A program made the translations under genes and the position numbers. Source: Gemmatimonadota bacterium (GTDB lineage Bacteria > Gemmatimonadota > Gemmatimonadetes > Longimicrobiales > RSA9). Taken from it: DNA of 64,000 bases. This document shows positions 1 to 64,000 of the stretch, one piece after another (position 1 is the stretch's first letter; the number at the start of each line of letters is the position of its first letter). The notes beneath the pieces were generated by a model. The model did not search any database and was not told the origin of the DNA. It worked only from the letters and a program-made list of their open reading frames with translations. The DNA lies in the NCBI GenBank assembly GCA_037388885.1, contig JARRJS010000038.1, positions 5,515 through 69,514 of the forward strand, written 5' to 3'.

Positions 1-96
1 GTCGCCGCGCCGATCCTGTTCCTGTGCTCGACACTGGCGCGGCACATCACCGGCGAGATCCTGAACGTGAACGGAGGGGCGATCCTCTGTGGCTGA
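1..96 (+). CDS. SDR-family oxidoreductase (FabG-like), C-terminal fragment running off the window edge
   Basis: Frame 1 reads VAAPILFLCSTLARHITGEILNVNGGAILCG*, the typical SDR C-terminus (FLxS...ITGxxLxVxGG). TGA at 94-96 overlaps the nadE start. Confidence 0.8.
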   Translation, partial: VAAPILFLCSTLARHITGEILNVNGGAILCG

Positions 97-904
97 GGCG
101 GACGAGCTGAGACAGGCGTTGCGCGATCCGTTGCTCCTGGAACGGGAGCTCACCGACTGGATCCGTGCGCAGGTCCGGCAGGCCGGCCTGGACGGGGTCG
201 TGTTCGGGCTCTCCGGCGGCATCGACAGCGCCACGGTGTGCGGCCTGGCGGCGCGGGCCCTGGGTCCCGATCACTGCCTCGGTCTGATCATGCCCATCGG
301 CTCCGACCCCCACGACGAAGCCCTGGCGGTCGAGGTGGCTCGCCGGTTCGGCGTGCCCACGGTACACATCGCATTGGAATCCGCCTTCGACGCTGTGCTT
401 TCCACCCTGGAAGCCGGACGTTCCAGCGCCGGCGGCAACGCGGTCCAGACTCCTCCCGAAGACGACGATGCCGCCCACCTCGCCCGGGCCAATGTGAAGC
501 CCCGGCTGCGCATGCTCACACTCTATTACCACGCGAATCTGCGGAATCGGCTGGTGCTGGGGACGGGCAACCGGGACGAGTTCGCCGTTGGCTACTTCAC
601 CAAGCACGGCGATGGCGCGGCAGACGCCTTCCCGCTGGCGGACCTGCTGAAGACCGAGGTGCGGAGCCTGGCCCGGCACCTGGGCGTGCCGGGTGAAGTG
701 GTGGAGCGGGAGCCGTCGGCCGGTTTGTGGGCCGGCCAGACGGACGAAGCGGAGCTGGGCGTCACCTACGAGCAGCTGGACCGGTACCTCGCCACCGGTA
801 CGTCGGGCGACCCGTCGACGGACGCCGCCATCCGGGGTCGCCACGAGTCGGCCCGCCACAAGACGACGCCGGCGCCCATCGCGCGGCCGGACTCCGACGC
901 ATGA
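89..904 (+). CDS. nadE: NH3-dependent NAD+ synthetase (no glutaminase domain)
   Basis: GLSGGIDS PP-loop, ANVKPRLRM, GTGNRDE, GYFTKHGDG, PSAGLW and TDEAELG motifs. Confidence 0.95.
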   Translation: MAEADELRQALRDPLLLERELTDWIRAQVRQAGLDGVVFGLSGGIDSATVCGLAARALGPDHCLGLIMPIGSDPHDEALAVEVARRFGVPTVHIALESAFDAVLSTLEAGRSSAGGNAVQTPPEDDDAAHLARANVKPRLRMLTLYYHANLRNRLVLGTGNRDEFAVGYFTKHGDGAADAFPLADLLKTEVRSLARHLGVPGEVVEREPSAGLWAGQTDEAELGVTYEQLDRYLATGTSGDPSTDAAIRGRHESARHKTTPAPIARPDSDA

Positions 905-2247
905 ATGTGGACGCGCTGGAACGGGCGGTGCCGGCGCCGGTGCGCCGGATCGCCCGGCGATTGGAGGACGCAGGCCACGAAGCGTGGGCGGTGGGCGGTG
1001 CGGTTCGCGACGTGCTGCTAGACCTTCCGGCGGGCGACTGGGACCTGGCGACCGGCGCACGGCCGGACGAGGTGCAGCGCCTGTTCCGGCGGACGGTGCC
1101 CATCGGCGTCGAGCACGGCACGGTGGGCGTGCTGGAGCGGGGTGTGCTGTACGAGGTGACCACGTTCCGGCGCGACGTCGAGACGTTCGGCCGACACGCC
1201 GTGGTGGAGTTTGCCGACAGCATCAACGAAGACCTCTCCCGGCGGGACTTCACCTGCAATGCCCTCGCCTGGCGTCCGGCCACCGGCGAGCTGCGGGACC
1301 CGTTCCACGGCCTTGAGGACCTGCACGAGGGCCGCCTGTCCACGGTGGGCGAAGCCGCGGACCGGTTCGCGGAGGACTATCTGCGCATTCTGCGGGCGCT
1401 GCGCTTCGCGGGTCATTTCGAGCTTCACATCACGCCCGGCACCTGGAGTGCATTGTGCGCGGCCGTGGAGGAGTTGCGGTCGCTCTCGGCGGAACGCGTG
1501 CGCGAAGAGCTCTGGAAGGTGCTGGGTCGCACATGGCGCGCTTCCCGCACGCTGCGCCTCTACGGCGACGCCGGCGTGCTGGGTGTCCTCTATCCCGAGC
1601 TGGTGCCGGTGCGTGGGCTCGACGAGCGGGATGACGTGCGGCCGTGGGACCGGTCGCTGAGAGCGGTCGATGCGCTGCCGCCCCGGCGCACCCTGCTCCG
1701 AGCGGCCGCGTTGCTCCACGCCCTGGGCATGCCGTCGGCACGCACACGCGATCTGCGCGGCGGCTGGCGCTACACCGGCCACGAGGTGTTGGGCGCACGG
1801 CTCGCCGGCGAGGTCATGGTACGGCTGAAGGCGTCCAACGCGGACACGGAGCGCCTGACGCGGCTCGTGCGCCACCAGCGAGACCTGTTCCCGCCGGACA
1901 CGCTGGAGGCAGGCGTCCGTCGCTGGCTGCGTCACGTGGGCGCCGACCTCGCCCACGACCTGTTTCGCCTGCGGTTCGCACTCTGGCGCGGCGTCGAGAC
2001 GGAGGACCAGCCGGCGGACCTGCTGGAGCGTTGGCGCATGGCCCACGCCGTGCTGTGCAGCCGGCCCGTGCTGGGCGTGACCGACCTGGCCATCGACGGC
2101 CATGATCTGCGGGCGCTGGGCCTCGAACCCGGCCCGCGCTTCGGCGAGATCCTGGCAGAGCTGCTGGAGCGTGTCACGGACGAGCCCGCTCTGAACGAGC
2201 GTGCCACGCTGCTGGAGCTGGTGCTCGCCGAGTTGACCCGATCGTGA
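901..2247 (+). CDS. cca: CCA tRNA nucleotidyltransferase (class II)
   Basis: VGGAVRD, DWDLAT, EDLSRRDFTCNA and EDYLRILRALRF motifs. ATG at 901 overlaps the nadE stop (ATGA). Confidence 0.9.
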   Translation: MNVDALERAVPAPVRRIARRLEDAGHEAWAVGGAVRDVLLDLPAGDWDLATGARPDEVQRLFRRTVPIGVEHGTVGVLERGVLYEVTTFRRDVETFGRHAVVEFADSINEDLSRRDFTCNALAWRPATGELRDPFHGLEDLHEGRLSTVGEAADRFAEDYLRILRALRFAGHFELHITPGTWSALCAAVEELRSLSAERVREELWKVLGRTWRASRTLRLYGDAGVLGVLYPELVPVRGLDERDDVRPWDRSLRAVDALPPRRTLLRAAALLHALGMPSARTRDLRGGWRYTGHEVLGARLAGEVMVRLKASNADTERLTRLVRHQRDLFPPDTLEAGVRRWLRHVGADLAHDLFRLRFALWRGVETEDQPADLLERWRMAHAVLCSRPVLGVTDLAIDGHDLRALGLEPGPRFGEILAELLERVTDEPALNERATLLELVLAELTRS

Positions 2248-2257
2248 GCGAGAGCCG

Positions 2258-3667
2258 GTGAGCGAGCTGGACCTGTTCGGGCATGAAGCGGACGGCCGGT
2301 CCGGACCGGGGGAGCCGGGTGCCGACGCGCCGCTGGCGGCGCGTATGCGGCCGCACACGCTGGACGATTTCGTCGGGCAGGAGCACCTGCTGGCCCCGGG
2401 CAAGGCCATGCGGCAGCTGATCGAGAAGGACGAGGTCGGCAGCCTGATCCTGTGGGGTCCACCGGGGACCGGCAAGACGACGCTGGCCCATATCATCGCG
2501 GAGCGCACGCAGTCGGTGTTCGTGCCGTTCAGCGCGGTGACGGAGGGCGTGCCGCGGGTCCGGGAGATCATCAAGCAGGCCGCGGTGCGCAATCGTGCGG
2601 GTGGACGCCACACCATCCTCTTCTGCGACGAGATCCACCGCTTCAACAAGGCCCAGCAGGACGCCTTCCTGCCCCACGTGGAAGCGGGCACCATCTCGCT
2701 CATCGGGGCCACCACCGAGAACCCGTCTTTCGAGGTCATCGGGCCCCTGCTCAGCCGGTCCCGCGTGTTCGTGCTGGAACCGCTGCGGCCGGAGGACCTG
2801 GCGAAGATCGTGCAGCGCGCGCTGGAAGACCGGGAGCGGGGCCTCGGCGCGCTGGAGGTCAGCCTGGACGACGATGCGCGGCACGCTCTTGCCATCGAAG
2901 CCGACGGCGATGCGCGGCGGGCATTGAACGCGCTGGAGGCTGCAGCCGCCCTGGCCGGGGCGGGCGGCATCATCACGGTCGACCACGTGCGCGAGGCCTT
3001 GCAGCGCAGGTTCGCCCACTACGACAAGGGTGGGGAAGAGCACTACAACCTGATCTCGGCCCTGCACAAGGCGGTGCGCGGCAGCGACCCGCATGGCGCG
3101 CTTTACTGGCTGGCTCGCATGCTGGACGGCGGGGAGGACCCGCTCTACGTCGCACGTCGCCTGGTGCGCATGGCCATCGAAGACATCGGCCTTGCGGACC
3201 CCGACGCGCTGCGCCTCGCCGTGGCCGCGCGCGACGCGTACCACTTCCTCGGGTCGCCGGAGGGCGAGCTGGCGCTCGCGGAAGCGGCTGTGTACCTGGC
3301 CACCGCACCTAAGTCGAACCGGGTGTACGTGGCGCTGGGGCGGGCCATGAGTGCTGCGAAGGAAACGCCGGCGGCGCCGGTGCCGCTCCACATCCGGAAC
3401 GCGCCCACGAAACTCATGAAGGAGCTCGGCTACGGACGGGATTACCACTACGCGTTCGAGTCGGAACAGCACTACATCCCGCAGGAGTATCTTCCCGACG
3501 CCGTGCGCGGGCAGCACTACTACGAGCCGAGCCGGTTCGGCTTCGAGAAACGCATCGCCGAGCGCATGGAATGGTGGGACGCCCGGCGTCGTGAAGCCGA
3601 CGGCACGTCGGAGCCGTCCGGGGAGTATAAGCACTCAGACAATCAGCCGGAGGAGAACGGGACGTGA
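2258..3667 (+). CDS. rarA: Replication-associated recombination protein A (RarA/MgsA AAA+ ATPase)
   Basis: PLAARMRP, GPPGTGKTT, DEIHRFNKAQQD, GATTENP, ISALHKAVRGSD, EDIGLADP and PLHIRNAPT motifs. Confidence 0.96.
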   Translation: MSELDLFGHEADGRSGPGEPGADAPLAARMRPHTLDDFVGQEHLLAPGKAMRQLIEKDEVGSLILWGPPGTGKTTLAHIIAERTQSVFVPFSAVTEGVPRVREIIKQAAVRNRAGGRHTILFCDEIHRFNKAQQDAFLPHVEAGTISLIGATTENPSFEVIGPLLSRSRVFVLEPLRPEDLAKIVQRALEDRERGLGALEVSLDDDARHALAIEADGDARRALNALEAAAALAGAGGIITVDHVREALQRRFAHYDKGGEEHYNLISALHKAVRGSDPHGALYWLARMLDGGEDPLYVARRLVRMAIEDIGLADPDALRLAVAARDAYHFLGSPEGELALAEAAVYLATAPKSNRVYVALGRAMSAAKETPAAPVPLHIRNAPTKLMKELGYGRDYHYAFESEQHYIPQEYLPDAVRGQHYYEPSRFGFEKRIAERMEWWDARRREADGTSEPSGEYKHSDNQPEENGT

Positions 3668-4155
3668 TGCGGGGCAAGATCGGAGTGGCGGGAACGCGCG
3701 TGGTGGTGACACTGTTCGTGGCCGGGCTGGCGGCATGCGTGCCGACGCTGCGCCGACCGGAGGTGCGGCTGGTGAGCGTGCATATCACCAGCCTCGGGTT
3801 GACGGGGGGCAACGTCCAGGTCCGGCTGCGGGTATACAACCCGAACGCGTTTGCCCTCGACGCCCAGGGCTTGAGCTACAACGTGGACCTGGCCGAAGAC
3901 TCGAGCGGCGATGCCTGGATGAGCCTGGCACAGGGCACGTACGACCAGGCCGTCCGGGTCGAGGCCGAGGACAGCGCGCAGGTCGAGATTCCCGTCGAGG
4001 TCAGCTACAGCGGACTCGGGGGTGCCTTCCGTTCTCTGCTGCAGCGAGGCAACTTTGATTATCGGATTCGTGGCAGCGTGGACCTGAAAGGGCCGATCAG
4101 AAAGAAGATTCCATACAGTCACAAGGGCATCGTGTCCATGAGTGGCGCCAGCTGA
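3664..4155 (+). CDS. LEA type 2 / WHy domain lipoprotein
   Basis: Lipobox LAAC, the VYNPNAF motif of the WHy domain, and a beta-rich body. Confidence 0.85.
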   Translation: MMRGKIGVAGTRVVVTLFVAGLAACVPTLRRPEVRLVSVHITSLGLTGGNVQVRLRVYNPNAFALDAQGLSYNVDLAEDSSGDAWMSLAQGTYDQAVRVEAEDSAQVEIPVEVSYSGLGGAFRSLLQRGNFDYRIRGSVDLKGPIRKKIPYSHKGIVSMSGAS

Positions 4156-4240
4156 TCGTGGGCACGTTCGCCGGCTGCACTTGTTGGCCGTGGCGTCCGG
4201 CGTCCAGGGAGAACAACGGAACGAGAAACAGGAGAAGCCC

Positions 4241-5539
4241 ATCAATCGCACAATCGAAGTAGAACAGCCGCAGGATCGAGCCGTCCTGGTGGGGGCACCC
4301 ACACGCGACGTATCCCCCGGGGCGGCGGATGAGCACCTTGAGGAGTTGCAGCGCCTGGCGGATACGGCAGGCGCCGCCGTGACCGACGTGCTCAGGCAGC
4401 GTCTGGAGACGCCGCATCCCAAGTACTTCATCGGGGAAGGGAAGGCGCGCGAGCTGAAAGAGACCGTGCACGCGGCCGGCGCCGATGTCGTCATCTTCGA
4501 CGAAGACCTGTCGCCCGCGCAGGGCAAGAACCTGGAAGACCTGCTCGGCGTCCGCGTCATGGACAGGACCGAGCTCATCCTGGACATCTTCGCCACCCGC
4601 GCCCGGACCAACGAGGCGCAGATGCAGGTGGAGCTGGCGCAGCTGGAATACCTGCTGCCACGTCTGAAGCGCATGTGGACCCACCTTTCGCGCATTCGCG
4701 GCGGCATCGGTCTGCGGGGCCCCGGTGAGACCCAGCTCGAGACCGACCGGCGCATTATCAGCCGCCGCATCTCCGACCTGCGCGACAAGCTGGAAGTGGT
4801 CGCGCAGCGGCGGGCGACACAGAGAAAGGGCCGGTCCAGCGAATTCCAGGCGGCACTGGTGGGCTACACGAATGCCGGAAAGTCCTCCATCCTGCGCACA
4901 TTGTCCGGCTCGCACCTGTTCGTCGAGAACCGGCTGTTCGCCACGCTGGACCCGGCGACCCGCCAGGTCCATCTGCCCATGGGTGCCAAGGTGCTGGTGA
5001 GCGACACGGTCGGCTTCATCCGCAAGCTGCCCCACGACCTGGTGGCTTCCTTCCGAGCCACGCTGGAGGAGGCGTTGGGAGCGGACGTGCTCTTGCACGT
5101 GATCGACGCCTCGCACCCGGGGTGGGAGGAACAGAAGCAGGTCGTGGAGGAAGTGTTGAACGAGATCGGCCTTGGTCACCGGCCCGTCGTGCTGGTGTTC
5201 AACAAGGTCGACCAGCTCACCCACTCCGAGGAAGCGGCGCTACGCGTGCGGGTACGTGCCCTGTTCTCGACGCCATCCGTGTTCGTTTCCGCGATGGAGG
5301 AAAACGGTATGGACGAGCTGCTGGCCCGCTTGGAGGAGGAGGTGCGGGCCCAGCGGCCAGAGGTCCACGTGGTGATCCCCGCGGCCGATGGCGAGGCACT
5401 GGCAACGGTGTATCGGGAGGGGGAAGTGATCCACCAGGAACAGCGGGACACGGTCATCGATCTGTTCGCACGGCTCCCACGCCCCATCCTGGGGCGGTTG
5501 CAGCAACGCGGCGGCGTCGTGATCCACGGGGCGGCGTGA
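4241..5539 (+). CDS. hflX: GTPase HflX (start uncertain: ATC at 4241 behind an AGGAG RBS, or GTG at 4142)
   Basis: DRTELILDIFA, QVELAQLEY, RGPGETQLETDRR, VGYTNAGKS, LFATLD, DTVGF and NKVD motifs. Confidence 0.95.
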   Translation: MNRTIEVEQPQDRAVLVGAPTRDVSPGAADEHLEELQRLADTAGAAVTDVLRQRLETPHPKYFIGEGKARELKETVHAAGADVVIFDEDLSPAQGKNLEDLLGVRVMDRTELILDIFATRARTNEAQMQVELAQLEYLLPRLKRMWTHLSRIRGGIGLRGPGETQLETDRRIISRRISDLRDKLEVVAQRRATQRKGRSSEFQAALVGYTNAGKSSILRTLSGSHLFVENRLFATLDPATRQVHLPMGAKVLVSDTVGFIRKLPHDLVASFRATLEEALGADVLLHVIDASHPGWEEQKQVVEEVLNEIGLGHRPVVLVFNKVDQLTHSEEAALRVRVRALFSTPSVFVSAMEENGMDELLARLEEEVRAQRPEVHVVIPAADGEALATVYREGEVIHQEQRDTVIDLFARLPRPILGRLQQRGGVVIHGAA

Positions 5540-6399
5540 GCGAGCGGGTCGTCATTGTCGGCCCGGGCCGCATGGGCCTCGCTCTCGGGGCCGCGCTCGT
5601 GCGCAGCGGCGCTGTCGAATGGTTGATCTACCAGGGCCGTGGACCGGAAGCGCCACCGCATCCACTCTTCGATGGCGGGGCACAATACGTCCTCGGACCA
5701 ACAACCGTGCCCGAGGACGCGTCCATGCTCCTGCTGGCCGTTCCGGACGACGCGCTGCCCGAGGTGGCGCACCTGATGGCACGAGCCGGCCGCGCGCCGC
5801 GCGGCTGTTCGGCGTTCCACCTGTCGGGCGCCCTGTCCACCGACCTGCTGGCGCCGCTGCACGAAGCCGGCTACGCCGTCGGCTCCATCCACCCCCTGCA
5901 GACGGTGGCGGACGCCTGGTCCGGCGCCGACCGGATGGCGGGCGCGTCCTTCGCCATCGCCGGTGAGCCGCTGGCCATGACCGCCGCACGGCGGCTCGTT
6001 GATGCCGTGGGTGGCCGGGCCATCGTCGTACCGCCTACGCTCCGGCCGCTCTATCATGCGGCGGCCGTGTTCGCGTCCAACTACCTGGTAGCCGTGACCG
6101 GCGTGGTCGTCGAGATGTTTCGCCAGGCGGGAGTCCGGGAAAACGACGCGGTGGCGGCCATTCTGCCCCTCATGCGCGGAACGCTCGAGAATCTGGAGGA
6201 CCTCGGCCTCTCGGCGTCTCTGACCGGGCCCGTGGCCCGAGGCGACGTGGACACGGTGCGCCTTCATCTGTCGCGGTTGTCCGGTACGGAGCGCGCACTA
6301 TATTGCGCCCTGGGGCTGGTCACGCTGCGTCTGGCCAGGGCCGCCGGCCTGGACGAGGAACGGGCGGCCGACCTGGAATCGTTGTTGTCAACCGGCTGA
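5536..6399 (+). CDS. Rossmann-like + DUF2520 domain protein (PanG-like oxidoreductase)
   Basis: GPGRMG Rossmann motif, plus LAVPDD, HLSG, HPLQT, YHAAAVFASN and LTGPVARGD. GTG overlaps the hflX stop. Confidence 0.88.
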   Translation: MSERVVIVGPGRMGLALGAALVRSGAVEWLIYQGRGPEAPPHPLFDGGAQYVLGPTTVPEDASMLLLAVPDDALPEVAHLMARAGRAPRGCSAFHLSGALSTDLLAPLHEAGYAVGSIHPLQTVADAWSGADRMAGASFAIAGEPLAMTAARRLVDAVGGRAIVVPPTLRPLYHAAAVFASNYLVAVTGVVVEMFRQAGVRENDAVAAILPLMRGTLENLEDLGLSASLTGPVARGDVDTVRLHLSRLSGTERALYCALGLVTLRLARAAGLDEERAADLESLLSTG

Positions 6400-7145
6400 T
6401 GCGTCTCCATATCAACATCGACCACGTCGCTACGGTTCGGCAGGCTCGCCGCACGGACGAGCCGGACCCGGTGCGTGCTGCCGTGCTGGCGGAGCTGGGT
6501 GGCGCCGATGGCATCACGGTGCATCTGCGCGAGGATCGACGTCATATCCAGGAGCGTGATGTTCGCCTGCTGGCGGCCACCGTGCGTACCGGCGTGAACC
6601 TGGAGCTGGCGGCGGTGGAAGACGTCCTGGCTGTGGCCACCGAGCTGCGCCCCATGGAGGCGACGCTCGTGCCCGAGAAGCGGGAAGAGGTGACGACGGA
6701 AGGCGGGTTGGCGCTGATACAGCCAGGCGACCGCGCTCGCATCGGGGATGCAGTCGCTCGGCTGAAGGACGCCGGCATCCGCACATCGCTGTTCATCGAT
6801 CCGGAGCCGGAAGCACTGCATGCCGCCGTGGAGCTGGGTGCGGATGCCATCGAGCTGCATACCGGCGAGTTCGCGGAACGGTGGAAGGTCCGACAGGACG
6901 TCGGCGAGCAGGTGGCGCGGTTACGACGGGCGGCGGCGCTTGGCGTTTCCCTGGATCTGGACGTTCACGCGGGACACGGGCTCACGTACGAGAACGTCGC
7001 CCTCATCGCAGCCCTGCAGGACGTTCAGGAGTTGAACATCGGGCACACCGTGATCAGCCGGGCCCTGTTCGTGGGGATGGAGGAGGCGGTGCGGGAGATG
7101 GTGCGGCGGATCCGTGAGGCTCGCTCCAAGGTTGAAGGAGGGTAA
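6399..7145 (+). CDS. pdxJ: Pyridoxine 5'-phosphate synthase
   Basis: NIDHVATVRQAR, GITVHLREDRRHI, TTEGG, ELHTG, HAGHGL and ELNIGH motifs. ATG overlaps the upstream TGA. Confidence 0.97.
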   Translation: MRLHINIDHVATVRQARRTDEPDPVRAAVLAELGGADGITVHLREDRRHIQERDVRLLAATVRTGVNLELAAVEDVLAVATELRPMEATLVPEKREEVTTEGGLALIQPGDRARIGDAVARLKDAGIRTSLFIDPEPEALHAAVELGADAIELHTGEFAERWKVRQDVGEQVARLRRAAALGVSLDLDVHAGHGLTYENVALIAALQDVQELNIGHTVISRALFVGMEEAVREMVRRIREARSKVEGG

Positions 7146-7148
7146 ACA

Positions 7149-7631
7149 GTGTCGCACCTGTTCGCGTTCTTCCGGGAGGAGGCAGCGGAACAGCTGTCCG
7201 GCATGCGAGCCAGCCTGCTGGATGGCGATGCGGAGGAGTTGTACCGGCAGGCGCGGGTGTTGCGCGGCAGTGCGCAGCTGGCTCGCCAGGAGGTCGTTCG
7301 GCAGCTGGCGGCCCGGATCGAAGCGACGGCGCAGCGGCTGGCGCACGGGGAGCTCCACTGGGATGCCGGCGTGCGCGCAGAGCTGAGCGACGCGACGGCC
7401 GAGCTCGAGCGCCGGGTCGGCAACGCACGGGAACAGCAGGATACGATGCAATCGGAGGATGACGTGGCGGAGCAGGAGGTGGTTCCCATCACCAAGTTGT
7501 CGTACGCGGGCGACCGGGCGCTGGATCGCGCCGTGGAGCTGCGTGCGCGGCTGGAGCAGCATGTCGCCGATCCCGATGGCGTCGAGCTGCTGGCTGAGCT
7601 GTACGACCTGATCGAGCTCGGCAGGACGTGA
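7149..7631 (+). CDS. HPt-like helical protein lacking the phosphoacceptor His
   Basis: FFREEAAEQL...LYRQARVLRGSA resembles the HPt consensus FxxEAxExL...HxLKGSA. RBS AAGGAGG upstream. Confidence 0.65.
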   Translation: MSHLFAFFREEAAEQLSGMRASLLDGDAEELYRQARVLRGSAQLARQEVVRQLAARIEATAQRLAHGELHWDAGVRAELSDATAELERRVGNAREQQDTMQSEDDVAEQEVVPITKLSYAGDRALDRAVELRARLEQHVADPDGVELLAELYDLIELGRT

Positions 7632-8704
7632 ACGAAACGACGGGCGCGCCGCAGGCCCGCGGTCCGGTCGGCGCTCGATTCGATTGGAAGGCCGTGCTTG
7701 GCGTGCTCGTCAGCATCGGCCTTCTGTATTACGCGTTGCGGGGTGTCGACTTCCACGATGTCGCCGGGCGGGTCTTGCTCGCCCATCCCCTCCTGCTCCT
7801 GGTGGCCGTAACCGTCAACTTCCTGGCGTTTCCCTTGCGCGCACTCCGCTGGCGGGCCCTGCTGGAGCCGGTGCGCGTGACAGGCTTCGGGAACCGGTTC
7901 GCCGCCACGTGCGTGGGCTTCATGGCCAACAACCTGCTGCCGGCCAGAGTCGGCGAGTTCGCCCGCGCCTACGCCCTGTCTCGCCTCGAGCCGGTGCGCA
8001 TGACGGCGTCCTTCGGATCTCTCGTTGTGGAACGGCTCTTCGACATCATCGTCGTCGTGGCCTCGCTGCTCCTCGCCATGACGCTGCCCGGCTTCCCCGC
8101 CATGAACGCCGCCATGCCGGAGGTGTGGCGCGCAGCCGAAACCATCCTCGCGCTGTTCGCCATCGGCTTCGTGGTCGTGCTGGTGATGGTCACGTGGCCC
8201 GAACGTTCGGTAGCGGTTTTCGAGACGGTTGCGCGGCGGACCTTGCCACACGCCGTGCGCCGCAAAGTCATCGACCTGCTGGAAGGCTTTCTCCAGGGGC
8301 TGACGGCCGTGCGGCAGCCGATCCTGGTCATCCGCATCGCTGTGTGGTCTGCGGCGGTCTGGGGCGTGAACGCCCTTTCCTTCTGGATCGGCTTCCACGC
8401 GTTCGGCATCGACGTGCCGTTCAGCGGTGCTCTGTTCCTCCAATCCATCATCGCGCTCGCCGTGTCGTTGCCGTCCGTTCCCGGGTTCTTCGGTATCTAC
8501 GAGGCCGCTGTGCGCGTCGGGCTGGTGGGCATCTGGGGTGTGGGGACTACGCCGGCCATCGCCTTCGCCCTCGGCTTCCACATCACCACGTTCATCCCCG
8601 TGACCCTGTTCGGTCTCTTCTACGTCTGGCGGCTCGGGCTCACGTGGTCGGAGGTTGGGCGGAGTGATGAGGCCGTAGATGAGGCGGTGGAGCGGAGCAC
8701 GTGA
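7628..8704 (+). CDS. Lysylphosphatidylglycerol synthase TM-domain / flippase-like membrane protein (UPF0104)
   Basis: RALRW, GFMANNLLPARVGEFAR, VVERLFD and PSVPGFFGIYE motifs; several TM segments. Confidence 0.9.
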   Translation: MNETTGAPQARGPVGARFDWKAVLGVLVSIGLLYYALRGVDFHDVAGRVLLAHPLLLLVAVTVNFLAFPLRALRWRALLEPVRVTGFGNRFAATCVGFMANNLLPARVGEFARAYALSRLEPVRMTASFGSLVVERLFDIIVVVASLLLAMTLPGFPAMNAAMPEVWRAAETILALFAIGFVVVLVMVTWPERSVAVFETVARRTLPHAVRRKVIDLLEGFLQGLTAVRQPILVIRIAVWSAAVWGVNALSFWIGFHAFGIDVPFSGALFLQSIIALAVSLPSVPGFFGIYEAAVRVGLVGIWGVGTTPAIAFALGFHITTFIPVTLFGLFYVWRLGLTWSEVGRSDEAVDEAVERST

Positions 8705-9570
8705 GCCAAGCGTCTTTGACGATGGAGGCTCCGGCGAAGATCAACCTGTGGCTTTCCGTGTTGGCCCGGGAAGCATCCGGGTATCACCAGATCGAGACCG
8801 TGTTCCACGCCCTGGACCTCGCGGACGAGTTGTCGGTCACGCTGGCGGACCGGGGATTCCAGCTCCGCGTGGAGGGTGGCGATGTCGGCCCTTCGGACGA
8901 CAACCTGGTTACCCGGGCGACGCGAGTTTTTCAGCAGAGATGCGGAGTCCCGGGTGGCGTGCAGTTTCGCCTGGTGAAGCGGATCCCTGCGGGCGCCGGC
9001 CTGGGCGGCGGTTCCAGCGATGCGGCCGCCGCACTGCTGGCCTTGAACACGCTGTGCCATGTGCCCCTCGTACGGGATGAGCTCATCGCGCTGGGTGCTA
9101 CCATCGGCAGCGATGTACCGTTCTTCCTGTGCGGCTCCGCCCATGCCCTTGCCTGGGGTCGCGGGCAGCGGCTTCTGCCCCTGCCACCCCTTCCGCAGCG
9201 CCCCGTTCTGCTCGTCGTGCCGCCCTTCGCCAGCCCGACGGCGGAAGCATATCGCCGTCTGTCCGACGTGGCCACGCGCCCGGCACCCGCCGGGGCGCTG
9301 AGCCACGCCGCACTCCTGCGCTGGGACGATGTGGCCGCCAGTGCCGGCAACGACTTCGAGCGCGTCGTACTTCCGGAACACCCGCCCCTGATGGCCGTTC
9401 GGGACGCGCTGAAAGCCGACGGTGCGGCGCCAGCACTCCTGACGGGCAGCGGGTCGGCCGTGTTCGGCGTCTTTCACGACGACGTCTCCCGCGAGCGCGC
9501 CGCGGCGGACATCGGTCGCGACTGGCCCGACTTCCAGCTCGTCCACACACGCACCGCAGGCGACTCATAA
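8701..9570 (+). CDS. ispE: 4-diphosphocytidyl-2-C-methyl-D-erythritol kinase
   Basis: APAKINL, KRIPAGAGLGGGSSDAAA, GSDVPFF, NDFE and TGSGS motifs. Confidence 0.96.
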   Translation: MSQASLTMEAPAKINLWLSVLAREASGYHQIETVFHALDLADELSVTLADRGFQLRVEGGDVGPSDDNLVTRATRVFQQRCGVPGGVQFRLVKRIPAGAGLGGGSSDAAAALLALNTLCHVPLVRDELIALGATIGSDVPFFLCGSAHALAWGRGQRLLPLPPLPQRPVLLVVPPFASPTAEAYRRLSDVATRPAPAGALSHAALLRWDDVAASAGNDFERVVLPEHPPLMAVRDALKADGAAPALLTGSGSAVFGVFHDDVSRERAAADIGRDWPDFQLVHTRTAGDS

Positions 9571-9582
9571 GACCGCCGCCGG

Positions 9583-9611
9583 TTGAAAGGCTTCGCTCCT
9601 CGGCGTAACTT
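9583..9611 (+). promoter_or_regulatory. sigma70-type promoter for tRNA-Gln
   Basis: TTGAAA-N17-TAACTT, 20 nt upstream of the tRNA. Confidence 0.65.
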
Positions 9612-9631
9612 CCCACGGCTTCCCGATACGG

Positions 9632-9704
9632 TCCCCCCTGGTGTAATCGGCAGTCACGCCGGCCTTTGGAGCCGGAAGTCCAGGTTCGAGCCCTGGGGGG
9701 GCCG
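9632..9704 (+). tRNA. tRNA-Gln (anticodon TTG)
   Basis: D arm TGGTGTAATCGGCAGTCACG; anticodon stem CCGGC/GCCGG with loop CT-TTG-GA; T arm CCAGG-TTCGAGC-CCTGG; usual position after ispE. The acceptor stem is imperfect at the top two pairs and no CCA is encoded. Confidence 0.9.
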
Positions 9705-9862
9705 GCTCGGGTCACCCCTCGGGCTTCATGGGCCGCGTTGTAGCGCCTCGGTTCATCCGCGTCTTCGCTCTGGTGCGTTCCACCACGACCGTCTATCTTG
9801 CAAACCGCTCCTGAGATGCCGGACGGCCACGTCCGGTGCCGACCCCTGGAGCATCCAAAGTC

Positions 9863-10114
9863 ATGGGATTCCTGCCGCCGGAGATTTCATTGCATTACGA
9901 AACACCAGATGGCACCCAGGCATCCATACCGGACTGCCTGGCGTTTAGCCTGGAACGGTACTTCGATTTCCGAAGGCCGGTGGAATTGCGTGCAACGTCC
10001 CACACAGCCGTGCTGGAACGCATCCGCCCCACAGTCAGTGAAGCGTGTCAAACCCACTTCACTGCATTCCTGCGGCAGCTCCGCTCCGAGGGGTCGCTCA
10101 CGCTGCATCGCTGA
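9863..10114 (+). CDS. Small hypothetical protein (83 aa)
   Basis: MGFLPPEISLHYETPDG...LRQLRSEGSLTLHR has globular-protein composition unlike the Arg/Pro/Gly shadow ORFs. GGAG at 9848 and a -10-like TATCTT at 9794. Confidence 0.6.
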   Translation: MGFLPPEISLHYETPDGTQASIPDCLAFSLERYFDFRRPVELRATSHTAVLERIRPTVSEACQTHFTAFLRQLRSEGSLTLHR

Positions 10115-10150
10115 GCAGTTCGCGGTGAGCGCGCGCGGCGCGCAATACAG

Positions 10151-10178
10151 TTGACACCCGGAACGTTTCCGATACCTT
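10151..10178 (+). promoter_or_regulatory. sigma70-type promoter of prs-rplY-pth
   Basis: TTGACA-N16-TACCTT. Confidence 0.65.
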
Positions 10179-10224
10179 ACAGGCCTGTTGCTCAGGCTAT
10201 TGGAAAACTCGCACCCGTACGTGC

Positions 10225-11175
10225 ATGTCGGATCATCAGGTCCGCGGACCGCTGCTGCTCATGGCCGGTACTGCGAATCGGCCGCTGGCGGAGGAAATCG
10301 CGGAATCCATCGGCATTCCACTCGGGGATGTGACGATCTCGCGCTTTGAGGACGGCGAGATCTTCGTTCGTATCAATCAGAACGCGCGGGGGCGCGACGC
10401 GTTCATCATCCAGCCGACGCCACCGCCGGCGGACAGCCTGATGGAGCTGCTGCTGATGGTGGACGCAGCGAAGCGGGCATCGGCGGCGCGGGTGACGGTG
10501 GTGACGCCGTATTACGGGTATGCGCGCCAGGATCGGAAAGACCAGCCGCGCGTGGCGATCGGTGCGAAGCTGGTCGCGAACCTGATGGAGGCGGCGGGCG
10601 CGGATCGGGTGCTTGGCATGGATTTTCATACGCACCAGATCCAGGGCTTTTTCGACGTGCCGGTGGATCACCTGTACGCGGCGCCGGTGCTGACCCGCTA
10701 TTTCCAGGATATGGACCTGGAAGACCCGGTCGTGGTGGCGCCGGATGTGGGTGCGGCCAAGATGGCGCGTGGCTTTGCCCGGCGGATCAACGCAAATTTT
10801 GCCATCATTGACAAGCGTCGTCCTGCGCAGAACGTGGCGGAGGTGCTGACGGTGGTGGGCGAAGTGGAGGGTCGGCCGTGCCTGATCGTGGACGACATGA
10901 TCGACACGGCGGGCACGATGACCAGCGTGATCGAGGCGCTCAAGGAGCGCGACGCGACGGAAATCTACGTGGCCGCGACGCACGCGCTGCTTTCGGGCCC
11001 CGCTGTCCAGCGACTGGAGGCGGCGCCCACGGAAGCCGTGGTGGTGACCAACACGCTGAACGTCCCGAAGGAGAAGCGGTTCCCGAAGCTGAAGGTGCTG
11101 TCCATCGCACAATTGCTGGCGCGAGCGATCCGCTACACGCACTCGAACGAATCAGTGAGCCAGCTGTTCGACTGA
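10225..11175 (+). CDS. prs: Ribose-phosphate pyrophosphokinase
   Basis: FEDGE, PYYGYARQDRK, QIQGFFD, VAPDVG, DDMIDTAGT and ATHALLS motifs. Confidence 0.98.
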   Translation: MSDHQVRGPLLLMAGTANRPLAEEIAESIGIPLGDVTISRFEDGEIFVRINQNARGRDAFIIQPTPPPADSLMELLLMVDAAKRASAARVTVVTPYYGYARQDRKDQPRVAIGAKLVANLMEAAGADRVLGMDFHTHQIQGFFDVPVDHLYAAPVLTRYFQDMDLEDPVVVAPDVGAAKMARGFARRINANFAIIDKRRPAQNVAEVLTVVGEVEGRPCLIVDDMIDTAGTMTSVIEALKERDATEIYVAATHALLSGPAVQRLEAAPTEAVVVTNTLNVPKEKRFPKLKVLSIAQLLARAIRYTHSNESVSQLFD

Positions 11176-11191
11176 AGGGAGAAGGGAAGGT

Positions 11192-11884
11192 ATGACGGAG
11201 ACGGTGACGTTGAAGGCCTTGCCGCGGAAGGAAAGGGGCAAGGGTCCCGCACGCAGGATGCGGCGGGATGGCCGGATTCCGGCCGTGGTATACGGGCGCA
11301 ACGAGGAGACGCGCTCCTTGAGCATCGATGCCCACGAGTTCGACAACCTGATGCGGCACGTATCGCTGGAGAACACCCTGATCGATCTGTCCATCAAGGG
11401 TAAGCGCGGCAAGATCCGGGCGCTGGTGGGCGAGGTGCAGGTGAACCCGGTGAAGGCGGAAGTGCTGCACGTGGATTTCCTCCAGATCCAGGCGGGCCAG
11501 AAAGTGCACGTGCAGGTCCCGATCCGCCTCGAGGGTGCAGCGGAAGGCGTCAAGGAAGGCGGCGTGTTGCAGCACGTGCTGCACGAGGTGGAAGTGCGCT
11601 GCTCCTCCGATGCGATCCCGGAAGAATTCACGGTGGACGTGTCCGCGCTGGTCATCGGCGACTCCATCCATATCTCCGACATGGCGTTTCCGGACGGTGT
11701 GGAAGTGCAGGTCGACGAGGATCGGACGGTGTGCCTGGTGGCGGCGCCGCGCGTGCTGGTGACCGAGGAGGAGGAAGAAGAAGCGGCCGAGTTGGAAGAG
11801 GGCATGGAGCCGGAGTTGGTCGGTCGGGAAGAAGGCGAGGAAGCGGAAGAGGCCGAGGACGAGGAGTCCAACGCGGAATCCTGA
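11192..11884 (+). CDS. rplY: 50S ribosomal protein L25 / Ctc (long form with acidic tail)
   Basis: GKGPARRMRRDGRIPAVVYG, HVDF and GVKEGG motifs; Glu-rich tail. Confidence 0.97.
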   Translation: MTETVTLKALPRKERGKGPARRMRRDGRIPAVVYGRNEETRSLSIDAHEFDNLMRHVSLENTLIDLSIKGKRGKIRALVGEVQVNPVKAEVLHVDFLQIQAGQKVHVQVPIRLEGAAEGVKEGGVLQHVLHEVEVRCSSDAIPEEFTVDVSALVIGDSIHISDMAFPDGVEVQVDEDRTVCLVAAPRVLVTEEEEEEAAELEEGMEPELVGREEGEEAEEAEDEESNAES

Positions 11885-12448
11885 GTGAAAGTCGTGTGTG
11901 GGTTGGGCAATCCTGGCCCGGAATACGACGCGACCCGGCACAACGTCGGGTGGTGGCTCGTGGACCGGATTGCCGCCGATTGGGGGCTCGGTCCGTTCCG
12001 AGGTGAAGCACAAGCGCTGATCGCGGCGGGCCAGGTGGGTCCGCATCACGTACTGCTGGTCAAACCTCGCACGTACATGAATCGCAGTGGGGCGGCGCTT
12101 GCCCCGTTCCGGCACGTCGACGGCTTCGATGTCACCCGCGACCTTCTCGTGGTGGTGGATGATGCCGTGCTGGACGTGGGACGCGTCCGGTTCCGGCCCG
12201 CAGGCAGCGCCGGCGGGCACAACGGCCTGAAGTCGGTGGAATCGGCGCTGGGCACTCGGGAGTACGCCCGTTTGCGGATCGGCGTGGGCACGCCGCCGGA
12301 TGGCGTGGACCTGGCCGATTGGGTGCTGTCCGGATTGCCGGCGGAGGAAGAGGAGCGAATCGTCGCGTTGCTGCCGGACCTGGCCGCGGGTGTGCGGCTC
12401 TGGTTGGACGAGGGGATTGAGGCGGCGATGAGTCGGTACAACAGATAG
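11885..12448 (+). CDS. pth: Peptidyl-tRNA hydrolase
   Basis: GLGNPGPEY..TRHNVG, KPRTYMNRSG, GGHNGLKS and RLRIGVG motifs. Confidence 0.97.
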   Translation: MKVVCGLGNPGPEYDATRHNVGWWLVDRIAADWGLGPFRGEAQALIAAGQVGPHHVLLVKPRTYMNRSGAALAPFRHVDGFDVTRDLLVVVDDAVLDVGRVRFRPAGSAGGHNGLKSVESALGTREYARLRIGVGTPPDGVDLADWVLSGLPAEEEERIVALLPDLAAGVRLWLDEGIEAAMSRYNR

Positions 12449-12478
12449 CAGACCAACTGACAAACAGCGGAGGCGTTC

Positions 12479-14608
12479 GTGACGGACTTACTGGCGTGGA
12501 CGCAAGGGGCCGCAGTGCTGGGGCTGGTGGGGTTGGCCGTAGCGCTGGGCCTGTTCTTGTATGTGAGGTCTCAACCGACCGGAACAGATTTGATGCGGGA
12601 GATTGGGAACGCCATCCACGAAGGTGCGATGGCGTTCTTGCGTCGGGAATACACGGTGCTGGCCGCGTTCGTGGTGGTGGTGGCGGTGCTGCTGGGTTTG
12701 GCCATCGGCCCCTACACCTCGTTCGCATACGTCACCGGCGCGCTGTGCTCGGTGCTGGCCGGCTTTTTCGGCATGTCCGCGGCCACGCGCGCGAACGTGC
12801 GCACGGCTGCGGCCGCGAAGGAGTCGGGGCAGGGGAAGGCACTACGGGTCGCGTTCTTCGGCGGGGCGGTGATGGGTCTGTCGGTGGGTGCCCTGGGACT
12901 GTTGGGCATCGGCATCTGGTATTTCGTGTTTGCGGCGCACGCGCAGGGTGAGGGGTTCCGCGCGTTCTCAGAGATCATCAGCGGGTTCGCCATGGGGGCC
13001 AGCTCCATCGCCTTGTTCGCGCGCGTGGCAGGCGGCGTCTATACGAAAGCTGCCGACGTAGGCGCGGACCTGGTGGGGAAGGTGGAGGCGGGCATTCCGG
13101 AGGATGATCCACGTAACCCGGGCGTGATCGCGGATAACGTCGGCGACAACGTGGGCGACGTCGCCGGCATGGGCGCCGACATTTTCGAGAGTTATGTCGG
13201 CAGCATCATCGCCACCATCGCTATCGGCGCAACGAGTGCGCTCTACGCGACGAACAGGGCCGAAGCCGTCGCTTTGCCCTTGCTTGCTGCCATGATCGGC
13301 CTGGTGGCCTCTCTGGTCGGCATTGCACTCATGAAGGTCTTGGAGCGTTCCAACGCGGCGGCTGCACTGCGCAACGTGACATTCATTGCCGCCATTTTGT
13401 TCCTGGTGGCCATGTACTTCGTCGTGCGCGGCATGGGCTTCGAGATCTTCGACCCGACGACGGCGCAATCCTATTCCGCCACAGGTCCGTTCTGGGCGAT
13501 CCTGTCCGGCACGATCGTGGGCATCGCGGTGGGCCTCATCACGGAGTTCTACACCGCGGCAAGCCCCATCCGGCGGATCGCAGACGCCAGCCTCACCGGG
13601 TCGGCCACCAACATCATCCACGGCCTGGCCGTCGGTATGGAATCCACGGCGCTACCCGTGTTGTTGATCGCGGCGGCCATCGGCGTCTCGTACCACTTCG
13701 CCGGACTCTATGGCATCGGCATCGCGGCCGTGGGCATGCTGGCCACCGTCGGCGTGACCATGTCGGTGGACGCTTACGGCCCGGTCGCGGACAACGCGGG
13801 CGGCATCTCGGAGATGAGCGGGTTGGGTCCGGAGGTCCGCAAGATCACGGACAGTCTGGACGCCATCGGCAACACGACGGCGGCTATCGGCAAGGGCTTC
13901 GCCATCGGCTCGGCGGCCCTGACCGCCCTGGCGCTGTTCAGCGCTTACGCAACCGCCGTGGGTCTGCACAACGGCGGCCTGGACATCATCAATCCGGAAG
14001 TGACCATCGGGCTGCTCATTGGCGGCACCATGCCGTTCTTCATCTCGGCGCTTACCATGACGGCCGTGGGCCGTGCGGCGGAAGGCATGGTGAACGAGGT
14101 GCGCCGGCAGTTCCGTGAGATCCCGGGTATCATGGAGGGCACCACCAAGCCGGACAGCGCACGCTGCGTCGATATCTCCACGCGCGCCGCGCTAAAGGAG
14201 ATGATCATTCCCGGCCTGACCGCGATCATCGTGCCGGTCGTCGTCGGCTACTTCAGCGTCCGCGCACTGGGCGGTCTGCTTGCCGGCGCCACCGTCACCG
14301 GCGTGCTCATGGCGCTCTTCATGGCGAACGCCGGCGGGGCGTGGGACAACGCCAAGAAGTTCATCGAGGGCGGTGAGCACGGCGGCAAGGGCAGCGAACC
14401 GCACAAGGCCGCCGTCGTGGGCGACACCGTGGGCGACCCGTTCAAGGACACGTCGGGTCCGTCGCTCAACATTCTCATCAAGCTGATGAGCGTCGTGTCG
14501 TTGGTGCTCTCTCCGTGGTTCGTGAAGGTACACCACCTGAACGTGCACGGTGATGTCACCGCGGTTGTCGAGCTCATCCGGACGGCCTTGCACGCGGTCT
14601 TCGGATAG
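12479..14608 (+). CDS. hppA: Membrane-bound ion-translocating pyrophosphatase, K+-dependent (probably Na+-PPase)
   Basis: [29 protein letters not shown] and [15 protein letters not shown] motifs. GNTTAA carries Ala, the K+-dependence signature. GADIFESY has the Glu typical of Na+-pumping enzymes. Confidence 0.95.
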
Positions 14609-14840
14609 GTGGCAGGTAGCAGGTAGCAGCTTGGAGCCAGCTGGGAGCGCGCCGCGTGGACGGTCCCCGGCGGGACCGCTGCCCGCGCGGCGTACGCCTT
14701 CGGGCTCCTGGGGCCCCGGCAGGATCGCTGCCGACGGGGCGCACGCCGGCGCGCCCGCCACGGCCCGTGCGGCGGTGCCGAAATGGCCGGCAGGCCCGCT
14801 GCGAGCATGGATCCGCTGGCATGCTGGCCTGCCACCTGCA
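14607..14840. repeat. Heptamer (GCAGGTN) inverted-repeat-bounded structured intergenic element, copy 1
   Basis: Left end AGGTGGCAGGTAGCAGGTAGCAGC and right end CCTGCCACCTGCA. Internal hairpins CGGTCCC/GGGACCG, GCCCCGGCAG/CTGCC..GGGGC and GGCAGGCC..AGCATG/CATGCT-GGCCTGCC. Confidence 0.6.
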
Positions 14841-14841
14841 A

Positions 14842-14869
14842 GCGGGTCGCGGTTGAGACCGCGACCCGC
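14842..14869. terminator. Perfect 12-bp hairpin (terminator-like or stabilising; no U-tract)
   Basis: GCGGGTCGCGGT-TGAG-ACCGCGACCCGC downstream of hppA. Confidence 0.55.
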
Positions 14870-14950
14870 GCCCTGTTGCCTGACCATGGCGGCTGCTATC
14901 GGATCGCCTGGCACGCGGCCTACACTCTTTGACCCCGACCCCTGACCTTC

Positions 14951-16156
14951 ATGGCCGATCTCAGCTTTGGCGCAGCCATCGAATTCGCCCGCGACCTGAT
15001 CCGCATTCCCAGCCCGCCCGGCGGAGAGGGCGAGGTAGGGGACCGCTTGCTGCGGGAGTTGAATCGGCTGGGGTTCGACCGGGCGTGGCGTGACGATGTG
15101 GGCAACGTGATCGGCGTGGTGGAGGGCCGGGGCGAGGCGCGGCCGGTCATGCTGAGCTGCCACCTGGACATCGTGGATCCCGGCGACCAGAACGCGTGGG
15201 AACACTCGCCTTACGGCGCCGACCTGGCGGACGGCTACCTGCACGGCCGGGGCGCCATGGACATCAAGGGGCCGCTGGCTCTCCAGACTTACGCCGCCGC
15301 CCATTTCGTCGGCGACCGGCCGCCGGGCGACGTGATCGTCGCGCACACGGTGCTGGAGGAGCGGGGCGGCTGGGGCATGGAGCACCTGCTGCAATCGGGC
15401 GCCGTGAAACCGGGTGCGGCCATCGTGGGGGAATCGACGCACGGCGACGTCACCATCGGACACCGCGGTCGCGCCGAGATCGTCGTCTCCCTGCACGGCC
15501 TCGCGGGGCACGCCAGCGCGCCCGAGCGTGCGGCGAACGCCCTGGACGGCCTACCCGCCGTGCTGCAGGCCGTGCGTGACTTTGCCGCGACGGAGTTGAC
15601 GGCCGAGGATCCCGTTCTGGGTCGCGCCACCCTGGTCGCCACCCAGGTGGACGTACTGCCTGACAGCCGCAACGTGATCCCTGATCTCGTGCACGTCTAT
15701 CTCGACTGGCGCGTCCTGCCGGGCTTTACGCCCGCGTCGTCGGCCGACGCCGTGCGCACGTTCCTGGACGAACGCCTCCGGCTGGAGGACGATCGGCTGC
15801 GCGTGGAGGTCGCGTGCGCCACCGAACGGCAGCACACCTGCACCGGCCTGGAGGAGGATCGCGAGCTGTTCACGCCGGGGTTCCTGTTGCCCGACGACCA
15901 CGCCGTCGTCCGTGCAGCCGCCCAGGCCGTCGGCCGGGCCACCGGTCATGCGCCCGCCGTCCGGCCCTGGGCGTTCGCCACAGACGGAGGCCATATCTGT
16001 GGCGTACACGGCATCCCGACCATCGGCTATGCGCCCGGCGAGGAACGACACGCCCACACCAACATCGAGCGCCTCAGCCTGGCCGCCGCAGAAGAATCGT
16101 ATTTCGTCTATCCCCAGTTGATCAGCGCCCTCTTCTCGGTATTGCCGAAAGCCTGA
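14951..16156 (+). CDS. M20/M25/M40 family metallo-hydrolase (ArgE/DapE/YgeY-like)
   Basis: SCHLDIV, HGRGAMDIKG, LEERGG, VGEST, FATDG and HAH metal-ligand motifs. Confidence 0.92.
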   Translation: MADLSFGAAIEFARDLIRIPSPPGGEGEVGDRLLRELNRLGFDRAWRDDVGNVIGVVEGRGEARPVMLSCHLDIVDPGDQNAWEHSPYGADLADGYLHGRGAMDIKGPLALQTYAAAHFVGDRPPGDVIVAHTVLEERGGWGMEHLLQSGAVKPGAAIVGESTHGDVTIGHRGRAEIVVSLHGLAGHASAPERAANALDGLPAVLQAVRDFAATELTAEDPVLGRATLVATQVDVLPDSRNVIPDLVHVYLDWRVLPGFTPASSADAVRTFLDERLRLEDDRLRVEVACATERQHTCTGLEEDRELFTPGFLLPDDHAVVRAAAQAVGRATGHAPAVRPWAFATDGGHICGVHGIPTIGYAPGEERHAHTNIERLSLAAAEESYFVYPQLISALFSVLPKA

Positions 16157-16310
16157 ATGCCGGGGCCCGGCCGATGGGTCCGACCCGGTTCGCGGGCGTC
16201 CAGGAGGTGGAAAATCGTCTTCGCGCTCTTCCTGTCGGCCTGTCACCCCGGCAGGGACCGGCGAACGACGGTGGGGGTCTCTCCGTCGCGGGCGAAGGGT
16301 GGTGGGCCGG

Positions 16311-16820
16311 CTACGATCCGTGAATCCGCTTGGTGAGTGCGGGCACTACGCCCATGGCCCGCGCCCAGTGCGCGAGCTGTCCGCGGTGGTGCTCTTCGTG
16401 GGCGATGCCGTGGTTCATCCAGGCGAGGCGTGTGCCCAGTTTGCCGTCGAAGCGACGGATGTGCTGCAGCATGGCCAGCTCGCCGGCGTCGCGGATCCTG
16501 TGCAGACCCTCTTCGCCCGTGCTCCGCAGCAGCTCTGCGAGCCCGTCCCGACTGGCCGACTCCGGTAGCAAACCTGCGTGCTCGCGGATATGCTCGGGAT
16601 AGCCCTGGCGCGTGAAGTCGCCAACAGGGTTGCTGAGCTCACCGGCCATCACCTGACCCGATGCCACGATGTGCAACACCAGCTCGGTGACGGTACGCGC
16701 GCCGGGTGCGGGGCTGAAGTCCATCTTGTCGGCGGGCATGTTCTCGAGCTCTGCCACCACGCCTGCCCGGGTGTAGTCCCAGGCTTCCAGCGCTTCATCG
16801 AGCAACGTCTTGTATTCCAT
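16311..16820 (-). CDS. DinB family protein
   Basis: FSPAPGARTVTELVLHI and HEEHHRGQL provide the His triad of the DinB fold. GGAG RBS upstream. Confidence 0.9.
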   Translation of the reverse strand: MEYKTLLDEALEAWDYTRAGVVAELENMPADKMDFSPAPGARTVTELVLHIVASGQVMAGELSNPVGDFTRQGYPEHIREHAGLLPESASRDGLAELLRSTGEEGLHRIRDAGELAMLQHIRRFDGKLGTRLAWMNHGIAHEEHHRGQLAHWARAMGVVPALTKRIHGS

Positions 16821-16962
16821 GAGACCATCTCCGGCGTGGGGCGCAGCGCGCAGCCCGCTCGGGAGCGGTATCCGGACGGGATTGCGGCTACACGAGGTTG
16901 CACGAATAGGCTACGTTTCGTGGTCGTACTGTCGCAATGCGTGTACCAACCGGCGAGACGCA

Positions 16963-18078
16963 GTGCCGAATCTGAAGCTGGGGATCGTAGGACTGCCGAA
17001 TGTCGGCAAGTCGACGCTTTTCAATGCCCTCACCGCCGCGGGGGCTGCGGCGGAGAACTATCCGTTCTGCACGGTAGACCCGAACGTCGGCGTCGTGGAT
17101 GTTCCGGATCCGCGCCTGGATCGGCTCTACGACTGTGTCCAGCCGAAAGCGCGCGTGCCGGCGACGGTCTCGTTCGTGGATATCGCCGGCCTGGTGGAGG
17201 GTGCGTCCCGGGGCGAGGGTCTGGGCAACCAGTTCCTGGCACACATCCGGGGCGTGGACGCCGTCGTGCATGTCGTCCGCTGCTTCGAAGATGCAGACGT
17301 GGCCCACGTGCTGGGCACCGTCGATCCCGTGCGGGACCGCGGCATCATCAGCACCGAGCTGGCGTTGTCGGACCTCCAGTCGGTGGAGCAGCGCCTGGAG
17401 CGCGTGGAGAAGGTGGCTCGCAGTGGCGGGCGCGAGGCGCAGACCGAGGACCGGCTGTTGCGCCAGCTGCACGACGTCCTGTCGGAAGGGAAGCCGGCGC
17501 GCCTGATCGAGGCGCACAGCGAGGAGGAGGCGGGCCTGCTGAGCAGCTACCAGCTGCTGACAGCCAAGCCAGCCCTGTACGTGGCCAATGTCACGGAGGC
17601 GGAGTTCCTGGGCGACGCTCATGAGAGTGCACACGTCGCCGCCTTGCGCGCGGCCGTCGACGGGGATGACGAGCCCGCCGAGGTCGTCGAGCTGGCCGCA
17701 CGCCTCGAAGCGGAGCTGCTTGCTCTGGACGACGACGAGCGGGCGCAGTACCTGGCTGAGCTGGGCCTCGAAGAACCGGGCCTGTATCGTCTCATCCGGG
17801 CCGGGTACCATTTGCTCGGCCTTATCAGCTTCTTCACCACCGGGCCGAAGGAGGTCCGCGCCTGGACCATTCGCGCAGGCACGCGCGCCGCGCAGGCCGC
17901 TGGCGAGATCCACAGTGACTTCGAGCGCGGCTTCATCCGTGCCGAGACCATCGCCTGGGACGAGTACCTGGCCATGGGCTCGGAGAAGGCGGCGAGGGAG
18001 CAGGGTCGCATCCGCAGCGAAGGGCGGGACTACGTCGTTCAGGACGGCGATGTCATCCTCTTTCGCTTCAACGTTTGA
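16963..18078 (+). CDS. ychF: Redox-regulated ATPase YchF
   Basis: [49 protein letters not shown] and the [12 protein letters not shown]-terminus. Confidence 0.98.
18061..18074 (+). repeat. attL core (last codons of ychF)
   Basis: TTTCGCTTCAACGT followed by TTGA, giving FRFNV*. Confidence 0.85.
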
Positions 18079-18151
18079 TGACCCGTGAACGTCCAGCAAT
18101 AGCGCTGAATTCGTGCGCTGGTGTGTCCGATTGTGTCCCCGCGCCCGGTTT

Positions 18152-18430
18152 TCACGACGCGCGCTCCCCGGCCTGCATGACACGCAGCACGGCTTCCGGA
18201 TCGGCCCGCTGGTAGACCTCTTCGAGCGCCGTGGGCTCAACCCAACCACCGGCCGCGGCGATGTCCTAGGCGGCCAATCCCGTGCGCTCCTGCGCCCACA
18301 GGCGCCGGAACATGTGCCAACCGCCCCGGTCGACGTGGGGCAGCTTCGCCGGCTTATCCGCCCGACGCAGGCAGTAACCCGCCATGAGTTTGTCGAGTGG
18401 CTTGCCGCCACCGGCGTGTGCAAATCCCCG
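18152..18430 (-). pseudogene. Tyrosine recombinase/integrase C-terminal remnant
   Basis: Minus strand reads GKPLDKLMAGYCLRRADKPAKLPHVDRGGWHMFRRLWAQERTGLAA*DIAAAGGWVEPTALEEVYQRADPEAVLRVMQ, with HxxR, GGW and the catalytic Tyr. In-frame TAG at 18266-18268; the N-terminal part is missing. Confidence 0.85.
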
Positions 18431-18460
18431 CAAGCACAGCGCGAGGTCCCGAGACGAATC

Positions 18461-18997
18461 TTACCAAGCAGGCAAGGGGATCTTTAAAGCGAGACCGAGA
18501 CCGACAGCCGGCGGACTCAACGGCTTCGAGACCGGCTCCCATCGGCTGTACCTGATGATCGGCCAGAGGACCAGGCCGAGGGGTAGTCCCACGACGGCCC
18601 CTGCAAGCGCGCCGACGGCGAGGCCGGCCACGGGACCCGGGCAGAGAAACTCACCGTTACAGGACGCCCCGCCGACGACCCCGACCACGGCGCCGGTCAC
18701 GGACATGACGCTCATGGTGATCAGGAGCGTCCGGCGGCTCGTGTATGATTCAGTCTTTTCCTCGATCGTGGACACGTCGGCCAGGGCGTAGCTTATAGGC
18801 TCGAGGCCGTTCGGGGACTCAAACGTTATGCTGTCGCTCGTGATCGCGAGGAGCACCCCCATCCGTCGAAATCCGTCTTGGTGAGTGATCCGGACGGTCT
18901 GACCAGGCGTGAGGCGCGTGAGCACCTGGCCGTGAAGGCCGGTGGCGAAGAGCGATCCGAGCCCTGCCAGAGCGAGGGCCAGCAGCGTGCGCGAAAT
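18461..18997 (-). CDS. Exported glycine-zipper membrane protein, paralog A (178 aa, ATT start)
   Basis: The frame stays open upstream of the listed GTG to ATT at 18997, behind a GGAGG RBS. It is exactly colinear with 19871-20407 (both 537 nt). Confidence 0.8.
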   Translation of the reverse strand: MSRTLLALALAGLGSLFATGLHGQVLTRLTPGQTVRITHQDGFRRMGVLLAITSDSITFESPNGLEPISYALADVSTIEEKTESYTSRRTLLITMSVMSVTGAVVGVVGGASCNGEFLCPGPVAGLAVGALAGAVVGLPLGLVLWPIIRYSRWEPVSKPLSPPAVGLGLALKIPLPAW

Positions 18998-19210
18998 GGG
19001 ACCTCCCGGGTTGAAGTGAGGCTGGTCGTCTATCCCATTAGGTAGGTAAACCGCTTCAAGGCAGGATCAATTGGGCGAACGAATCGGCATCGAGGACGGG
19101 GCCGTTTGACACGTGTTGTGAAGTTCCCGGCTTCCCAGGCAATTACCTTAATGAACGGCCAACGTGTGACCAGCCTCAACCCCACATGGCCCACCTCCCC
19201 GGAGGCCCGC

Positions 19211-19779
19211 ATGTCTGGAACCTTCCTCGCACGCATCGCGTTGTTCCTGTCCGTCGCGGCAAATCTGCGACGAACCGCACTACCGCTGGACGGAGAAGAC
19301 GGACCCAAGTCTCTCGACGAATACGGCCCAGCGTGCGACCGTCTGGGCGATGTTGAACCAGTGGAACCCTTTGGAATTCACGGGCTCGGACGATTACGGG
19401 TGCGCCGACCGGGAGGGGCTCGAGAAACGGGTTTGCAGCGTCCTCGGTTGGGTCCGGCGGGTCAAGACGGGCGAATCGGACGGGACCGGCACATCGAGAT
19501 CACGTCGCGGCGCAGCAGTCCCGTCGGCGAGTGCGTCGTCGTCGAGATCCCGCCGCCTGAAAACAGCGCCCTATGCGATATCGCCCGGACATCCCTCAAC
19601 GACCACATCGCGGTCGGAGGCGCTACGATGGATTCAGGCGGGACTTGAGCACGCCCGTGCGCATCCGGATCATCGGAGCTGCATTCTTCGACGGCGAGCA
19701 CCGGGGAGGTGCCAACCACAGGGATGAGACGCGCGGCGATCATGGCCGGCGCAACAGCTCCGTCCGCACCCTATGGGAG
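19211..19779 (+). pseudogene. Secreted protein (probable OB-fold) broken by three frameshifts and a 3' truncation
   Basis: GGAGG-ATG. Segments MSGTFLARIALFLSVAA / QICDEPHYRWTEKTD...VRRVKTGESDG / DRHIEITS...CVVVEIPPP...DSGG / DLSTPVRIRIIGAAFFDGEH...HGRRNSSVRTLWE lie in different frames, with shifts at about 19260, 19484 and 19642. Confidence 0.7.
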
Positions 19780-19870
19780 AGTGGGGCTTGGGCGCGGGCA
19801 CCCACAGGAGTCGATGAGACGCATGTGTTTGAGGCGCCCCAGGGGCGTGTCCCTGGTCCCAAGAAAAGCT

Positions 19871-20407
19871 TCACCAAGAAGGCAACGGGATCTTGACTGA
19901 GAGACCGAGACCGAGGCGCGGGTGACTCTCCGGCTTCCCGACCCGCTCCCACCTGCTGTACCTGATGATCGGCCAGAGGACCAGGCCGAAAGGCAATCCG
20001 AGGGCCGCGCCCCCGAGTACGCCAGCGGCCAGGCCCCCTGCGGGACCCGGGCAAAGAAACTCGCCGTCACAGGACACCCCGGCGATGGTGCCGAGTAAGC
20101 CGCCGGCCAGGGCCGTGACGCCCATGGTGATCAGGATCGTCCGGGCGCTTGTGTACGATCCGGCCTTCTCCTCGATCGTGGATAGGTCGTCCAGGTCGTA
20201 GGTCCAACGCCCCAGTCGGTCCTTGATCTCGATCGTCCCGTGGTCAGTCGATATGGAAAGGATCTCGCCCGTGCGGTGGCGGCCCGTCTCGTCCGTTATC
20301 CGGACGGTCTGACCAGGCGTGAGGCGCGTGGGCACCTGGCCGTGAAGGCCGGTGGCGAAGAGTGATCCGAGCCCTGCCATGGCAAAGACCAGCACCGTGC
20401 GCGACAT
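19871..20407 (-). CDS. Exported glycine-zipper membrane protein, paralog B (178 aa)
   Basis: Signal peptide (…ATGLHG|Q), small beta domain GQTVRIT...STIEEK, hydrophobic hairpin with SCDGEFLC loop and GxxxG repeats, C-terminus GLGLSVKIPLPSW. RBS GAGGAGG. Confidence 0.85.
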   Translation of the reverse strand: MSRTVLVFAMAGLGSLFATGLHGQVPTRLTPGQTVRITDETGRHRTGEILSISTDHGTIEIKDRLGRWTYDLDDLSTIEEKAGSYTSARTILITMGVTALAGGLLGTIAGVSCDGEFLCPGPAGGLAAGVLGGAALGLPFGLVLWPIIRYSRWERVGKPESHPRLGLGLSVKIPLPSW

Positions 20408-20729
20408 GGGACCTCCTCGGGTGGAGTAAGATAGGATCTTCGATGGTTGCCGGATGCCGGCACCTGCCCGGCACGTAGGTCCATCTTCCCGAGTAGGTAG
20501 GCAAACCGCGTCAAGGCAGAGTCAAGCAATAGCACCGCGCGGGGCCGCATCCTGACCCATCCTGCCATTCCCGCCCGCCGCACGTCGCGCAAACTTGGAG
20601 CTCACCACCACCCGGAGGCGAACGTGGGCCCACCTGGAGCTGCGCGACCTGCCCGTTCAGGGCGGAACCCGGCGGACCGGATTTCGCAGCAGACGGCGCC
20701 GCGTGCCGCATCGGGCTTCCGTCCGGATG

Positions 20730-20743
20730 TTTCGCTTCAACGT
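20730..20743 (+). repeat. attR core (displaced original ychF 3' end)
   Basis: TTTCGCTTCAACGT followed by GTAG also encodes FRFNV*. Confidence 0.85.
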
Positions 20744-20765
20744 GTAGGGCGCCGGCGCGTTGCAC

Positions 20766-20953
20766 CGGCTGCAGGTGGCAGGTATCAGGTCCACGTTCGC
20801 GGCGTGCGCCGGTTCCCGGCCAGGGCGCCACCCTTCGCGCGGTAAGCTTTTCCGTCTTCGCCTTGCGACGAATGCGTACGCCGGTGACCGGGCGCTCAAC
20901 GCCCAGCCCGCTTATCCAACAAGCACAGAGCTGCCACCTGCGACCTGCAGCCG
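20766..20953. repeat. Heptamer inverted-repeat-bounded element, copy 2 (188 bp)
   Basis: CGGCTGCAGGTGGCAGGTATCAG (20766-20788) matches the reverse complement of 20931-20953 (CGGCTGCAGGTCGCAGGTGGCAG) at 20/23 positions. Confidence 0.7.
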
Positions 20954-21024
20954 CCGCGGCGGAGCCGGGGCGGCGCCCTGTGAGCCGCGGCGGCTGTATA
21001 CGCTGCGAATCCGCGTGCCCCGGC

Positions 21025-21053
21025 TTTACGAAAACCGCCCGGAACGATATACT
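21025..21053 (+). promoter_or_regulatory. sigma70-type promoter of the rpsF operon
   Basis: TTTACG-N17-TATACT. Confidence 0.7.
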
Positions 21054-21066
21054 TACAGGCTTTCTA

Positions 21067-21112
21067 TCCTGCCCCGCGCAGCGACGCGGGGCCGAACGAG
21101 ACCGGGGGAGGA
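21067..21112 (+). promoter_or_regulatory. S6:S18 ribosomal-protein leader (autoregulatory RNA)
   Basis: CCT-GCCCCGCG-loop-CGCGGGGC-CG...GGGGGAGG: a stem followed by the conserved CCG and an RBS pairable with the 5' CCT, directly before rpsF. Confidence 0.75.
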
Positions 21113-21117
21113 AACGC

Positions 21118-21489
21118 GTGAAGGATTACGAGATCGTCTACATCTTCGACTCGATGCTGGACGAGGAGAAGATTCGCACCAAGCTGGACGGATACCACCA
21201 GCTGATCACCGGGGACGGCGGCGAGATCACGGCCGTCGATTTCTGGGGCAAGCGTCAGCTCGCCTACCCGATCGCCAAGAAAGCTGCGGGCAACTACGTC
21301 GTCGTGCAGTTCCGCACGGGCGCGGAGGCGCTACCGGAGTTCGAACGGCGTCTGAAGCTGGACGATGAGCTGTTGCGCTACCTCATCGTGCTGAGCGAGG
21401 GAGAGCCGACGGCGCCCATGTCGCTGTCGACCCGGGAGCCGTCGTCCAGAGACGACGACGAGGACGACGACGATGAGGAGGAAGACTGA
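21118..21489 (+). CDS. rpsF: 30S ribosomal protein S6
   Basis: MKDYEIVYI, WGKRQLAYPI and ERRLKLDDELLRYL motifs; acidic tail. Confidence 0.97.
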   Translation: MKDYEIVYIFDSMLDEEKIRTKLDGYHQLITGDGGEITAVDFWGKRQLAYPIAKKAAGNYVVVQFRTGAEALPEFERRLKLDDELLRYLIVLSEGEPTAPMSLSTREPSSRDDDEDDDDEEED

Positions 21490-21710
21490 TGGCGGGCCGA
21501 CACAAGAACTGCCCGTTGTGTGAATCGGGCATCCGGCGCATCAACTACAAGGACGAAAGCACGCTTTCGCGGTTCATCACCGACGCCGGCAAGATCCTGC
21601 CGCGTCGTCTGACGGGCATGTGTGCACGGCATCAGCGTCAGGTGGGCACGGCGATCAAGCGGGCGCGCTATCTGGCCCTGGTGGGGTACGCGAACACGGG
21701 CGAGGGCTGA
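21489..21710 (+). CDS. rpsR: 30S ribosomal protein S18 (Zn-binding C+ type)
   Basis: CPLC, INYKD, GKILPRRLTGMCARHQR and AIKRAR motifs. Confidence 0.97.
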   Translation: MAGRHKNCPLCESGIRRINYKDESTLSRFITDAGKILPRRLTGMCARHQRQVGTAIKRARYLALVGYANTGEG

Positions 21711-21714
21711 GTAC

Positions 21715-22632
21715 GTGACGACTGGCGGACGCTGGCCGGCGGTGGTCGGCCTGTCGCTGGTCGTGATCATGCTGTCGGTAGTGCAACCCGCGCTACTGGT
21801 GTTCGTGCCGCTGGGTTTGCTGTTGGTCGCCATCCCTTCCCGGCCACTCCGACTCCACCTGGTGGGGCTCGGCATGCTGCTGCTGGCATTGACGCTGATC
21901 GGTGCGCACGCCGACATGTTGTGGTATGCGCAGCGAGGCTGGGTGCTGGTGCTGGGGGCCTGGTTCGTGGGAATGGTGGTGACGTGGCCGCGGGCGAGTT
22001 TCATCTCCCGGGCGTTGGCGGCGGTGACGGGGTCGGTCGGTACGGCTGTGGTGCTGTTCGTGGTTCGACGGGGCGGCTGGCAGCAGCTGGACTGGACCAT
22101 CGGCCAGAGCTACCGGCGAGAAGCGGCGACGGTGGCCGTTCAGATGAACGCGGGCAGCCTGGGGAAGGAGTTTTCCGGCGCGATGATGCAGGCGGCGGCG
22201 TTGCAGGCGCGCTTGTACCCGGCGCTCCTGGCGCTGGCATCGGTGGCTGCCCTGGGCCTGGCATGGTGGGCGTACCGGCGATTGGTGGCGCGCGAGTCGC
22301 CGCTGGGCTTGCTGCGTGATTTTCGGTTCAGCGACGAACTCGTCTGGGTGCTGATCGCCGGCCTGGCGCTGGTGGTTGCGCCCTTGGGCGACGTGGCGGC
22401 GCGTGCCGGCGTGAACGTGCTGGCGTTCATGGTTGCGCTCTACGCGCTTCGCGGATTGGCAGTGCTGCTGGCGCTGGTGGGCATGCCGAGCATCGTTGGA
22501 ACGATCGTGGCCGTGGTGGTCGCGCTGCTGCTCTACCCGGTCGTGATGACGGGGGCGGTAGTGCTGGGAATCACGGATACATGGCTCGACCTCCGGACCC
22601 GCATGCGGTCCGGTACGGAGCAAGGGGAGTGA
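21715..22632 (+). CDS. YybS/DUF2232 family membrane protein
   Basis: Multi-TM protein with FRFSDELVW, YALRGLAV and LGITDTWLDLR; sits between rpsR and rplI. Confidence 0.85.
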   Translation: MTTGGRWPAVVGLSLVVIMLSVVQPALLVFVPLGLLLVAIPSRPLRLHLVGLGMLLLALTLIGAHADMLWYAQRGWVLVLGAWFVGMVVTWPRASFISRALAAVTGSVGTAVVLFVVRRGGWQQLDWTIGQSYRREAATVAVQMNAGSLGKEFSGAMMQAAALQARLYPALLALASVAALGLAWWAYRRLVARESPLGLLRDFRFSDELVWVLIAGLALVVAPLGDVAARAGVNVLAFMVALYALRGLAVLLALVGMPSIVGTIVAVVVALLLYPVVMTGAVVLGITDTWLDLRTRMRSGTEQGE

Positions 22633-22636
22633 GGAC

Positions 22637-23098
22637 ATGAAGACGGTGAAGCTGATCCTGCGTCAGGATGTCGAGAAGCTCGGGGAAGCGGGCTCGGTCG
22701 TGAGCGTGCGCCCGGGTTACGCTCGGAACTACCTGTTGCCCCAGGGCATGGCCTACGAGGCGACGGACGCCAACATCCGGCAGCTGGAAGAGGAACGGGA
22801 ACGCGAAGAGCAGCGTGCGCGCCGGGACTTCCTCGAAGCGCGGCGTCGCGCTTCCATCCTGGAAGATGTCTCGCTGACGTTCCACGCGCGGGCCGGCGAG
22901 GAGTCAAAGCTGTTCGGATCGATCACGACTGCGGACATCGCGGAGCAGCTGAACCAGCAGGGCCACGATTTCGAGGTGGACCGCAAGCAGATCGACCTGG
23001 CCGAGCCGATCAAGGCACTGGGTGTCTACAACGTGGTGATCAAGCTGCACGCGGATGTCCGTCCGGAGATCAAGGTCTGGGTGATCAAGGAGGAGTAG
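22637..23098 (+). CDS. rplI: 50S ribosomal protein L9
   Basis: LGEAGSVVSVRPGYARNYLLPQG, KLFGSIT and PIKALG motifs. Confidence 0.98.
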   Translation: MKTVKLILRQDVEKLGEAGSVVSVRPGYARNYLLPQGMAYEATDANIRQLEEEREREEQRARRDFLEARRRASILEDVSLTFHARAGEESKLFGSITTADIAEQLNQQGHDFEVDRKQIDLAEPIKALGVYNVVIKLHADVRPEIKVWVIKEE

Positions 23099-23221
23099 GA
23101 GGAGTCGTCCCTGCCCTTCGCCGTTGTCGGTGATGTCGGCGTCCCATTACATTGCAGATTGAGTGACATTCTGCGCCCGCATCCGCGGGCGCAGGAAGTC
23201 GTCCCCTACGTCCGGGAGTGG

Positions 23222-23617
23222 ATGCAGAGCAACGAAGCGGAGCGTCGCGAGGCCGTGTTCGACCTGACGGAGGCAGCTGAGCTTGCCCGCGCCGTCGAGC
23301 TGGCACAGGAGCGAAAGGGCCGCGACGTCGTTGTGCTGGACCTTCGAGGCATTTCGAGCGCTACGGACTACTTCCTGATCGTGAGCGGCACGTCGGACAT
23401 CCACGTCCGATCGGTGGCCGAGCACATCGTAGAGGAGCTCAAGAAGGATCACGTCCGACCGGATCACGTGGAGGGCTTGCGTGGCGGTCGCTGGGTCCTC
23501 ATCGACTACATCGATTTCGTGGTTCATGTGTTCCACCCCGCTGTACGCGAGTTCTACCAGCTGGAACGCTTGTGGGGTGATGCACCCGCGCTGGTCCCGG
23601 ACGCGCAGGAGTTGTAG
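23222..23617 (+). CDS. rsfS: Ribosome silencing factor (start uncertain)
   Basis: KGRDVVVLDL, DYFLIVSG, WVLIDY and REFYQLERLW motifs. Confidence 0.94.
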   Translation: MQSNEAERREAVFDLTEAAELARAVELAQERKGRDVVVLDLRGISSATDYFLIVSGTSDIHVRSVAEHIVEELKKDHVRPDHVEGLRGGRWVLIDYIDFVVHVFHPAVREFYQLERLWGDAPALVPDAQEL

Positions 23618-23638
23618 ACGCCGTCGCCGGAGCATCCC

Positions 23639-26600
23639 ATGAGGCGCAGTCTGTGCAGCGCGGCCCTCGCCGGGGCTCTCCTCGCCTTCGCTGTCGCACC
23701 CGCACAGGCGCAGTTTGGACGCAACAAGGTGCAGTACCGCGCGTTCAACTTCCGGATCATCAAGACTGAGCATTTCGACATCTACTTCTATCTGCGGGAG
23801 CGTGAGGCAGCGCTGGACGCTGCGCGTATGGCGGAGCGTGCCTACGGCCGCCTTTCGCGGCTGCTGCAGCACGAGTTCGACACACGCAAGCCCATTATCC
23901 TTTACGCATCCCACAGCGACTTTCAGCAGACGAACGCGCTGCCCGGTCTCATCGACGAGTCCACCGGCGGAGTCACGGAGATCCTGAAGAATCGGGTCAT
24001 CGTGCCGTTGACGGGGTCGTACGCCGATTTCGAGCACGTACTGACGCACGAGCTGGTGCACGCGTTCCAGTTCGACATCCTGTTCGGCGACGGCATGGTG
24101 ACCGGTGCGCAGCCGACGCTAAGGGTCCCGCTGTGGTTCATGGAAGGGATGGCCGAGTACCTGTCGCTGGGCCGGGTCGACGCGCACACGGCTTCCTGGT
24201 TGCGGGACGCGGTCACCGCCGGCTACATCCGCGACATCGATGAGATGAACCGGCGGGACGACTATCTGTCCTATCGCTTTGGCCAATCGCTGTGGGCGTT
24301 CATCGGCCATCGTTGGGGGGACGACGCCATCGGCGTGGTGCTCAAGAAGCTGGCCCGCATGGGGCTGGAACGGGCGTTCGTGTCCACGTTCGGGCTGACG
24401 CTGGCGCAGCTGAGCCAGGAGTGGCTGGCGTCGGTGCGCACGACGTATCTACCGGAGCTCGTACAGCACGAAGCGCCGACGCGCTACGGCGGGCGGCTGA
24501 CCCACCATGAGAAGCTGACCGACCCGTGGTACCTGGCCCCGGCACTGTCGCCGGACGGCACGCTGATCGTGTTCGCATCCCAGCGGCAGGGCTTCTTCAT
24601 GGACCTGTGGCTGGCGGACGCCAACACCGGCCAGGTGTTGAAACGACTGGTGAAGGGGTCGCGCAGCTCGGGCTTCGAGTCCCTGCGGTACCAGAACTCC
24701 ACGTCGGTGTTCTCGCCGGACGGACGGCTCGTGGCGTTTGCGGCGGAGACCGGTGGGCGGGACGCGCTCTACGTCTACGACGTCCGGAAGCGGAGGATGG
24801 CCTATCGGCTCCAGTTCGACCTCAACGGCATTGAGAACCCGAGCTGGTCGCCGGACGGGCGGCGCATCGTGTTCACCGGCCTTGACGGTGGCCTGAGCGA
24901 CCTTTTCGTAACGGACCTCCATGGCCGTCTGCAGCGGCTCACCCACGACCGGCACGCGGATCTGATGCCCAGCTGGTCGCCGGACGGAAGCCGGATCGCG
25001 TTCGCTACGGACGGGGGCCCTGATGCCGATTTCGGGGACCTGCGTTACGGCAACTTCCGTATCGCTCTGCTCTACGTTGCCAGCGGTCGCGTGGAGCTGT
25101 TGCCGGGACAGGACGTGGGAAAGAACATCGACCCGGTCTGGTCGCCGGACGGCCGCAGCCTGGCGTGGGTGAGCGACCGGACGGGCATCAACAACCTCTA
25201 CCTGTACAACCTCGACGACCGGTCCCTCTTTCAACTGACGGATGTGCTGTCGGGCATCATCGGCACGAATCGCCTGACTCCTGTCCTCAGCTGGTCGCGA
25301 GCCGGCCGTCTCGCCTTCGTGTATTTCGAGCACGGCGGTTACAACCTGTATACCATTGCCGACCCGCTGACACTGCCGCGCCGTCCCGTGTGGCCAGCCC
25401 CCGCGGTGATCGTGCAGCGTGATTCGGGCAACGAACGCGCCGCCGCCGGTGTCGTCGGCGATGCGGACGTGGCCGTGCCGGCGAGCGGCGTGGGTGAAAC
25501 GCCGACATCGACCGGTAAGCAGACGTCGTCTGCACCGTCCTCGGGGCTCGGCCGGCCCACGAGCGACGCAGCGTCCTGGCTGCGGCAGGATGGAGTGGGC
25601 TTTAGCGCAACCGAGGTCCGACCAGGGTCCGATGGACGCCGCGGCGGGCGGCGTTCCCTGGTGGACGTACTGGACAGCGCCGGCACCGTCCTGCCGGACA
25701 CCAGTGCCTTCGACATCGTCCGTTATCATGTGAAGTTCACACCGGACGTGATCGGGCGGCCGACCATTGGCGCGACGGTGGGCGGTTACTACGGGAACGG
25801 ATTGTATGGCGGCAGCCACATCTCGTTGTCGGACATGCTGGGCGACCAGAACATTGTGTTGGCCGGCAACATCAACGGCTCCCTATCGGACGCTGTGTTC
25901 TTCGGCAGCTACGAGTACCTGAAGCGGCGAGTGAACTACGGCGTGACGTTCCAGCAAGTGCCGCTCTACCGGTACCGCGGATTGCAGTCCTTCACCGTGG
26001 AAACGAACGGTGTGCGGCGCAACGCGCTGGCGCAGGTGTTCATCCGGGACGTGATCCGACAGGGCACGTTGATGGCGCATTATCCGTTCAGCCAGTTCCA
26101 GCGCCTGGAGCTGGGCGCGAGCGCGATCTACTTCAAGCGCGACTACCTGTTTCGGGGCATCCTGACAGATACGAACAGACCGCTGATCCGGGACGAGCGC
26201 ATCGGCGATGTGGCGTTCGCGCAGCCGACCGTGGCGCTCGTGTTCGACAATGCGCTGTTCGGCTGGACGGGCCCGATCTACGGCACACGCTACCGCCTCC
26301 AGGTTTCGCGAGCGTACGGTGGCTACAGCTTCGACGAGGGGTACCTGGACTTCCGCAACTACTGGAATCTCAAGCGGGTGGTCGTGCTCGCGAGCCGGTT
26401 TGTCGCCCTCGTGCGCCAGGGCCGTGACGCCGACCGCTTCTCCCTGTTCTGGGGTGGCCCCTACTTCATACGGGGCTACGACGCCACCACGTTCGATCCG
26501 GGCGGGCCCGAATGCGAGCAGGATCACGTGGCAGGCGGCGCCTCTGGGGCTGTATGCCCGGCCCGCGACCAGCTGATCGGCTCCAGCGCCGCTTTCATGA

Positions 26601-26953
26601 ATCTCGAGCTGCGATTCCCGATCATCACGGAGCTCCAGCTCGGGTTCCTTGGCACGTTCCCGCCCGTCGACGCGGTGGCGTTCTTCGACGGCGGCCTGGC
26701 CTGGGACAACCACGCCTGCCTGCGCTCCGATTACGACCCGGCCGCGCGCTGTGATTCCACGAAGCCGGTGCGCGTCGTCTGGCGACGGAAGACCGGGCAG
26801 GACCCGTATCTCTTCCGGCAGCCCGTGTACAGCTATGGACTCGGGTTGCGGTTCAACGTCTATTACGCGGTCATCCGGCTGGACTACGCGCTCCCGCTGA
26901 ACCGACCGCACAGGAACGGCGTCTTCTCCGTGTCGTTCGGACCGTCGTTTTGA
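23639..26953 (+). CDS. Omp85/BamA-family outer membrane protein with an N-terminal gluzincin-like peptidase and a TolB-like (PD40) beta-propeller
   Basis: Signal peptide, QFGRNKVQY, HELVHAFQ...WFMEGMAEY (HExxH plus distal E), repeated (W/F/L)SPDG, IRGY lid motif and a C-terminal beta-signal VFSVSFGPSF. Confidence 0.88.
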   Translation: MRRSLCSAALAGALLAFAVAPAQAQFGRNKVQYRAFNFRIIKTEHFDIYFYLREREAALDAARMAERAYGRLSRLLQHEFDTRKPIILYASHSDFQQTNALPGLIDESTGGVTEILKNRVIVPLTGSYADFEHVLTHELVHAFQFDILFGDGMVTGAQPTLRVPLWFMEGMAEYLSLGRVDAHTASWLRDAVTAGYIRDIDEMNRRDDYLSYRFGQSLWAFIGHRWGDDAIGVVLKKLARMGLERAFVSTFGLTLAQLSQEWLASVRTTYLPELVQHEAPTRYGGRLTHHEKLTDPWYLAPALSPDGTLIVFASQRQGFFMDLWLADANTGQVLKRLVKGSRSSGFESLRYQNSTSVFSPDGRLVAFAAETGGRDALYVYDVRKRRMAYRLQFDLNGIENPSWSPDGRRIVFTGLDGGLSDLFVTDLHGRLQRLTHDRHADLMPSWSPDGSRIAFATDGGPDADFGDLRYGNFRIALLYVASGRVELLPGQDVGKNIDPVWSPDGRSLAWVSDRTGINNLYLYNLDDRSLFQLTDVLSGIIGTNRLTPVLSWSRAGRLAFVYFEHGGYNLYTIADPLTLPRRPVWPAPAVIVQRDSGNERAAAGVVGDADVAVPASGVGETPTSTGKQTSSAPSSGLGRPTSDAASWLRQDGVGFSATEVRPGSDGRRGGRRSLVDVLDSAGTVLPDTSAFDIVRYHVKFTPDVIGRPTIGATVGGYYGNGLYGGSHISLSDMLGDQNIVLAGNINGSLSDAVFFGSYEYLKRRVNYGVTFQQVPLYRYRGLQSFTVETNGVRRNALAQVFIRDVIRQGTLMAHYPFSQFQRLELGASAIYFKRDYLFRGILTDTNRPLIRDERIGDVAFAQPTVALVFDNALFGWTGPIYGTRYRLQVSRAYGGYSFDEGYLDFRNYWNLKRVVVLASRFVALVRQGRDADRFSLFWGGPYFIRGYDATTFDPGGPECEQDHVAGGASGAVCPARDQLIGSSAAFMNLELRFPIITELQLGFLGTFPPVDAVAFFDGGLAWDNHACLRSDYDPAARCDSTKPVRVVWRRKTGQDPYLFRQPVYSYGLGLRFNVYYAVIRLDYALPLNRPHRNGVFSVSFGPSF

Positions 26954-27088
26954 GCGTTGCCAATGCCCGGGGTTGGATCTTTTTCGGCGGGGCTCGGTCC
27001 CTTATCATTAGCCCACTGCGGGGCATGAACCGCACTCGTCGCTGTGGACACCCGATTCGCCTGTGAAAATTCACAGAGGTCCCGTCCC

Positions 27089-28594
27089 ATGAGCCTGGAT
27101 GCACGGCCCGCTCCGGCGGTCTTCGACCCGGAGGCGGACGAACTCCCGGCCGTGCTCCGGCAGGCTGTTTCCGGAGATGCTGCGATCGTGTTCGTGGTCG
27201 CCGGGCCGAAGGCGCGGGAGGGCGGTTGGGCGGCGCGCGTCGCCGTTGCGGCGGCAGACGCGGCGGCGCGCCGACGACGGGTGATCCTGGCCGACTTGAG
27301 CTTCGAAGAACCGGAGCTGAACGCCGTGCTCGGCATGCGCAACAGGGAAGGCCTCGCCGACGTGTTCCTGTTCGGTGCTTCCCTGGAGCGGGTGGCGCAA
27401 CGTGCCGCGGGCCACACGTTCCAGCTGGTGCCACCGGGTGCGTACGTGCCTGACCCGGAGGAGATCCTTTCGTCCTCCCGCTGGTTCCGGCTGGCGCCGG
27501 AGCTGGCCGACCTGAACACCGTCATGCTGGTCTATGTGCCGGCAGGAGCCGCGGGATTGAGCGATCTGGTGCGCCACGGCCCCGTGGTGGTGTTGAACCG
27601 GGCCGGGGATGAGCCGGAGGCCGGACTCCCGGACGGGTCTGAGATCGTGGCAACAGTGACGCCACCCGAACCGGACGCCGAGGATGAGGCAGCGGTGGCG
27701 TTGTCGGATGGCGTGGAAGGGGACGAGTCGGCTGCAACGGAGCGCGCGGCCGCCCCGGAGCCGGAGCCCCGCGACGCCGTGACGGATGCCCGGAGCGCGC
27801 CGGACGGGCTGGAGGCAGATGTGGGTCTTGCGCCGAGCACCGGGGTACCGGTGGAGGAATGGGTGGACGAGGTGTCCCCGAAATCGCCGGACGTGCCGGT
27901 GCCGGGTTCGCCGGTGGATGAGCTCACGATTCCACCGGTGCTCCGGCCGCGGAGCCCGGAACGGCGCCGCCCGTCGCCCGTCCTGTGGTTCCTGCTGGTG
28001 ATCGTGCTGGCCGTGGCCGGGTGGTACGCTTACACGCAGTACTTTGCACCGACCGGCCAGGCATCGGCGGCGCCGGTCCTGGGCCGGCCGATCGAGACGG
28101 AAGTCCCGGTCTCGGTTTCCATTGAAGTGTACGAAAGCCTGGACGTGGCGCAGCGGCGCGTTGCCGCGCTGAGGGCCGCGGAGCCAGACCTGGAATTTTT
28201 CGTGTCGCCCGTGCTCAACGACGGTGTGACGTATCAAATCGTGATGGCGGGCCCCGTAGCGAACGTGGATGCAGGCATGGCATTGATGAGACGATTGGTG
28301 CAGGACGGGTACAAGACGGCCGAGGAGACGTGGTCGGTGCGGCCGACCACCCTGGCCTTCAGGATCCAGGACTTCGACACGCGGGCAGCGGCGGTAGCTC
28401 GGCGAGACCAGCTGGCGGCGAAGGGTGTGCCCACCTATGTGGTGGAGGTGCCGTATACGGTGGGTCCGTCGCACTATCGGCTGTACGCCGGGGCGTATGA
28501 GTACAGGAGCGAAGCGCAGGTGATGGCGCAGCTGTTGAAGTCCGTGGGCATCAACGCTCCCCTGGTCCCGCGCACGGGACGGCCGGTGGCATGA
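27089..28594 (+). CDS. Membrane protein: degenerate MinD/CpsD-like P-loop domain, acidic/Pro linker, single TM, two SPOR-like domains
   Basis: RRVILADLSFEEPELNAVLG...EGLADV is MinD/Wzc-like; TM LWFLLVIVLAVAGWYAY; SPOR-like YQIVMAGP and YRLYAGAY repeats. Confidence 0.7.
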   Translation: MSLDARPAPAVFDPEADELPAVLRQAVSGDAAIVFVVAGPKAREGGWAARVAVAAADAAARRRRVILADLSFEEPELNAVLGMRNREGLADVFLFGASLERVAQRAAGHTFQLVPPGAYVPDPEEILSSSRWFRLAPELADLNTVMLVYVPAGAAGLSDLVRHGPVVVLNRAGDEPEAGLPDGSEIVATVTPPEPDAEDEAAVALSDGVEGDESAATERAAAPEPEPRDAVTDARSAPDGLEADVGLAPSTGVPVEEWVDEVSPKSPDVPVPGSPVDELTIPPVLRPRSPERRRPSPVLWFLLVIVLAVAGWYAYTQYFAPTGQASAAPVLGRPIETEVPVSVSIEVYESLDVAQRRVAALRAAEPDLEFFVSPVLNDGVTYQIVMAGPVANVDAGMALMRRLVQDGYKTAEETWSVRPTTLAFRIQDFDTRAAAVARRDQLAAKGVPTYVVEVPYTVGPSHYRLYAGAYEYRSEAQVMAQLLKSVGINAPLVPRTGRPVA

Positions 28595-31500
28595 AGCTGC
28601 GCAGGCTTACCCTCCACGGGTTCAAATCCTTCGCCGATCGCACGGAGATCCAGTTCCACGAAGGCATCACGGCCATCGTGGGGCCGAACGGGTGCGGCAA
28701 GTCGAATATCAGCGACGCCATCCGGTGGGTCCTGGGCGAACAGCGCCCGACGGCCATTCGCGGCGCGCGCATGGACGAAGCCATCTTCCAGGGCACCCAG
28801 GCACGTCGCGGATTGAACCGCGCCGAAGTGGCCCTGGTGGTGTCGAATGGCGATCGTCTGCTTCCCCTGCCTCAGGACGAGGTGGAGGTGCGCCGCACGG
28901 TATTCCGGGAAGAAGGCAGCGAGTACGAGCTGAACCGCGAGTCGGTCCGGCTGCGCGACATCCTGGACGTATGCCGTGACACCGGTCTGGGCACCAACGC
29001 CTACGCCGTGATCGAGCAGGGCATGGTGGACGCCATCCTGTCCGAGCGGGCGGATGAGCGCCGTCACCTGTTCGAAGAGGCGGCCGGCATCGGTCGTTAC
29101 AAGGATCGCCGCAAGACTGCGCAGCGGCGACTCGATGCAGGGGAGGGCGACCTGGCGCGCCTGGAGGATGTGATCTCGGAGGTCGAGACCAAGGTCCGCA
29201 GCCTGGCCCGGCAACGGCGGAAGGCGGAACGGTTCCAGGACCTGCGGGCGCGTCGTCTGGGCCTGGATGTCGCCGTCGCGGCGGCGGACCTGGACGGCGT
29301 GGCGGAGACGCTGGCAGAAGCGGAAGCCCGGCTGTCGGACGTATCGAAAGACGAACCGTCCCGCCGTGCCGAGTTGAGTGCGGCCGAGGCGGACCTGGAG
29401 CAACGCCGACTGCAGGCGGCGGACGTGGCGCGCCAACGCAACGAGGCGGCGCAGGAGCTGGATCGGCTGCGGCGGCGTATCGCGGAGCGTGACCGGGAAC
29501 TGGCCGTGGCCCAGGAACGACGAGCCCATGCACAGCGTCGTCTGCAACAGATCGAAACGGACCGGGACGAGCTGCGGCGCCGCATGGCCACCTTGCGTGA
29601 CGAGATCGATCGGCTGGAAGTGGAGGGGGGCCGGCGCCGGGAGGAGTTCGAGGCTTTGGCGCAGCAGGTCGCGGACGTTCGGGACCGACAGCGCACCATG
29701 CGCGAGGAGCTGGCCGCCGCGCGGCAGCTGGAGGAGAAGGCGCGCGTGAGAGAGGAGGAACTGGCGCGGCGCATCACGCAGCTGGGCGCCGACGCGGCGG
29801 CGGCCGATGCGCGGGCGGCGGACGCCGCGGAACGCGGCGAGCGCCTGGAGCTCGAGGAAAGCGAGTTGGCCTCCGAGCTGGCACGCCTGGACGAGCAGGG
29901 CGACCTGTTCGCGACTCGAACGGAAGAACTCTCCGCTCGCCGTGATGATGTGAGAGCCGATCTGGACGCGTGCCGGGAGCAATTGCGGGCGCTGCGGGCG
30001 GAGGAGCAGGAAGCGAAGCGTGCGTTCCAGGAGGCTGAAGATCGTGCGAGCCTGCTGGCGGCGCGGCTGGCAGCGGTGGAGGCCCTCGAGCGCGACGGTC
30101 AGGGCTTCGCACCGGCCGTGGTGGCCGCTCTGGAGTCGCGCGAAAAGCTGGACGGCCTGCTGGGGCCGCTGGCTGAATTCCTGGATCTGGACCGACAAAG
30201 AGCGGCGGTGGTGGAGGGGGCTCTGGGAGCGTTCCTTCAGGCGTTGGTGGTGGAGGACGATGCTGCAGTCGAGCGCGTCGAAGCATGGCTGCAGAGCGAT
30301 GACTCGCGGTCGGGCGTGCTTGCGTTGCTGCCGAAGGACACAATTCCCCGCGTGCATGCCCTGCTCGAAGCCATCCGGTTCGTCGGACGCCCGAGTGCGG
30401 AGCCGGTCCTCATCGGCCGCCGGGAGCGGTTGGCCACGTTGCGGGGGGAGGCGGAGGAAGCAGCGCGCCTGCGCGATGCCAGGGCGGCCGCCCGCAGCTC
30501 TCTCGCCGAGCGCGCGAGCGGTACGGAAAGCGAGCTGCACGAGCTGGAATCGACCGTGCAGGCCGTGGAGCTCGAGCTGCGACGCCTCGAGGCCGACGAA
30601 GCAGCCCGCACCGACCAGCGGGCCCGGGCCGAGCGGGCGCGGGACGAACTGGAACGACGGCGCTCAGGCCTGCGCGCGGCGGCGGAGCAGGCTCGGGCGG
30701 AAGCCGTTTCCGCACGGCAGGAGCGGGATCGCCTGGCGTCGGAGCTGGAGACGCGGCGACAGGACCGGGAGCAGGCCGCCGATGCGCTGCGCGAGCGCCA
30801 GGCCGCGTGGGAGACCGTGCGCGACGAAGAGGCGGAGCTGCGCATCGCCCATGCCCGGGAAGAAGCCGCCCTCGCCGAGATGGACCGGCGGCGTGTCGGT
30901 GCGGCAGAAGCCGTCGAACACGCGGAAGGCCGCATCCGCAGCCTGGACGCGGAAGAGGAAGAGCACCACCGTACCCTGGTGGAGCTGGAAACGTTACGCA
31001 CGGAAGCGGAAGCGGACCTGGAGCGGCTCTTCGGCGAGCGGGACACTTCATCGGACGCCCTGTCGGCGCTGGACGAGCAGCTGGCGGAGGCGGGCAGCGC
31101 AGCGGACGTCCTGGAGAAGCGTGCGCGCGAGCTGCGCAGCGCAGTGGAGTTGCGCGGTGAGGAACGGCATCGGCTGGAACTGCAAGTGGCCGAAGGCGCG
31201 GCGGTGCGTCGACGGGTGCATGAGCGGCTCGAGCTGGAGTGGGGGAAATCGTTCGAGGAGCTGGCCGGCCAGATCGAGCCGGCGGAAGGCGCACCCGATG
31301 CGCTGCGTGCGGAGCAGCAGCAGGTGATCCTCGACCTGGAGCGCCTGGGCCCCGTGAACATGCTGGCGGTGGAGGAGTACGAGGAAGAGAAGGAGCGCCT
31401 GGGTTTCCTGACCGGCCAGCGTGACGATCTGGTGCAGGCCCGCGATGACCTGCAGGCGGCCATCCGGCAGATCAACCGTACGGCGCGCCAACTCTTCCAC

Positions 31501-31965
31501 GAGACGTTCGAGCAGGTCCGGCAGCATTTCCAGCACACGTTCGGGACGCTGTTCGAGGGCGGCGAGTGCGACCTCCGGCTGGAGGACCCCGAAGACCCGC
31601 TGGAATCTCCGGTGGTCGTCTCGGCGTCGCCGCGGGGCAAGCGCACCCAGCGGATCCATCTGCTGTCCGGCGGTGAGCGAGCCCTCACGGCTCTGGCCCT
31701 GCTGTTCGCCATCTACCTGGTGAAGCCGAGCCCATTCTGCGTGCTGGATGAGGTAGACGCACCGCTGGACGAGGCCAACATCGGTCGGTTCCTGGCCATG
31801 CTCCAGGAATTCAAGAGGGAGACCCAGTTCATCGTGATCACCCACACCCCGCGCACCATGGAAGCTGCAGACTGGATCTACGGCGTCACCATGGAGGAAC
31901 CGGGCATCAGCACCATCGTCGGTGTGCAGATGGACGAGGTGCTGGCCATGGAAAGCGTGGACTAG
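28591..31965 (+). CDS. smc: Chromosome segregation protein SMC
   Basis: [26 protein letters not shown], long coiled coils, [20 protein letters not shown] and FIVITH motifs. Confidence 0.96.
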
Positions 31966-31982
31966 CGAGGCGCGTCCGAATC

Positions 31983-32786
31983 GTGCGGATTACGATTGTG
32001 GGATCGGGAACGGCAGTGCCGGAGCCGGACCGGGTGTGCTCGGCATACCACGTTGCCGTGAACGGCATTCGCCTGCTGATGGATGTCGGGCCTGGAACCG
32101 TTCACCACATGGCCCGGTTCGGCATCAACTGGAAGCGGATCACTCACGTGGCCCTCACACACTTTCACAACGACCACATCGGCGACCTGCCCTACCTGTT
32201 GTTCGCGTTGCGCTGGGGCATGACACCGCCACGCGCCGCTCCGCTGCACGTGGCAGGGCCGCCCGGCACGCGCGAGCTGATCGATCGAATGGGCGCCGTA
32301 TTCGGCAGCCATGTGCAGGAGCCGGACTTTCCGCTGGACATCCACGAGCTGGACGACGGCGATGCGCTCGACCTGGACGGCGGGGCTCGCCTGCTGGCCT
32401 GCCGTACCCAGCACTCCGGTGCGTCGCTGGCCTACCGCGTCGAGACGTCGGATGGCACGGTGGCCTACACGGGCGACACGGGCAGCGACCCCGCCGTTAC
32501 GCGCTTCGTCGCTGGCGCGGACGTGCTCATCGCAGAATGCTCCCTGCCGGAAGAGGAGGCGATGGACGTCCACATGACGCCTTCCCGCCTGGCGGATCTG
32601 GCGAGAACCGCGCAGCCCGACCGACTCGTCGTCGTGCATGTGTACCCGCAGCTTGCGGGTGTCGACCTGGCCGCGCTGCTCAAGGATCACGGCTGGGCCG
32701 GAGCCACGGTTCGGGCGTCCGACGGCATGAAGCTGCGGATCGGCGTTTCCGCGGACTCGCTAGACGATTCTGTCGTGCCGGGCTAG
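31983..32786 (+). CDS. MBL-fold metallo-hydrolase, RNase Z-like short form
   Basis: [29 protein letters not shown] and VVHVYP motifs; no obvious exosite insertion. Confidence 0.85.
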
Positions 32787-32845
32787 TTTATTCAATCTGG
32801 CCGCTCGTATCCTGCGGGCCGTCACCACACGAGAAAACGAGAACC

Positions 32846-33892
32846 ATGCTGGTCGTCATGCACCACGAGGCGGACGACTCGGACGTCCGCCGCGTCATTT
32901 CCACCATCAACGAGATGGGCTACGAAGCCCGGCCGATCCCTGGCAAGCAGCGGACGGCGATCGGGCTGATCGGCAACGACGGCAAGGTCGACAGCGGTCG
33001 CCTGGAGGCGCTCCCGGGCGTGGTCCAGGTGATCCACGTGACGCAGCCGTACAAGCAGGTTTCTCGTGAGTGGCGCCCGGAGCCCACGGTCATCGAGTTG
33101 AGCAATGGGACCCGGATCGGGGACACGGATATCGTCGTGATGGCCGGCCCGTGCTCGGTGGAGTCCCCCGAGCAGATCACGGAGATCTCGCATCGGCTGC
33201 GTGCCGCGGGCGTCACCGTCATGCGGGGCGGTGCATTCAAGCCACGTACCTCGCCGTATTCGTTCCAGGGCCTGGGCGTGCGCGGCCTGGAGCTTCTGGC
33301 CGCCGCCCGCGAGGCCACCGGCCTGGCGATCGTCACGGAAGCGCTCGAACCGGACATGGTCGACATCGTGGCCGACCACGCCGACATCATCCAGATCGGC
33401 GCACGCAACATGCAGAACTACCCGCTGCTTCGCCGTGCCGGGCAGAGCGGCAAGCCGGTGCTGTTGAAACGCGGTCTGGCCGCGACCATCAAGGAGCTGC
33501 TGCTTTCGGCGGAGTACATCCTGGCCGAGGGCAATGACCAGGTGATCCTGTGCGAACGCGGGGTACGCAGCTTCGATCATCACACGCGCAATCTGCTGGA
33601 CCTGACCGCGATCCCCGTGGTGAAGTCGCTGTCCCATCTTCCCATCATCGCCGATCCCAGCCATGGCACGGGACTGCGATCCAAGGTGGTGCCCATGGCC
33701 CGTGCTGCGGTGGCCGCCGGCGCGGACGGCCTCATGATCGAGGTGCACCCCGACCCGGATCATGCCCTGTCCGACGGCGCCCAGTCCCTCTATCCGGAAC
33801 AGTTCGAGGAGCTGATGGGACAGGTGCGCGTGATCGCCGAAGCCATCGGCCGGGCGCTCAACCCGTCGCTGGTCAGCCGCGTGCCTGCCTGA
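32846..33892 (+). CDS. aroF: 3-deoxy-7-phosphoheptulonate (DAHP) synthase, type I-beta with N-terminal regulatory domain
   Basis: [47 protein letters not shown] and LSDG motifs. Confidence 0.95.
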
Positions 33893-34061
33893 GGCCGGGG
33901 TTCCGCGGGGCGACCGGGCCTTGCGCGGCGCCGGGACTCGCGGGCGGAGCGCCGGACCGTCCACTTGTGCGCCTTTCGGCTCGCCACGTCCCGGTCTGCC
34001 ATGGTCGGGACCCGCACGTCGGGACATCATTTGCGCAGGATGTCTGTGGCGGGAGGGAACC

Positions 34062-34424
34062 ATGACGGGGGCACACGAGCTGGGCCGGCGCGGGGAAGCG
34101 CTGGTGGCAACCGCGCTGGCGAAGCATGGCTGGCGGATCGTGCACCGCAACTACCGTTTCGGCCACCGCGAGATCGACCTCATAGCCCGTCGCGGCCGGG
34201 TCGTTGCCTTCGTCGAGGTGAAAACGCGTGCCGGCGTGGGGTTCGGCGACCCGCTGGAAGCCGTGCACGCCCTGAAGCGGCGGGAGATCGAGAAGGTGGC
34301 ACGCGCCTGGATCGCGCGCCACGGCGCCGCGTCGGATCGCTACCGGTTCGATGCCGCCGCCGTCCTCTGGCCTCCCAGTGCGCCGCCCAGGATCCGCTAC
34401 GTGAAGGACGCCTGGCGCCTTTGA
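34062..34424 (+). CDS. yraN: YraN family (UPF0102) protein
   Basis: LGRRGE, RNYR, EIDLIA, FVEVKTR and RFD motifs; RBS GGGAGG. Confidence 0.92.
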   Translation: MTGAHELGRRGEALVATALAKHGWRIVHRNYRFGHREIDLIARRGRVVAFVEVKTRAGVGFGDPLEAVHALKRREIEKVARAWIARHGAASDRYRFDAAAVLWPPSAPPRIRYVKDAWRL

Positions 34425-34430
34425 GGGGCG

Positions 34431-34673
34431 TCAGTTGCGGCGGCCGTTGCCGGCCGACCCGTCGCCGGCCTCGGCCAGCAGCTCTCCCACGCGTATCATC
34501 CCGCGGCCCCGTTCCATCAGCACCTCGGCCAGCCGGTTCACGAGGTCCGGTGGGGTGGTCGCGGGCCGGCGGCGATACCCTTCCAGCGCATCGTTCCCGA
34601 TGCCCAGTGCCGTGGCCAGCTCGCTTTCGCGACCCAGAAACAGATCGGTGGCACGCTTGAAGTCCAACGGCAT
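34431..34673 (-). CDS. Small HTH (XRE-like) hypothetical protein
   Basis: ESELATALGIGNDALEGYRR helix-turn-helix pattern; RBS GAGGAGGAG. Confidence 0.65.
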   Translation of the reverse strand: MPLDFKRATDLFLGRESELATALGIGNDALEGYRRRPATTPPDLVNRLAEVLMERGRGMIRVGELLAEAGDGSAGNGRRN

Positions 34674-34697
34674 GTCTCCTCCTCGATCGGATGGGCG

Positions 34698-35141
34698 TTA
34701 ACCGAACAGGCGCCGGTGATCCGCCAGCATGCATCGGTCCTGAACCACCTCGATGCCGGCTTCTGCCAGCTCCCGTGCCGCCGCATCGTTCCGGATGCCG
34801 AGCTGGAACCATACGTATCTCGGCTTCACGGCCAGGATGTCCGGCACGTGCGGCGGGATGTCCTCCGGGCGCCGGAACACGTCTACCAGGTCGATGTTGC
34901 CGGGCACGTCTGCGAGGGCCCGGAACACCGGCTGGCCCAGGATCTCGGTCACGTCGGGGTAGTAGACCGGGACGGGAACGATCTCGTAGCCATGCTTCTG
35001 CAGGTACGCGGGAACGTAGTAGGCCGCGCGATCGGCACGGCTTTCCGGCTTGATACCCAGCACGGCGATGCGATGCGCGTCCTGCAGGACACGGCGCAGT
35101 CCGTCGTCGTTGTCGACCAGCTCCTTCTGCCAATCCTCCAT
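34698..35141 (-). CDS. CoA-binding protein (YccU-like)
   Basis: IAVLGI, VPAYLQKHGYEIVPV, IDLVDVFRR, WFQLGI and VVQDRC motifs. Confidence 0.92.
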   Translation of the reverse strand: MEDWQKELVDNDDGLRRVLQDAHRIAVLGIKPESRADRAAYYVPAYLQKHGYEIVPVPVYYPDVTEILGQPVFRALADVPGNIDLVDVFRRPEDIPPHVPDILAVKPRYVWFQLGIRNDAAARELAEAGIEVVQDRCMLADHRRLFG

Positions 35142-35188
35142 CGTTCTCTCATGCGGTTGTGTGACGGAAAGTTGCGGCCCATCCGGGG

Positions 35189-35218
35189 TTGACCCCGGCC
35201 AAGCCGGCTCGTTACCTT
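35189..35218 (+). promoter_or_regulatory. sigma70-type promoter of ffs
   Basis: TTGACC-N18-TACCTT, 6 nt before the SRP RNA 5' end. Confidence 0.65.
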
Positions 35219-35224
35219 TGCAAC

Positions 35225-35324
35225 GCGTCCCAGGCCCGCAGGACGCGAGCGCGCGAATCCCGTCAGGACCCCGCAGGTAGCAGCGGTAAGTGACGCGGAC
35301 GTCGCTGCGGTCAGCCTGGGGCGC
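35225..35324 (+). ncRNA. ffs: Signal recognition particle RNA (small, 4.5S type)
   Basis: Terminal stem GCGTCCCAGGC/GCCTGGGGCGC, core GAATCCCGTCAGG-ACC...GGT-AGCAGCGGTAAG, followed by a T7 tract; classic position upstream of dnaX. Confidence 0.9.
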
Positions 35325-35362
35325 CTTTTTTTCTGCAAGCGCTGCGCCCCGCCATTTCGGGG

Positions 35363-35391
35363 TTGCCGCCAACCGGACGGTCCCGTAAGGT
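35363..35391 (+). promoter_or_regulatory. sigma70-type promoter of dnaX
   Basis: TTGCCG-N17-TAAGGT. Confidence 0.5.
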
Positions 35392-35427
35392 CAGCGAGAC
35401 CGCGCCCTGAATCAACAGCGAGACCCA

Positions 35428-37170
35428 ATGACGCGCACCGCCCTCGCCCGGCTGTATCGTCCCCGACGGTTCGGTGAACTGATTACGCAGGAACACGTGT
35501 CCGACACGTTGCGCACGGCGGTACTGCGGGATCGCGTCGCCCACGCCTACTTGTTCACCGGTCCCCGCGGCGTCGGCAAGACCACGGCCGCGCGCGTGCT
35601 TGCCATGGCGCTGAACTGCCCGAATCGCGGGTCGGACGGTGAGCCTTGCGGGGAGTGTGAATCCTGCGAGCGCATCTGGTCCGGCCGCACCTCGCTGGAT
35701 GTCGTGGAGATCGACGCCGCGTCGAACCGCGGCGTGGACGATGCCCGGGACCTGCGAGAACGCGCCATGTATGCCCCCACCGAGGAGGACCGCTTCAAGG
35801 TCTACATCATCGATGAGGCACACATGCTCACGCGGGATGCGTGGAACGCCTTGCTGAAGATCCTGGAGGAGCCGCCGCCGCGAGTGATCTTCGTGTTCGC
35901 GACGACCGAGCCACAAAAGATCCAACAGGCGGCGCCGCCCGTGCTGTCACGCTGTCAGCGGTTCGATTTCCGGCGGATCAGCGTTCCGGCCATCGTGGAG
36001 CGACTGAAGCAGGTGTTGGCGGGCGAGGGAGTCGAGGGGGACGAGGAGGCGTTGCTGCTGCTGGCGCGGCGAGCGGAGGGCGGTATGCGAGACGCCCTGT
36101 CGCTGCTGGACCAGGTGTTGTCGTTCGCGGACCGGCGCCTGACTACGGAGGACGTGCGCCAAGTGCTGGGTCTGGTGGGTGAGGACGTGTATCTGGAGCT
36201 GTTCGACATCCTGTCCGAGCGGCGCGTGGCGGACGTGTTCCATTTCGTGGAACGGCTACTGGACGAAGGCTACGACCTGACGGAGTTCTATCGCGGCCTT
36301 GCGGACATCCTGCGGGTCATGCTGGTGACTCGCCTGGAAGGATCGGCTGCAGCGGAGGTACGGACGGACCTGCGACAGGCGTTCGCGGAGCGCGCTGAAC
36401 GGTTCGCCGTGGGCGATCTGCTGCGGATGCTGTCGCAGGTGGCCGAGCTGGACGCTGACGGCCGGTTCCGCAAGAGCAACAACCCCCGCATCATGCTGGA
36501 AGCGCTGCTGCTGCGTTTCGCGCACCTTTCCAGCACGGTGGAGCTGGAAGACCTGATCCGCGCTGCCGGTGGCACGGGTGGCGAGGGTGGGCCGGTAGGT
36601 CCGCCGGCCGGCCAAGGGCCTGCGCGGTCGAATGCGCCCCGAGCATCACGGCCGGGGAACAGCGGAGCCCGCTCGTCCGGAGAGACCGGAGCGGGTGCGG
36701 CGGATGCGTCGCCGACCGCCGTTGCCGCGTCGACGCCTGCAGATCAGGGAGATCCGGCCGGGATCGGTGGGACTCGAACGCAGGAGGAGGTCACAGAGGC
36801 CGGTCCCGTGGCGGCGGCGCTCCGCGACCTGATGGAGAGCGACGGCTTACCCCCGGGACTGGGCCCGTTCTTCCGTGTGGCCCGCGTTGCCGAAGAGGAA
36901 CAGGGATGGGCGGTGATCGAGTTGCCGCCGGGTCCGGCCCTGGAGCGCCTGGCGGAGGGCTCCCCAGCGCTGCGCGCGTTGGAGACGGCGCTGAAGGACC
37001 GTGTCGGTGCGCCGCTGCGCTTGGACGTCCGTGCACCGAAGGAAGCCTCACAACCCCGGGAGCGCCTCACACCGGAAAAGGTGAAGAACGACCGGCTGGC
37101 GCGTATTTCCCGCGAGGAACCCGCCCTGAGCCGGGCGGTAGAAGAATGGGACCTGGAAATCGTGGAATGA
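35428..37170 (+). CDS. dnaX: DNA polymerase III subunit gamma/tau
   Basis: LARLYRP, GPRGVGKTT, C..PCGECESC, EIDAASN, IIDEAHML, SRCQRF and GGMRDALS motifs. Confidence 0.97.
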   Translation: MTRTALARLYRPRRFGELITQEHVSDTLRTAVLRDRVAHAYLFTGPRGVGKTTAARVLAMALNCPNRGSDGEPCGECESCERIWSGRTSLDVVEIDAASNRGVDDARDLRERAMYAPTEEDRFKVYIIDEAHMLTRDAWNALLKILEEPPPRVIFVFATTEPQKIQQAAPPVLSRCQRFDFRRISVPAIVERLKQVLAGEGVEGDEEALLLLARRAEGGMRDALSLLDQVLSFADRRLTTEDVRQVLGLVGEDVYLELFDILSERRVADVFHFVERLLDEGYDLTEFYRGLADILRVMLVTRLEGSAAAEVRTDLRQAFAERAERFAVGDLLRMLSQVAELDADGRFRKSNNPRIMLEALLLRFAHLSSTVELEDLIRAAGGTGGEGGPVGPPAGQGPARSNAPRASRPGNSGARSSGETGAGAADASPTAVAASTPADQGDPAGIGGTRTQEEVTEAGPVAAALRDLMESDGLPPGLGPFFRVARVAEEEQGWAVIELPPGPALERLAEGSPALRALETALKDRVGAPLRLDVRAPKEASQPRERLTPEKVKNDRLARISREEPALSRAVEEWDLEIVE

Positions 37171-37258
37171 CGGCGTCAGCGCGGTGCTCCGCGTCTTGCG
37201 TCGCCGAAACCGGGCGGCCTATCTTGGACGCCGCGCGAGGGAGGAAACGCGAGTCTTC

Positions 37259-37582
37259 ATGACGAACCTGCAGCAGATCCTGCAGATGGGCCAGCAAATG
37301 CAGGCCCGTCTTTCAGAGATTCAGACGGAGCTGCGCAAGCAGACCGTGACGAGCTCCAGCGGTGGTGGCATGGTCACAGTCACCGCAGATGGGCAGGGCA
37401 GGGTGCGAGAGGTCCGGATCGACCCGGCGGTGGTGGACCCGGCCGACGTGGAGATGTTGGAAGACCTGGTGCTGGCGGCGGTCTCGGAGGTGCAACAGCG
37501 TGCCAGACAGCTTTACGAGGAAGAGATGAAAAAGCTGACTGGTGGCATGCCGATGCCGTTCCAGCTTCCGAATCTGCCCTGA
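37259..37582 (+). CDS. ybaB: YbaB/EbfC nucleoid-associated protein
   Basis: QQMQ, SGGGMVTVTADG and EMLEDLVLAA motifs; dnaX-ybaB-recR synteny. Confidence 0.95.
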   Translation: MTNLQQILQMGQQMQARLSEIQTELRKQTVTSSSGGGMVTVTADGQGRVREVRIDPAVVDPADVEMLEDLVLAAVSEVQQRARQLYEEEMKKLTGGMPMPFQLPNLP

Positions 37583-37589
37583 GCCCTGC

Positions 37590-38189
37590 ATGGGAGCCAT
37601 TGAGGACCTGACGGGGGAATTCGCCAGGCTGCCGGGCATCGGCAGGAAAACGGCGCTACGCCTGACATATCACCTGCTGAAGCGGCCACCCGAAGAGACG
37701 CGGCGGTTGGCGCGGGCGTTGGACGGCGTCGCCGACCGGGTGCGACGCTGCTCGCGCTGTGGCAATCTGACCGAAGCCGATCCGTGCGAGCTGTGCACGA
37801 ATCCACGTCGCGATCAAACGACGATCTGCGTCGTGGAAGAGGCTTCCGACATCGGAGCCATCGAAGGAACGGGCGAGTACCGGGGTCTCTACCACGTACT
37901 GGGCGGCCGCCTGTCGCCGCTGGACGGGGTAGGGCCGGATGAGCTGAACATCGAGGCGCTGCTGCAGCGGTTGCAGGGGGAAGAAGCCGGGAGTGGGGTG
38001 GCGGAAATCATCATTGCCACGAATCCCAGCGTGGAAGGCGAGGCGACGGCGCTGTATCTTCAGAAACTGGTGCACTCGCGCGGCATCCGGGTGACCCGGC
38101 TGGCGCGTGGGCTGCCGGTGGGTGGTGACCTGGAATACGCCGACGGCGTCACCATTGCAGAGGCGCTGTCGGGCAGACGCGAGCTGTAA
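37590..38189 (+). CDS. recR: Recombination mediator RecR
   Basis: LPGIGRKTA, C4 zinc finger, YHVLGG, ATNPSVEGEAT and GGDLEYAD motifs. Confidence 0.97.
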   Translation: MGAIEDLTGEFARLPGIGRKTALRLTYHLLKRPPEETRRLARALDGVADRVRRCSRCGNLTEADPCELCTNPRRDQTTICVVEEASDIGAIEGTGEYRGLYHVLGGRLSPLDGVGPDELNIEALLQRLQGEEAGSGVAEIIIATNPSVEGEATALYLQKLVHSRGIRVTRLARGLPVGGDLEYADGVTIAEALSGRREL

Positions 38190-38198
38190 CGAAAGCCA

Positions 38199-38540
38199 AT
38201 GAACTCACGGAAGATCCTGAAGACGGTCGGGTGGATCGCTGTCGCGGCGGGCGCCGCTGCGATGGTTGGTGTGCTCGTCGTCCGAGACCAGTTCAGCCGG
38301 CATCGTCGCGACCTGTTCAGCGCGCGCCCCCTCCGTCGCATGGCCGCGCTCGGCTACATGGCGGGCCGGGAGCCCAGCGTAGAGGGTGTGCAGGTCCTGC
38401 GGGACTACATCGCGTGGGAGCCGCGACCGCTGATCCGGCGGCGCGCCGTCCAGATCCTGGAACGCATGGAGCGTGACCTGGAGAAGACGAATCCTCGTGG
38501 TCCCCGCGGACCGGTCGTGAGCGGGGAGCTGGCTGGATGA
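38199..38540 (+). CDS. Small membrane-anchored protein with HEAT-like helices
   Basis: N-terminal TM GWIAVAAGAAAMVGVLVV, then LFSARPLRRMAALGYM...LIRRRAVQIL; stop overlaps the mglB start. Confidence 0.7.
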   Translation: MNSRKILKTVGWIAVAAGAAAMVGVLVVRDQFSRHRRDLFSARPLRRMAALGYMAGREPSVEGVQVLRDYIAWEPRPLIRRRAVQILERMERDLEKTNPRGPRGPVVSGELAG

Positions 38541-39031
38541 AAGACTCGGAAGGCCTGCGGTCCCTGGGCCCGGAAGATATCGAGCAACTCCAGGAGCTGT
38601 TGTCGACATTCGTCGATGAGGCGGGCGCCCGTTGCGTGCTCATGCTCGACCGCACGGGCCATCTGCTGGTGTCGGTCGGTGACACGCCGGACTTCGACGA
38701 GACGACGTTCGCCTCGCTGGCTGCCGCGGACTTTGCGGCCAGCGACCAGCTGGCGGGACTGCTCGGAGAGGATGAATTCACCTCGCTCTATCACCAGGGC
38801 GTGGCCGGCTCCATGTATCTGGCCGACGTGGCGGGACACGCCATCCTGGCTGCCGTCTTCGATCACAGCACGACGCTCGGGATGGTGCGGCTCAAGACGC
38901 GCAGGGTGGTGCCAGAGGTCGTTGGGCTTCTGAACGAGCTCGTGGGACGTCCCCCCGCGCCCGGCCAGGGTCTGGATGCGAGCTGGCTGAGCGCGGCCGC
39001 TGATGAGATCGATCGCCTGTTCGCAGGCTGA
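38537..39031 (+). CDS. mglB: Roadblock/LC7 domain protein, MglB
   Basis: LMLDRTGHLL, FASLAAADFAA, LAGLLGE, LYHQG and TTLGMVRL motifs; directly upstream of mglA. Confidence 0.9.
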   Translation: MKDSEGLRSLGPEDIEQLQELLSTFVDEAGARCVLMLDRTGHLLVSVGDTPDFDETTFASLAAADFAASDQLAGLLGEDEFTSLYHQGVAGSMYLADVAGHAILAAVFDHSTTLGMVRLKTRRVVPEVVGLLNELVGRPPAPGQGLDASWLSAAADEIDRLFAG

Positions 39032-39049
39032 GGGGGGGACGACGATCGC

Positions 39050-39628
39050 ATGTCGATGATCAACTATGCCAGCCGCGAGATCAACTGCAAGATCGTCTAT
39101 TATGGTCCCGGGCTGTGCGGCAAGACGACCAATCTCGAGCACGTCTACAACAAGGTGAACCCGGAAACGCGCGGCAAGATGATCTCGCTGGCGACGGAGA
39201 GCGAGCGAACCCTATTCTTCGATTTCCTGCCGGTGGACCTGGGCGCCATTCGAGGGTTCAAGACACGGTTCCACCTTTACACGGTGCCTGGCCAGGTGTA
39301 CTACAACGCAAGCCGGCGGCTGATCCTGAAGGGCGTCGACGGCGTGGTCTTCGTCGGGGATTCACAGGTGGAGCGCATGGATGCCAATATCGCGTCCATG
39401 CAGAACCTGTATGAGAACCTCGCGGATTACGGCTACGATCCGCGCCAGCTGCCCATGGTCCTGCAATACAACAAGCGGGATCTGTCGGACATCGTGCCGG
39501 TGGAGGAGCTGTCTGCCCAGCTGAACCCGGCCTCGCTCCAGGAATTCGAAGCCGTGGCCACCCAGGGGGTGGGGGTTTTCGATACGCTTCGCGCCGTGAG
39601 CAAGCTTGTCCTAACATCGTTGAGCTGA
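39050..39628 (+). CDS. mglA: Small Ras-like GTPase MglA
   Basis: [41 protein letters not shown] and QYNKRDL motifs. Confidence 0.96.
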
Positions 39629-39633
39629 AGCCT

Positions 39634-40159
39634 GTGTCGGTGCTCGAACGCAGCACCCTGCCCAAGGGATGGTTATCTGGCGCGCAAACACGGTTGGATC
39701 AGTGATTTCGGCAAGCTTGCCGACCCCATAGCCGACAAGCTCCTTCTGGTGGCGACGTTCGTCCCGTTTTACATCCTGTCGCACCGGCCGGGCTCGTTCG
39801 GTGCGCTGCCCATCTGGGGCACGCTGCCCCTGTGGATCGTGCTGGTGGTGTTGGGGCGAGAGGTCCTGATCACCCTGCTACGAACCTGGGCCGCGCATCG
39901 AGGTCGCGTGCTGCCCGCCGGTCGGGCGGGCAAGTACAAGGCCGTGGTGCAAAACGTCTTCATCGGCTCCGCGATCCTCTGGTACGCGCTGCGCTCGCGC
40001 GCACTGGAAGATCATTGGACCGGCCTGGTGTGGGACGGCTGGCAGGCGTTTCACGGTGCAGTACTGGCCACCTCCCTGGCCATCGCCGTGGTCCTCACGG
40101 TCTATTCCATGATCGTCTACCTTCGGAGCTGGCGCGGCCTTGCCCGGGGGACCGGTTGA
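39634..40159 (+). pseudogene. pgsA: CDP-diacylglycerol--glycerol-3-phosphate phosphatidyltransferase with an internal deletion/frameshift
   Basis: GTG...ERSTLP(N) in one frame joins directly at about 39665 to DGYLARKHGWISDFGKLADPIADK in another frame. The first TM helices and the first catalytic Asp are missing. Confidence 0.8.
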
Positions 40160-41412
40160 GCGTCGTCGAGCTGGTGACCATCGGCACCGAGCTGCTGCTG
40201 GGTGAGACGGTGGACAGCAACGGCGCCTGGCTTGCCCGGCGATTGGCAGTGGCCGGCATCCGAGTGGCGCGGCGCACGTCCGTTGGTGACAATGCAGACG
40301 CGATCCGGGAAGCCGTGCGTGATGCCCTGGAGCGGACCGGCCGCGTGATCTGCACCGGCGGGCTGGGCCCTACGGACGACGACATGACGCGACCGGTCGT
40401 CGCGCGGCTGCTGGGCCGGCCGCTGGAGCCGGACGCGCGGACGCTGGAAGACGTGGAAGCCCGGTTCCGGCGTCGCGGCCTGGTGATGGCGGAACGGAAC
40501 CGAGCGCAGGCCGACGTGCCTCGTGGGGCCGAGGTGCTACGCAACCGCCGGGGGACCGCGCCGGGCCTGCTGATGGAAGACGGGGCGAGTCGCTGGGTCG
40601 TCCTGCTGCCCGGCGTGCCCCACGAGATGCGCACGATCGTGGAGGAAGAGCTGCTGCCGCGCCTTGAAGTGCGTCTGGCGGACCGCCGGCCCATCCGCTC
40701 CCGAACACTGCGCACCAGCGGGATCGCGGAATCGACGCTCGCCGAGCGCGTGTCGGACGTCGTGCGCGACGCCGCACCGTTGACCGTGGCGTTCCTTCCC
40801 TCGTTCGCCGGCACGGACATCCGGCTGACGAGCTGGGGCGAGCTGGACGCGGACTCGGTCGACGGCGCGCTGGACGCCATGGAGCGCGCCCTCCGGGACC
40901 GGGTGGGGGATCACGTGTACGGCTTGGATGGAACGGACCTCGCCGAAGTCGTGGCAGAGGAGCTCGCGGCGCGGGACACACGCCTGGCACTGGCGGAGAG
41001 CTGCACCGGTGGTCTGCTGGCGAAGCGCCTGACCGACGCCGCTGGCGCATCCCGGTTCCTGATCGGTGGAGTGGTGGCGTATTCGAATCAGGTGAAGCGG
41101 GAGCTTCTGGGCGTGCCCGCACACGTGCTGGAGGCGGAAGGCGCCGTGAGCGAAGAGACGGCCCGCGCTATGGCGGAGGGGGCGCGTCGGGTACTGTCGG
41201 CCGATGCGGCCGTCGCCATCACGGGCATTGCGGGACCCGAAGGTGGCACCGCGGACAAGCCCGTGGGTACGGTGTGGATCGCAGCCGCGTTGGCCGAACG
41301 CGTCACGGCGCGCAGGTTCCTGTTCCCGGGTGAGCGCGACGAAGTGCGTCAACGCTCCGCGCAAGCCGCGCTGGAGGCGCTGTTGCAGCTGCTCAGGTCG
41401 GAGGAGCCATGA
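40156..41412 (+). CDS. cinA: Competence/damage-inducible protein A (molybdopterin-binding domain + NMN deamidase)
   Basis: IGTELLLG, TGGLGPTDDDMT, GTAPG, LPGVPHEM, AESCTGG, ITGIAGP and KPVGTV motifs; TTG overlaps the pgsA stop. Confidence 0.95.
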   Translation: MSVVELVTIGTELLLGETVDSNGAWLARRLAVAGIRVARRTSVGDNADAIREAVRDALERTGRVICTGGLGPTDDDMTRPVVARLLGRPLEPDARTLEDVEARFRRRGLVMAERNRAQADVPRGAEVLRNRRGTAPGLLMEDGASRWVVLLPGVPHEMRTIVEEELLPRLEVRLADRRPIRSRTLRTSGIAESTLAERVSDVVRDAAPLTVAFLPSFAGTDIRLTSWGELDADSVDGALDAMERALRDRVGDHVYGLDGTDLAEVVAEELAARDTRLALAESCTGGLLAKRLTDAAGASRFLIGGVVAYSNQVKRELLGVPAHVLEAEGAVSEETARAMAEGARRVLSADAAVAITGIAGPEGGTADKPVGTVWIAAALAERVTARRFLFPGERDEVRQRSAQAALEALLQLLRSEEP

Positions 41413-42260
41413 CCGACAACGTGCAGGAGCATCACGGCTACCTGGAAGGCGTAGGCCGGCTCCGGATCCATTACCGGACGTGGGAAGTGGCACGGCCCGT
41501 GGCCGGCATCATCGTCGTCCACGGGATCGGCGAGCACATCGGCCGCTACGAGGAGTTCGCCGGCACGATGGCCGGTTACCGCATCTCGACCTTCGGTCTG
41601 GATCTGCGCGGACACGGCGTGTCGGAAGGACGACGCGGTCATGTCGCCAGCTTCAACGTGCTGCTCCAGGATCTGGACCGGTTCCGGCGCGAAGTGCAGG
41701 GGCTGGTTGACATGAGCTGTCCGCTGTTCATCCTGGGACACTCCATGGGCGGCCTGATTGTCACCCGGTATCTGGAAGAGTACGACAGTGGCCTGCTGGG
41801 CGGGATCATCATGTCGCCCTGGCTTGCGACCGCCATGGAAACGCCGCGCTGGAAGGTGACTCTGGCGACCACCCTGAACCGGTTCCTGCCGGCGTTTCCG
41901 TTCCGAACCCGCCTGGACGCCGCACTGCTGTCCCACGACGCCGGTGAGGTGACGCGCTACGAGGAGGACCCTCTCGTGCACGATCACATCACACCCCGGC
42001 TCTTCTCGGAAATGTCCACCGCCATGGGCCTTGCCCTTCAGCGCAGCGAACGTCTGAACGTGCCTCTGCTGTTTCTGCTGTCGGGCGCGGACCAGCTGGT
42101 GGACACCGACAAAGCGGTGGCGTTTGCGCGGTCGCTGCAGGCCCTGGATGTGACGGTGCGAGTAATCCCCGACGCCTTCCACGAGCTGCTGCACGAGGAG
42201 AACCGGGCGGAACGGTATGCGGAGATCCGGGAGTGGATCACGAAACACCTGCCGGATTAG
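41409..42260 (+). CDS. Alpha/beta hydrolase (lysophospholipase/monoglyceride lipase-like)
   Basis: VHGIGEH, DLRGHG, GHSMGG nucleophile elbow, D and FHELLHE triad residues. Confidence 0.92.
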   Translation: MTDNVQEHHGYLEGVGRLRIHYRTWEVARPVAGIIVVHGIGEHIGRYEEFAGTMAGYRISTFGLDLRGHGVSEGRRGHVASFNVLLQDLDRFRREVQGLVDMSCPLFILGHSMGGLIVTRYLEEYDSGLLGGIIMSPWLATAMETPRWKVTLATTLNRFLPAFPFRTRLDAALLSHDAGEVTRYEEDPLVHDHITPRLFSEMSTAMGLALQRSERLNVPLLFLLSGADQLVDTDKAVAFARSLQALDVTVRVIPDAFHELLHEENRAERYAEIREWITKHLPD

Positions 42261-42283
42261 CGCTGCCGAATCGGCACACCTCG

Positions 42284-42300
42284 CTGGTATCGGGATTGCA
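42284..42300 (+). promoter_or_regulatory. sigma54 (-24/-12) promoter upstream of grpE-dnaJ
   Basis: CTGGTATCGGGATTGCA is GG-N10-GC, close to the consensus YTGGCACG-N4-TTGCW. Confidence 0.65.
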
Positions 42301-42338
42301 AAACACAATACGTATTCAAACCCAGAACGGCAGAGGCC

Positions 42339-43013
42339 ATGAGGGAAAAAAAGAGATCGGCGCGGTCGAACCGAGCGGACGACGGGTCCGCACCGCGTAC
42401 GAACGGCGAACCTCAGGGGGAGCCGGAAGCCGTGCAGGAGACGAACGCGGAAATGGCGACGCCCGATGATGTCGGGACCGGGGCCGAAGCGGACGCCGTG
42501 CCGGCGGAGGCCGAGGAGGGCGCGGCGACCGTGTCCGCCGAGGACGAGCTGGAACAGCTCAGGCGCGATATGGAGGCCCTGAATGACCGGCATCTCCGCT
42601 TGGCGGCGGAGTTCGACAACTACCGGAAGCGTCATGAACGGGAGCGCGTGGAGCACCGGGTCCGTTCTCAGGCGGAGCTGGTGGCCGGGCTCCTCGAGGT
42701 CCTGGATGACCTGGAGCGTGTGGAGGAGTACGACACGACGACGGCGACCGTCGAATCGTTCGTGGAAGGCATCCGGCTGGTCGAGCGCAAGCTGCGCACA
42801 CTGCTGGAGACGGCCGGACTCGAGGTCGTGGATGTCGAGGACCAGCCGTTCGACCCTGCCACGATGGACGCCATGATGACGGTGCCCACGGCGGAGCCGG
42901 ACGAAGACGATCTCGTAGCGGACGTGTTCCAAAAGGGGTATCGGTTCAAGGACATCCTGGTGCGTCCGGCGCGCGTCGGGGTGAAGAAGTACGATCCGGA
43001 GGCGGGTAGCTGA
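42339..43013 (+). CDS. grpE: Nucleotide exchange factor GrpE
   Basis: [27 protein letters not shown] and VRPARVGV motifs. Confidence 0.95.
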
Positions 43014-43018
43014 CAGGC

Positions 43019-44114
43019 ATGGCTACGGCGACGAAGGACTACTATCAGGTTCTGGGCGTGGCGGAGAAGGCCAGCCCCGAAGAGATCAAGAAGGCGTACC
43101 GCAAGCTGGCCAAACGGTACCATCCGGACGCCAACCCGGATAACGGGCAGGCTGCGGACCGCTTCAAGGAGATCGGCGAAGCCTACTCCGTGCTCTCCGA
43201 CCCGGAGAAGCGGAAGAAGTACGATCAGATGCGACGCCTGGGGCCCCTGGGTGGCTTCGGCTTCACGGGCCGGCAGCGTCCGGGCGGCGAGACGACGTTC
43301 AACATGGAGGACCTGGGCGACCTAGGCGGCCTGGGCGACCTCTTCTCATCCATCTTCGACCTCGGCAAGCGGCGGCGTCAGCGGGGTGGTCGTGGCACCC
43401 AACGCGGCGCGGACGTGGAGTACACGGTCGAGATCTCGTTCGGCCTGGCGGCGCGCGGCGGCAAGATCGACATCACGGTGCCCATCACGGAAGAGTGCAC
43501 CGTCTGCAACGGGAGCGGTGCGAAACCGGGTACCAGCCTCAAGACGTGCCCCGAGTGCAAGGGGACCGGGACCATCTCCTTTGGCCAGGGCGGGTTCGCG
43601 GTGAGCCGTCCCTGCCCGGCATGCTATGGCCGTGGCCAGACACCGGCAACGCCGTGCACCGCCTGTGGCGGCAGCGGTCAGGTCCGGCAGGATCGCAAGA
43701 TCCGAGTCAACGTGCCGGCCGGCGTGGAGGCCGGTTCGCGCATGCGGCTGTCGGGACAGGGCGAGCGCGGTGGCCCCGCCGGGCGACCTGATCATCGTGT
43801 TCCAGGTGAAACCGGACCGGTTCTTCCGGCGCGATGGCCTGGATATCCATTGCACGGTGCCCATCAATCTGGCGCAGGCGACTCTGGGCTCCAAGATCCG
43901 CGTGCGTACGGTCGATGGGAAGCGTGTGACGTTGAAGATCCCGCCTGGCACGCAGTCGGGAACGCGCTTCCGGATCGCCGGGCAAGGCATCCAGAAGGTC
44001 GACCGGCGGGGCGATCAGTACGTGAAGGTGAAGATCACGGTACCGGAGGAGCTGAGTCCGGAGCAGGAGCGCCTCATGCGAGAATTTGCCGAGGCGTCCA
44101 CCCTCAAATACTAG
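43019..44114 (+). CDS. dnaJ: Chaperone DnaJ, frameshifted near 43775 as given
   Basis: J-domain DYYQVLG...HPD, G/F region and four CxxCxGxG repeats in the frame of 43019. The C-terminal PPGDLII...LAQATLG...IPPGTQSG...RGDQYV lies in the frame ending at TAG 44114. Confidence 0.9.
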
Positions 44115-44119
44115 GTGAG

Positions 44120-44353
44120 ATGAGCCGCAGCTTTCAGGACCCGGACCTGCTGATCTGGGAGGCGTACGCGACGACGGGCGCATTCGGCGCCTCCGACCAC
44201 GCACACATCATCTTTCACTGCGTGAGCGACCCCTCGCGGCGCGCACGCTACGTGGAGCAGGACGCGTCCCTCGCGGCAGCGCAGAAGCGGCTGGCAAAGC
44301 TGTCGACGGAAGAGCTGCGGTCTCTGCTGGATGAGGCGCAATCCCTAAAGTAG
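44120..44353 (+). CDS. Small hypothetical protein (77 aa)
   Basis: [17 protein letters not shown]...[16 protein letters not shown]...[10 protein letters not shown]; ATG 5 nt after the dnaJ stop, with an AGGTG RBS. Confidence 0.75.
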
Positions 44354-44361
44354 TCAGCGCC

Positions 44362-45432
44362 TCAGCGGATGCGGCCGCCGCCTAGCAGGATGTCCCCCTG
44401 GTACACGGCTCCCGACTGACCCGGCGTCACGGCGCGCTGTGGTGTCGCCAGCCGCAGCCGGACCGCATCGTCGTCCGTCGATTCCAAGGTGGCGTCTACC
44501 AGCGAAGCGCGGTGCCGTAGTCGGACCCGCACGCTGGCCCCGGCCTCCGGCGCCGTTGTCAGCCAGTTCACGTCGCCCAGGACGACGACGTCTTGATAGA
44601 GCTCGTCGTCGGTGCCCACCACCACGCGATTTTCGGCCGGCACCACGCCCAGCACGTAGAGGCGACGTCCGTGCCCTCCGCCGAGGCCCTTCCGCTGCCC
44701 TACGGTGTAGCGCCCGTAACCGTCGTGGCGGCCGACCACGTCCCCGTGCCGGGTGACCAGCTCACCCTCCGACAGCGCCGGGTGGGTGGAGCCCAGCCGA
44801 TCGGCCAGGAAGTCCCCATAGTCGCCGGTTGGCACGAAGCAGATCTCCTGGGACTCAGGCTTATCAGCCGTCGCCAGCTTCAGGTCCCGGGCCCGCTCAC
44901 GCACCTCCGGCTTCGTGAGCTCCCCGACGGGGAACATGAGGTGGGGCAGGACCTCCCGGGGGACGCCCCACAGGAAATACGTCTGGTCCTTCGCCTCATC
45001 CGAGCTCAGGGCGATGCTCTGTCCAGCGCCGTCCCCGAGCATGCGGGCGTAATGGCCCGTGGCGATCCGGTCCGCGCCCAGCATCCGTCCCCGACGCAGC
45101 AGATCCGGGATCTTGGTGTTGGAATTGCACCGCACGCACGGGTTGGGCGTGCGGCCGGCCACGTACTCGTTCACGAAGTCGTCCATGACCGCCGCGCCGA
45201 ACGAGTCCTCCATATCGAACACGTAATGTGGCACGCCGAGCTTCTCACAAACGCGACGGGCGTCCATGATGCCGTCCAACCCGCAGCATGTGCGTCCGTG
45301 GGCCTGGGTTTCTGCGTAGCAGAACGTCTTCATGGTGGCACCGATGACCCGGTAGCCACGTTCCACGAGCAGCGCCGCGGCCAGGGAAGAATCCACGCCA
45401 CCGGACATGGCGACCAGCACGGTCTCGCTCAC
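44362..45432 (-). CDS. mnmA: tRNA 2-thiouridine(34) synthase
   Basis: AMSGGVDSS, GRTPNPCVRCN, ATGHY, KDQTYFL, ESQEICF, TVGQRKG and AVTPGQ motifs. Confidence 0.97.
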   Translation of the reverse strand: MSETVLVAMSGGVDSSLAAALLVERGYRVIGATMKTFCYAETQAHGRTCCGLDGIMDARRVCEKLGVPHYVFDMEDSFGAAVMDDFVNEYVAGRTPNPCVRCNSNTKIPDLLRRGRMLGADRIATGHYARMLGDGAGQSIALSSDEAKDQTYFLWGVPREVLPHLMFPVGELTKPEVRERARDLKLATADKPESQEICFVPTGDYGDFLADRLGSTHPALSEGELVTRHGDVVGRHDGYGRYTVGQRKGLGGGHGRRLYVLGVVPAENRVVVGTDDELYQDVVVLGDVNWLTTAPEAGASVRVRLRHRASLVDATLESTDDDAVRLRLATPQRAVTPGQSGAVYQGDILLGGGRIR

Positions 45433-46604
45433 GCTGCCCCCGGCGTGCCGCGCGGGCTGGCGACACCGGGCGTCTCACGCGCCCGTCCGACGACCCGCGG
45501 CACGACGGCCAGTGCCCGGTCGATCTCCGCGTCCGTCGTGGTGCGGCCCAGAGAGAAGCGCAGGGAGGCCACCCGTTCGGTAATGCGGCCCATGGCCACC
45601 AGCACGTGGCTCGGTTCCACCACGCCGCTGTGACACGCCGATCCGCCGGAGGCCGCAATGCCTTCCAGGTCCAAGGCGGCGAGCGTCATCTCCTGGTCCA
45701 CGGACGGTATCGTCACGTTCAGCACGTGGGGCAGACGCGGCGCGCCACTACCGCTCACGGTGAGGCCCGGAACGCTCGCTGTCAGCCCGACCTCGAGGCG
45801 GTCCCTCAACATCGCCTGGCGCGCCGACTCGGCGTCCCGTTCCTGCACGGCCAACTCTGCGGCGGTAGCCAAGCCCACGGCGCCCGCGACGTTCTGCGTG
45901 CCTGGTCGCAGGTCCCGCTCCTGACCACCGCCCCACACCAGCGGCTCCAGTCGGACGCCGGCGCGCACGAACAGCGCACCGACGCCTTTCGGACCGCCGA
46001 TCTTGTGTCCCGACACCGACACGAGATCTACGGGCGTCTCGTCCACCCGGACCGGAACACGGCCGAACGCCTGCACCGCGTCCGCATGGAACGTCGCCCC
46101 TGTGGCCCGGCAGCGCGCTGCGATGTCCGCGATGGGTTGCAGGGTCCCGACTTCGTTGTTTCCCCACATGATCGACACCAATGCCGGCTGTTCATGCAGC
46201 GCTTCGTCCAGTGCCGCCAACTCCACCACGCCGCGCGCATCGACGCCCAGGATCTGCAGCCGCGCACCCCGACGCGCCGCCATGCGTGCCGCATCCAGCA
46301 CCGCGCGGTGCTCGATGGCCGAGCACACGATGCCGCCACCCGTCGCACGCCAACGGCCCAGAACCGCCAGGTTGTCCGCTTCCGTGCCACCGCTGGTGAA
46401 CAGGATCTCGGACCGCTCAGCACCGAGTGCCGCGGCTACGCGCTCCCGGGCTTCCTCCAGCGCCGTGTGCGCCTCGCGACCCCACCGATGCGTGCTCGAC
46501 GGGTTGCCCCAGCGCCCCTCGTAATACGGCGCCATCGCCTCCCGCACCTCGGCGCGCACGGGCGTCGTCGCCGCATGGTCCAGATAGATCGCCTCGCTCA
46601 TCAT
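45429..46604 (-). CDS. iscS: Cysteine desulfurase (IscS/NifS type)
   Basis: YLDHAATTP, GNPSS, FTSGGTEADN, HADAVQ, SGHKIGGPKG and catalytic SGGSAC motifs. Confidence 0.93.
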   Translation of the reverse strand: MMSEAIYLDHAATTPVRAEVREAMAPYYEGRWGNPSSTHRWGREAHTALEEARERVAAALGAERSEILFTSGGTEADNLAVLGRWRATGGGIVCSAIEHRAVLDAARMAARRGARLQILGVDARGVVELAALDEALHEQPALVSIMWGNNEVGTLQPIADIAARCRATGATFHADAVQAFGRVPVRVDETPVDLVSVSGHKIGGPKGVGALFVRAGVRLEPLVWGGGQERDLRPGTQNVAGAVGLATAAELAVQERDAESARQAMLRDRLEVGLTASVPGLTVSGSGAPRLPHVLNVTIPSVDQEMTLAALDLEGIAASGGSACHSGVVEPSHVLVAMGRITERVASLRFSLGRTTTDAEIDRALAVVPRVVGRARETPGVASPRGTPGAA

Positions 46605-46692
46605 TGCCCCCCTGATAACCCGGGCCGCCGCCGAGGATCCGAGGTCAGGTCGGTAGCCCTTGGCCGCCCCCCGTCCTGCCCTTAGTTTGTAA

Positions 46693-47043
46693 ATGACTGT
46701 GATTCAACAATTCCTGCCACCGGCTCTTCCGCCCGAGCTACCGCAACGGTTCCGGGCGACCGTTCACGGGACCGTCTTCGCGGACCGGGCGGACCACCTC
46801 GAACGTCTCCAACCCGGCGACGAGCTTCTTCTGGTGCCGGACCCGCCGCTGGATGCCGATCCCGGCGTCTGGGTGCATCTGCCGGACGGCGACCTGCTGG
46901 GCCATCTGCCCCCGGAGATCGAGACGTGGCTCGCGCCATGGTTGCTACGGGGAGGCCGGGTCGTTGCCCGCGCGGTACGGGTGTCCGGGGACGATGTGCC
47001 GAGCTGGCGCCGGCTGCTGATCGAGGTGGACTGTGTGGTCTGA
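46693..47043 (+). CDS. Stand-alone HIRAN domain protein
   Basis: VHGTVFADR, LQPGDELLLVPDP, D..VWVH, LLGHLP and LAPWL follow the HIRAN pattern (G..Y/F, L..GD.L.L..EP.N..D..AV...LGYVP). Confidence 0.8.
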   Translation: MTVIQQFLPPALPPELPQRFRATVHGTVFADRADHLERLQPGDELLLVPDPPLDADPGVWVHLPDGDLLGHLPPEIETWLAPWLLRGGRVVARAVRVSGDDVPSWRRLLIEVDCVV

Positions 47044-47063
47044 CGCTGTTCAGGCTCCCGACG

Positions 47064-47780
47064 TCAGAACGTAGCGACCGCCATATCCACCACATCGTCG
47101 ACACGCACAGTCTCCCGGGTCCAGAACGGCTCGCCGTAGGGTCGCCGGATCAGGGAGCCGTAATGCGCGCACTGTGCCAGGATCTGGTCGCGCAGGGGCC
47201 GCTCGCCTCCGAAGACCTCGCCCGCCCACGTCTTGCCTTCGAACTGCGAGTGGAAGGCGAAGATCGCCTCCAGCTTGCGGTCGACCTGGTCCGTGATGTC
47301 CACGACGAAGCGTGGCTGGCCCGCGTCTTCACGAAACGACGCAGCGTAGAGCACCTTGTGCGGCCGGTGCGGGTCACCGGGGATGTCGGCGTTTCGCAGG
47401 CCCGCCAGGAAACAGGCGTCGTACCCCAGCTCACTGGCCACGCGGTGGTCCGGGTGGCGTCCCTTCGGCCAGTGGAGGATCACGGTACGAGGTGCGAGCT
47501 CCCGCACCGCCGCCGCCACCGCTGCGCGCGTCGCGGGCGTGTTCTGGAGGGCGCCATCCGGCAGGCTGACGTTGCGACGCACGGACAGACCCAGGATGTC
47601 CGCCGCCTGCGCCGCTTCTCCGGCACGCAGCTCGGCCGAACCGCGCGTGCCCGTTTCCCCGCCTGTCAGGTCCAGCACGCCCGTGCGATAGCCCTGGTCA
47701 TTCGCCCGGATGAGTGTGCCGCCGCACAGTAGCTCGGCGTCGTCCGGGTGCGCGACGATGGCCAGCAGATCAACGCTCAT
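47064..47780 (-). CDS. bshB1: Bacillithiol biosynthesis deacetylase BshB1 (PIG-L family)
   Basis: AHPDDAELLCGG, DLTGGETGTRG, RHPDH, FHSQF and YGEPF motifs. Confidence 0.9.
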   Translation of the reverse strand: MSVDLLAIVAHPDDAELLCGGTLIRANDQGYRTGVLDLTGGETGTRGSAELRAGEAAQAADILGLSVRRNVSLPDGALQNTPATRAAVAAAVRELAPRTVILHWPKGRHPDHRVASELGYDACFLAGLRNADIPGDPHRPHKVLYAASFREDAGQPRFVVDITDQVDRKLEAIFAFHSQFEGKTWAGEVFGGERPLRDQILAQCAHYGSLIRRPYGEPFWTRETVRVDDVVDMAVATF

Positions 47781-49012
47781 TCGTAGCGGAGTGCTTCGAC
47801 GGGGTCCATGCGCGAGGCGCGCCATGCGGGCACCATGCCGAATGCGACGCCGGCGACCACGGCCATGAGAAGGGCCAGCAGAACCGCCCACAGCGGCACC
47901 GACGCCGGGATGGGCGTCAGGGTCTGGATCAGGAAGGCCAGACCTCCACCGAGCACCATGCCAAGCGCGCCGCCGGCGAGGGTGAGGGTGGTCGCTTCGA
48001 AGAGGAACTGCCACAGCACTTCGCGGCGCGTAGCGCCAATGGCTTTGCGGACGCCGATCTCGCGCGTCCGCTCCGTGACGGAGATCATCATGATGGCGAT
48101 GACGCCCACGCCGCCCACCAGCAGCGCGACGGCGGAAAGCCCGATCATCACGGCGAAGAACAGCGTCGTGATCCGATTGAACATGTCGAGCAGCGCCTGC
48201 TGCCGGATCACGGCGAAGTTGTTGGCCTGGGCCGGTCGAAGGCCGCGCATGGTACGCATGGCCGTGATGACCTCGTCCATGGCTTCGTTTTGCGTGGCGT
48301 CCGGCGCCGTCACCACGAGCGCACCCAGCATCCCGTCCCATGCCCCGAGCGACTTCAGGGCCGTGGTATAGGGGACGACGGCAAAGTTGTTCGCTGCCTC
48401 GCCGAAGATGTTCGCCTCCCGATCGAAGATGCCGATCACCTGGAACGGCAGGCCCCGGATCCGCACCAGGCGATTCAGCGGATCGAGCGACCCGTAGAGC
48501 TTGTCCGCCAGCGGCTTCGACAGGACGACCACCTGACGCGAGGATTTCACGTCCGACGGCAGGAAGTTGTGGCCGGCGCTGAACTTGCCCATGGTGAACT
48601 CGTCCCACCCCGCACTGTTCCCGGAGATGTGGATGCCGCTCACCGGTGCACCTATGGCCTGCATTTCTGCGTTCATGTCCAGGCTGGCAATAACCTGGCG
48701 TACCGCCGGCTGCGAGCGCAGGTGCTCGATCTCGTCCACCGTCACCTTGGGATTGTTCCCCCACGGCGGGCCGTGCTCGTTGGTGACGCGGACTTCGGAC
48801 ACGTCGTAGCGCATCAGCATGAAGTTCTTGGGGCCGGCCGCCTCGATGCCCGACAGCGCCTCCGACCGGATGCCCGTCACCATGGCGCTCATGGCCATCA
48901 CGGTCGCCACGCCGATCACCACGCCGAGAATGGTCAGGATGGAGCGGAACTTGTTCGCCCGCAATTGATCCAGCGCCAGCAGAATCCCTTCGCCCAGGTT
49001 CTCGATGCGCAT
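47777..49012 (-). CDS. MacB-like ABC transporter permease
   Basis: RSILTILGVVIGV, LLVGGVGVIAIMMISVTERTREIGVRKAIGA and PAWRASRMDPVEALRYE motifs. Confidence 0.93.
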   Translation of the reverse strand: MRIENLGEGILLALDQLRANKFRSILTILGVVIGVATVMAMSAMVTGIRSEALSGIEAAGPKNFMLMRYDVSEVRVTNEHGPPWGNNPKVTVDEIEHLRSQPAVRQVIASLDMNAEMQAIGAPVSGIHISGNSAGWDEFTMGKFSAGHNFLPSDVKSSRQVVVLSKPLADKLYGSLDPLNRLVRIRGLPFQVIGIFDREANIFGEAANNFAVVPYTTALKSLGAWDGMLGALVVTAPDATQNEAMDEVITAMRTMRGLRPAQANNFAVIRQQALLDMFNRITTLFFAVMIGLSAVALLVGGVGVIAIMMISVTERTREIGVRKAIGATRREVLWQFLFEATTLTLAGGALGMVLGGGLAFLIQTLTPIPASVPLWAVLLALLMAVVAGVAFGMVPAWRASRMDPVEALRYE

Positions 49013-49015
49013 GCG

Positions 49016-50257
49016 CTACTCCGCCCGCAGGGCCACGACGGGATCCAGGCGCGCCGCCCGGGAGGCGGGGTAGAGGCCCGCCAGCACGCCGACGCCCAGC
49101 CCCATCGCCGTCGCCAGAATGATGGACCACGGTGCAACCGAAGCTGGCAGCGGCGAGACCGCTGCGATGACCTTCGCCATGCCGAGGCCCAGGCTGATCC
49201 CGACCAACGCACCGAACCCGGAGAGCGCGCTCGATTCCACGAGCACCTGCATCAGGATGTCACGGCGCCTCGCCCCGACGGCCTTCCGCATGCCGATCTC
49301 CCGCGTCCGTTCCACGACCGACATGAGCATGATGTTCATGATCACCATGCCGCCGACGACCAGGGCGATACCCACCAGCCCCGGGAACGCGATGAACAGG
49401 ATATTGCTGATCTTCTTCCAGAAGGCCATCGACTCGTCCTTGGTCTCCACCACGAAGTCGTTGGCATGGGTGGGTCGCAGTCGGTGGCGCACCCGCATGA
49501 TGGCCTCGACCTGGTAGCGAGCGGTTTCCAGGGTCGTCGCGTCCCAGGTGCGGATCAAGATCTGGTCCACGATGCCGTGCGGATTCGTCATTCGGGCCAG
49601 GGGCGACCGGGCCGGTGCAATGGCACGATTATCGAGGGAAAAGCCGAAGATGGAGCCCTGGGGCTTGAGCACGCCGATAACGGTGAAGGGGAAGCTGTTG
49701 ATCCGGACCGTGCGACCGATGGGGTCCAGCGATCCGAACAGCTTGTTGGCGGTTTCCGAGCCCAGCACGACGACCGGCAATCCGGCCTCATCCTCCAGCG
49801 GGCCGAAGAGGCGGCCCCGGGAGACGTCGTATTCGCGAATCCGGAAGTAGTCCGCGGAGGCGGCGGTGAGCAGGACGTTCTCCACCTCCACGCCGCGCTC
49901 CGACTTGACCTGGCCCATGCTCTCGCTTTCCACGGCGACCAGGCCACCTACACGCAGCTGGTTCCGGATAGCGTCCGCGTCCGCCAGCTTCAAGCGGGGC
50001 CGACGTCGCCACGCTCGCCATTGCTCGCGGCTGGTGTTGATCTGGACCGAGGGGGTGCGGCGTACCGTGAGGGTGTTCAGCCCGTAAATCTTCCGGGCGA
50101 AGTCCACTTCCATGTAGTGGTTCATTCCCTGCACGATGGTGATGACTGCGATGAGGAACATCACGCCGATCACCACGCCGATCACGCCGAAGAAGCTCTT
50201 CAGCTTCTGGGCGCGAATCTGCTGGAATGCCAGTCGGATTGCCTCGCGGGGGCTCAT
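49016..50257 (-). CDS. MacB-like ABC transporter permease
   Basis: GVVIGV, VGGMVIMNIMLMSVVERTREIGMRKAVGA and PASRAARLDPVVALR motifs. Confidence 0.93.
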   Translation of the reverse strand: MSPREAIRLAFQQIRAQKLKSFFGVIGVVIGVMFLIAVITIVQGMNHYMEVDFARKIYGLNTLTVRRTPSVQINTSREQWRAWRRRPRLKLADADAIRNQLRVGGLVAVESESMGQVKSERGVEVENVLLTAASADYFRIREYDVSRGRLFGPLEDEAGLPVVVLGSETANKLFGSLDPIGRTVRINSFPFTVIGVLKPQGSIFGFSLDNRAIAPARSPLARMTNPHGIVDQILIRTWDATTLETARYQVEAIMRVRHRLRPTHANDFVVETKDESMAFWKKISNILFIAFPGLVGIALVVGGMVIMNIMLMSVVERTREIGMRKAVGARRRDILMQVLVESSALSGFGALVGISLGLGMAKVIAAVSPLPASVAPWSIILATAMGLGVGVLAGLYPASRAARLDPVVALRAE

Positions 50258-50258
50258 C

Positions 50259-50966
50259 TTACACCAGAACGTTCCGCTGTCCGTTCACTCTGTCGCTCTC
50301 GATTGCACCGTCGCGCAGCAGGATCGTGCGCCGCGCCTTCTGCGCGATTTCGTGCTCGTGCGTTACCAACACAATGGTCTGCCCCGATTCGTACAACTCT
50401 CCGAACAGCTGCATGATTTCCACGCCGGTCTGCGTGTCCAGGTTCCCCGTCGGCTCGTCGGCGAGGAGGATCGCCGGGCCGTTGACCAGCGCTCGGGCGA
50501 TGGCCACGCGCTGACGCTGTCCGCCGGACAGCTCGGCCGGTCGGTGCGTCATGCGGTCGGCCAACCCCACGCGCTCCAGCACGTGCTCCGCACGCTCGCG
50601 TCGCTCCTTGCGCGACTGTCCGCCGTAAATGAGCGGTAGCTCGACGTTGTGCAGCGCCGTCGCCCGCGGCAGCAGGTTGAAGGTCTGGAAAACGAAGCCG
50701 ATCTCGCGGTTCCGGATCTGGGCCAGCTGGTCGTCCGTGAGCTGCGAGACGGCCGTGCCGTTCAGCCAGTATTCGCCTTCGGATGCCGTGTCCAGGCAGC
50801 CGATCAGGTTCATGAGCGTCGACTTGCCCGAGCCGGACGGACCCATGATCGCGAGGTATTCGTTGCGCTGGACCTCGAGGTCGATGCCGCGCAGGGCGTG
50901 CACCGTCTCGGCGCCCAGAACGTAGTTTTTCTTCAGACCCTGGGTCCGGATCACCATCTCGTTCAT
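50259..50966 (-). CDS. ABC transporter ATP-binding protein (MacB/LolD type)
   Basis: [42 protein letters not shown] and VTHE motifs. Confidence 0.96.
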
Positions 50967-50970
50967 TCGC

Positions 50971-52257
50971 TCACCCTTCCCCTGCAGGGGCCCCCGCCTG
51001 ACCCGTGATACGGATCGCCTTGCCGTTCGTGAGGCTGCGGATGGCCTCGTACGGACCTGCCACGACGGTATCGCCTTCGGCCAGACCGTCCAGCACTTCG
51101 AAGTGTTCCTGCCCCGTGATGCCCACCTTCACCGGGACGAACGTCGCTTTGCCATCCCGTACCAGGAAGACGCCTTCCACGTCCTGATTGTTCGCGTCCA
51201 GATCAGCTGCAGCCGCCTGCGCCTCCGGCGTTTCCTGCGGCAGGGGTTCCACGTCCTTCTTCTCCCGCACCGTCAGCGCGATGATGGGGATGGACAGCGC
51301 ATTCGGTCGAACCGCCGTGACGATCTCCGCCGTGGCCGACAGGTCCGGTCGTAGGATGGGTGGCGGGCTGTCCAACGTGAGCACCACCTCGAAGTCCACT
51401 GCCGAGGACTGGTTGCTCAACGCATTGCGATCCTCGGGCGCCACCACGGAACTGTGGGCAATCTCCGTAACGTGACCGACAAATTCCCGCTTCGGGAAGG
51501 CGTCGATGAGGATCTTCGCGCTGTCGCCCAGCGCGATGGACGGCACGTCCGTCTCGTCTACCCGCACCACCGTTTCCATGTTGTTCATATCGCTGATGGT
51601 CAACAGCAGGCTGCGGGGGTTGGCCATCGTGCCGATGACCGCCGTCTCTCCTTCCTCCACGTTCAACCGCGTGATCACCCCGTCGATGGGCGCCCGGATC
51701 ACCGTTTTGCCGAGCTGGTCCTGGGCCTGCCGCAGCGCCGCGACAGACTGTTCGACCCCGTACTGCGCCGCCTCTTCCAGCGCCGCCTGTACACGGGCCT
51801 GCGTCTGCGCGTCCTCCAGCGCCTGCGGGCTCACCAGCGTCGAGTCCCGCTGGCGCATCTGCTGCGCCCGCGCGAGTGCCTGGTCCGCCTGCAGCTTCGA
51901 GGCCCGGGTCTGCGCCTCGCGCGCCCGCGCCGCGCTCACTGCCGCTTTCGCCTGCGCCACCGCCGCTTCGTATTGCGACGGGTCGATCCGCAGCAGTACG
52001 GCACCCCGCTTTACGACGTCGCCTTCCTTCACCCGCAGGGCCGTCACGCGGCCCATGATATCCGACTGCACGTCCACCGCGCGATGCGGGCGCACCCAGC
52101 CGCTGGCCCGGACCATCGCCACCAGGTCGCGGCGCGTCACCGGTTCCACCCGCACGGCGACCTCCGAGCCCGACCCGCTCTTCACCGCCGCGACAATGAT
52201 CGTGCCCAGCACGACGACAGCCAGCAGCAGCAGCACGACCTTCCGTCTCTTGCTCAT
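50971..52257 (-). CDS. Efflux periplasmic adaptor (MacA-like MFP)
   Basis: N-terminal TM, lipoyl halves (V.EGDVVKRG; IRAPIDGVI), helical hairpin, VDETD and GLAEGDTVV. Confidence 0.92.
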
Positions 52258-53777
52258 CGTGAGCTCCCCTCATCCCGCAGTGGCTTGCCGACGGCTGAAT
52301 CGAGCGCCGAAAGCGCATCCTGATACGCATAGACCGCCAGCAGGTATGACTGGTCCGCCTGCGCCTTCAGCGTTTCCGCTTGCATGAGATCCACGAACGA
52401 ACTGGATCCCACCCGGTACTGCTCCCGCGCCAGTTGAAGCTGTTTGTCGGCCACATCGCTGTTCTTCTTCTCCATGCCGACCGCCCGGTACGCCGCTTGG
52501 AGGGTCAAGTACGCCGATTGGACCTGCGTCTTCAGCTGGAGCTGTTCCGCGTGCAGCCGGTACTGGGCATCCTCTCGGGCAACACGCGCCGCCTCGACCT
52601 GCCGCTGGCGCGACAGGCCCTGGAAGATGGGCAGCGAAATCTGCAGCTGAGCGGAGAACGGCTGATGCTCGAATTTGAACGGCCACACCCTGTTGGCATC
52701 CAGGATCTGCTGCTCGTCCGCCTGCGTCAGCACGTAGTTACTGCAGTCGGTGGGCAGGCCCGGTGGGGGCGTGGTGAACAGCGACGCGATCTGAAGTGAG
52801 AGCTCGCAGGTCTGCCGGGCGCTCTGCACCTGCGACCGGGCCTGGTTGATCAGGTACTGCGGGTCGCCCACCTGGCGCGTGAACCCGGACCAGCCGGCCG
52901 ACAGCGACAGGCTCGGGTAGTACGCCATCTTGGCCATGCGCACCCCCGCTTTCGCCGCATCGGCCGTGGCTTCCGCCGCGTGAAGCTGCGGATGATTCGC
53001 CAGCGCCATCTGGACCAGGCTGTCCGTGCTCCACGTCGGCTCGAATACCGGGAACTCCGTCGTCAGCTTCACGTCCGTGTTCAGCTCCACGCCGATCTGC
53101 TGCATCAGATTCAGCTTCTCGCCCTTCAGCTGTGTCTCTGCCTGCAACAGGTTCACTTCCGCCCGCCCACGCTGCACTTCCGCCTGCTGCGCTTCCAACT
53201 CGATCGCCGAGCCCACTTCCACCCGCGCCTGCGCGAGCTTCATGTTCTCTTCCGCGCTCTGCAGCTCCTGCTGCGCCAGCTCCACCGCGTCACGCGCCCG
53301 CAACACCGCCAGGTACTGCCCTTTCACCGCCGTCTCCAGCGACAATGCCGCGGCCTGGACGTTCGCTTCCGTTGCCCGACGATCCGCCTTCTTCTGACCC
53401 ACATTGAAAAAGGTCGCGCCCGACAACCGGTAGCCCAGGCCGATGGAATAGTTGGAGAAGTAGTACGACGGGCTGCGCGCCATGCCGATGTCGGCGCCCG
53501 TCAGGCTCCCGTACAACGCCGGACCCGATGCCTGGTACTGCAGTCCCCCGTTCAATGATGCCGACGGTAGCAGGGCACCGTACGCCGCCCTCACCGCCCA
53601 GTCCGCGTCGCCCTCGTTGTTCAGTTGCGCCAGGTAATCCGGATTGTTCTTCCGGGCAAGCGACACCGCCTCCTCCAACGACAATGTCGCCGGTTGCTGC
53701 GCACGCACAGCCCCCGCCGACGTCAGCAGTAGAAGCGTCACCCCCGCCGTCAACACACCGACATATCTGCTATACAC
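52254..53777 (-). CDS. TolC family outer membrane protein
   Basis: GTG with GAGAGG RBS, signal peptide AVRA|Q, LSLEEAVSLA..NP, YYPSLSL, LPIFQG and YRVGS motifs. Confidence 0.92.
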   Translation of the reverse strand: MYSRYVGVLTAGVTLLLLTSAGAVRAQQPATLSLEEAVSLARKNNPDYLAQLNNEGDADWAVRAAYGALLPSASLNGGLQYQASGPALYGSLTGADIGMARSPSYYFSNYSIGLGYRLSGATFFNVGQKKADRRATEANVQAAALSLETAVKGQYLAVLRARDAVELAQQELQSAEENMKLAQARVEVGSAIELEAQQAEVQRGRAEVNLLQAETQLKGEKLNLMQQIGVELNTDVKLTTEFPVFEPTWSTDSLVQMALANHPQLHAAEATADAAKAGVRMAKMAYYPSLSLSAGWSGFTRQVGDPQYLINQARSQVQSARQTCELSLQIASLFTTPPPGLPTDCSNYVLTQADEQQILDANRVWPFKFEHQPFSAQLQISLPIFQGLSRQRQVEAARVAREDAQYRLHAEQLQLKTQVQSAYLTLQAAYRAVGMEKKNSDVADKQLQLAREQYRVGSSSFVDLMQAETLKAQADQSYLLAVYAYQDALSALDSAVGKPLRDEGSSR

Positions 53778-53931
53778 CGCAGTCCTCTCTTCGCACTGTT
53801 CCCGGGTCCGGGGCCGGACAGGCCGCCCGCCGGGCGGCGGGCACTCCACGTCTGCTCGCCCCACCACTCGTGGTCCGTACGCCCCGCTCGCCACCTGGGT
53901 TTCAACCAGGTCCCGCCGGCTCGCCCCATAC

Positions 53932-53996
53932 GTCGTCTCGAAAGACGCACGCCTACAGCGAAACGCTGGCGGCCGGACATTTAGACAACGATCTAA
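53932..53996 (-). promoter_or_regulatory. ECF-like promoter motif plus palindromic operator upstream of the tolC/mac operon
   Basis: Minus strand CCAGCGTTTC-N11-GCGTCT...GACGAC (also found at 61123-61159); palindrome TTAGA-N6-TCTAA at 53981-53996. Confidence 0.5.
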
Positions 53997-54023
53997 TCGT
54001 TTGGAGCATCCGTCAATGGCGGC

Positions 54024-54716
54024 TCAGCCGGGCGGCGCGGCACGTTGCGCGATGAAGCCGCGATCGGGGACGGAGACGCGCAGGACACGGCCCTGATCGT
54101 CCGTCCAGAAGTGTTGCTCCCCGGAGCCGGCCGGCCGGAGTGTGTACTCGGTGGCGGCGATGGGACGGTTGTCGATCTGGATGGTGTCCTGGCCGTCGAC
54201 CTGGATGCGGGCGGTGGTCTGGCGGCTGCGACTGGGAACGATGAGCGTCAGGTTGGCGGTGGAGCTGGATCCCATCAAGGCGCGCAGGAAATAGTACTGG
54301 TGGGCGATACCGTCGTCGAGCAGGGCGGCGCGGCCCCGGATGAGGTACTCGCGCATCCGTTCGCCTTCGTGAGAAATGAAGCGGACAGTGAAGCGATCGC
54401 CGTCGGCACGGGCGAGGATGCGCTGTGCGGCGTCCCCCTGGACGACGAACTCGTACCCGGTGGGTCGCGGTGGGTTGCCCTGTAGCTGGAGGGATGTCCT
54501 GATCTCCTGCGCGCCGTTATCGCGCACGATGCGGCTGCTGGCAACGATGCTGGCGCCTGGTTCGCTACCAATGCGCCGGATGGCGAACCGTTCGGTGCCG
54601 ACCCGTTGGCCATTGACCGAGATATCGAAGCTGCCCTGGTCGAGCGTGGTGCTCTGTGCGGAAAGGGCGGCGGGCATCAGGGCGAGGATCAGCGGGATCC
54701 AGGATTTTGCGAGCAT
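54024..54716 (-). CDS. Exported beta-rich hypothetical protein (DUF3108/DUF6134-like)
   Basis: RBS AAGGGAGG, signal peptide ALSA|Q, VGTERF and C-terminal FWTDDQGRVLRV. Confidence 0.7.
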   Translation of the reverse strand: MLAKSWIPLILALMPAALSAQSTTLDQGSFDISVNGQRVGTERFAIRRIGSEPGASIVASSRIVRDNGAQEIRTSLQLQGNPPRPTGYEFVVQGDAAQRILARADGDRFTVRFISHEGERMREYLIRGRAALLDDGIAHQYYFLRALMGSSSTANLTLIVPSRSRQTTARIQVDGQDTIQIDNRPIAATEYTLRPAGSGEQHFWTDDQGRVLRVSVPDRGFIAQRAAPPG

Positions 54717-54781
54717 GTCACCTCCCTTGGTGCGTAGCATGGGACTACCCCCGGCGGGGGCCGATGTTCGCAGTTCCGGGG

Positions 54782-55504
54782 TCACAAGGTGTCTGAATCC
54801 CGGTCTTCCGGGCGGAAGAATACGGCCTTTTGGATGGCGGCCAGCATGCGGTCGTAGATGAGGCGACCGGTGTCGGGCGCGGCGCGGGTAGGCGTGCCGA
54901 CGGAGCCGGGTCCGCCGTCGATGGGCGGTGTACTTCGTGTGTCGGTGTTTGCCGGGAAGTCCCGAGCGCGGTCCATGTGCACGAGTGTGGGAAACAGGTG
55001 TAGCATGAGAGACGTTTCGGCCTCGCCCGCGTACTCCGGGCCTGCGGTGCTGACGAGGTCGCCGATGTCGACATCCCAGAAATCGACGACGCGCACGCGT
55101 GCGTAATCGGTAACGAGAGTGGAGAGGGCTTCCAGGTGTGAGCGGTGCCTGTGCCCGGTGATGAGGATAAATTCGCTTACGCCGTGAGCTTCCCACGAAG
55201 CTAGGAGCTCGTTGAGAGCGCGGTGCAGCGTCTTGCGATGGAGGCCCGCGGTGCCGGCGAAGGTGCGGGGCATGGTGTGGTTCACGCCGAAATGGAACGC
55301 GGGAGCGCGGAGGATGTCATGCTCCCGGGACAGGTCGTTGCACATGCGGTCGGCGATGCGAACGTTGGTTCCGAGGGGCAGGTGGGGTCCGTGCTGCTCG
55401 AGAGCGCCGACGGGGATGAGGAGGCGTGGGTCGCGGGCAAGGTGGGCGGCGACATCCACCCAGCTGAGGTCTTCGAGACAGAGAGTGCTCATGAGTTGGC
55501 TCAT
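54782..55504 (-). CDS. Creatininase-family protein with altered active-site motifs
   Basis: LEDLSW, PVGALEQHGPHLPLGTN, ITGH, YAGEAETS and GSVGTP motifs. Confidence 0.85.
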   Translation of the reverse strand: MSQLMSTLCLEDLSWVDVAAHLARDPRLLIPVGALEQHGPHLPLGTNVRIADRMCNDLSREHDILRAPAFHFGVNHTMPRTFAGTAGLHRKTLHRALNELLASWEAHGVSEFILITGHRHRSHLEALSTLVTDYARVRVVDFWDVDIGDLVSTAGPEYAGEAETSLMLHLFPTLVHMDRARDFPANTDTRSTPPIDGGPGSVGTPTRAAPDTGRLIYDRMLAAIQKAVFFRPEDRDSDTL

Positions 55505-55530
55505 GGTTCATCCCACGACGAGGACGTGCG

Positions 55531-58500
55531 GTGCCACGGCCCAATGATGCGGCTCGGGCGTCGTCCGCGCCCTCATCGGAGGGCGCGGTGGAGGGTGGAC
55601 GCGGCGTAGCGTCATACACCGCGGCCCTGGCGGCGGCGTACGTTTCGGTCGTGCTGCTGCTGGTGTGGGCGCGCGAGCTGCGAACGTCCTACATCGTGGC
55701 ATCGCTGGTGTTGCTGGTGATCGGGGCGTGGCTGACGTGGCGTCAGCGTCGGTGGGGCGGGGTGCGAGGAGACCTGATGTACGTCGGTTGTGGCGTGATG
55801 CTGCTGGCACTGGTGTCGGCGACGGCGATCGAACATCGGTTGTATCGCGTGGCGTCCGACTGGACGTCGTATTCGAAGGCCCGGGAAGGGGCGCACGCGG
55901 CCGAGCTGGGGCGTCGCATGGATGGTCTCGTGGAACGCGGCCGCAGGGTGGTGGAGGCGGCGGTGCAACGTTCCGCTTCCGGCGGGGACACGCTTTTCGA
56001 CGCCCTGGGCGGGCTGCAGCGACGGTCCGGTGTGCAGGCGATCGTGGCGTTCGACAGCGTAGGACAGCCCGTGGCGTGGGCGGGCGATCACCGGGGGCCG
56101 ATCCCGGATCCGGTGCGGAGCGGGTCCCGGTCGATCTTCTATGGGGAGCGGCCGTTGTTCGGCTACCTCTACTTCATGCGGCCGGTGCCTCGGTACCATC
56201 GCCGTGTGGCCGTGGCCGTCCTGCTGGAAACCGATCTGCCGGGTGAACAGTCGGGGCCGGGGTTCGCATCGCGCTTCGCCAGGGTAACGGGTGAACGTCC
56301 GCGCTTCGCCGTCGGAGGTGCGCCGGACGCGGCTTGGAGTCTGGTGGCGGCGGGCGACACGATTGTGCATGCCACGTTCGCTGCGCCGGACCAGGCGGGC
56401 CAGCGCACGGAGGTCGCCACCGCCGGACGGCGCATTGTCTCCATGCTTCTGCTGGTCGTGTTCATCTTCCTGTCCGCGGCGTGGCTGCGGCCGGTGGAAC
56501 ACCGGCGGGGTGCAGCGAGCGCGATGCCCCTGCTGGCGTTGGCTGCGGCGCTGCTGGTTGCGCCGCTGGGTCGTACGCTGGGCTTGCAACGCCTCTTCTC
56601 GCCGATGCTTTTCGTGCTGCCGATGCCCGGAGACATTGTGCTGGAGAGCGTGCTCGTGACCCTGCTGCCGGCCGCGGCGCTCATGGCCACGTATCACGAC
56701 CGCTCGCGTCGGAACCGGTCCTTCTACTGGCGGATCGTGTTGGGTGGTGCAGGCGTGGCGGTCGTGTTCGCCGGCGGCATGTGGCTGCTCCAGAAGAGCG
56801 CTGCATCGGACATGCTCCAGGGCGGTGCGCCTCTCTGGCTGGGGTTCCAGGTCGCCGCGCTGGTCCTGTTCACGCTGGTGGCGAGACTGGCCCTGCCGCG
56901 TGGACGGGGCGTAGGGCGGCGCAGTCGCTGGCTGGCCGGCGGTGCCGGTCTGGCCCTGGTGTTCATTCTCGTTGTCGTCCTGCTGGCGGTCTGGCGCCTG
57001 GGCCATGTGGTGGATCCCGCACTGCTGGCCCTCTGGGCAGTTCCGTGCATGCTTCTGGCGTTAGCGCTGGCGCCGTACGACGGCCGCGGACAGCGGCTGG
57101 TGCGCTGGCTGGCGGCGGGGTTCCTGGCCGCCACGGCCGTGGTGCCGCATACCTGGACGTTGAGCGGCGAGGCCCAGCTGAGGAACGCGGAACAGCAGCT
57201 CAACACGCTGGGGACGCGTGCGGATCCGTTTCTGTACTACGTGCTGCGGCGCTTTGCGGACGAAGTACAGGCGCAGCAGGAACGGGGAGCGGACAGCACG
57301 CGGCTGCTGTACGGCGCATGGTTGGCTAGTGGGCTCGCGCGCGAACCGTATCCGCTGAACCTGACGCTTTGGAGCACCGATGACCAGGCGTTGGTGGTGC
57401 TGCCGCTGGGTGGGGTCAACGCCCCGCGGGAACGGCCGCCCGCCTTCCTGACCCGGATCCTGGATCGAGCCCGGCGGCAGGACGTGTCGCTGACACAGGC
57501 GGTGCACGGCGAAGCGGAGGTGAACGAGGTCCTGGCGGTGCCTCTGGAAAAGGGGCGCGTGGTCTCGGTGGTGGTGGCGCCGCGGCGGCAGTTCGAGCGG
57601 ACCTCGCCCCTGGCGCAGCTGCTGGGTGGTGAGAGCACCTCGCAGATGCGCCTCGAGCTGGTGCCGGCTTCCGTGTTGTCGCAGAAGGTACCCGGCCGCG
57701 TTCGCTGGCGAGCGACGGACACGGGCTGGCGCAGCGAGACCACGGTGCCGTATCCCACGGGCTACTACGAGGCGCATCTGGAGTACCGGTTGCCACCGGC
57801 CGGAGTGCGGTTCGCCAGGGGCATGCTGGTGATTGCAGCAGACCTGGCATTTCTGCTGTTGCTCTGGGCCGTGGGTCGGCTCGCCCGCGGCGATCCGCCG
57901 GTGCCGCCGGGTGGCTGGGCGGCCTGGCTGGCCAGCTTCCGCGCACGGGTCACCCTGGCGCTCTTCGCCTTCTTCCTGCTGCCCACCGTGATCTTCGGCT
58001 GGGCGACGTATCAGGCGCTGGCCGAGGAGGTTGTGCGCTCCGCTCGCGTCGTGGCGGAGCGTGCCGTGGCGGAAGCCGCGACCACGTTTCCGGACACGGA
58101 TCTGCCGGAGCTGTCGGCCCGCATCGGAGAAGAGGTGCTCTACCTGCACAAGGGTGAGCTGATCGAGGCTTCGTCGCCCGAAGCGCTGGACCTGGGCCTC
58201 TACGGCGCATGGATGCCGCCGTCGGTCTACCGACTGCTTGAAACAGGTGAAGAGATCCACACCGTGGACACGCGGGAGCTTGCGGGGCGTCACTACCTGG
58301 TGGCATACCGCCGGATGCTACCTGCCGGCACGCTCGGCGTGCCCGTCTGGCTGTCCGCCGGCGATGTCGCCGTCCGCCAGCGCGAGCTGCTGCACCTGGT
58401 GCTGTTCGCTGCCCTCGTGGGGGGGTTGCTGTCCCTGGGGCTTTCCGTGCTCGTCGGTCGGGCCTTGGCCGGGCCGCTGGGCGCGCTACGGCGCGGTGCA

Positions 58501-59337
58501 GCCGCGGTGGGGGCGGGACGTCTGAGCGTGCGGCTGCCTGCGCAGCGAGGCGACGAGTTCGGCGAGTTGTTCGCGTCGTTCAACCGGATGGCGCGCCGAC
58601 TCCAGCGGGCGCGAGCCCGCGAGCTGCACACGGCCCGCGTTCTGGCCTGGGGGCAGATGGCGCGCCAGGTGGCTCACGAGATCAAGAACCCGTTGACGCC
58701 CATCAAGCTGGCCGTCCAGCACGTGCAACGGGTGTTCAAGGACCGACGCCCCGATTTCGAAGAAGTACTGGACACAAACGCGAAGGAGATCCTGGCCGAG
58801 ATCGAGCGTCTGTCGGAGATCGCCCGCGTATTCTCGCGCTACGGTGCACCGGCGGAAGCTGCGGGTCCGCTGGAAGCGGTCAATGTCCCGGTGGTAGTAC
58901 GGGAGGCGTTGACGCTGTATATGGCGGGCGACGAGGATATCGAATACCGGTTGGAAGTGGACGCGCCGCCCCCCGCCATGGCTCGCGCGTCGGAGCTGAA
59001 AGAGGTTGTTCTCAACCTTCTGGAAAACGCACGCCTGGCGGTGGAGGGGTTCGGTTCGGTGGGCGTTCGCGTGCGCGGGCGGGATGGGGGTGTGGTGGTC
59101 AGCGTCCAGGACGACGGGGAGGGGATCCCGCGCGACCAGTTGGCCCGGATCTTCGAACCGCATTTCTCGACGCGCTCCTCGGGCACCGGCCTGGGTCTCG
59201 CCATCGTGCGACGTCTGGTGGAGGGATGGGGTGGGGCCATCGAGGCGGACAGCGAACCGGGCGTGGGCACGACGATCCGGTTGTGGATTCCGGGGGCAGA
59301 CGCGGACGACGGCGTCGGTGAGACGCAGGTGCGCTGA
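55531..59337 (+). CDS. Large multi-TM sensor histidine kinase (HAMP-HisKA-HATPase, NtrY-like; start uncertain)
   Basis: More than 10 hydrophobic segments, HAMP DEFGELFASFNRM, H box ARQVAHEIKNPLTP, NLLENA, DDGEG, FEPHFST and GTGLGL. Confidence 0.92.
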   Translation: MPRPNDAARASSAPSSEGAVEGGRGVASYTAALAAAYVSVVLLLVWARELRTSYIVASLVLLVIGAWLTWRQRRWGGVRGDLMYVGCGVMLLALVSATAIEHRLYRVASDWTSYSKAREGAHAAELGRRMDGLVERGRRVVEAAVQRSASGGDTLFDALGGLQRRSGVQAIVAFDSVGQPVAWAGDHRGPIPDPVRSGSRSIFYGERPLFGYLYFMRPVPRYHRRVAVAVLLETDLPGEQSGPGFASRFARVTGERPRFAVGGAPDAAWSLVAAGDTIVHATFAAPDQAGQRTEVATAGRRIVSMLLLVVFIFLSAAWLRPVEHRRGAASAMPLLALAAALLVAPLGRTLGLQRLFSPMLFVLPMPGDIVLESVLVTLLPAAALMATYHDRSRRNRSFYWRIVLGGAGVAVVFAGGMWLLQKSAASDMLQGGAPLWLGFQVAALVLFTLVARLALPRGRGVGRRSRWLAGGAGLALVFILVVVLLAVWRLGHVVDPALLALWAVPCMLLALALAPYDGRGQRLVRWLAAGFLAATAVVPHTWTLSGEAQLRNAEQQLNTLGTRADPFLYYVLRRFADEVQAQQERGADSTRLLYGAWLASGLAREPYPLNLTLWSTDDQALVVLPLGGVNAPRERPPAFLTRILDRARRQDVSLTQAVHGEAEVNEVLAVPLEKGRVVSVVVAPRRQFERTSPLAQLLGGESTSQMRLELVPASVLSQKVPGRVRWRATDTGWRSETTVPYPTGYYEAHLEYRLPPAGVRFARGMLVIAADLAFLLLLWAVGRLARGDPPVPPGGWAAWLASFRARVTLALFAFFLLPTVIFGWATYQALAEEVVRSARVVAERAVAEAATTFPDTDLPELSARIGEEVLYLHKGELIEASSPEALDLGLYGAWMPPSVYRLLETGEEIHTVDTRELAGRHYLVAYRRMLPAGTLGVPVWLSAGDVAVRQRELLHLVLFAALVGGLLSLGLSVLVGRALAGPLGALRRGAAAVGAGRLSVRLPAQRGDEFGELFASFNRMARRLQRARARELHTARVLAWGQMARQVAHEIKNPLTPIKLAVQHVQRVFKDRRPDFEEVLDTNAKEILAEIERLSEIARVFSRYGAPAEAAGPLEAVNVPVVVREALTLYMAGDEDIEYRLEVDAPPPAMARASELKEVVLNLLENARLAVEGFGSVGVRVRGRDGGVVVSVQDDGEGIPRDQLARIFEPHFSTRSSGTGLGLAIVRRLVEGWGGAIEADSEPGVGTTIRLWIPGADADDGVGETQVR

Positions 59338-59366
59338 GCGGGCTGGAGGAGCGACATACGAAGGGC

Positions 59367-59387
59367 GCGGGCGACTTGGTCGCCCGC
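59367..59387. terminator. Hairpin between the convergent kinase and degP genes
   Basis: GCGGGCGAC-TTG-GTCGCCCGC, a perfect 9-bp stem. Confidence 0.55.
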
Positions 59388-59398
59388 ACCGCCGTGGA

Positions 59399-60913
59399 TC
59401 AGCGGATCCGGTAGTTGGTGATCTGCGGTTCCGTCTGGCCCGTTGCGATGATCTTCAAGGAAACCACGTCGCCCGACTTCAGGTCGGCGGCGATGTGCTC
59501 CACATCACTCGGGCTGTTCACCTTCTTGCCGTTGATGGACAGCACGACGGTGCAACGCCCCACTCGTCCTGCGGCCGGGCTGATGGGATCCACCGACGTG
59601 ACCACGACGCCGGCCCCCGACGGCACCTGGCATTGCCTGGCGATGTCGTTGGTCAGGTTCGTGGTCTTGAAGCCCAGCAGTCGCTCGGCGCGCGGCCGGT
59701 TGTCGGTTGTGGTCTCCTGGGTCTTCTCCGTCGGGAACTCACCCAGCTTCACCTTCACCCTCGTGGGCTTGCCGTTCCGCATGATGCCCAGTGTCACCAC
59801 GTCGCCCGGCTCAAGGCGCGCCAGCTTCGTGGTCAGGTCGACATTCGTCTGGATGGAGTCACCGTTCACGGTTTCGATCACGTCCCCCATCTTCAGACCC
59901 GCCTCGTCCGCTGGGCTACCCTTCTGCACCTGGCTCACCAGCGCGCCCGAGATCCTGGGCAGTTTATAGAGCTGTGCGTCGGCATCGCTCACAGGGCCGA
60001 CCAACACGCCCAGCCGCGGCCGGCGCACGTGTCCGTACTTGATCAGGTCCTTCGCCACGCGGATGGCCAGGTCGACGGGAATGGCGAAGCCCTGGCCGGC
60101 GTATTCGCCCGTGGACGAAATGATGGCCGAGTTGATGCCCACCACCTGGCCCAGCAGGTTCACCAACGGTCCGCCCGAGTTGCCCGGGTTTATGGACGCA
60201 TCGGTCTGGATGTAAGCCTCCAGCGCCGACTGGTTCGGCTGTCCGTTGCCGTTGCCCTGATTCTGCAGAATGCCAATACTGCGCCCCTTCGCGCTCACGA
60301 TGCCTGCCGTGACCGTGAACTGGAGGCCCAGTGGGTTCCCCAGCGCCAGCACCCAGTCACCCACCTGGAGGTCGTCCGAGTTGCCGATGTGCGACACCGG
60401 CAGCGGTTTCCCGTCCTTCGGGTCGATCTTGATGACGGCGATGTCCGTGTTCGGATCGGCGCCGACCACCTTCGCGGTGAACACCCGTCCGTCCAGCAGC
60501 GTGACCTGCACATCCGTCGCGTTCGCCACGACGTGCCGGTTCGTGATGATGTAGCCGTCCTTCGTATAGATGAACCCGGAACCCGCGCCCTCCCGCACCT
60601 GCGGCTGATTCGGGATGTTGAAGAACGGCGCCAGCTGCGGTGGGATCTCCGGGTGCTGTGCCTGCTCCTTGGACACCACCTTGATGAAGACCACGGCGGG
60701 TAGCGCGATCTTGGCCGCCACCCGGAAGGTCGCCGAGAGGTTCTCGGCGGTGAGCGTGTCGACGTTGGCCGGAACCGTGCCCAGCTCACGCTTGAGGTTC
60801 TGGGATGGCTGTTGCTGCTCCTGCGCCAGCGCGTCCTGCTGGCCACCGCACGCGGCCAGCAGGGCGACGAAAAGCGCGAGGGTTCTTCGCGCCAAAAGCC
60901 TCGATTGGAACAT
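59399..60913 (-). CDS. degP: DegP/HtrA serine protease (trypsin + 2 PDZ), lipoprotein
   Basis: LAAC lipobox, GSGF, TNRHV, DIAV, QTDASINPGNSGG and two PDZ domains. Confidence 0.93.
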   Translation of the reverse strand: MFQSRLLARRTLALFVALLAACGGQQDALAQEQQQPSQNLKRELGTVPANVDTLTAENLSATFRVAAKIALPAVVFIKVVSKEQAQHPEIPPQLAPFFNIPNQPQVREGAGSGFIYTKDGYIITNRHVVANATDVQVTLLDGRVFTAKVVGADPNTDIAVIKIDPKDGKPLPVSHIGNSDDLQVGDWVLALGNPLGLQFTVTAGIVSAKGRSIGILQNQGNGNGQPNQSALEAYIQTDASINPGNSGGPLVNLLGQVVGINSAIISSTGEYAGQGFAIPVDLAIRVAKDLIKYGHVRRPRLGVLVGPVSDADAQLYKLPRISGALVSQVQKGSPADEAGLKMGDVIETVNGDSIQTNVDLTTKLARLEPGDVVTLGIMRNGKPTRVKVKLGEFPTEKTQETTTDNRPRAERLLGFKTTNLTNDIARQCQVPSGAGVVVTSVDPISPAAGRVGRCTVVLSINGKKVNSPSDVEHIAADLKSGDVVSLKIIATGQTEPQITNYRIR

Positions 60914-61122
60914 GTAGTACCTCACGTTTTCTAGGTTCTGTTTCACTGCGTCGAACGATGCCGCCCGCGGGAATACGCAGGGTGCGTGCCCGCAGGGGGA
61001 ACGGTCATGATCGGGCGCGTGGACCAACGGGAATCGCGTGGACCGGACCCATCAGCGGCGCACCGGGGTTTCACCAGGCAATGGGATGACACGACAGCCC
61101 TGCAGGGTTGTCTCCCGGTCGT

Positions 61123-61159
61123 CCAACGTTTCCGGCCCCGAGCGCGTCTAGATGACGAC
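61123..61159 (+). promoter_or_regulatory. ECF sigma-type promoter of the second tolC operon
   Basis: CCAAC-N17-CGTCTA follows the AAC/CGT ECF pattern. Confidence 0.55.
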
Positions 61160-61189
61160 AAACCAGCCGATCACCACCAGGGGACGAGC

Positions 61190-62557
61190 ATGAACGGGTT
61201 GAGGATGCAAGGGTGGCGGACCGCAGCCGGGATGCTGCTGGTTGCCGGCGCGTTGTGGCCGGCGACGTCCGTCGCACAGGTCACACCGGACACATCGATG
61301 CCTACCATGGCGGGCATTCAGATGCCGGTGCCGTCGGACACTTTGACGATGCAGCAAGCCGTGGACCAGGCGTTGCGCGTGCTTCCGCAGATCGTCCAGG
61401 CGGAGACTTCCGTACAGACGGCGCGCATGAGCGTGACACAGCAGTGGGCGTCGATGCTGCCGAGCCTGTCGATGTCCACGGGCGCGTCGGTGTCAGGGTC
61501 GCAGCGGTTCAACCCCGAGACGAACACAGTCGTCACCAGCCCGTCCAGCAACAGCTACAACGCAGGCCTGTCCAGCTCGTTGACGCTCTTCGCCGGCGGC
61601 CGCAATATCGCGCGGTTGCACGCCGCGCAGGCAGACGCGACCGCGGCGGATGCCACCTTGAGGGAGCAGCGTTACAGCGTGGCGCTGTCCGTCAAGCAGG
61701 CCTTCTTCACTGTGTTGCGGGCGCAGGAACAGATCGCCGTAGGGCAGGCGAACGTGAAGTTGGCGCAGGAGAACCTGGATGCCGCGACGCGCCGCCAGCA
61801 GGTGGGGTCGGGGACGATCTCGGATGTGCTGCAGGCGCGCGTTCAGGTGATGAACGCGCAGCAGTCGCTGCTCAGCACGCAGTCGCAGAAACGGACGGCG
61901 ATGTTCGCCCTCGGGCGGCTCGTGGGCGTGGACGGGCCGGTGGAAGCACGCCTGGAGCAGCCGCTGGAGCCGCGACCGCTGGCGCTCAGTCGCGACTCCC
62001 TGATGTCTCTGGCGATGCTGGCGTCGCCCAGCGTCAACGCGGCCGTGGCGACGAAGCGGGCGCGTGACGCGAGCCGGACGGCGGCACGCGCCGCTTGGTT
62101 CCCGTCCATTTCAGCCTCGGGCGGCTACACCGTGGTGAATGACAACCCGACGCTCAACAATTCCGCCAACAGCTGGCGTATCAGCCTCGGCCTGTCCTAC
62201 CCGCTCTTCAACGGACTGCAGCGGGAAAGCTCCATCGAGCAGGCCAACGCGCAGGCCGCGGTGGCAGATGCCCAGCTGGCGGATGCGCGCCGCAGTGCGC
62301 GCAGCCAGCTGGAAGCGTTGCTGTCCTCGCTCGACGTCGCGCGTCAGCAGGTGACCCTGCTGCGCCAGACGCTGTCCGCCGCGGAGGAAGCGCTGCGGGT
62401 CCAGCAGGAGCGGTACCGGGTCGGGGCGTCCACCATTCTCGACCTGATCACATCGCAGGCGGCGCGGGTGCAGGCAGAAATCAACCTCATCGGTGCACGT
62501 TACGATTACCAGATCGCGCTCGCTCAGCTCGAGGCTCTGGTTGGGAGGGAACTGTGA
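61190..62557 (+). CDS. TolC family outer membrane protein
   Basis: Signal peptide SVA|Q, LTMQQAVDQAL, WFPSIS, YPLFNG and RYRVGASTILDL motifs. Confidence 0.92.
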   Translation: MNGLRMQGWRTAAGMLLVAGALWPATSVAQVTPDTSMPTMAGIQMPVPSDTLTMQQAVDQALRVLPQIVQAETSVQTARMSVTQQWASMLPSLSMSTGASVSGSQRFNPETNTVVTSPSSNSYNAGLSSSLTLFAGGRNIARLHAAQADATAADATLREQRYSVALSVKQAFFTVLRAQEQIAVGQANVKLAQENLDAATRRQQVGSGTISDVLQARVQVMNAQQSLLSTQSQKRTAMFALGRLVGVDGPVEARLEQPLEPRPLALSRDSLMSLAMLASPSVNAAVATKRARDASRTAARAAWFPSISASGGYTVVNDNPTLNNSANSWRISLGLSYPLFNGLQRESSIEQANAQAAVADAQLADARRSARSQLEALLSSLDVARQQVTLLRQTLSAAEEALRVQQERYRVGASTILDLITSQAARVQAEINLIGARYDYQIALAQLEALVGREL

Positions 62558-62577
62558 AATCTCAAGGGAGGGACCCC

Positions 62578-64000
62578 GTGAAGCGAGCGTTCCTGACACT
62601 TGGCGTCTTCGCACTGATGGGCGGCGTAGTCGCCGGCTGTCGGCAAAGCGCTGCATCGGAGACGGACACGTCGGACGAGACTGCGGCGGTGCAGCGGGGC
62701 AACCTGAACATCCAGGTCGAGGCGTCGGGCTTGCTGGAGCCGATCAAGGTCGTGGAGGTCAAGTCGAAGGCATCCGGTGAGATCCTGGCCTTGCACGTGG
62801 ACATTGGCGACCACATCCAGCAGGGTACCCTGATGGCGGAGATCGATCCGCGCGACGTGCGCAACGCGCTCGCCCAGGCGCAGGCCGATCTGGAGGTGGC
62901 GCAGGCGCGCGTGCAGGTGTCGGAAGCGCAGCAGAAGCGCTCGAAGGAGTTGCGGGACGCCAACGTCGTCGCGGAATCGGACTACGAAACGTCCGTGCTG
63001 GACGCCGCCAACGCGCGGGCCGCGCTCATCAAGGCACAGACGAATCTCCAGCTGGCCAAGGAGCGCATGGGCGACGTGCGGATCACCGCGCCCATCACCG
63101 GCACGATCCTGACCAAGAGCGTGGAGGCCGGGCAGATCATCGCGTCGGCGAGCCAGAACGTGTCGGGCGGCACGACGCTGATGCAGATGGCTGACCTGTC
63201 CACGATGCGCGTGCGGACGCTGGTGGACGAGACGGACATTGGCAAGGTGAAGCCGGGCCTGACCGCCGAGGTGAGCGTGGAAGCGTATCCCGGACGGACG
63301 TTCGTCGGACACGTGGAGAAGATCGAGCCCCAGGCGGTGGTGGACCAGAACGTCACCATGTTCCCGGTGCTGGTGCTGCTGGACAACCAGGAAGGCCTGC
63401 TGCGGCCGAACATGAATGCGGAAGTACAGATCCACGTGGCGGATCGGCAGGATGTACTGCTCATACCGAACGCGGCCGTGGTGAGCATGGCGGATGTGGC
63501 GGCGGCGGGTGCCGTGCTGGGCCTGGATGCGGATGCCATGCGGCAGCAGACGCGGCCGGCCGGCGGTTCCGGACGGCCAGGTGCCGGCAATGGCGGCCCT
63601 GAACCCACAGGCGGTCAGGGGTCACAAGCGCAGGCCACGCCCACGGCTCAGGAACGTCCGGCTGAGGGCGCGAAAGCGGCCAACGCCGCCGACCCGAAGC
63701 CCGCCGGCACGGACGCGCAGGTGGCGTCCGCGCCCAGTCAGGAAGACTGTCGCGCGCTGTTCGGCAAGATCCGCCAGGCAGGCGGCCCGAGCGGGTTGAG
63801 CGAGGCGGACCGCGCCACCATGGCCGCGTGCCGGCAGGAGTTCGCCGGCCGGCGTGGTAACGGCGGCGGGCCCAGGATCGTGAATGGCGTAGAGGTGCGC
63901 CGGGCGATGGTCTTTGTCCAGACCGCCCAGGGTCCCCAGCCAAGGCCCGTGGAGCTCGGCCTGAACGACTGGGACCAGTCAGAGGTCGTGAGTGGTCTCA
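62578..64000 (+). CDS. Efflux periplasmic adaptor (MacA-like lipoprotein), truncated at the window end
   Basis: GTG after an AAGGGAGG RBS; VKRAFLTLGVFALMGGVVAGC lipobox, VEVKSKASGEI, ITAPITGTI, VDETDIG and LRPNMNA; open to the end of the window. Confidence 0.9.
   Translation, partial: MKRAFLTLGVFALMGGVVAGCRQSAASETDTSDETAAVQRGNLNIQVEASGLLEPIKVVEVKSKASGEILALHVDIGDHIQQGTLMAEIDPRDVRNALAQAQADLEVAQARVQVSEAQQKRSKELRDANVVAESDYETSVLDAANARAALIKAQTNLQLAKERMGDVRITAPITGTILTKSVEAGQIIASASQNVSGGTTLMQMADLSTMRVRTLVDETDIGKVKPGLTAEVSVEAYPGRTFVGHVEKIEPQAVVDQNVTMFPVLVLLDNQEGLLRPNMNAEVQIHVADRQDVLLIPNAAVVSMADVAAAGAVLGLDADAMRQQTRPAGGSGRPGAGNGGPEPTGGQGSQAQATPTAQERPAEGAKAANAADPKPAGTDAQVASAPSQEDCRALFGKIRQAGGPSGLSEADRATMAACRQEFAGRRGNGGGPRIVNGVEVRRAMVFVQTAQGPQPRPVELGLNDWDQSEVVSGL

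Follow-up and report, generated by a model that had tools for sequence, protein, structure and literature searches.

A probable remnant of a tyrosine-integrase element at the 3' end of ychF in a member of the Longimicrobiales

In the analyzed window (the whole 64-kb stretch of DNA studied here), the region following ychF (positions 18075–20743) very probably represents what decay has left of an integrative element with site-specific insertion, whose tyrosine integrase targeted the end of ychF. The element has no self-mobility and is a CIME-like relic, the presence or absence of which is polymorphic among co-occurring strains. CIMEs are described in PMC5704250 as decayed ICEs or IMEs without integration and transfer genes that have kept attL and attR. 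The element in the window fits this definition, as its integrase is truncated, no Pfam family scored above cut-off in the frames scanned, and both cores are exact; the P-arm site pair is missing. The features on which this assignment is based are listed in Table 1.

Table 1. Features of the ychF–rpsR region, with positions in the window.
Feature	Position	Strand	Basis
ychF (redox-regulated ATPase YchF)	16963..18078	+	TIGR00092 1.7e-140 (residues from 16972), PF06071 2.4e-38
Left 14-bp core copy (attL core)	18061..18074	+	exact repeat
Tandem TGTGTCC-GAT-TGTGTCC, putative arm-type integrase-binding pair of the P' arm	18122..18138	+	uniqueness, conservation in relatives
Tyrosine-integrase remnant (by homology)	18152..18448	-	alignment to C-termini of full-length relatives
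Repeat unit A	18445..19070	.	direct-repeat families D1-D5
memA, paralogue of memB (64% identity)	18461..18997	-	match of query residues 2-178 to 23978-24508 of C38
Pseudogene of a ~200-aa secreted hypothetical protein	19190..19790	+	homology across three frames
memB, intact 178-aa gene	19871..20407	-	open reading frame
Right (P) arm remnant of the element	20660..20729	+	patchy alignment to P arms of relatives
Right 14-bp core copy (attR core)	20730..20743	+	exact repeat
Native ychF–rpsF spacer	20748..21118	+	blastn, inverted-repeat scan
rpsF	21119-21489
rpsR	21489-21710

An earlier note on this DNA had pointed out an exact 14-bp direct repeat at 18061 and 20730, both copies of which encode the same protein end. 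Both observations were confirmed. The sequence TTTCGCTTCAACGT has exactly two copies in the window, both on the plus strand (direct-repeat family D18 of the repeat scan), and 0 matches were obtained in 100 dinucleotide-preserving shuffles. The left copy is in frame with ychF, whose start was read as GTG by comparison with the ychF gene of G005, a genome with a full-length relative of the integrase, and forms the gene end TTT CGC TTC AAC GTT TGA. The right copy reads TTT CGC TTC AAC GTG TAG, and both encode FRFNV*, in agreement with the earlier claim that integration would replace the gene end without a change in the protein. Blocks of identity at the same position were found in the relatives G005 (14 bp), G101 (14–15 bp), L095 (25 bp), and L097 (12 bp). 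The last base and the stop codon of ychF (18075–18078), located to the right of the repeat, were probably supplied by the element, and the G TAG following the right core (20744–20747) would represent the original ychF end. This distinction between an element-supplied and a native stop codon is based on position and not on conserved element sequence, because the flanks are reversed in G005, where ychF itself ends with GTGTAG and the distal copy has GTTTGA.

Next to the left core, a frame on the minus strand (18155–18448) contains an in-frame TAG (18266–18268) and ends with a stop codon at 18152–18154. Judged by homology to full-length relatives, without a direct profile match, it is a remnant of a tyrosine integrase. 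The 98-aa remnant is too short for a profile match, and searches of Pfam and NCBIfam at E ≤ 1 yielded 0 families. It matched the terminal parts of open frames of 459, 425, and 430 aa with E-values of 7.3e-25, 5.5e-23, and 5.2e-21, respectively, and could be aligned to the last ~85 residues of the 407–418-aa PF00589 integrases of relatives, including residues 340–418 of the 418-aa integrase of G005 (52% identity). Full-length relatives scored 33.3, 42.4, and 43.4 bits on PF00589 (cut-off 27.1). The homology begins near 18418, so that the last ~85 codons are retained, among them the conserved RGGWH..RR, GGW, and YQ..D blocks. The alignment keeps the invariant columns R-G-G-W-H-x-x-R-R, G-x-W, and Y-Q-x-x-D, which we take to be the catalytic residues (H-x-x-R, the following H/W, and the nucleophilic tyrosine). 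The full catalytic domain and the N-terminal DNA-binding domains are absent, as only the equivalent of residues ~340–418 of 418 is left, in addition to the in-frame TAG. The earlier note had recognized an integrase remnant beside the left site and had named a missing match of the 18152–18430 translation to recombinase profiles as a reason to abandon the idea. Such a match was not obtained, but the identification stands because of the matches to the C-termini of PF00589 proteins (E 7e-25 to 5e-21). Except for the remnant itself, a tblastn search (E ≤ 10) of the assembly, which is 85.65% complete, revealed no integrase of this clade but chance-level matches.

The tandem TGTGTCC repeats between ychF and the integrase stop codon (18122–18128 and 18132–18138), which the earlier note had suggested as possible arm sites, are real and unique. 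The window has a single match to the pattern TGTGTCC-N2-5-TGTGTCC, which none of 100 shuffles contained, and the complete 4.74-Mb assembly likewise has just one. A similar pair with variant sequence was present at +47/+57–58 past ychF in all ychF-linked relatives, namely five other genomes and 4/4 distinct metagenome loci, and a site pair also follows the integrase stop codon in tRNA-targeting relatives. The pair could serve as arm-type sites to which the integrase would bind. The right arm of the element shares the blocks AACCCGGCGGA and GCCGCATCGGG with the P arms of relatives. An alignment search did not find in it the tandem site pair that relatives have ~115–125 nt to the left of the core; a degenerate pair near 20643–20662 was considered and dropped. 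attR cores accompanied by a P-arm pair were found in G005 (on another contig), G101, L095, and L097.

In the interior of the element, repeat unit A starts where the integrase homology stops and is duplicated as A' at 19855–20525 (offset 1410–1455 bp, 77–89% identity). The memB product has a signal-peptide-like N-terminus and a glycine-rich membrane segment. Its paralogue memA has ATT (18995–18997) at the codon aligned with the ATG of memB and is therefore possibly dead or weakly translated. In Pfam, the mem proteins gave just sub-threshold glycine-zipper matches, obtained for memA. A library of 5.8 billion clusters contained five such proteins, two of them from the window itself, and of the 72 other family genomes, 3 gave weak matches. 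The pseudogene between the two mem genes consists of pieces in three frames with at least three frameshifts and has lost its C-terminus. Its intact homologues have 188–225 aa and are 53–68% identical to the 73-aa piece, and each of the other two frames holds pieces matched by the sequences of P0006 and P0009; no Pfam family was found for it. None of the frames of the interval that were scanned against Pfam matched a family above cut-off, and no transfer genes and no resolvase/serine-recombinase or DNA-polymerase domains were seen in them. The G + C content (0.61–0.68, compared to 0.63–0.72 in the flanks) is not distinctive. An RNA gene or tRNA as explanation of the site was ruled out, as an Rfam search of 16500–22000 at E ≤ 1 gave only two chance-level rows far below the gathering scores. 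Comparison of the interval with the loci of relatives by tblastx yielded GC-rich noise, and blastn rows were used instead.

As proposed in the earlier note, the element belongs to a family of islands targeting ychF in this lineage. In an order-wide sample of 401 genomes, five others (G005, G145, G394, G103, and G101) carry an adjacent integrase or integrase remnant that converges on the ychF 3' end, and ychF-linked integrases were also detected in 6 of 17 metagenome loci, four of which are distinct. The longer elements with a full integrase that the earlier note had suggested looking for do exist at this place. The integrase frame, adjacent to and convergent with ychF in all three cases, is full-length in G005 (418 aa) and G145 (409 aa matched, 78% identity) and has ~400 aa in G394, where the element side ends with the contig after 153 bp. 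The G103 locus is cut by a contig end, and the 13-kb island of G101 has an integrase that is truncated. L095 (3.84 kb) and L097 (1.5 kb) are examples of small elements in which the integrase is truncated but both arms are present. One intact family member bears a complete CRISPR-Cas system. The designation of the window element as minimal in the earlier note is thus relative, since L097 and a 590-bp relic in G101 are smaller. In the integrase tree, all six ychF-linked integrases fell together with a tRNA-Cys group into one clade of 12 rows (SH-aLRT 100); the ychF label required two changes, and 0 of 500 shuffles gave a number as low. The wider integrase family adjoins tRNA genes for Cys, Gly, Arg, Asn, Val, Ile, Thr, and Pro. 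In a phylum-wide sample, 8 of 401 genomes matched at E ≤ 1e-60, seven belonging to the order, and none provided a new case linked to ychF; a viral contig collection contained no relatives of the integrase, and a scan of genome contigs with the G005 integrase returned the G005 locus itself and no other. The attR of G005 lies on a different contig from attL; no core copy was found on the attL contig within 17.5 kb or in the next 20 kb. The two contigs are probably linked through a 256-bp repeat of 98.4% identity. Ten proteins of the G005 island comprised sigma-70, HTH, and two other unrelated domains but nothing else, and no phage or conjugation hallmark was among them. In G002, G013, G028, G032, and G034, where rpsR does not follow closely after ychF, no integrase was found near ychF, and these loci were rejected as family islands in favor of ordinary gene-order differences.

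The empty sites that the earlier note had proposed to search for were found both in relatives and in metagenomes. In 12 of 21 loci of relatives rpsR begins 454–1301 bp past ychF, compared to 3414 bp in the window, and these short ychF-rpsF-rpsR intervals are empty sites. Furthermore, contigs in two of four marsh metagenome runs (X2 and X3, from two studies) join 18060 to 20730; these contigs are short, with 30 and 59 letters on the shorter side, were placed at 90% likeness, and carry the mark "not known" for what lies between. The joint skips exactly 2669 bp (18061–20729), has 14 ambiguous letters, and places the right core directly after the ychF codon ...CTC; it is the predicted empty site. 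Contigs spanning the filled left junction were present in X1, X2, and X3. Parts of the stretch without cover in X2–X4 were given no weight, and a second joint (18038 to 21127) in X4 was dropped because its side of 23 letters was too short. No back-joint of a circular (attP) form was listed in the Logan contigs of the four runs, which drop rare forms. The earlier designation of the element as immobile thus holds for self-mobility, whereas the locus as such is polymorphic in nature.

These data are best explained by a classical integration event. A tyrosine integrase would have brought about recombination between an attP core and the terminal codons of ychF; the core sequence is CGSTTCAACGT and lies within the gene end that encodes FRFNV. 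Since the element would have brought its own copy of these codons and a stop codon (GTT TGA), ychF would have remained intact, and its original end (GTG TAG) would have been displaced 2.67 kb downstream. The element belongs to an integrase clade of the Longimicrobiales (Gemmatimonadota) placed beside a tRNA-Cys-targeting clade, and both clades share an arm architecture with a tandem pair of 7–8-nt sites between the target gene and the integrase stop codon. Later decay involved the loss of ~80% of the integrase gene, a nonsense codon in the part that is left, the loss of the right-arm site pair, and frameshifts in the cargo.

Other explanations of the repeat and of the empty allele were also considered. 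Short repeats are common in GC-rich DNA, and 33 imperfect direct-repeat families were present in 5 kb, but it is extremely unlikely that the two copies match by chance or go back to a local duplication of the gene end without any involvement of site-specific recombination, in view of the result of the shuffles, the in-frame position of the repeat and its regeneration of the protein end, the repeats at the same position in four other elements, the adjacent integrase remnant and site pair, and the precise joint in two runs. Short direct repeats can promote precise deletions, and the empty allele might accordingly stem from replication slippage or short-homology recombination between the two copies, independent of a recombinase. 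The 14 shared letters at the joint are as expected for such an event, but a never-occupied attB or integrase-mediated excision would create the same junction, and the data do not discriminate between them; such losses should be rare for 14-bp repeats separated by 2.7 kb, and this origin appears unlikely.

A more complex history, in which two successive integrations (tandem accretion) were followed by an internal deletion, so that the left end is younger and the right end derives from an older, different element, is a minor but not negligible possibility. The right core copy could have this origin because the right arm has no site pair and aligns in patches, whereas the left arm has a perfect pair; moreover, the integrase is truncated exactly where the internal duplication with 1410-bp offset starts. 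Three core copies in a row, delimiting a 13.1-kb island and the 590-bp relic, occur in G101, and PMC5704250 describes how IMEs and CIMEs accrete at att sites. However, the window contains neither a further copy of the core nor a chimeric att site in the interior (≤1 mismatch), and simple decay of one element accounts for the same facts. Somewhat less probable still is that the remnant remains mobile in cis as a non-autonomous element, excised and reinserted in trans by a full-length integrase of the same clade from another element in the cell or community, and that excision gave rise to the empty-site contigs. In favor of this, the element has kept intact copies of both 14-bp cores and of the site pair in the left arm, the empty site matches the repeat boundaries precisely and occurs alongside the filled form in the same runs, other small elements (L095 and L097) combine truncated integrases with both arms, and CIMEs moving with a related element are described in the same source (PMC5704250). 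Against this stand the missing right-arm site pair, the tblastn result for the incomplete assembly, and the unlisted back-joint, and a synonymous difference at 18030 in the X3 empty-site contig fits a separate strain better than a fresh excision. A single decayed element without self-mobility is thus the preferred reading.

Like other islands integrated by tyrosine integrases at gene 3' ends, the element in the window has its integrase beside the target, att cores that duplicate the gene end and leave the product unchanged, occupied and empty sites among relatives, and arm-type repeats beside the integrase gene; it differs in its target, which consists of the five terminal codons of ychF. The literature searched contained no description of this 3' end as a site for tyrosine integrases, although supplementary target tables of island-mapping papers may list it. 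With CIMEs the family shares the tandem arrangement of a relic and a larger island seen in G101, but the window element has no right-arm site pair, no donor of the clade was found in the assembly, and mobilization in trans is hypothetical. Pipolins and other large-serine-recombinase islands are described to integrate at ychF in Actinomycetota (PMC11551731; bioRxiv 10.1101/2024.05.22.595293). They likewise use ychF as attachment gene of a mobile island, but with a serine instead of a tyrosine recombinase and in another phylum, and no serine-recombinase or piPolB domain was seen in the window frames scanned. The shared target is a case of convergent use and not of relatedness, and ychF thus appears to be a convergent landing pad. 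Integrase-bearing mobile elements beside ychF are also known from Streptococcus pneumoniae, where sites of prophages and satellite prophages adjoin the gene and a defective prophage was reported to affect its expression (PMC8637289, PMC10383233). According to these sources, the sites are intergenic and upstream of ychF instead of in its 3' codons; the elements derive from phages, and the phylum is an unrelated one.

As the mechanism is classical, concepts of integration are unchanged by these results. The repertoire of tyrosine integrases gains a defined attachment site in the terminal codons of ychF, a GTPase/ATPase gene that is nearly universal, and the anatomy of the family is resolved with respect to the core, the two arm-site pairs, and the integrase position. 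The host lineage, the Longimicrobiales (Gemmatimonadota), is almost uncultured, and its mobile elements are poorly known. The intact member with a whole CRISPR-Cas locus indicates that the family moves defence genes. It is conceivable, although rather doubtful, that the small ychF-end elements (2.67 kb in the window, 3.84 kb in L095, 1.5 kb in L097, and the 590-bp unit of G101), all of which retain the cores and most of which retain arm sites and an integrase stub, are non-autonomous hitchhikers and not dead relics, mobilized by ychF-specific integrases that larger islands encode in full length and supply in trans. If so, the side-by-side empty and filled alleles in the marsh metagenomes would reflect ongoing excision and reintegration. 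As a corollary, the clade would have gained its ychF target from a tRNA-Cys-specific ancestor, the ychF end (CGGTTCAAC) resembling the tRNA T-loop (CGGTTCGAA).

For genome annotation, the element accounts for a 3-kb gap in the otherwise tight ychF-rpsF-rpsR neighborhood, and the genes inside should be regarded as decaying cargo. Beyond the right core, the last ~50 nt of the native spacer before rpsF (a leader from ~21045 on, beginning with TATACT) are conserved in relatives, and 21068–21166 matched L031, L045, L048, and L049 in blastn. The spacer also holds a 26-nt inverted repeat (I1; 20766–20791 and 20928–20953).

The 14-bp sequence TTTCGCTTCAACGT is present in two exact copies in the 64 kb of the window (G + C content about 0.65), and in 100 shuffled versions of the window it was matched in none, even with one mismatch tolerated. 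The left copy is followed by T TGA and the right copy by G TAG, and both encode FRFNV-stop; the description of an exact repeat that ends ychF twice in this way, made in the earlier note, was thus borne out in every detail. The tandem TGTGTCC reported beside the left site was also confirmed: besides TGTGTCC-GAT-TGTGTCC, no other pair of this kind exists in the window or in the complete 4.74-Mb source assembly (420 contigs, 85.65% complete), and 100 shuffled versions of the window contained none.

Features of the window locus and of ychF-linked elements in relatives (G, genome; L, fetched locus)
Locus	Feature	Position	Strand	Remarks
Window	ychF	16963-18078		residues from 16972 match TIGR00092 (1.7e-140); YchF C-terminal domain 2.4e-38
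Window	left repeat copy (attL core)	start 18061		
Window	tandem TGTGTCC pair	18122-18138		
Window	integrase remnant frame	18448-18155	minus	in-frame TAG 18266-18268; TGA stop 18152-18154
Window	memA (memB paralogue)	18461-18997	minus	ATT where memB has its ATG start
Window	duplicated unit	18445-19070 and 19855-20525		77-89% identity
Window	secreted-protein pseudogene, hypothetical, ~200 aa	~19190-19790	plus	readable only across three frames
Window	memB (predicted membrane protein)	19871-20407	minus	intact
Window	core-like block	20699-20714		
Window	right repeat copy (attR core)	start 20730		
Window	26-nt inverted repeat	20766-20791 / 20928-20953		85% complementary, 136 nt between arms
G005, G145	integrase at ychF			full-length frames
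G394	integrase at ychF			~400-aa frame; contig end 153 bp past frame
G103	integrase at ychF			interrupted by contig end
G101	integrase at ychF			truncated, 178-aa frame
G005	far end			exact 14-bp copy, on a separate contig
G101 (L079)	far end	at 13.1 kb		14-15 bp copy
G101 (L079)	third ychF-end copy	~14496-15102	reverse	18 bp shared; 590 bp past attR, just before rpsF
L095	3.84-kb element			exact 25-bp repeat; C-terminal integrase stub, both arm-site pairs
L097	1.5-kb element			exact 12-bp repeat; C-terminal integrase stub, both arm-site pairs

The gene rpsR, which follows rpsF, was present in 13 of 21 ychF-downstream stretches from relatives. In 12 of these 13 the distance from the end of ychF to the start of rpsR is 454–1301 bp, as compared to 3414 bp in the window; the remaining stretch (G002, 2799 bp) contains ordinary genes without an integrase. 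Among the eight stretches without rpsR, two are ended by the contig, one belongs to G005, and five lack the gene in the fetched 3.5–6 kb. In G013, G028, and G034 rpsR is located on another contig, and a scan with PF00589 near ychF in these genomes and in G032 detected no integrase. In the two ended by the contig (L028 on contig C21 of G003, and L034 on C124 of G011) the break lies 99–151 bp past ychF; breaks of this kind are frequent at repetitive or variable sequences, and the site may therefore be filled or polymorphic in these genomes as well.

Window positions 17600–21400 were also compared with the Logan contigs (90% likeness) of four marsh and salt-marsh metagenome runs from four studies (X1–X4), of which X1 may be the source sample of the window. 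The empty-site junction predicted in the earlier note was found exactly in two of the four runs (X2 and X3), where position 18060 is joined to 20730 with 2669 bp skipped and 14 letters fitting both sides, the sequence in between being marked as not known. The joint contigs have depths of 3.3 (X2; shorter side 30) and 3.82 (X3; shorter side 59), and the filled left junction is crossed by contigs in X1, X2, and X3. A contig of depth 3.82 in X3, taken to be the joint contig because of its depth and expected distance from the end, carries a C to T exchange at 18030, a third codon position at which Asp is retained. This synonymous difference points to a co-occurring sister strain as carrier of the empty site in X3. 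No circle junction appeared among the Logan contigs of the four runs, which could easily miss one. The match to the window also stops at 18610, 20651, 20746, and 20848 and continues into unrelated sequence; these loose ends of 44–255 letters recur in X2, X3, and X4 and therefore indicate further structural alleles or paralogous copies in these communities.

For the open frame next to the left site, which had been called a tyrosine-integrase remnant, the lack of a profile match had been set beforehand as a refutation criterion, and searched alone against Pfam and NCBIfam it indeed retrieved no family at E ≤ 1; the assignment nevertheless stands by homology to full-length relatives. A search over 41 related genomes found matches in 16, the best of them at the C-termini encoded by three open frames (459, 425, and 430 amino acids; E = 7.3e-25, 5.5e-23, and 5.2e-21), whose products belong to the Phage_integrase family (33.3, 42.4, and 43.4 bits; cut-off 27.1). 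In the alignment the remnant fills only the last ~85 columns, where it keeps the invariant R-G-G-W-H-x-x-R-R, G-x-W, and Y-Q-x-x-D blocks, and it is equivalent to residues 340–418 of the G005 integrase. By its retained blocks and its match to C-termini of PF00589 family members it is a genuine tyrosine-recombinase gene fragment, which amounts to roughly a fifth of the full length and is dead. A tblastn search of the source assembly (E ≤ 10) revealed no other members of the clade, only the remnant and chance-level matches.

Longer elements with a full integrase at ychF, also anticipated in the earlier note, do exist (G005 and G145). In G005 ychF ends with FRFNV, and 65 bp further on lies the stop of a full-length integrase of 418 amino acids encoded on the opposite strand. 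With this protein as query, 32 of 401 genomes sampled evenly across the order (Longimicrobiales, in the Gemmatimonadota) matched at E ≤ 1e-40, and at 5 of 30 loci examined the integrase adjoins ychF in convergent orientation. At sixteen loci the neighbor of the integrase is a gene for a tRNA (Cys, Gly, Arg, Asn, Val, Ile, Thr, or Pro), and nine are without an assignable target; these labels were set by hand, with a tRNA counted only within ~300 bp of the integrase. In a maximum-likelihood tree of the 30 integrases and the window fragment, a clade of 12 rows (SH-aLRT 100) comprised all six ychF-linked rows, three linked to tRNA-Cys, and three unassigned ones. The ychF label required two changes on this tree, and none of 500 label shuffles was equally low. 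The exact position of the window fragment is unsure, as it forms a long branch with 23% of the columns filled, and no conclusion rests on row L020, which is of the tRNA-Ile type and comes from a genome marked as unpublished. Scanning metagenomes with the alignment of the clade yielded 17 loci, in six of which ychF adjoins an integrase or stub; these represent four distinct loci, since L095 and L101 share one junction and L096 and L097 another. A phylum-wide sample of 401 genomes contained no further ychF-linked case (eight had a match at E ≤ 1e-60, all but one within the order), and a viral collection contained no relatives of the integrase.

All 10 distinct ychF-linked loci carry a tandem pair of 7–8-nt motifs that starts 44–47 nt past the last ychF codon and ends immediately ahead of the integrase stop. 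The motif is mostly TGTGTCC, with the variants TGTGCCC, TGCGCCC/GTGCCCC, TGTGTCT, and TGTGCGCC, and the same pair was found in tRNA-targeting relatives. Different integrases come with different variants, a pattern to be expected of cognate arm-type sites, and the pairs are putative binding sites of this kind. Wherever the far end was found, the end of ychF is present there once more, with a second site pair ~115–125 nt to its left; in the right arm of the window this pair is missing, and the patches AACCCGGCGGA and GCCGCATCGGG of the P arm are kept. Every identity block contains CGSTTCAACGT, so we infer that strand exchange must take place inside it. A conserved core-like block in direct orientation lies ~20–30 nt to the left of every attR core (window, L045, L079, L095, and L097), with the sequences TTCCGGTTCAGGC (G005) and GCCGCATCGGGC (window), and possibly represents an extra integrase-binding site. 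In G005 the stop variants have changed places compared with the window, as GTGTAG closes ychF and GTTTGA the distal copy, and the “native” variant is therefore decided by position only. A 256-bp repeat in G005 (98.4% identity; L045 152–407 and L024 16726–16981), with a third, weaker copy at L046 19362–19441, connects the beginning of the attR/rpsF contig with the island beside ychF on the other contig. It probably explains the assembly break, and the arrangement suggests an element of ~15 kb.

The target in L096 and L097 is a second, paralogous type of ychF that is 40% identical to that of the window. The source assembly likewise has a second ychF-like gene (contig C6, 19672–20709; 41% identity to the window's ychF). 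In the sole same-genus genome searched (96% complete) the window type was not found at E ≤ 1e-60 and only the second type was present (contig C79 of G001), a difference that could reflect loss of the gene, the existence of two paralogue lineages, or a binning problem with the window's contig C38.

The cargo of the intact relatives is quite unlike that of the window. memA and memB are 64% identical and lie in a duplicated unit that starts where the integrase homology stops. The memB family has five proteins in a library of 5.8 billion clusters, two of them from the window, and of 72 other genomes from the bacterial family three contain weak matches; a profile search gave only sub-threshold glycine-zipper matches. 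Intact homologs of the pseudogene (188–225 amino acids) share 53–68% identity with one 73-aa piece. Ten proteins of the G005 island include a sigma-70 factor and an HTH protein, the rest being uninformative. The G101 island (locus L079 on contig C17, reverse strand 1396–14510 of the locus), 13.1 kb between its ychF-end cores, carries a complete CRISPR-Cas system (Cas_GSU0053, Cas_GSU0054, Cas3, a Cas4-Cas1 fusion, and Cas2) with an array of ~27 repeats and a period of ~73 nt; CRISPR-Cas is here the cargo of a site-specific island.

Integration into the 3′ ends of genes with regeneration of the gene is textbook knowledge, and classical integration followed by decay is the best-supported account of the window interval. 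In this account a tyrosine integrase recombined attP with the end of ychF, and the element provides the last base and stop codon of the gene, so that YchF is unchanged and the original end was displaced downstream. Since then the window copy has lost ~80% of its integrase gene, the P-arm pair, and the start codon of one cargo gene; it has also acquired a nonsense codon in the stub and, in another cargo gene, three or more frameshifts. The empty allele of X2 and X3 may never have been occupied, may have been excised in trans, or may have arisen by deletion between the repeats. The interval may be a single element or, less probably, an accretion of two, as in G101, where the 590-bp unit holds no more than a short hydrophobic ORF and a hairpin and looks like the relic of an earlier integration, that is, tandem accretion. 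The native ychF-rpsF spacer of the window harbors the 26-nt inverted repeat and, near it, a perfect one of 13 nt, both without an Rfam match.

With integration and decay as the preferred reading, the locus offers a clean, testable and well-supported att system from an uncultured phylum. ychF is reported as a landing site of actinomycetotal pipolins, which differ from the tyrosine integrase family described here in using large serine recombinases (PMC11551731), and pneumococcal prophages and satellites insert upstream of ychF rather than at its 3′ end (PMC8637289, PMC10383233). One gene end would thus be used convergently by two recombinase classes. A full-text literature search found no tyrosine integrase at the 3′ end of ychF, although supplementary tables of island surveys may list one. 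In the tRNA-Cys group (L055, L056, L059, and L089) the sister integrases follow tRNA-Cys, and their P′ arm is built as in the ychF-linked loci, with a shared ACAACGA-TTACG box ahead of the tandem pair. The T-loop of this tRNA, CGGTTCGAA, resembles the ychF end, CGGTTCAAC, and a target switch of the integrase from the tRNA-Cys T-loop to the end of ychF via this resemblance is possible.

Follow-up and report, generated by a model that had tools for sequence, protein, structure and literature searches.

In an excerpt of a preprint (bioRxiv 10.64898/2025.12.22.696046), SlyB, OsmB, YiaD and YfgH are described as outer-membrane 2TM glycine-zipper lipoproteins that oligomerize around lipids and outer-membrane proteins. 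We analyzed a window of 64,000 nt from a Gemmatimonadota bacterium (contig JARRJS010000038.1) that carries a tandem pair of genes for predicted exported proteins with a glycine-zipper hairpin. These are probably envelope proteins, and the locus consists of a mosaic gene pair within a dead island, with one copy lacking a start codon.

The pair consists of two colinear 178-codon frames on the minus strand, which are offset by exactly 1410 bp and align without gaps. Copy 2 (19871..20407) is an intact 178-aa gene with an ATG start and a GGAGG at 20412-20416, while copy 1 (18461..18997) is a colinear frame with the same GGAGG (19002-19006) in front of an ATT at 18995-18997. DNA identity over 18461-18997 was 76% at the 1410-bp offset, whereas the 199 other offsets between 1300 and 1499 averaged 28% and reached at most 35%, and a repeat search returned the spacing of 1410 as well (families D1 and D2). 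The initial annotation had reported the paralogy, a nearly unchanged 82-bp block and an adjacent diverged domain, and all three were recovered. The block (18888..18969, minus strand, versus 20298-20379) covers residues ~10-37 and differs at 2 of its 82 nt; amino acid identity is 63% over the whole proteins, 93% for residues 25-38 and 32% for residues 39-75. Every motif quoted there was found in both copies, namely the Cys-pair motif (SCNGEFLC and SCDGEFLC in the two copies), GLVLWPIIRYSRWE, and the terminal strand motif (GLGLALKIPLPAW and GLGLSVKIPLPSW), with both proteins ending in ..KIPLP(A/S)W. Upstream of copy 1, a 42-nt block on the minus strand (19029..19070, repeat family D4) is 81% identical to 20484-20525 and is a candidate for a shared promoter or regulatory site; in copy 2, 45 extra nt separate it from the ribosome-binding site. 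A sigma-70-type scan called no minus-strand site and none upstream of either copy, and an Rfam scan of 17900-21200 returned nothing near gathering scores. In a sequencing-run search, the locus was present in four DNA runs, from four marsh or salt-marsh metagenome studies, and in no RNA run.

The fold was predicted by AlphaFold2 with 86 sequences and had a mean pLDDT of 88.5. In copy 2 (minus strand), the predicted signal peptide (residues 1-23) is followed in the model by an Sm-like barrel (~residues 34-85, nt 20153-20308) and a glycine-zipper hairpin (residues 89-144, nt 19976-20143). The hairpin, with helices at 89-109 and 121-144, is inserted between barrel strands five and six, and a strand at 150-156 rejoins the barrel; confidence is lowest in the C-terminal tail (pLDDT 65-77), which ends in Trp. 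Helix 2 carries a GxxxG repeat of five to six units, with G121, G125, G129, G133, G137 and G141 of copy 2 in register, and a Cys-x5-Cys (Cys113 and Cys119) sits at the hairpin tip, where the two cysteines probably form a disulfide. The predicted signal-peptide cut is LHG|Q in both copies, and neither signal peptide contains a Cys. The best structural matches of the barrel were Hfq and Sm proteins, with Z 8.1-8.4 and 54-59 residues superposed at rmsd 1.8-3.0 A. The Hfq chains 3hfo_A, 1kq1_A, 4y91_A and 6gwk_A led at Z 8.4 (rmsd 1.8-2.9 A), although Z ~8 falls in a range that the tool describes as common for models lacking a clear match. Foldseek placed Hfq, Tudor and SH3-like barrels in its best rows, at 13-19% sequence identity and none at E<=0.001; against viral models it gave whole-length rows only at TM <=0.35 and rmsd 11-16 A. 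A PDB sequence-profile search reached E 0.035 at best, with one Lsm5p chain at E 0.52. A complex prediction with four chains of mature copy 2 (residues 24-178) scored 0.00 and returned no verdict. For the two-module fusion P0056, AlphaFold2 gave a mean pLDDT of 66.7 and left module 1 unmodelled (pLDDT <50 for residues 38-100), while module 2 reproduced the same fold, including a C-terminal beta-hairpin. Together with Cys113 and Cys119, each of which is kept in 81 of 86 relatives, the model and the Hfq matches agree with the earlier description, in which exported proteins combine an Sm/SH3-like head with a glycine-zipper hairpin and a Cys pair closes the hairpin.

We defined the family, 'Sm-barrel + glycine-zipper hairpin', by two profiles built in this analysis. 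Of the 189 profile positions, the match of copy 2 spanned 1-187 (E 1.3e-40) and that of copy 1 spanned 4-186 (E 2.5e-40). The profile found 8039 cluster representatives at E<=1e-3, of which 1162 were at <=1e-10, and matches occurred in 108 of 201 sampled Gemmatimonadota genomes; Acidobacteriota clusters of the family are also listed in the Atlas. The family is large, unnamed and typical of Gemmatimonadota, and the pair is two members of it rather than an isolated oddity. The survey of paralog number and genomic context proposed in the initial annotation gave usually one or two matches per genome, and the neighbors varied across seven other annotated family loci, so that context offers no hint to function. 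In its own genome (85.7% complete) these two copies were the only family matches. Tandem arrays and multi-module fusions are frequent in the family. Adjacent tandem family genes were seen in at least five other genomes among 150 listed matches, two to four modules are fused behind one signal peptide in P0028, P0049, P0056, P0063 and P0151, and 8 of the top 150 representatives match the profile in two or more stretches. Natural multi-module fusions, multi-stretch matches and tandem genes were counted in favor of self-association.

Conservation among the 86 relatives followed the predicted architecture. Gln follows the signal-peptide cut in 86/86, with Ala at -1 in 71/86; a crude set of signal peptides from the genome of the pair is likewise enriched in Gln after AxA (61/369, against a background of 3.7%). 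The zipper glycines were kept in 82/86 (G129), 79/86 (G133), 77/86 (G137), 85/86 (G141) and 76/86 (G145). Nearly invariant in the family are Q24, the GxRVRV strand with R36, the two cysteines, the GxxxG ladder along helix 2 and W153 of the ERW motif, and both copies have Q24, R36, C113, C119, G129, G133, G137, G141 and W153. Both deviate at position 34 (T for R, which is R in 75/86) and at position 145 (W for G, which is G in 76/86). A lipobox-like motif occurred in 1/86. The C-terminal residue was F or W in only 26 of the 86 and R in 32, which leaves the beta-signal suggested for the terminal strand less well supported. Neither copy had anything at threshold in Pfam, NCBIfam or PHROGs, and the whole protein is covered by no Pfam, NCBIfam or solved-structure family.

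The reading that we favor, at a probability of roughly 55%, is that these are membrane-embedded, self-associating envelope proteins acting like glycine-zipper outer-membrane stabilizers. The proteins would be exported by Sec and cleaved by signal peptidase I at AxA|Q, which would leave a mature protein of ~155 aa made of an Sm/Hfq-like beta-barrel with the inserted glycine-zipper hairpin. The hairpin would embed in a membrane, where its glycine face may bring modules together side by side in homo- or hetero-oligomers, while the Arg-rich flanks and the barrel would remain periplasmic. The most likely site would be the outer membrane, reached from the periplasm, and the role would resemble that of SlyB, YfgH and OsmB in organizing or stabilizing membrane patches, although the pair would not belong to those lipoprotein families. 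We infer the membrane location, oligomerization, disulfide and physiological role of the pair. The route of a non-lipoprotein hydrophobic hairpin to the outer membrane is unexplained, and stop-transfer by Sec into the inner membrane would be simpler; this was counted against. A bolder and rather doubtful version holds that the family forms non-lipidated envelope organizers, in which Sm-like periplasmic rings carry a disulfide-stapled glycine-zipper palisade or pore and variant heads are spread by integrative elements. If true, this would make it a Gemmatimonadota/Acidobacteriota counterpart of the SlyB-type nanodomain formers, or a new type of channel, in which hetero-oligomers of paralogous modules would tune what is enclosed or recognized.

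The simplicity of the Sec route speaks for placing the proteins in the inner membrane, as an oligomer or channel with two stop-transfer TM helices, a periplasmic Sm-like ring and a zipper that lines or packs an MscS-like or holin-like pore. Two hydrophobic helices of 21-24 residues in a Sec substrate would make this the simplest biogenesis, the structural matches include the Sm-like domains of YbiO and MscS (7a46_A, Z 7.3; 3udc_A, Z 6.8), and glycine zippers are reportedly typical of homo-oligomeric channels (Kim et al. 2005). On the other hand, the charge distribution over the 86 relatives was positive-outside. The flanks of the hairpin are basic (N-flank +3.67/-1.33, other flank +1.94) and its loop is acidic (+0.37/-1.63), which is the opposite of what the positive-inside rule predicts for an inner-membrane hairpin with periplasmic flanks. 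In such an arrangement the conserved Cys pair would sit in the reducing cytoplasm. In addition, the domain order is the reverse of that in MscS, and Pfam, NCBIfam and the PDB profile search gave no sequence match to a channel family. We regard an inner-membrane channel as unlikely.

To the initial annotation, the diverged residues 39-75 suggested a variable recognition surface, which our analysis does not support. No segment of the pair had an omega above 1, and residues 39-75 themselves had a dS of 1.04 (saturated), a dN of 0.58 and an omega of 0.56 (0.23-1.19). The head of copy 2 is 73% identical to that of P0004, a relative from another assembly, as compared to 32% to copy 1. Because dS is saturated and the head resembles another lineage, the pattern is that of a mosaic and not of diversification after duplication. 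Around the 82-nt block dS was low (~0.16), indicating recent gene conversion at the 5' end. In the favored reading of the pair as envelope stabilizers, the copies would derive from different subfamily lineages whose 5' ends were homogenized by gene conversion.

The same results bear on the proposal that the pair is an antagonistic or pore-forming glycine-zipper toxin on a mobile element, whether as a two-component bacteriocin, a toxin with its decoy, a contact-dependent killer or a kin-recognition system. A diverged paralog pair with a strong glycine zipper on an integrative island would suit such a role. Glycine-zipper toxins are known (CdzC/CdzD, VacA and Tse4); they use dedicated secretion (T1SS, T6SS or autotransporter) together with immunity genes, and Cdz-type bacteriocins have adjacent type I secretion and immunity genes and no Sec signal peptide. 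A T7SS effector with a glycine zipper is also described in a further report (PMC12955049). CdzC/CdzD of Caulobacter, VacA and Tse4 share repeated GxxxG helices with the window proteins, and CdzC/D are likewise encoded by a gene pair. Unlike them, the window proteins have an ordinary Sec signal peptide as their only export signal, a folded barrel and membership in a common chromosomal family, present in more than half of the sampled genomes and with neighbors that vary across the seven annotated loci. The island contains no secretion-system gene, of type I or otherwise, and no immunity or partner gene. As in all other segments, omega does not exceed 1 in the variable head, which is saturated also in dS, and searches of phage, plasmid and viral-contig collections turned up no close relative: a related-locus search found none in genome, metagenome or viral contigs, and tblastn gave no match in 50,697 phage records and none in plasmids. 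Contact-dependent antagonism, kin recognition and a receptor decoy, all raised in the initial annotation, have thus become improbable, and the locus tempers the story of a 'diversifying weapon'.

The island itself, a decayed integrative element of 2.7 kb, adjoins the 3' end of ychF and runs from 18079 to ~20743. An exact 14-nt direct repeat lies at the ychF 3' end (18061..18074, plus strand) and at the distal island end (20730..20743, plus strand), where the reading ..FRFNV* resembles the C-terminal end of YchF; these repeats are probably att duplications that bound the island. Besides the pair, the interval from ychF to rpsF contains no more than an integrase stump and a single pseudogene. 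The tyrosine-recombinase stump (18155..18405, minus strand) retains the C-terminal 79 of ~405 residues and contains an in-frame TAG (18266-18268). Over these 79 residues it shares 52% identity with an intact homologue of 405 aa (residues 327-405, E 3e-26), and the truncation lies right at the edge of the repeat unit of copy 1 (18445). Three intact homologues matched PF00589 (E 4.8e-8 to 1e-15), while the stump alone had no Pfam match. The intervening gene (19100..19900, plus strand) is a pseudogene of a secreted-protein family of ~200 aa (CxEPHYRWT ... DGDWHVEL ... GAAFFDGQHR ... ALWE) that matched no Pfam model. Its homology is split over three plus-strand frames, indicating at least two frame changes. 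The pair therefore contains the sole unbroken frames of the island, as the initial annotation had stated along with the breakage of integrase and intervening gene. The native target of the element was ychF (16990..18078, plus strand). A genome of another genus (G005) has the same order of hppA, M20 peptidase, DinB, ychF and a convergent integrase, and this synteny, together with an identity of 70-72% to ychF in four other genera that each have one such gene, establishes the gene as native. Its being a foreign extra copy had been suggested by 41% identity to the other YchF-like gene and by a same-genus genome (G001) that lacks the DinB-ychF-island block, and this was rejected.

Under the envelope-stabilizer reading, the pair would be horizontally acquired cargo of this now-decayed element. 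Alternatively, it might be a 'moron' through which the element changes the envelope of its host to its own advantage, for instance by superinfection exclusion or receptor masking, in which case the family-wide role would be irrelevant here. The own genome carries the family on the island only, a single-protein query did not find it in G001, and one further locus (L041) is a four-gene array of relatives between transposase genes. These facts are compatible with a moron, but neither PHROGs nor the tblastn search of phage records nor IMG/VR, searched with close-family patterns, gave a match. Moreover, the element that occupies this ychF site in G005 carries an intact integrase and an HTH_17 gene and no family member, and most of the examined family loci have no mobile genes. 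We consider a role in the service of the element to have a low probability.

The initial annotation further held that both frames are open at 178 aa and that selection keeps the pair. The frames are indeed unbroken, but copy 1 has lost its ATG. Because ATT stands at the start position, an ORF finder gives copy 1 only from an internal GTG; this first canonical start, at 18925, would yield 154 aa without the signal peptide. The ATT was matched with 0 differences by contigs of two public marsh metagenome runs, one of them possibly the source of the window, and its presence in both indicates that it is no one-off assembly error. From the loss of the ATG we propose that copy 1 is silenced or only weakly made, and part of the pair may already be decaying, while copy 2 would be functional. 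Purifying selection has nevertheless acted on the pair. The pairwise omega was 0.57 (bootstrap 0.38-0.83, with 0.35% of replicates reaching 1) and hence differs from the neutral value that the annotation had named as speaking against its reading, although 0.57 is high for a well-constrained gene. The chance that a random 178-codon frame stays open at 67% GC is 0.017; with a dS of 0.42 between the copies and gap-free frames beside frameshifted neighbors, this argues for long-term constraint on at least one copy. Copy-1-specific and copy-2-specific substitutions numbered 35 to 19 with P0004-P0006 as outgroups and 23 to 18 with P0005 and P0006 only; since P0004 is biased toward copy 2, copy 1 shows no clear acceleration. 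That both copies are functionless decaying remnants, open because little time has elapsed, is very improbable, since the ATT of copy 1, the fairly high omega and two neighboring pseudogenes are outweighed by a copy 2 that retains its ATG, GGAGG and every near-invariant family residue, by a dN significantly below dS, and by two gap-free frames at that dS, each with so small a chance of staying open.

The envelope biology of Gemmatimonadota, which are abundant in soil and sediment, has hardly been studied, and a full-text literature search found no paper joining the glycine zipper with Gemmatimonadetes. About every second Gemmatimonadota genome sampled contains the family, which comprises thousands of clusters and has a confident predicted fold, yet neither a name nor a whole-protein Pfam model. 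Should the hairpin act as it does in SlyB and YfgH, membrane-stabilizing glycine zippers would reach beyond the lipoproteins of Proteobacteria. With an Sm barrel and an inserted zipper, the family would also offer a compact, well-predicted model for how a hairpin is delivered to a membrane and organizes it.

When compared with known systems, the barrel resembles the Sm/LSm/Hfq fold in its five-stranded bent barrel (residues 24-84), a likeness at the level of the fold only. Unlike those proteins, it gains a sixth strand after the helical insertion and is predicted to be extracytoplasmic, which makes an RNA-binding role implausible; no LSM or Hfq model was among the Pfam or NCBIfam matches of either copy. 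The hairpin resembles PF13441 (Gly-zipper_YMGG), to which residues 101-137 of copy 1 align at profile positions 9-39 of 45, with 16.3 bits (E 0.0081) against a cut-off of 28.9; copy 2 had no match at E<=10, and 8 of the 86 relatives matched at E<=0.01 (best 7.1e-8). That model describes the zipper only and lacks the barrel, the ERW strand and the tail of the window proteins. PF05433 (Rick_17kDa_Anti) matched neither copy at E<=10 and is absent from the 14 Pfam families matched by the 86 relatives at E<=0.01. With SlyB, YfgH, OsmB and YiaD of Enterobacteria, as far as the excerpted preprint describes them, the window proteins share small size, export, a GxxxG hairpin, basic periplasmic flanks and a beta-rich globular domain; the Enterobacterial proteins self-associate into rings around lipids and outer-membrane proteins. 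The window proteins differ in coming from another phylum and in having neither lipobox nor lipid anchor. In place of the C-terminal domain of the SlyB type, their globular part is an N-terminal Sm-like barrel that receives the hairpin, and the tip of this hairpin bears the conserved Cys-x5-Cys.

The two glycine-zipper genes lie on the minus strand as colinear 178-codon frames, copy 1 at 18461-18997 and copy 2 at 19871-20407, and align without gaps at an offset of exactly 1410 bp. At this offset the DNA of the copies was 76% identical; the other 199 offsets tried averaged 28% and reached at most 35%. The proteins were 63% identical. An 82-nt block (18888-18969 and 20298-20379) contained two differences; run X1 had one contig, of depth 3.5, with a single A>G variant at 18921 inside this near-identical block. 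The motifs quoted in the initial annotation were all found in both translated frames. Copy 2 starts with an ATG that has GGAGG five bases ahead. Copy 1 keeps this GGAGG, yet its start position (18995-18997) reads ATT, and because ATT replaces ATG there, the ORF finder listed copy 1 only as a 154-aa product that begins at an internal GTG and lacks the signal peptide. We found no purine-rich ribosome-binding stretch ahead of this GTG. As a start codon, AUU is very weak. In two public marsh metagenome runs, one of them possibly the window's own source, contigs matched the ATT with 0 differences. Upstream of both copies there was a 42-nt block (19029-19070 and 20484-20525; 81% identical), which in copy 2 is separated from the ribosome-binding site by 45 extra nt; no sigma-70-type site was called at these blocks.

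Neither copy matched a Pfam model at threshold (the best match of copy 1 was Gly-zipper_YMGG, 16.3 bits against a cut-off of 28.9, and a PUA-like match on the barrel-shaped head, E 0.014-0.019, was also below threshold), nor did the pair match NCBIfam or PHROGs, and a profile search of solved-structure sequences gave a best E of only 0.035. A word-indexed search returned five proteins at E ≤ 0.001 among 2347 candidates, namely the two copies and three proteins from other assemblies (P0004-P0006, 55-65% identical). These five were combined with three homologues of 28-33% identity, encoded in genomes of the same taxonomic family, into a family profile. It detected 8039 cluster representatives at E ≤ 1e-3, of which 1162 reached ≤ 1e-10 and 6 reached ≤ 1e-30; almost all were 150-215 aa long and matched over their full length. 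The nearest ESM Atlas clusters were from Gemmatimonadota and Acidobacteriota, every one a 'hypothetical protein'. Family matches (E ≤ 1e-5) occurred in 108 of 201 genomes evenly sampled from the phylum, a tally that takes in the unpublished genomes G202 and G224, at 1 to 6 per genome. When 86 aligned members were scanned, Gly-zipper_YMGG was detected at E ≤ 0.01 in only 8, and no Pfam model covered the head. Thus the copies are not orphans, though no library names them. The locus encodes probable envelope proteins of the glycine-zipper kind, with an architecture that is undescribed and very widespread in the phylum.

An AlphaFold2 model built from the 86-sequence alignment (mean pLDDT 88.5; ≥90 at 115 of 178 residues) predicted a signal-peptide helix (residues 2-22), five strands (34-85), two hairpin helices (89-109 and 121-144) joined by an 11-residue loop, a strand returning to the barrel (150-156) and a less confident C-terminal tail (pLDDT 65-77). 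When the model was compared with 48,161 chains by VIA-align, Hfq and Sm proteins ranked top over model residues 22-84 (rmsd 1.8-3.0 A, 54-59 residues), with Z scores of 8.1-8.4, although models that lack a clear match often reach values near 8. Lower in the ranking came the beta domains of YbiO (Z 7.3) and MscS (Z 6.8), both channels of the MscS family. In Foldseek nothing reached E ≤ 0.001, and the top rows were again Hfq, Tudor and SH3-type barrels. The Sm/SH3-like head proposed initially is therefore correct at fold level. Arg36 of the GxRVRV strand was present in 86/86 relatives. Cys113 and Cys119 were each kept in 81 of the 86, Trp153 (ERW) in 85, and the glycines G129, G133, G137, G141 and G145 in 82, 79, 77, 85 and 76, respectively; in copy 2 the glycine ladder runs G121-G125-G129-G133-G137-G141. 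The first mature position was Gln in all 86 relatives, which fits a signal peptidase I site of the AxA|Q type, and position -1 was Ala in 71. A crude scan of the window's own genome found Gln after AxA in 61 of 369 signal-peptide-like N-termini (background Gln 3.7%), a strong enrichment that looks like the 'Q-rule' of Bacteroidetes; the observation takes in window positions 23639-23720. In the accessible part of the paper on it, the Q-rule is described for Bacteroidetes and as not valid for the whole FCB group, with no mention there of Gemmatimonadetes (PMC5837995).

We estimated dN/dS between the copies by the Nei-Gojobori method with bootstrap 95% intervals. Omega for the whole pair was 0.57 (0.38-0.83; dN 0.241, dS 0.423), with 0.35% of replicates at or above 1, and for the diverged head residues 39-75 it was 0.56 (0.23-1.19; dN 0.58, dS 1.04). 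The dS was ~0.16 over residues 1-38 and 0.36-0.48 in the other segments, and this unevenness points to recombination. Protein comparisons agreed: over residues 39-109 copy 2 was 73-74% identical to P0004 and 32-56% to copy 1, and over residues 25-38 the copies were 93% identical to each other and 57-71% to other relatives. The simplest history is that the two genes came from different subfamily lineages and that gene conversion then made their 5' ends alike. A duplication with later diversifying selection on a recognition surface fits less well. Across the whole family, too, the head was the least conserved region.

The pair lies in a decayed element at the 3' end of ychF. The order hppA, M20 peptidase, DinB-family gene, ychF is common to the window and a genome of another genus in the same family (G005), where an intact gene for a 405-aa tyrosine recombinase, convergent with ychF, comes next, together with an HTH_17 (excisionase-like) gene. 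In the window, only the last 79 residues of that recombinase remain; they match the G005 protein at 52% identity (E 3e-26) and are interrupted by an in-frame TAG at 18266-18268. The truncation point adjoins the boundary of the copy-1 repeat unit at 18445. A 14-nt stretch of the ychF 3' end (18061-18074) recurs exactly, in direct orientation, at 20730-20743, where the reading is again ..FRFNV-stop; the two repeats are probably an att duplication left by an element targeting this site and bound an island of ~2.67 kb. In three marsh metagenome runs, contigs end or take another course at 20651 and just past the distal repeat (20746-20790), and short contigs that were 90-95% alike lie over 20730-20788; these may come from related strains in which the junction differs or the site is empty. 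Between the copies, a plus-strand pseudogene (19100-19900) has pieces matching ~200-aa secreted, Cys-containing proteins; since the pieces are spread over three plus frames, at least two frame changes are required. This family had no Pfam match; 6 of the 200 other genomes sampled contained it, and all six belong to one taxonomic family (e.g., L065:1039-1824, L066:1204-1824 and L067:703-1824). A genome of the same genus (G001) is without the whole block 16157-21011, which holds the DinB gene, ychF and the island, its M20 peptidase gene being joined to rpsF within ~80 nt (L014, G001:C1:86000-96000); of YchF-like genes, G001 has only a 41%-identical paralog and the window's genome both types. The profile found no further family member in the window's genome (85.7% complete), nor did a single-protein query find one in G001. 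This absence and the island anatomy identify the pair as acquired cargo, and 'the only intact cargo' was a fair description except for the ATT start of copy 1.

Mean charges across the 86 relatives were basic at the hairpin flanks (N-flank +3.67/-1.33, C-flank +1.94/-1.70) and acidic in the loop (+0.37/-1.63). Together with the Cys pair, they favour a hairpin that dips into a membrane from the periplasm and has an oxidised tip. Since the barrel is exported and both hairpin ends are joined to it, a hairpin in the inner membrane would have periplasmic basic flanks and a cytoplasmic, acidic, Cys-bearing loop, contrary to the positive-inside rule and with the conserved Cys pair in a reducing compartment. 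A contact-dependent, kin-recognition or decoy function is improbable, with no positive support, because secretion, immunity and partner genes are absent from the island, neighbours varied among seven other annotated family loci (104 predicted proteins), no close relatives were found in phage, plasmid, viral-contig and JGI metagenome collections, and the terminal Trp is no family feature (F or W ends 26 of the 86 relatives and R ends 32). The initial annotation described a real observation well and had the anatomy and the island right, but was too bold on function.

Among the 150 matches listed, at least five other genomes carried adjacent tandem family genes (G093, G112, G117, G124 and G240, the last with an array of four), so neighbouring paralogs are a recurrent habit of the family and not peculiar to this locus. 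The four-gene array (L041, G240:C2:3445000-3460000) is flanked by DDE transposase and rve integrase genes and has LRR and Ig-domain surface proteins as neighbours. Two or more matching stretches were present in 8 of the top 150 representatives, and some natural proteins carry a single signal peptide followed by two, three or four complete barrel-plus-zipper modules (P0028, P0049, P0056, P0063 and P0151). In P0028, P0049 and P0151 the last module alone retains the Cys pair. These fusions and the tandem genes indirectly support self-association of the module. A hairpin inserting from the periplasm with an oxidised tip would resemble known outer-membrane 2TM glycine-zipper lipoproteins. Unlike these, the family is without a lipobox (lipobox-like in 1/86), which counts against this reading; the hydrophobic hairpin would have to pass through the periplasm unlipidated. 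The proposed periplasmic-side entry would be shared with SlyB, OsmB, YiaD and YfgH, the lipoproteins of this type named in the available text of a preprint on YfgH, which describes SlyB as an 11-mer enclosing lipid (bioRxiv 10.64898/2025.12.22.696046).
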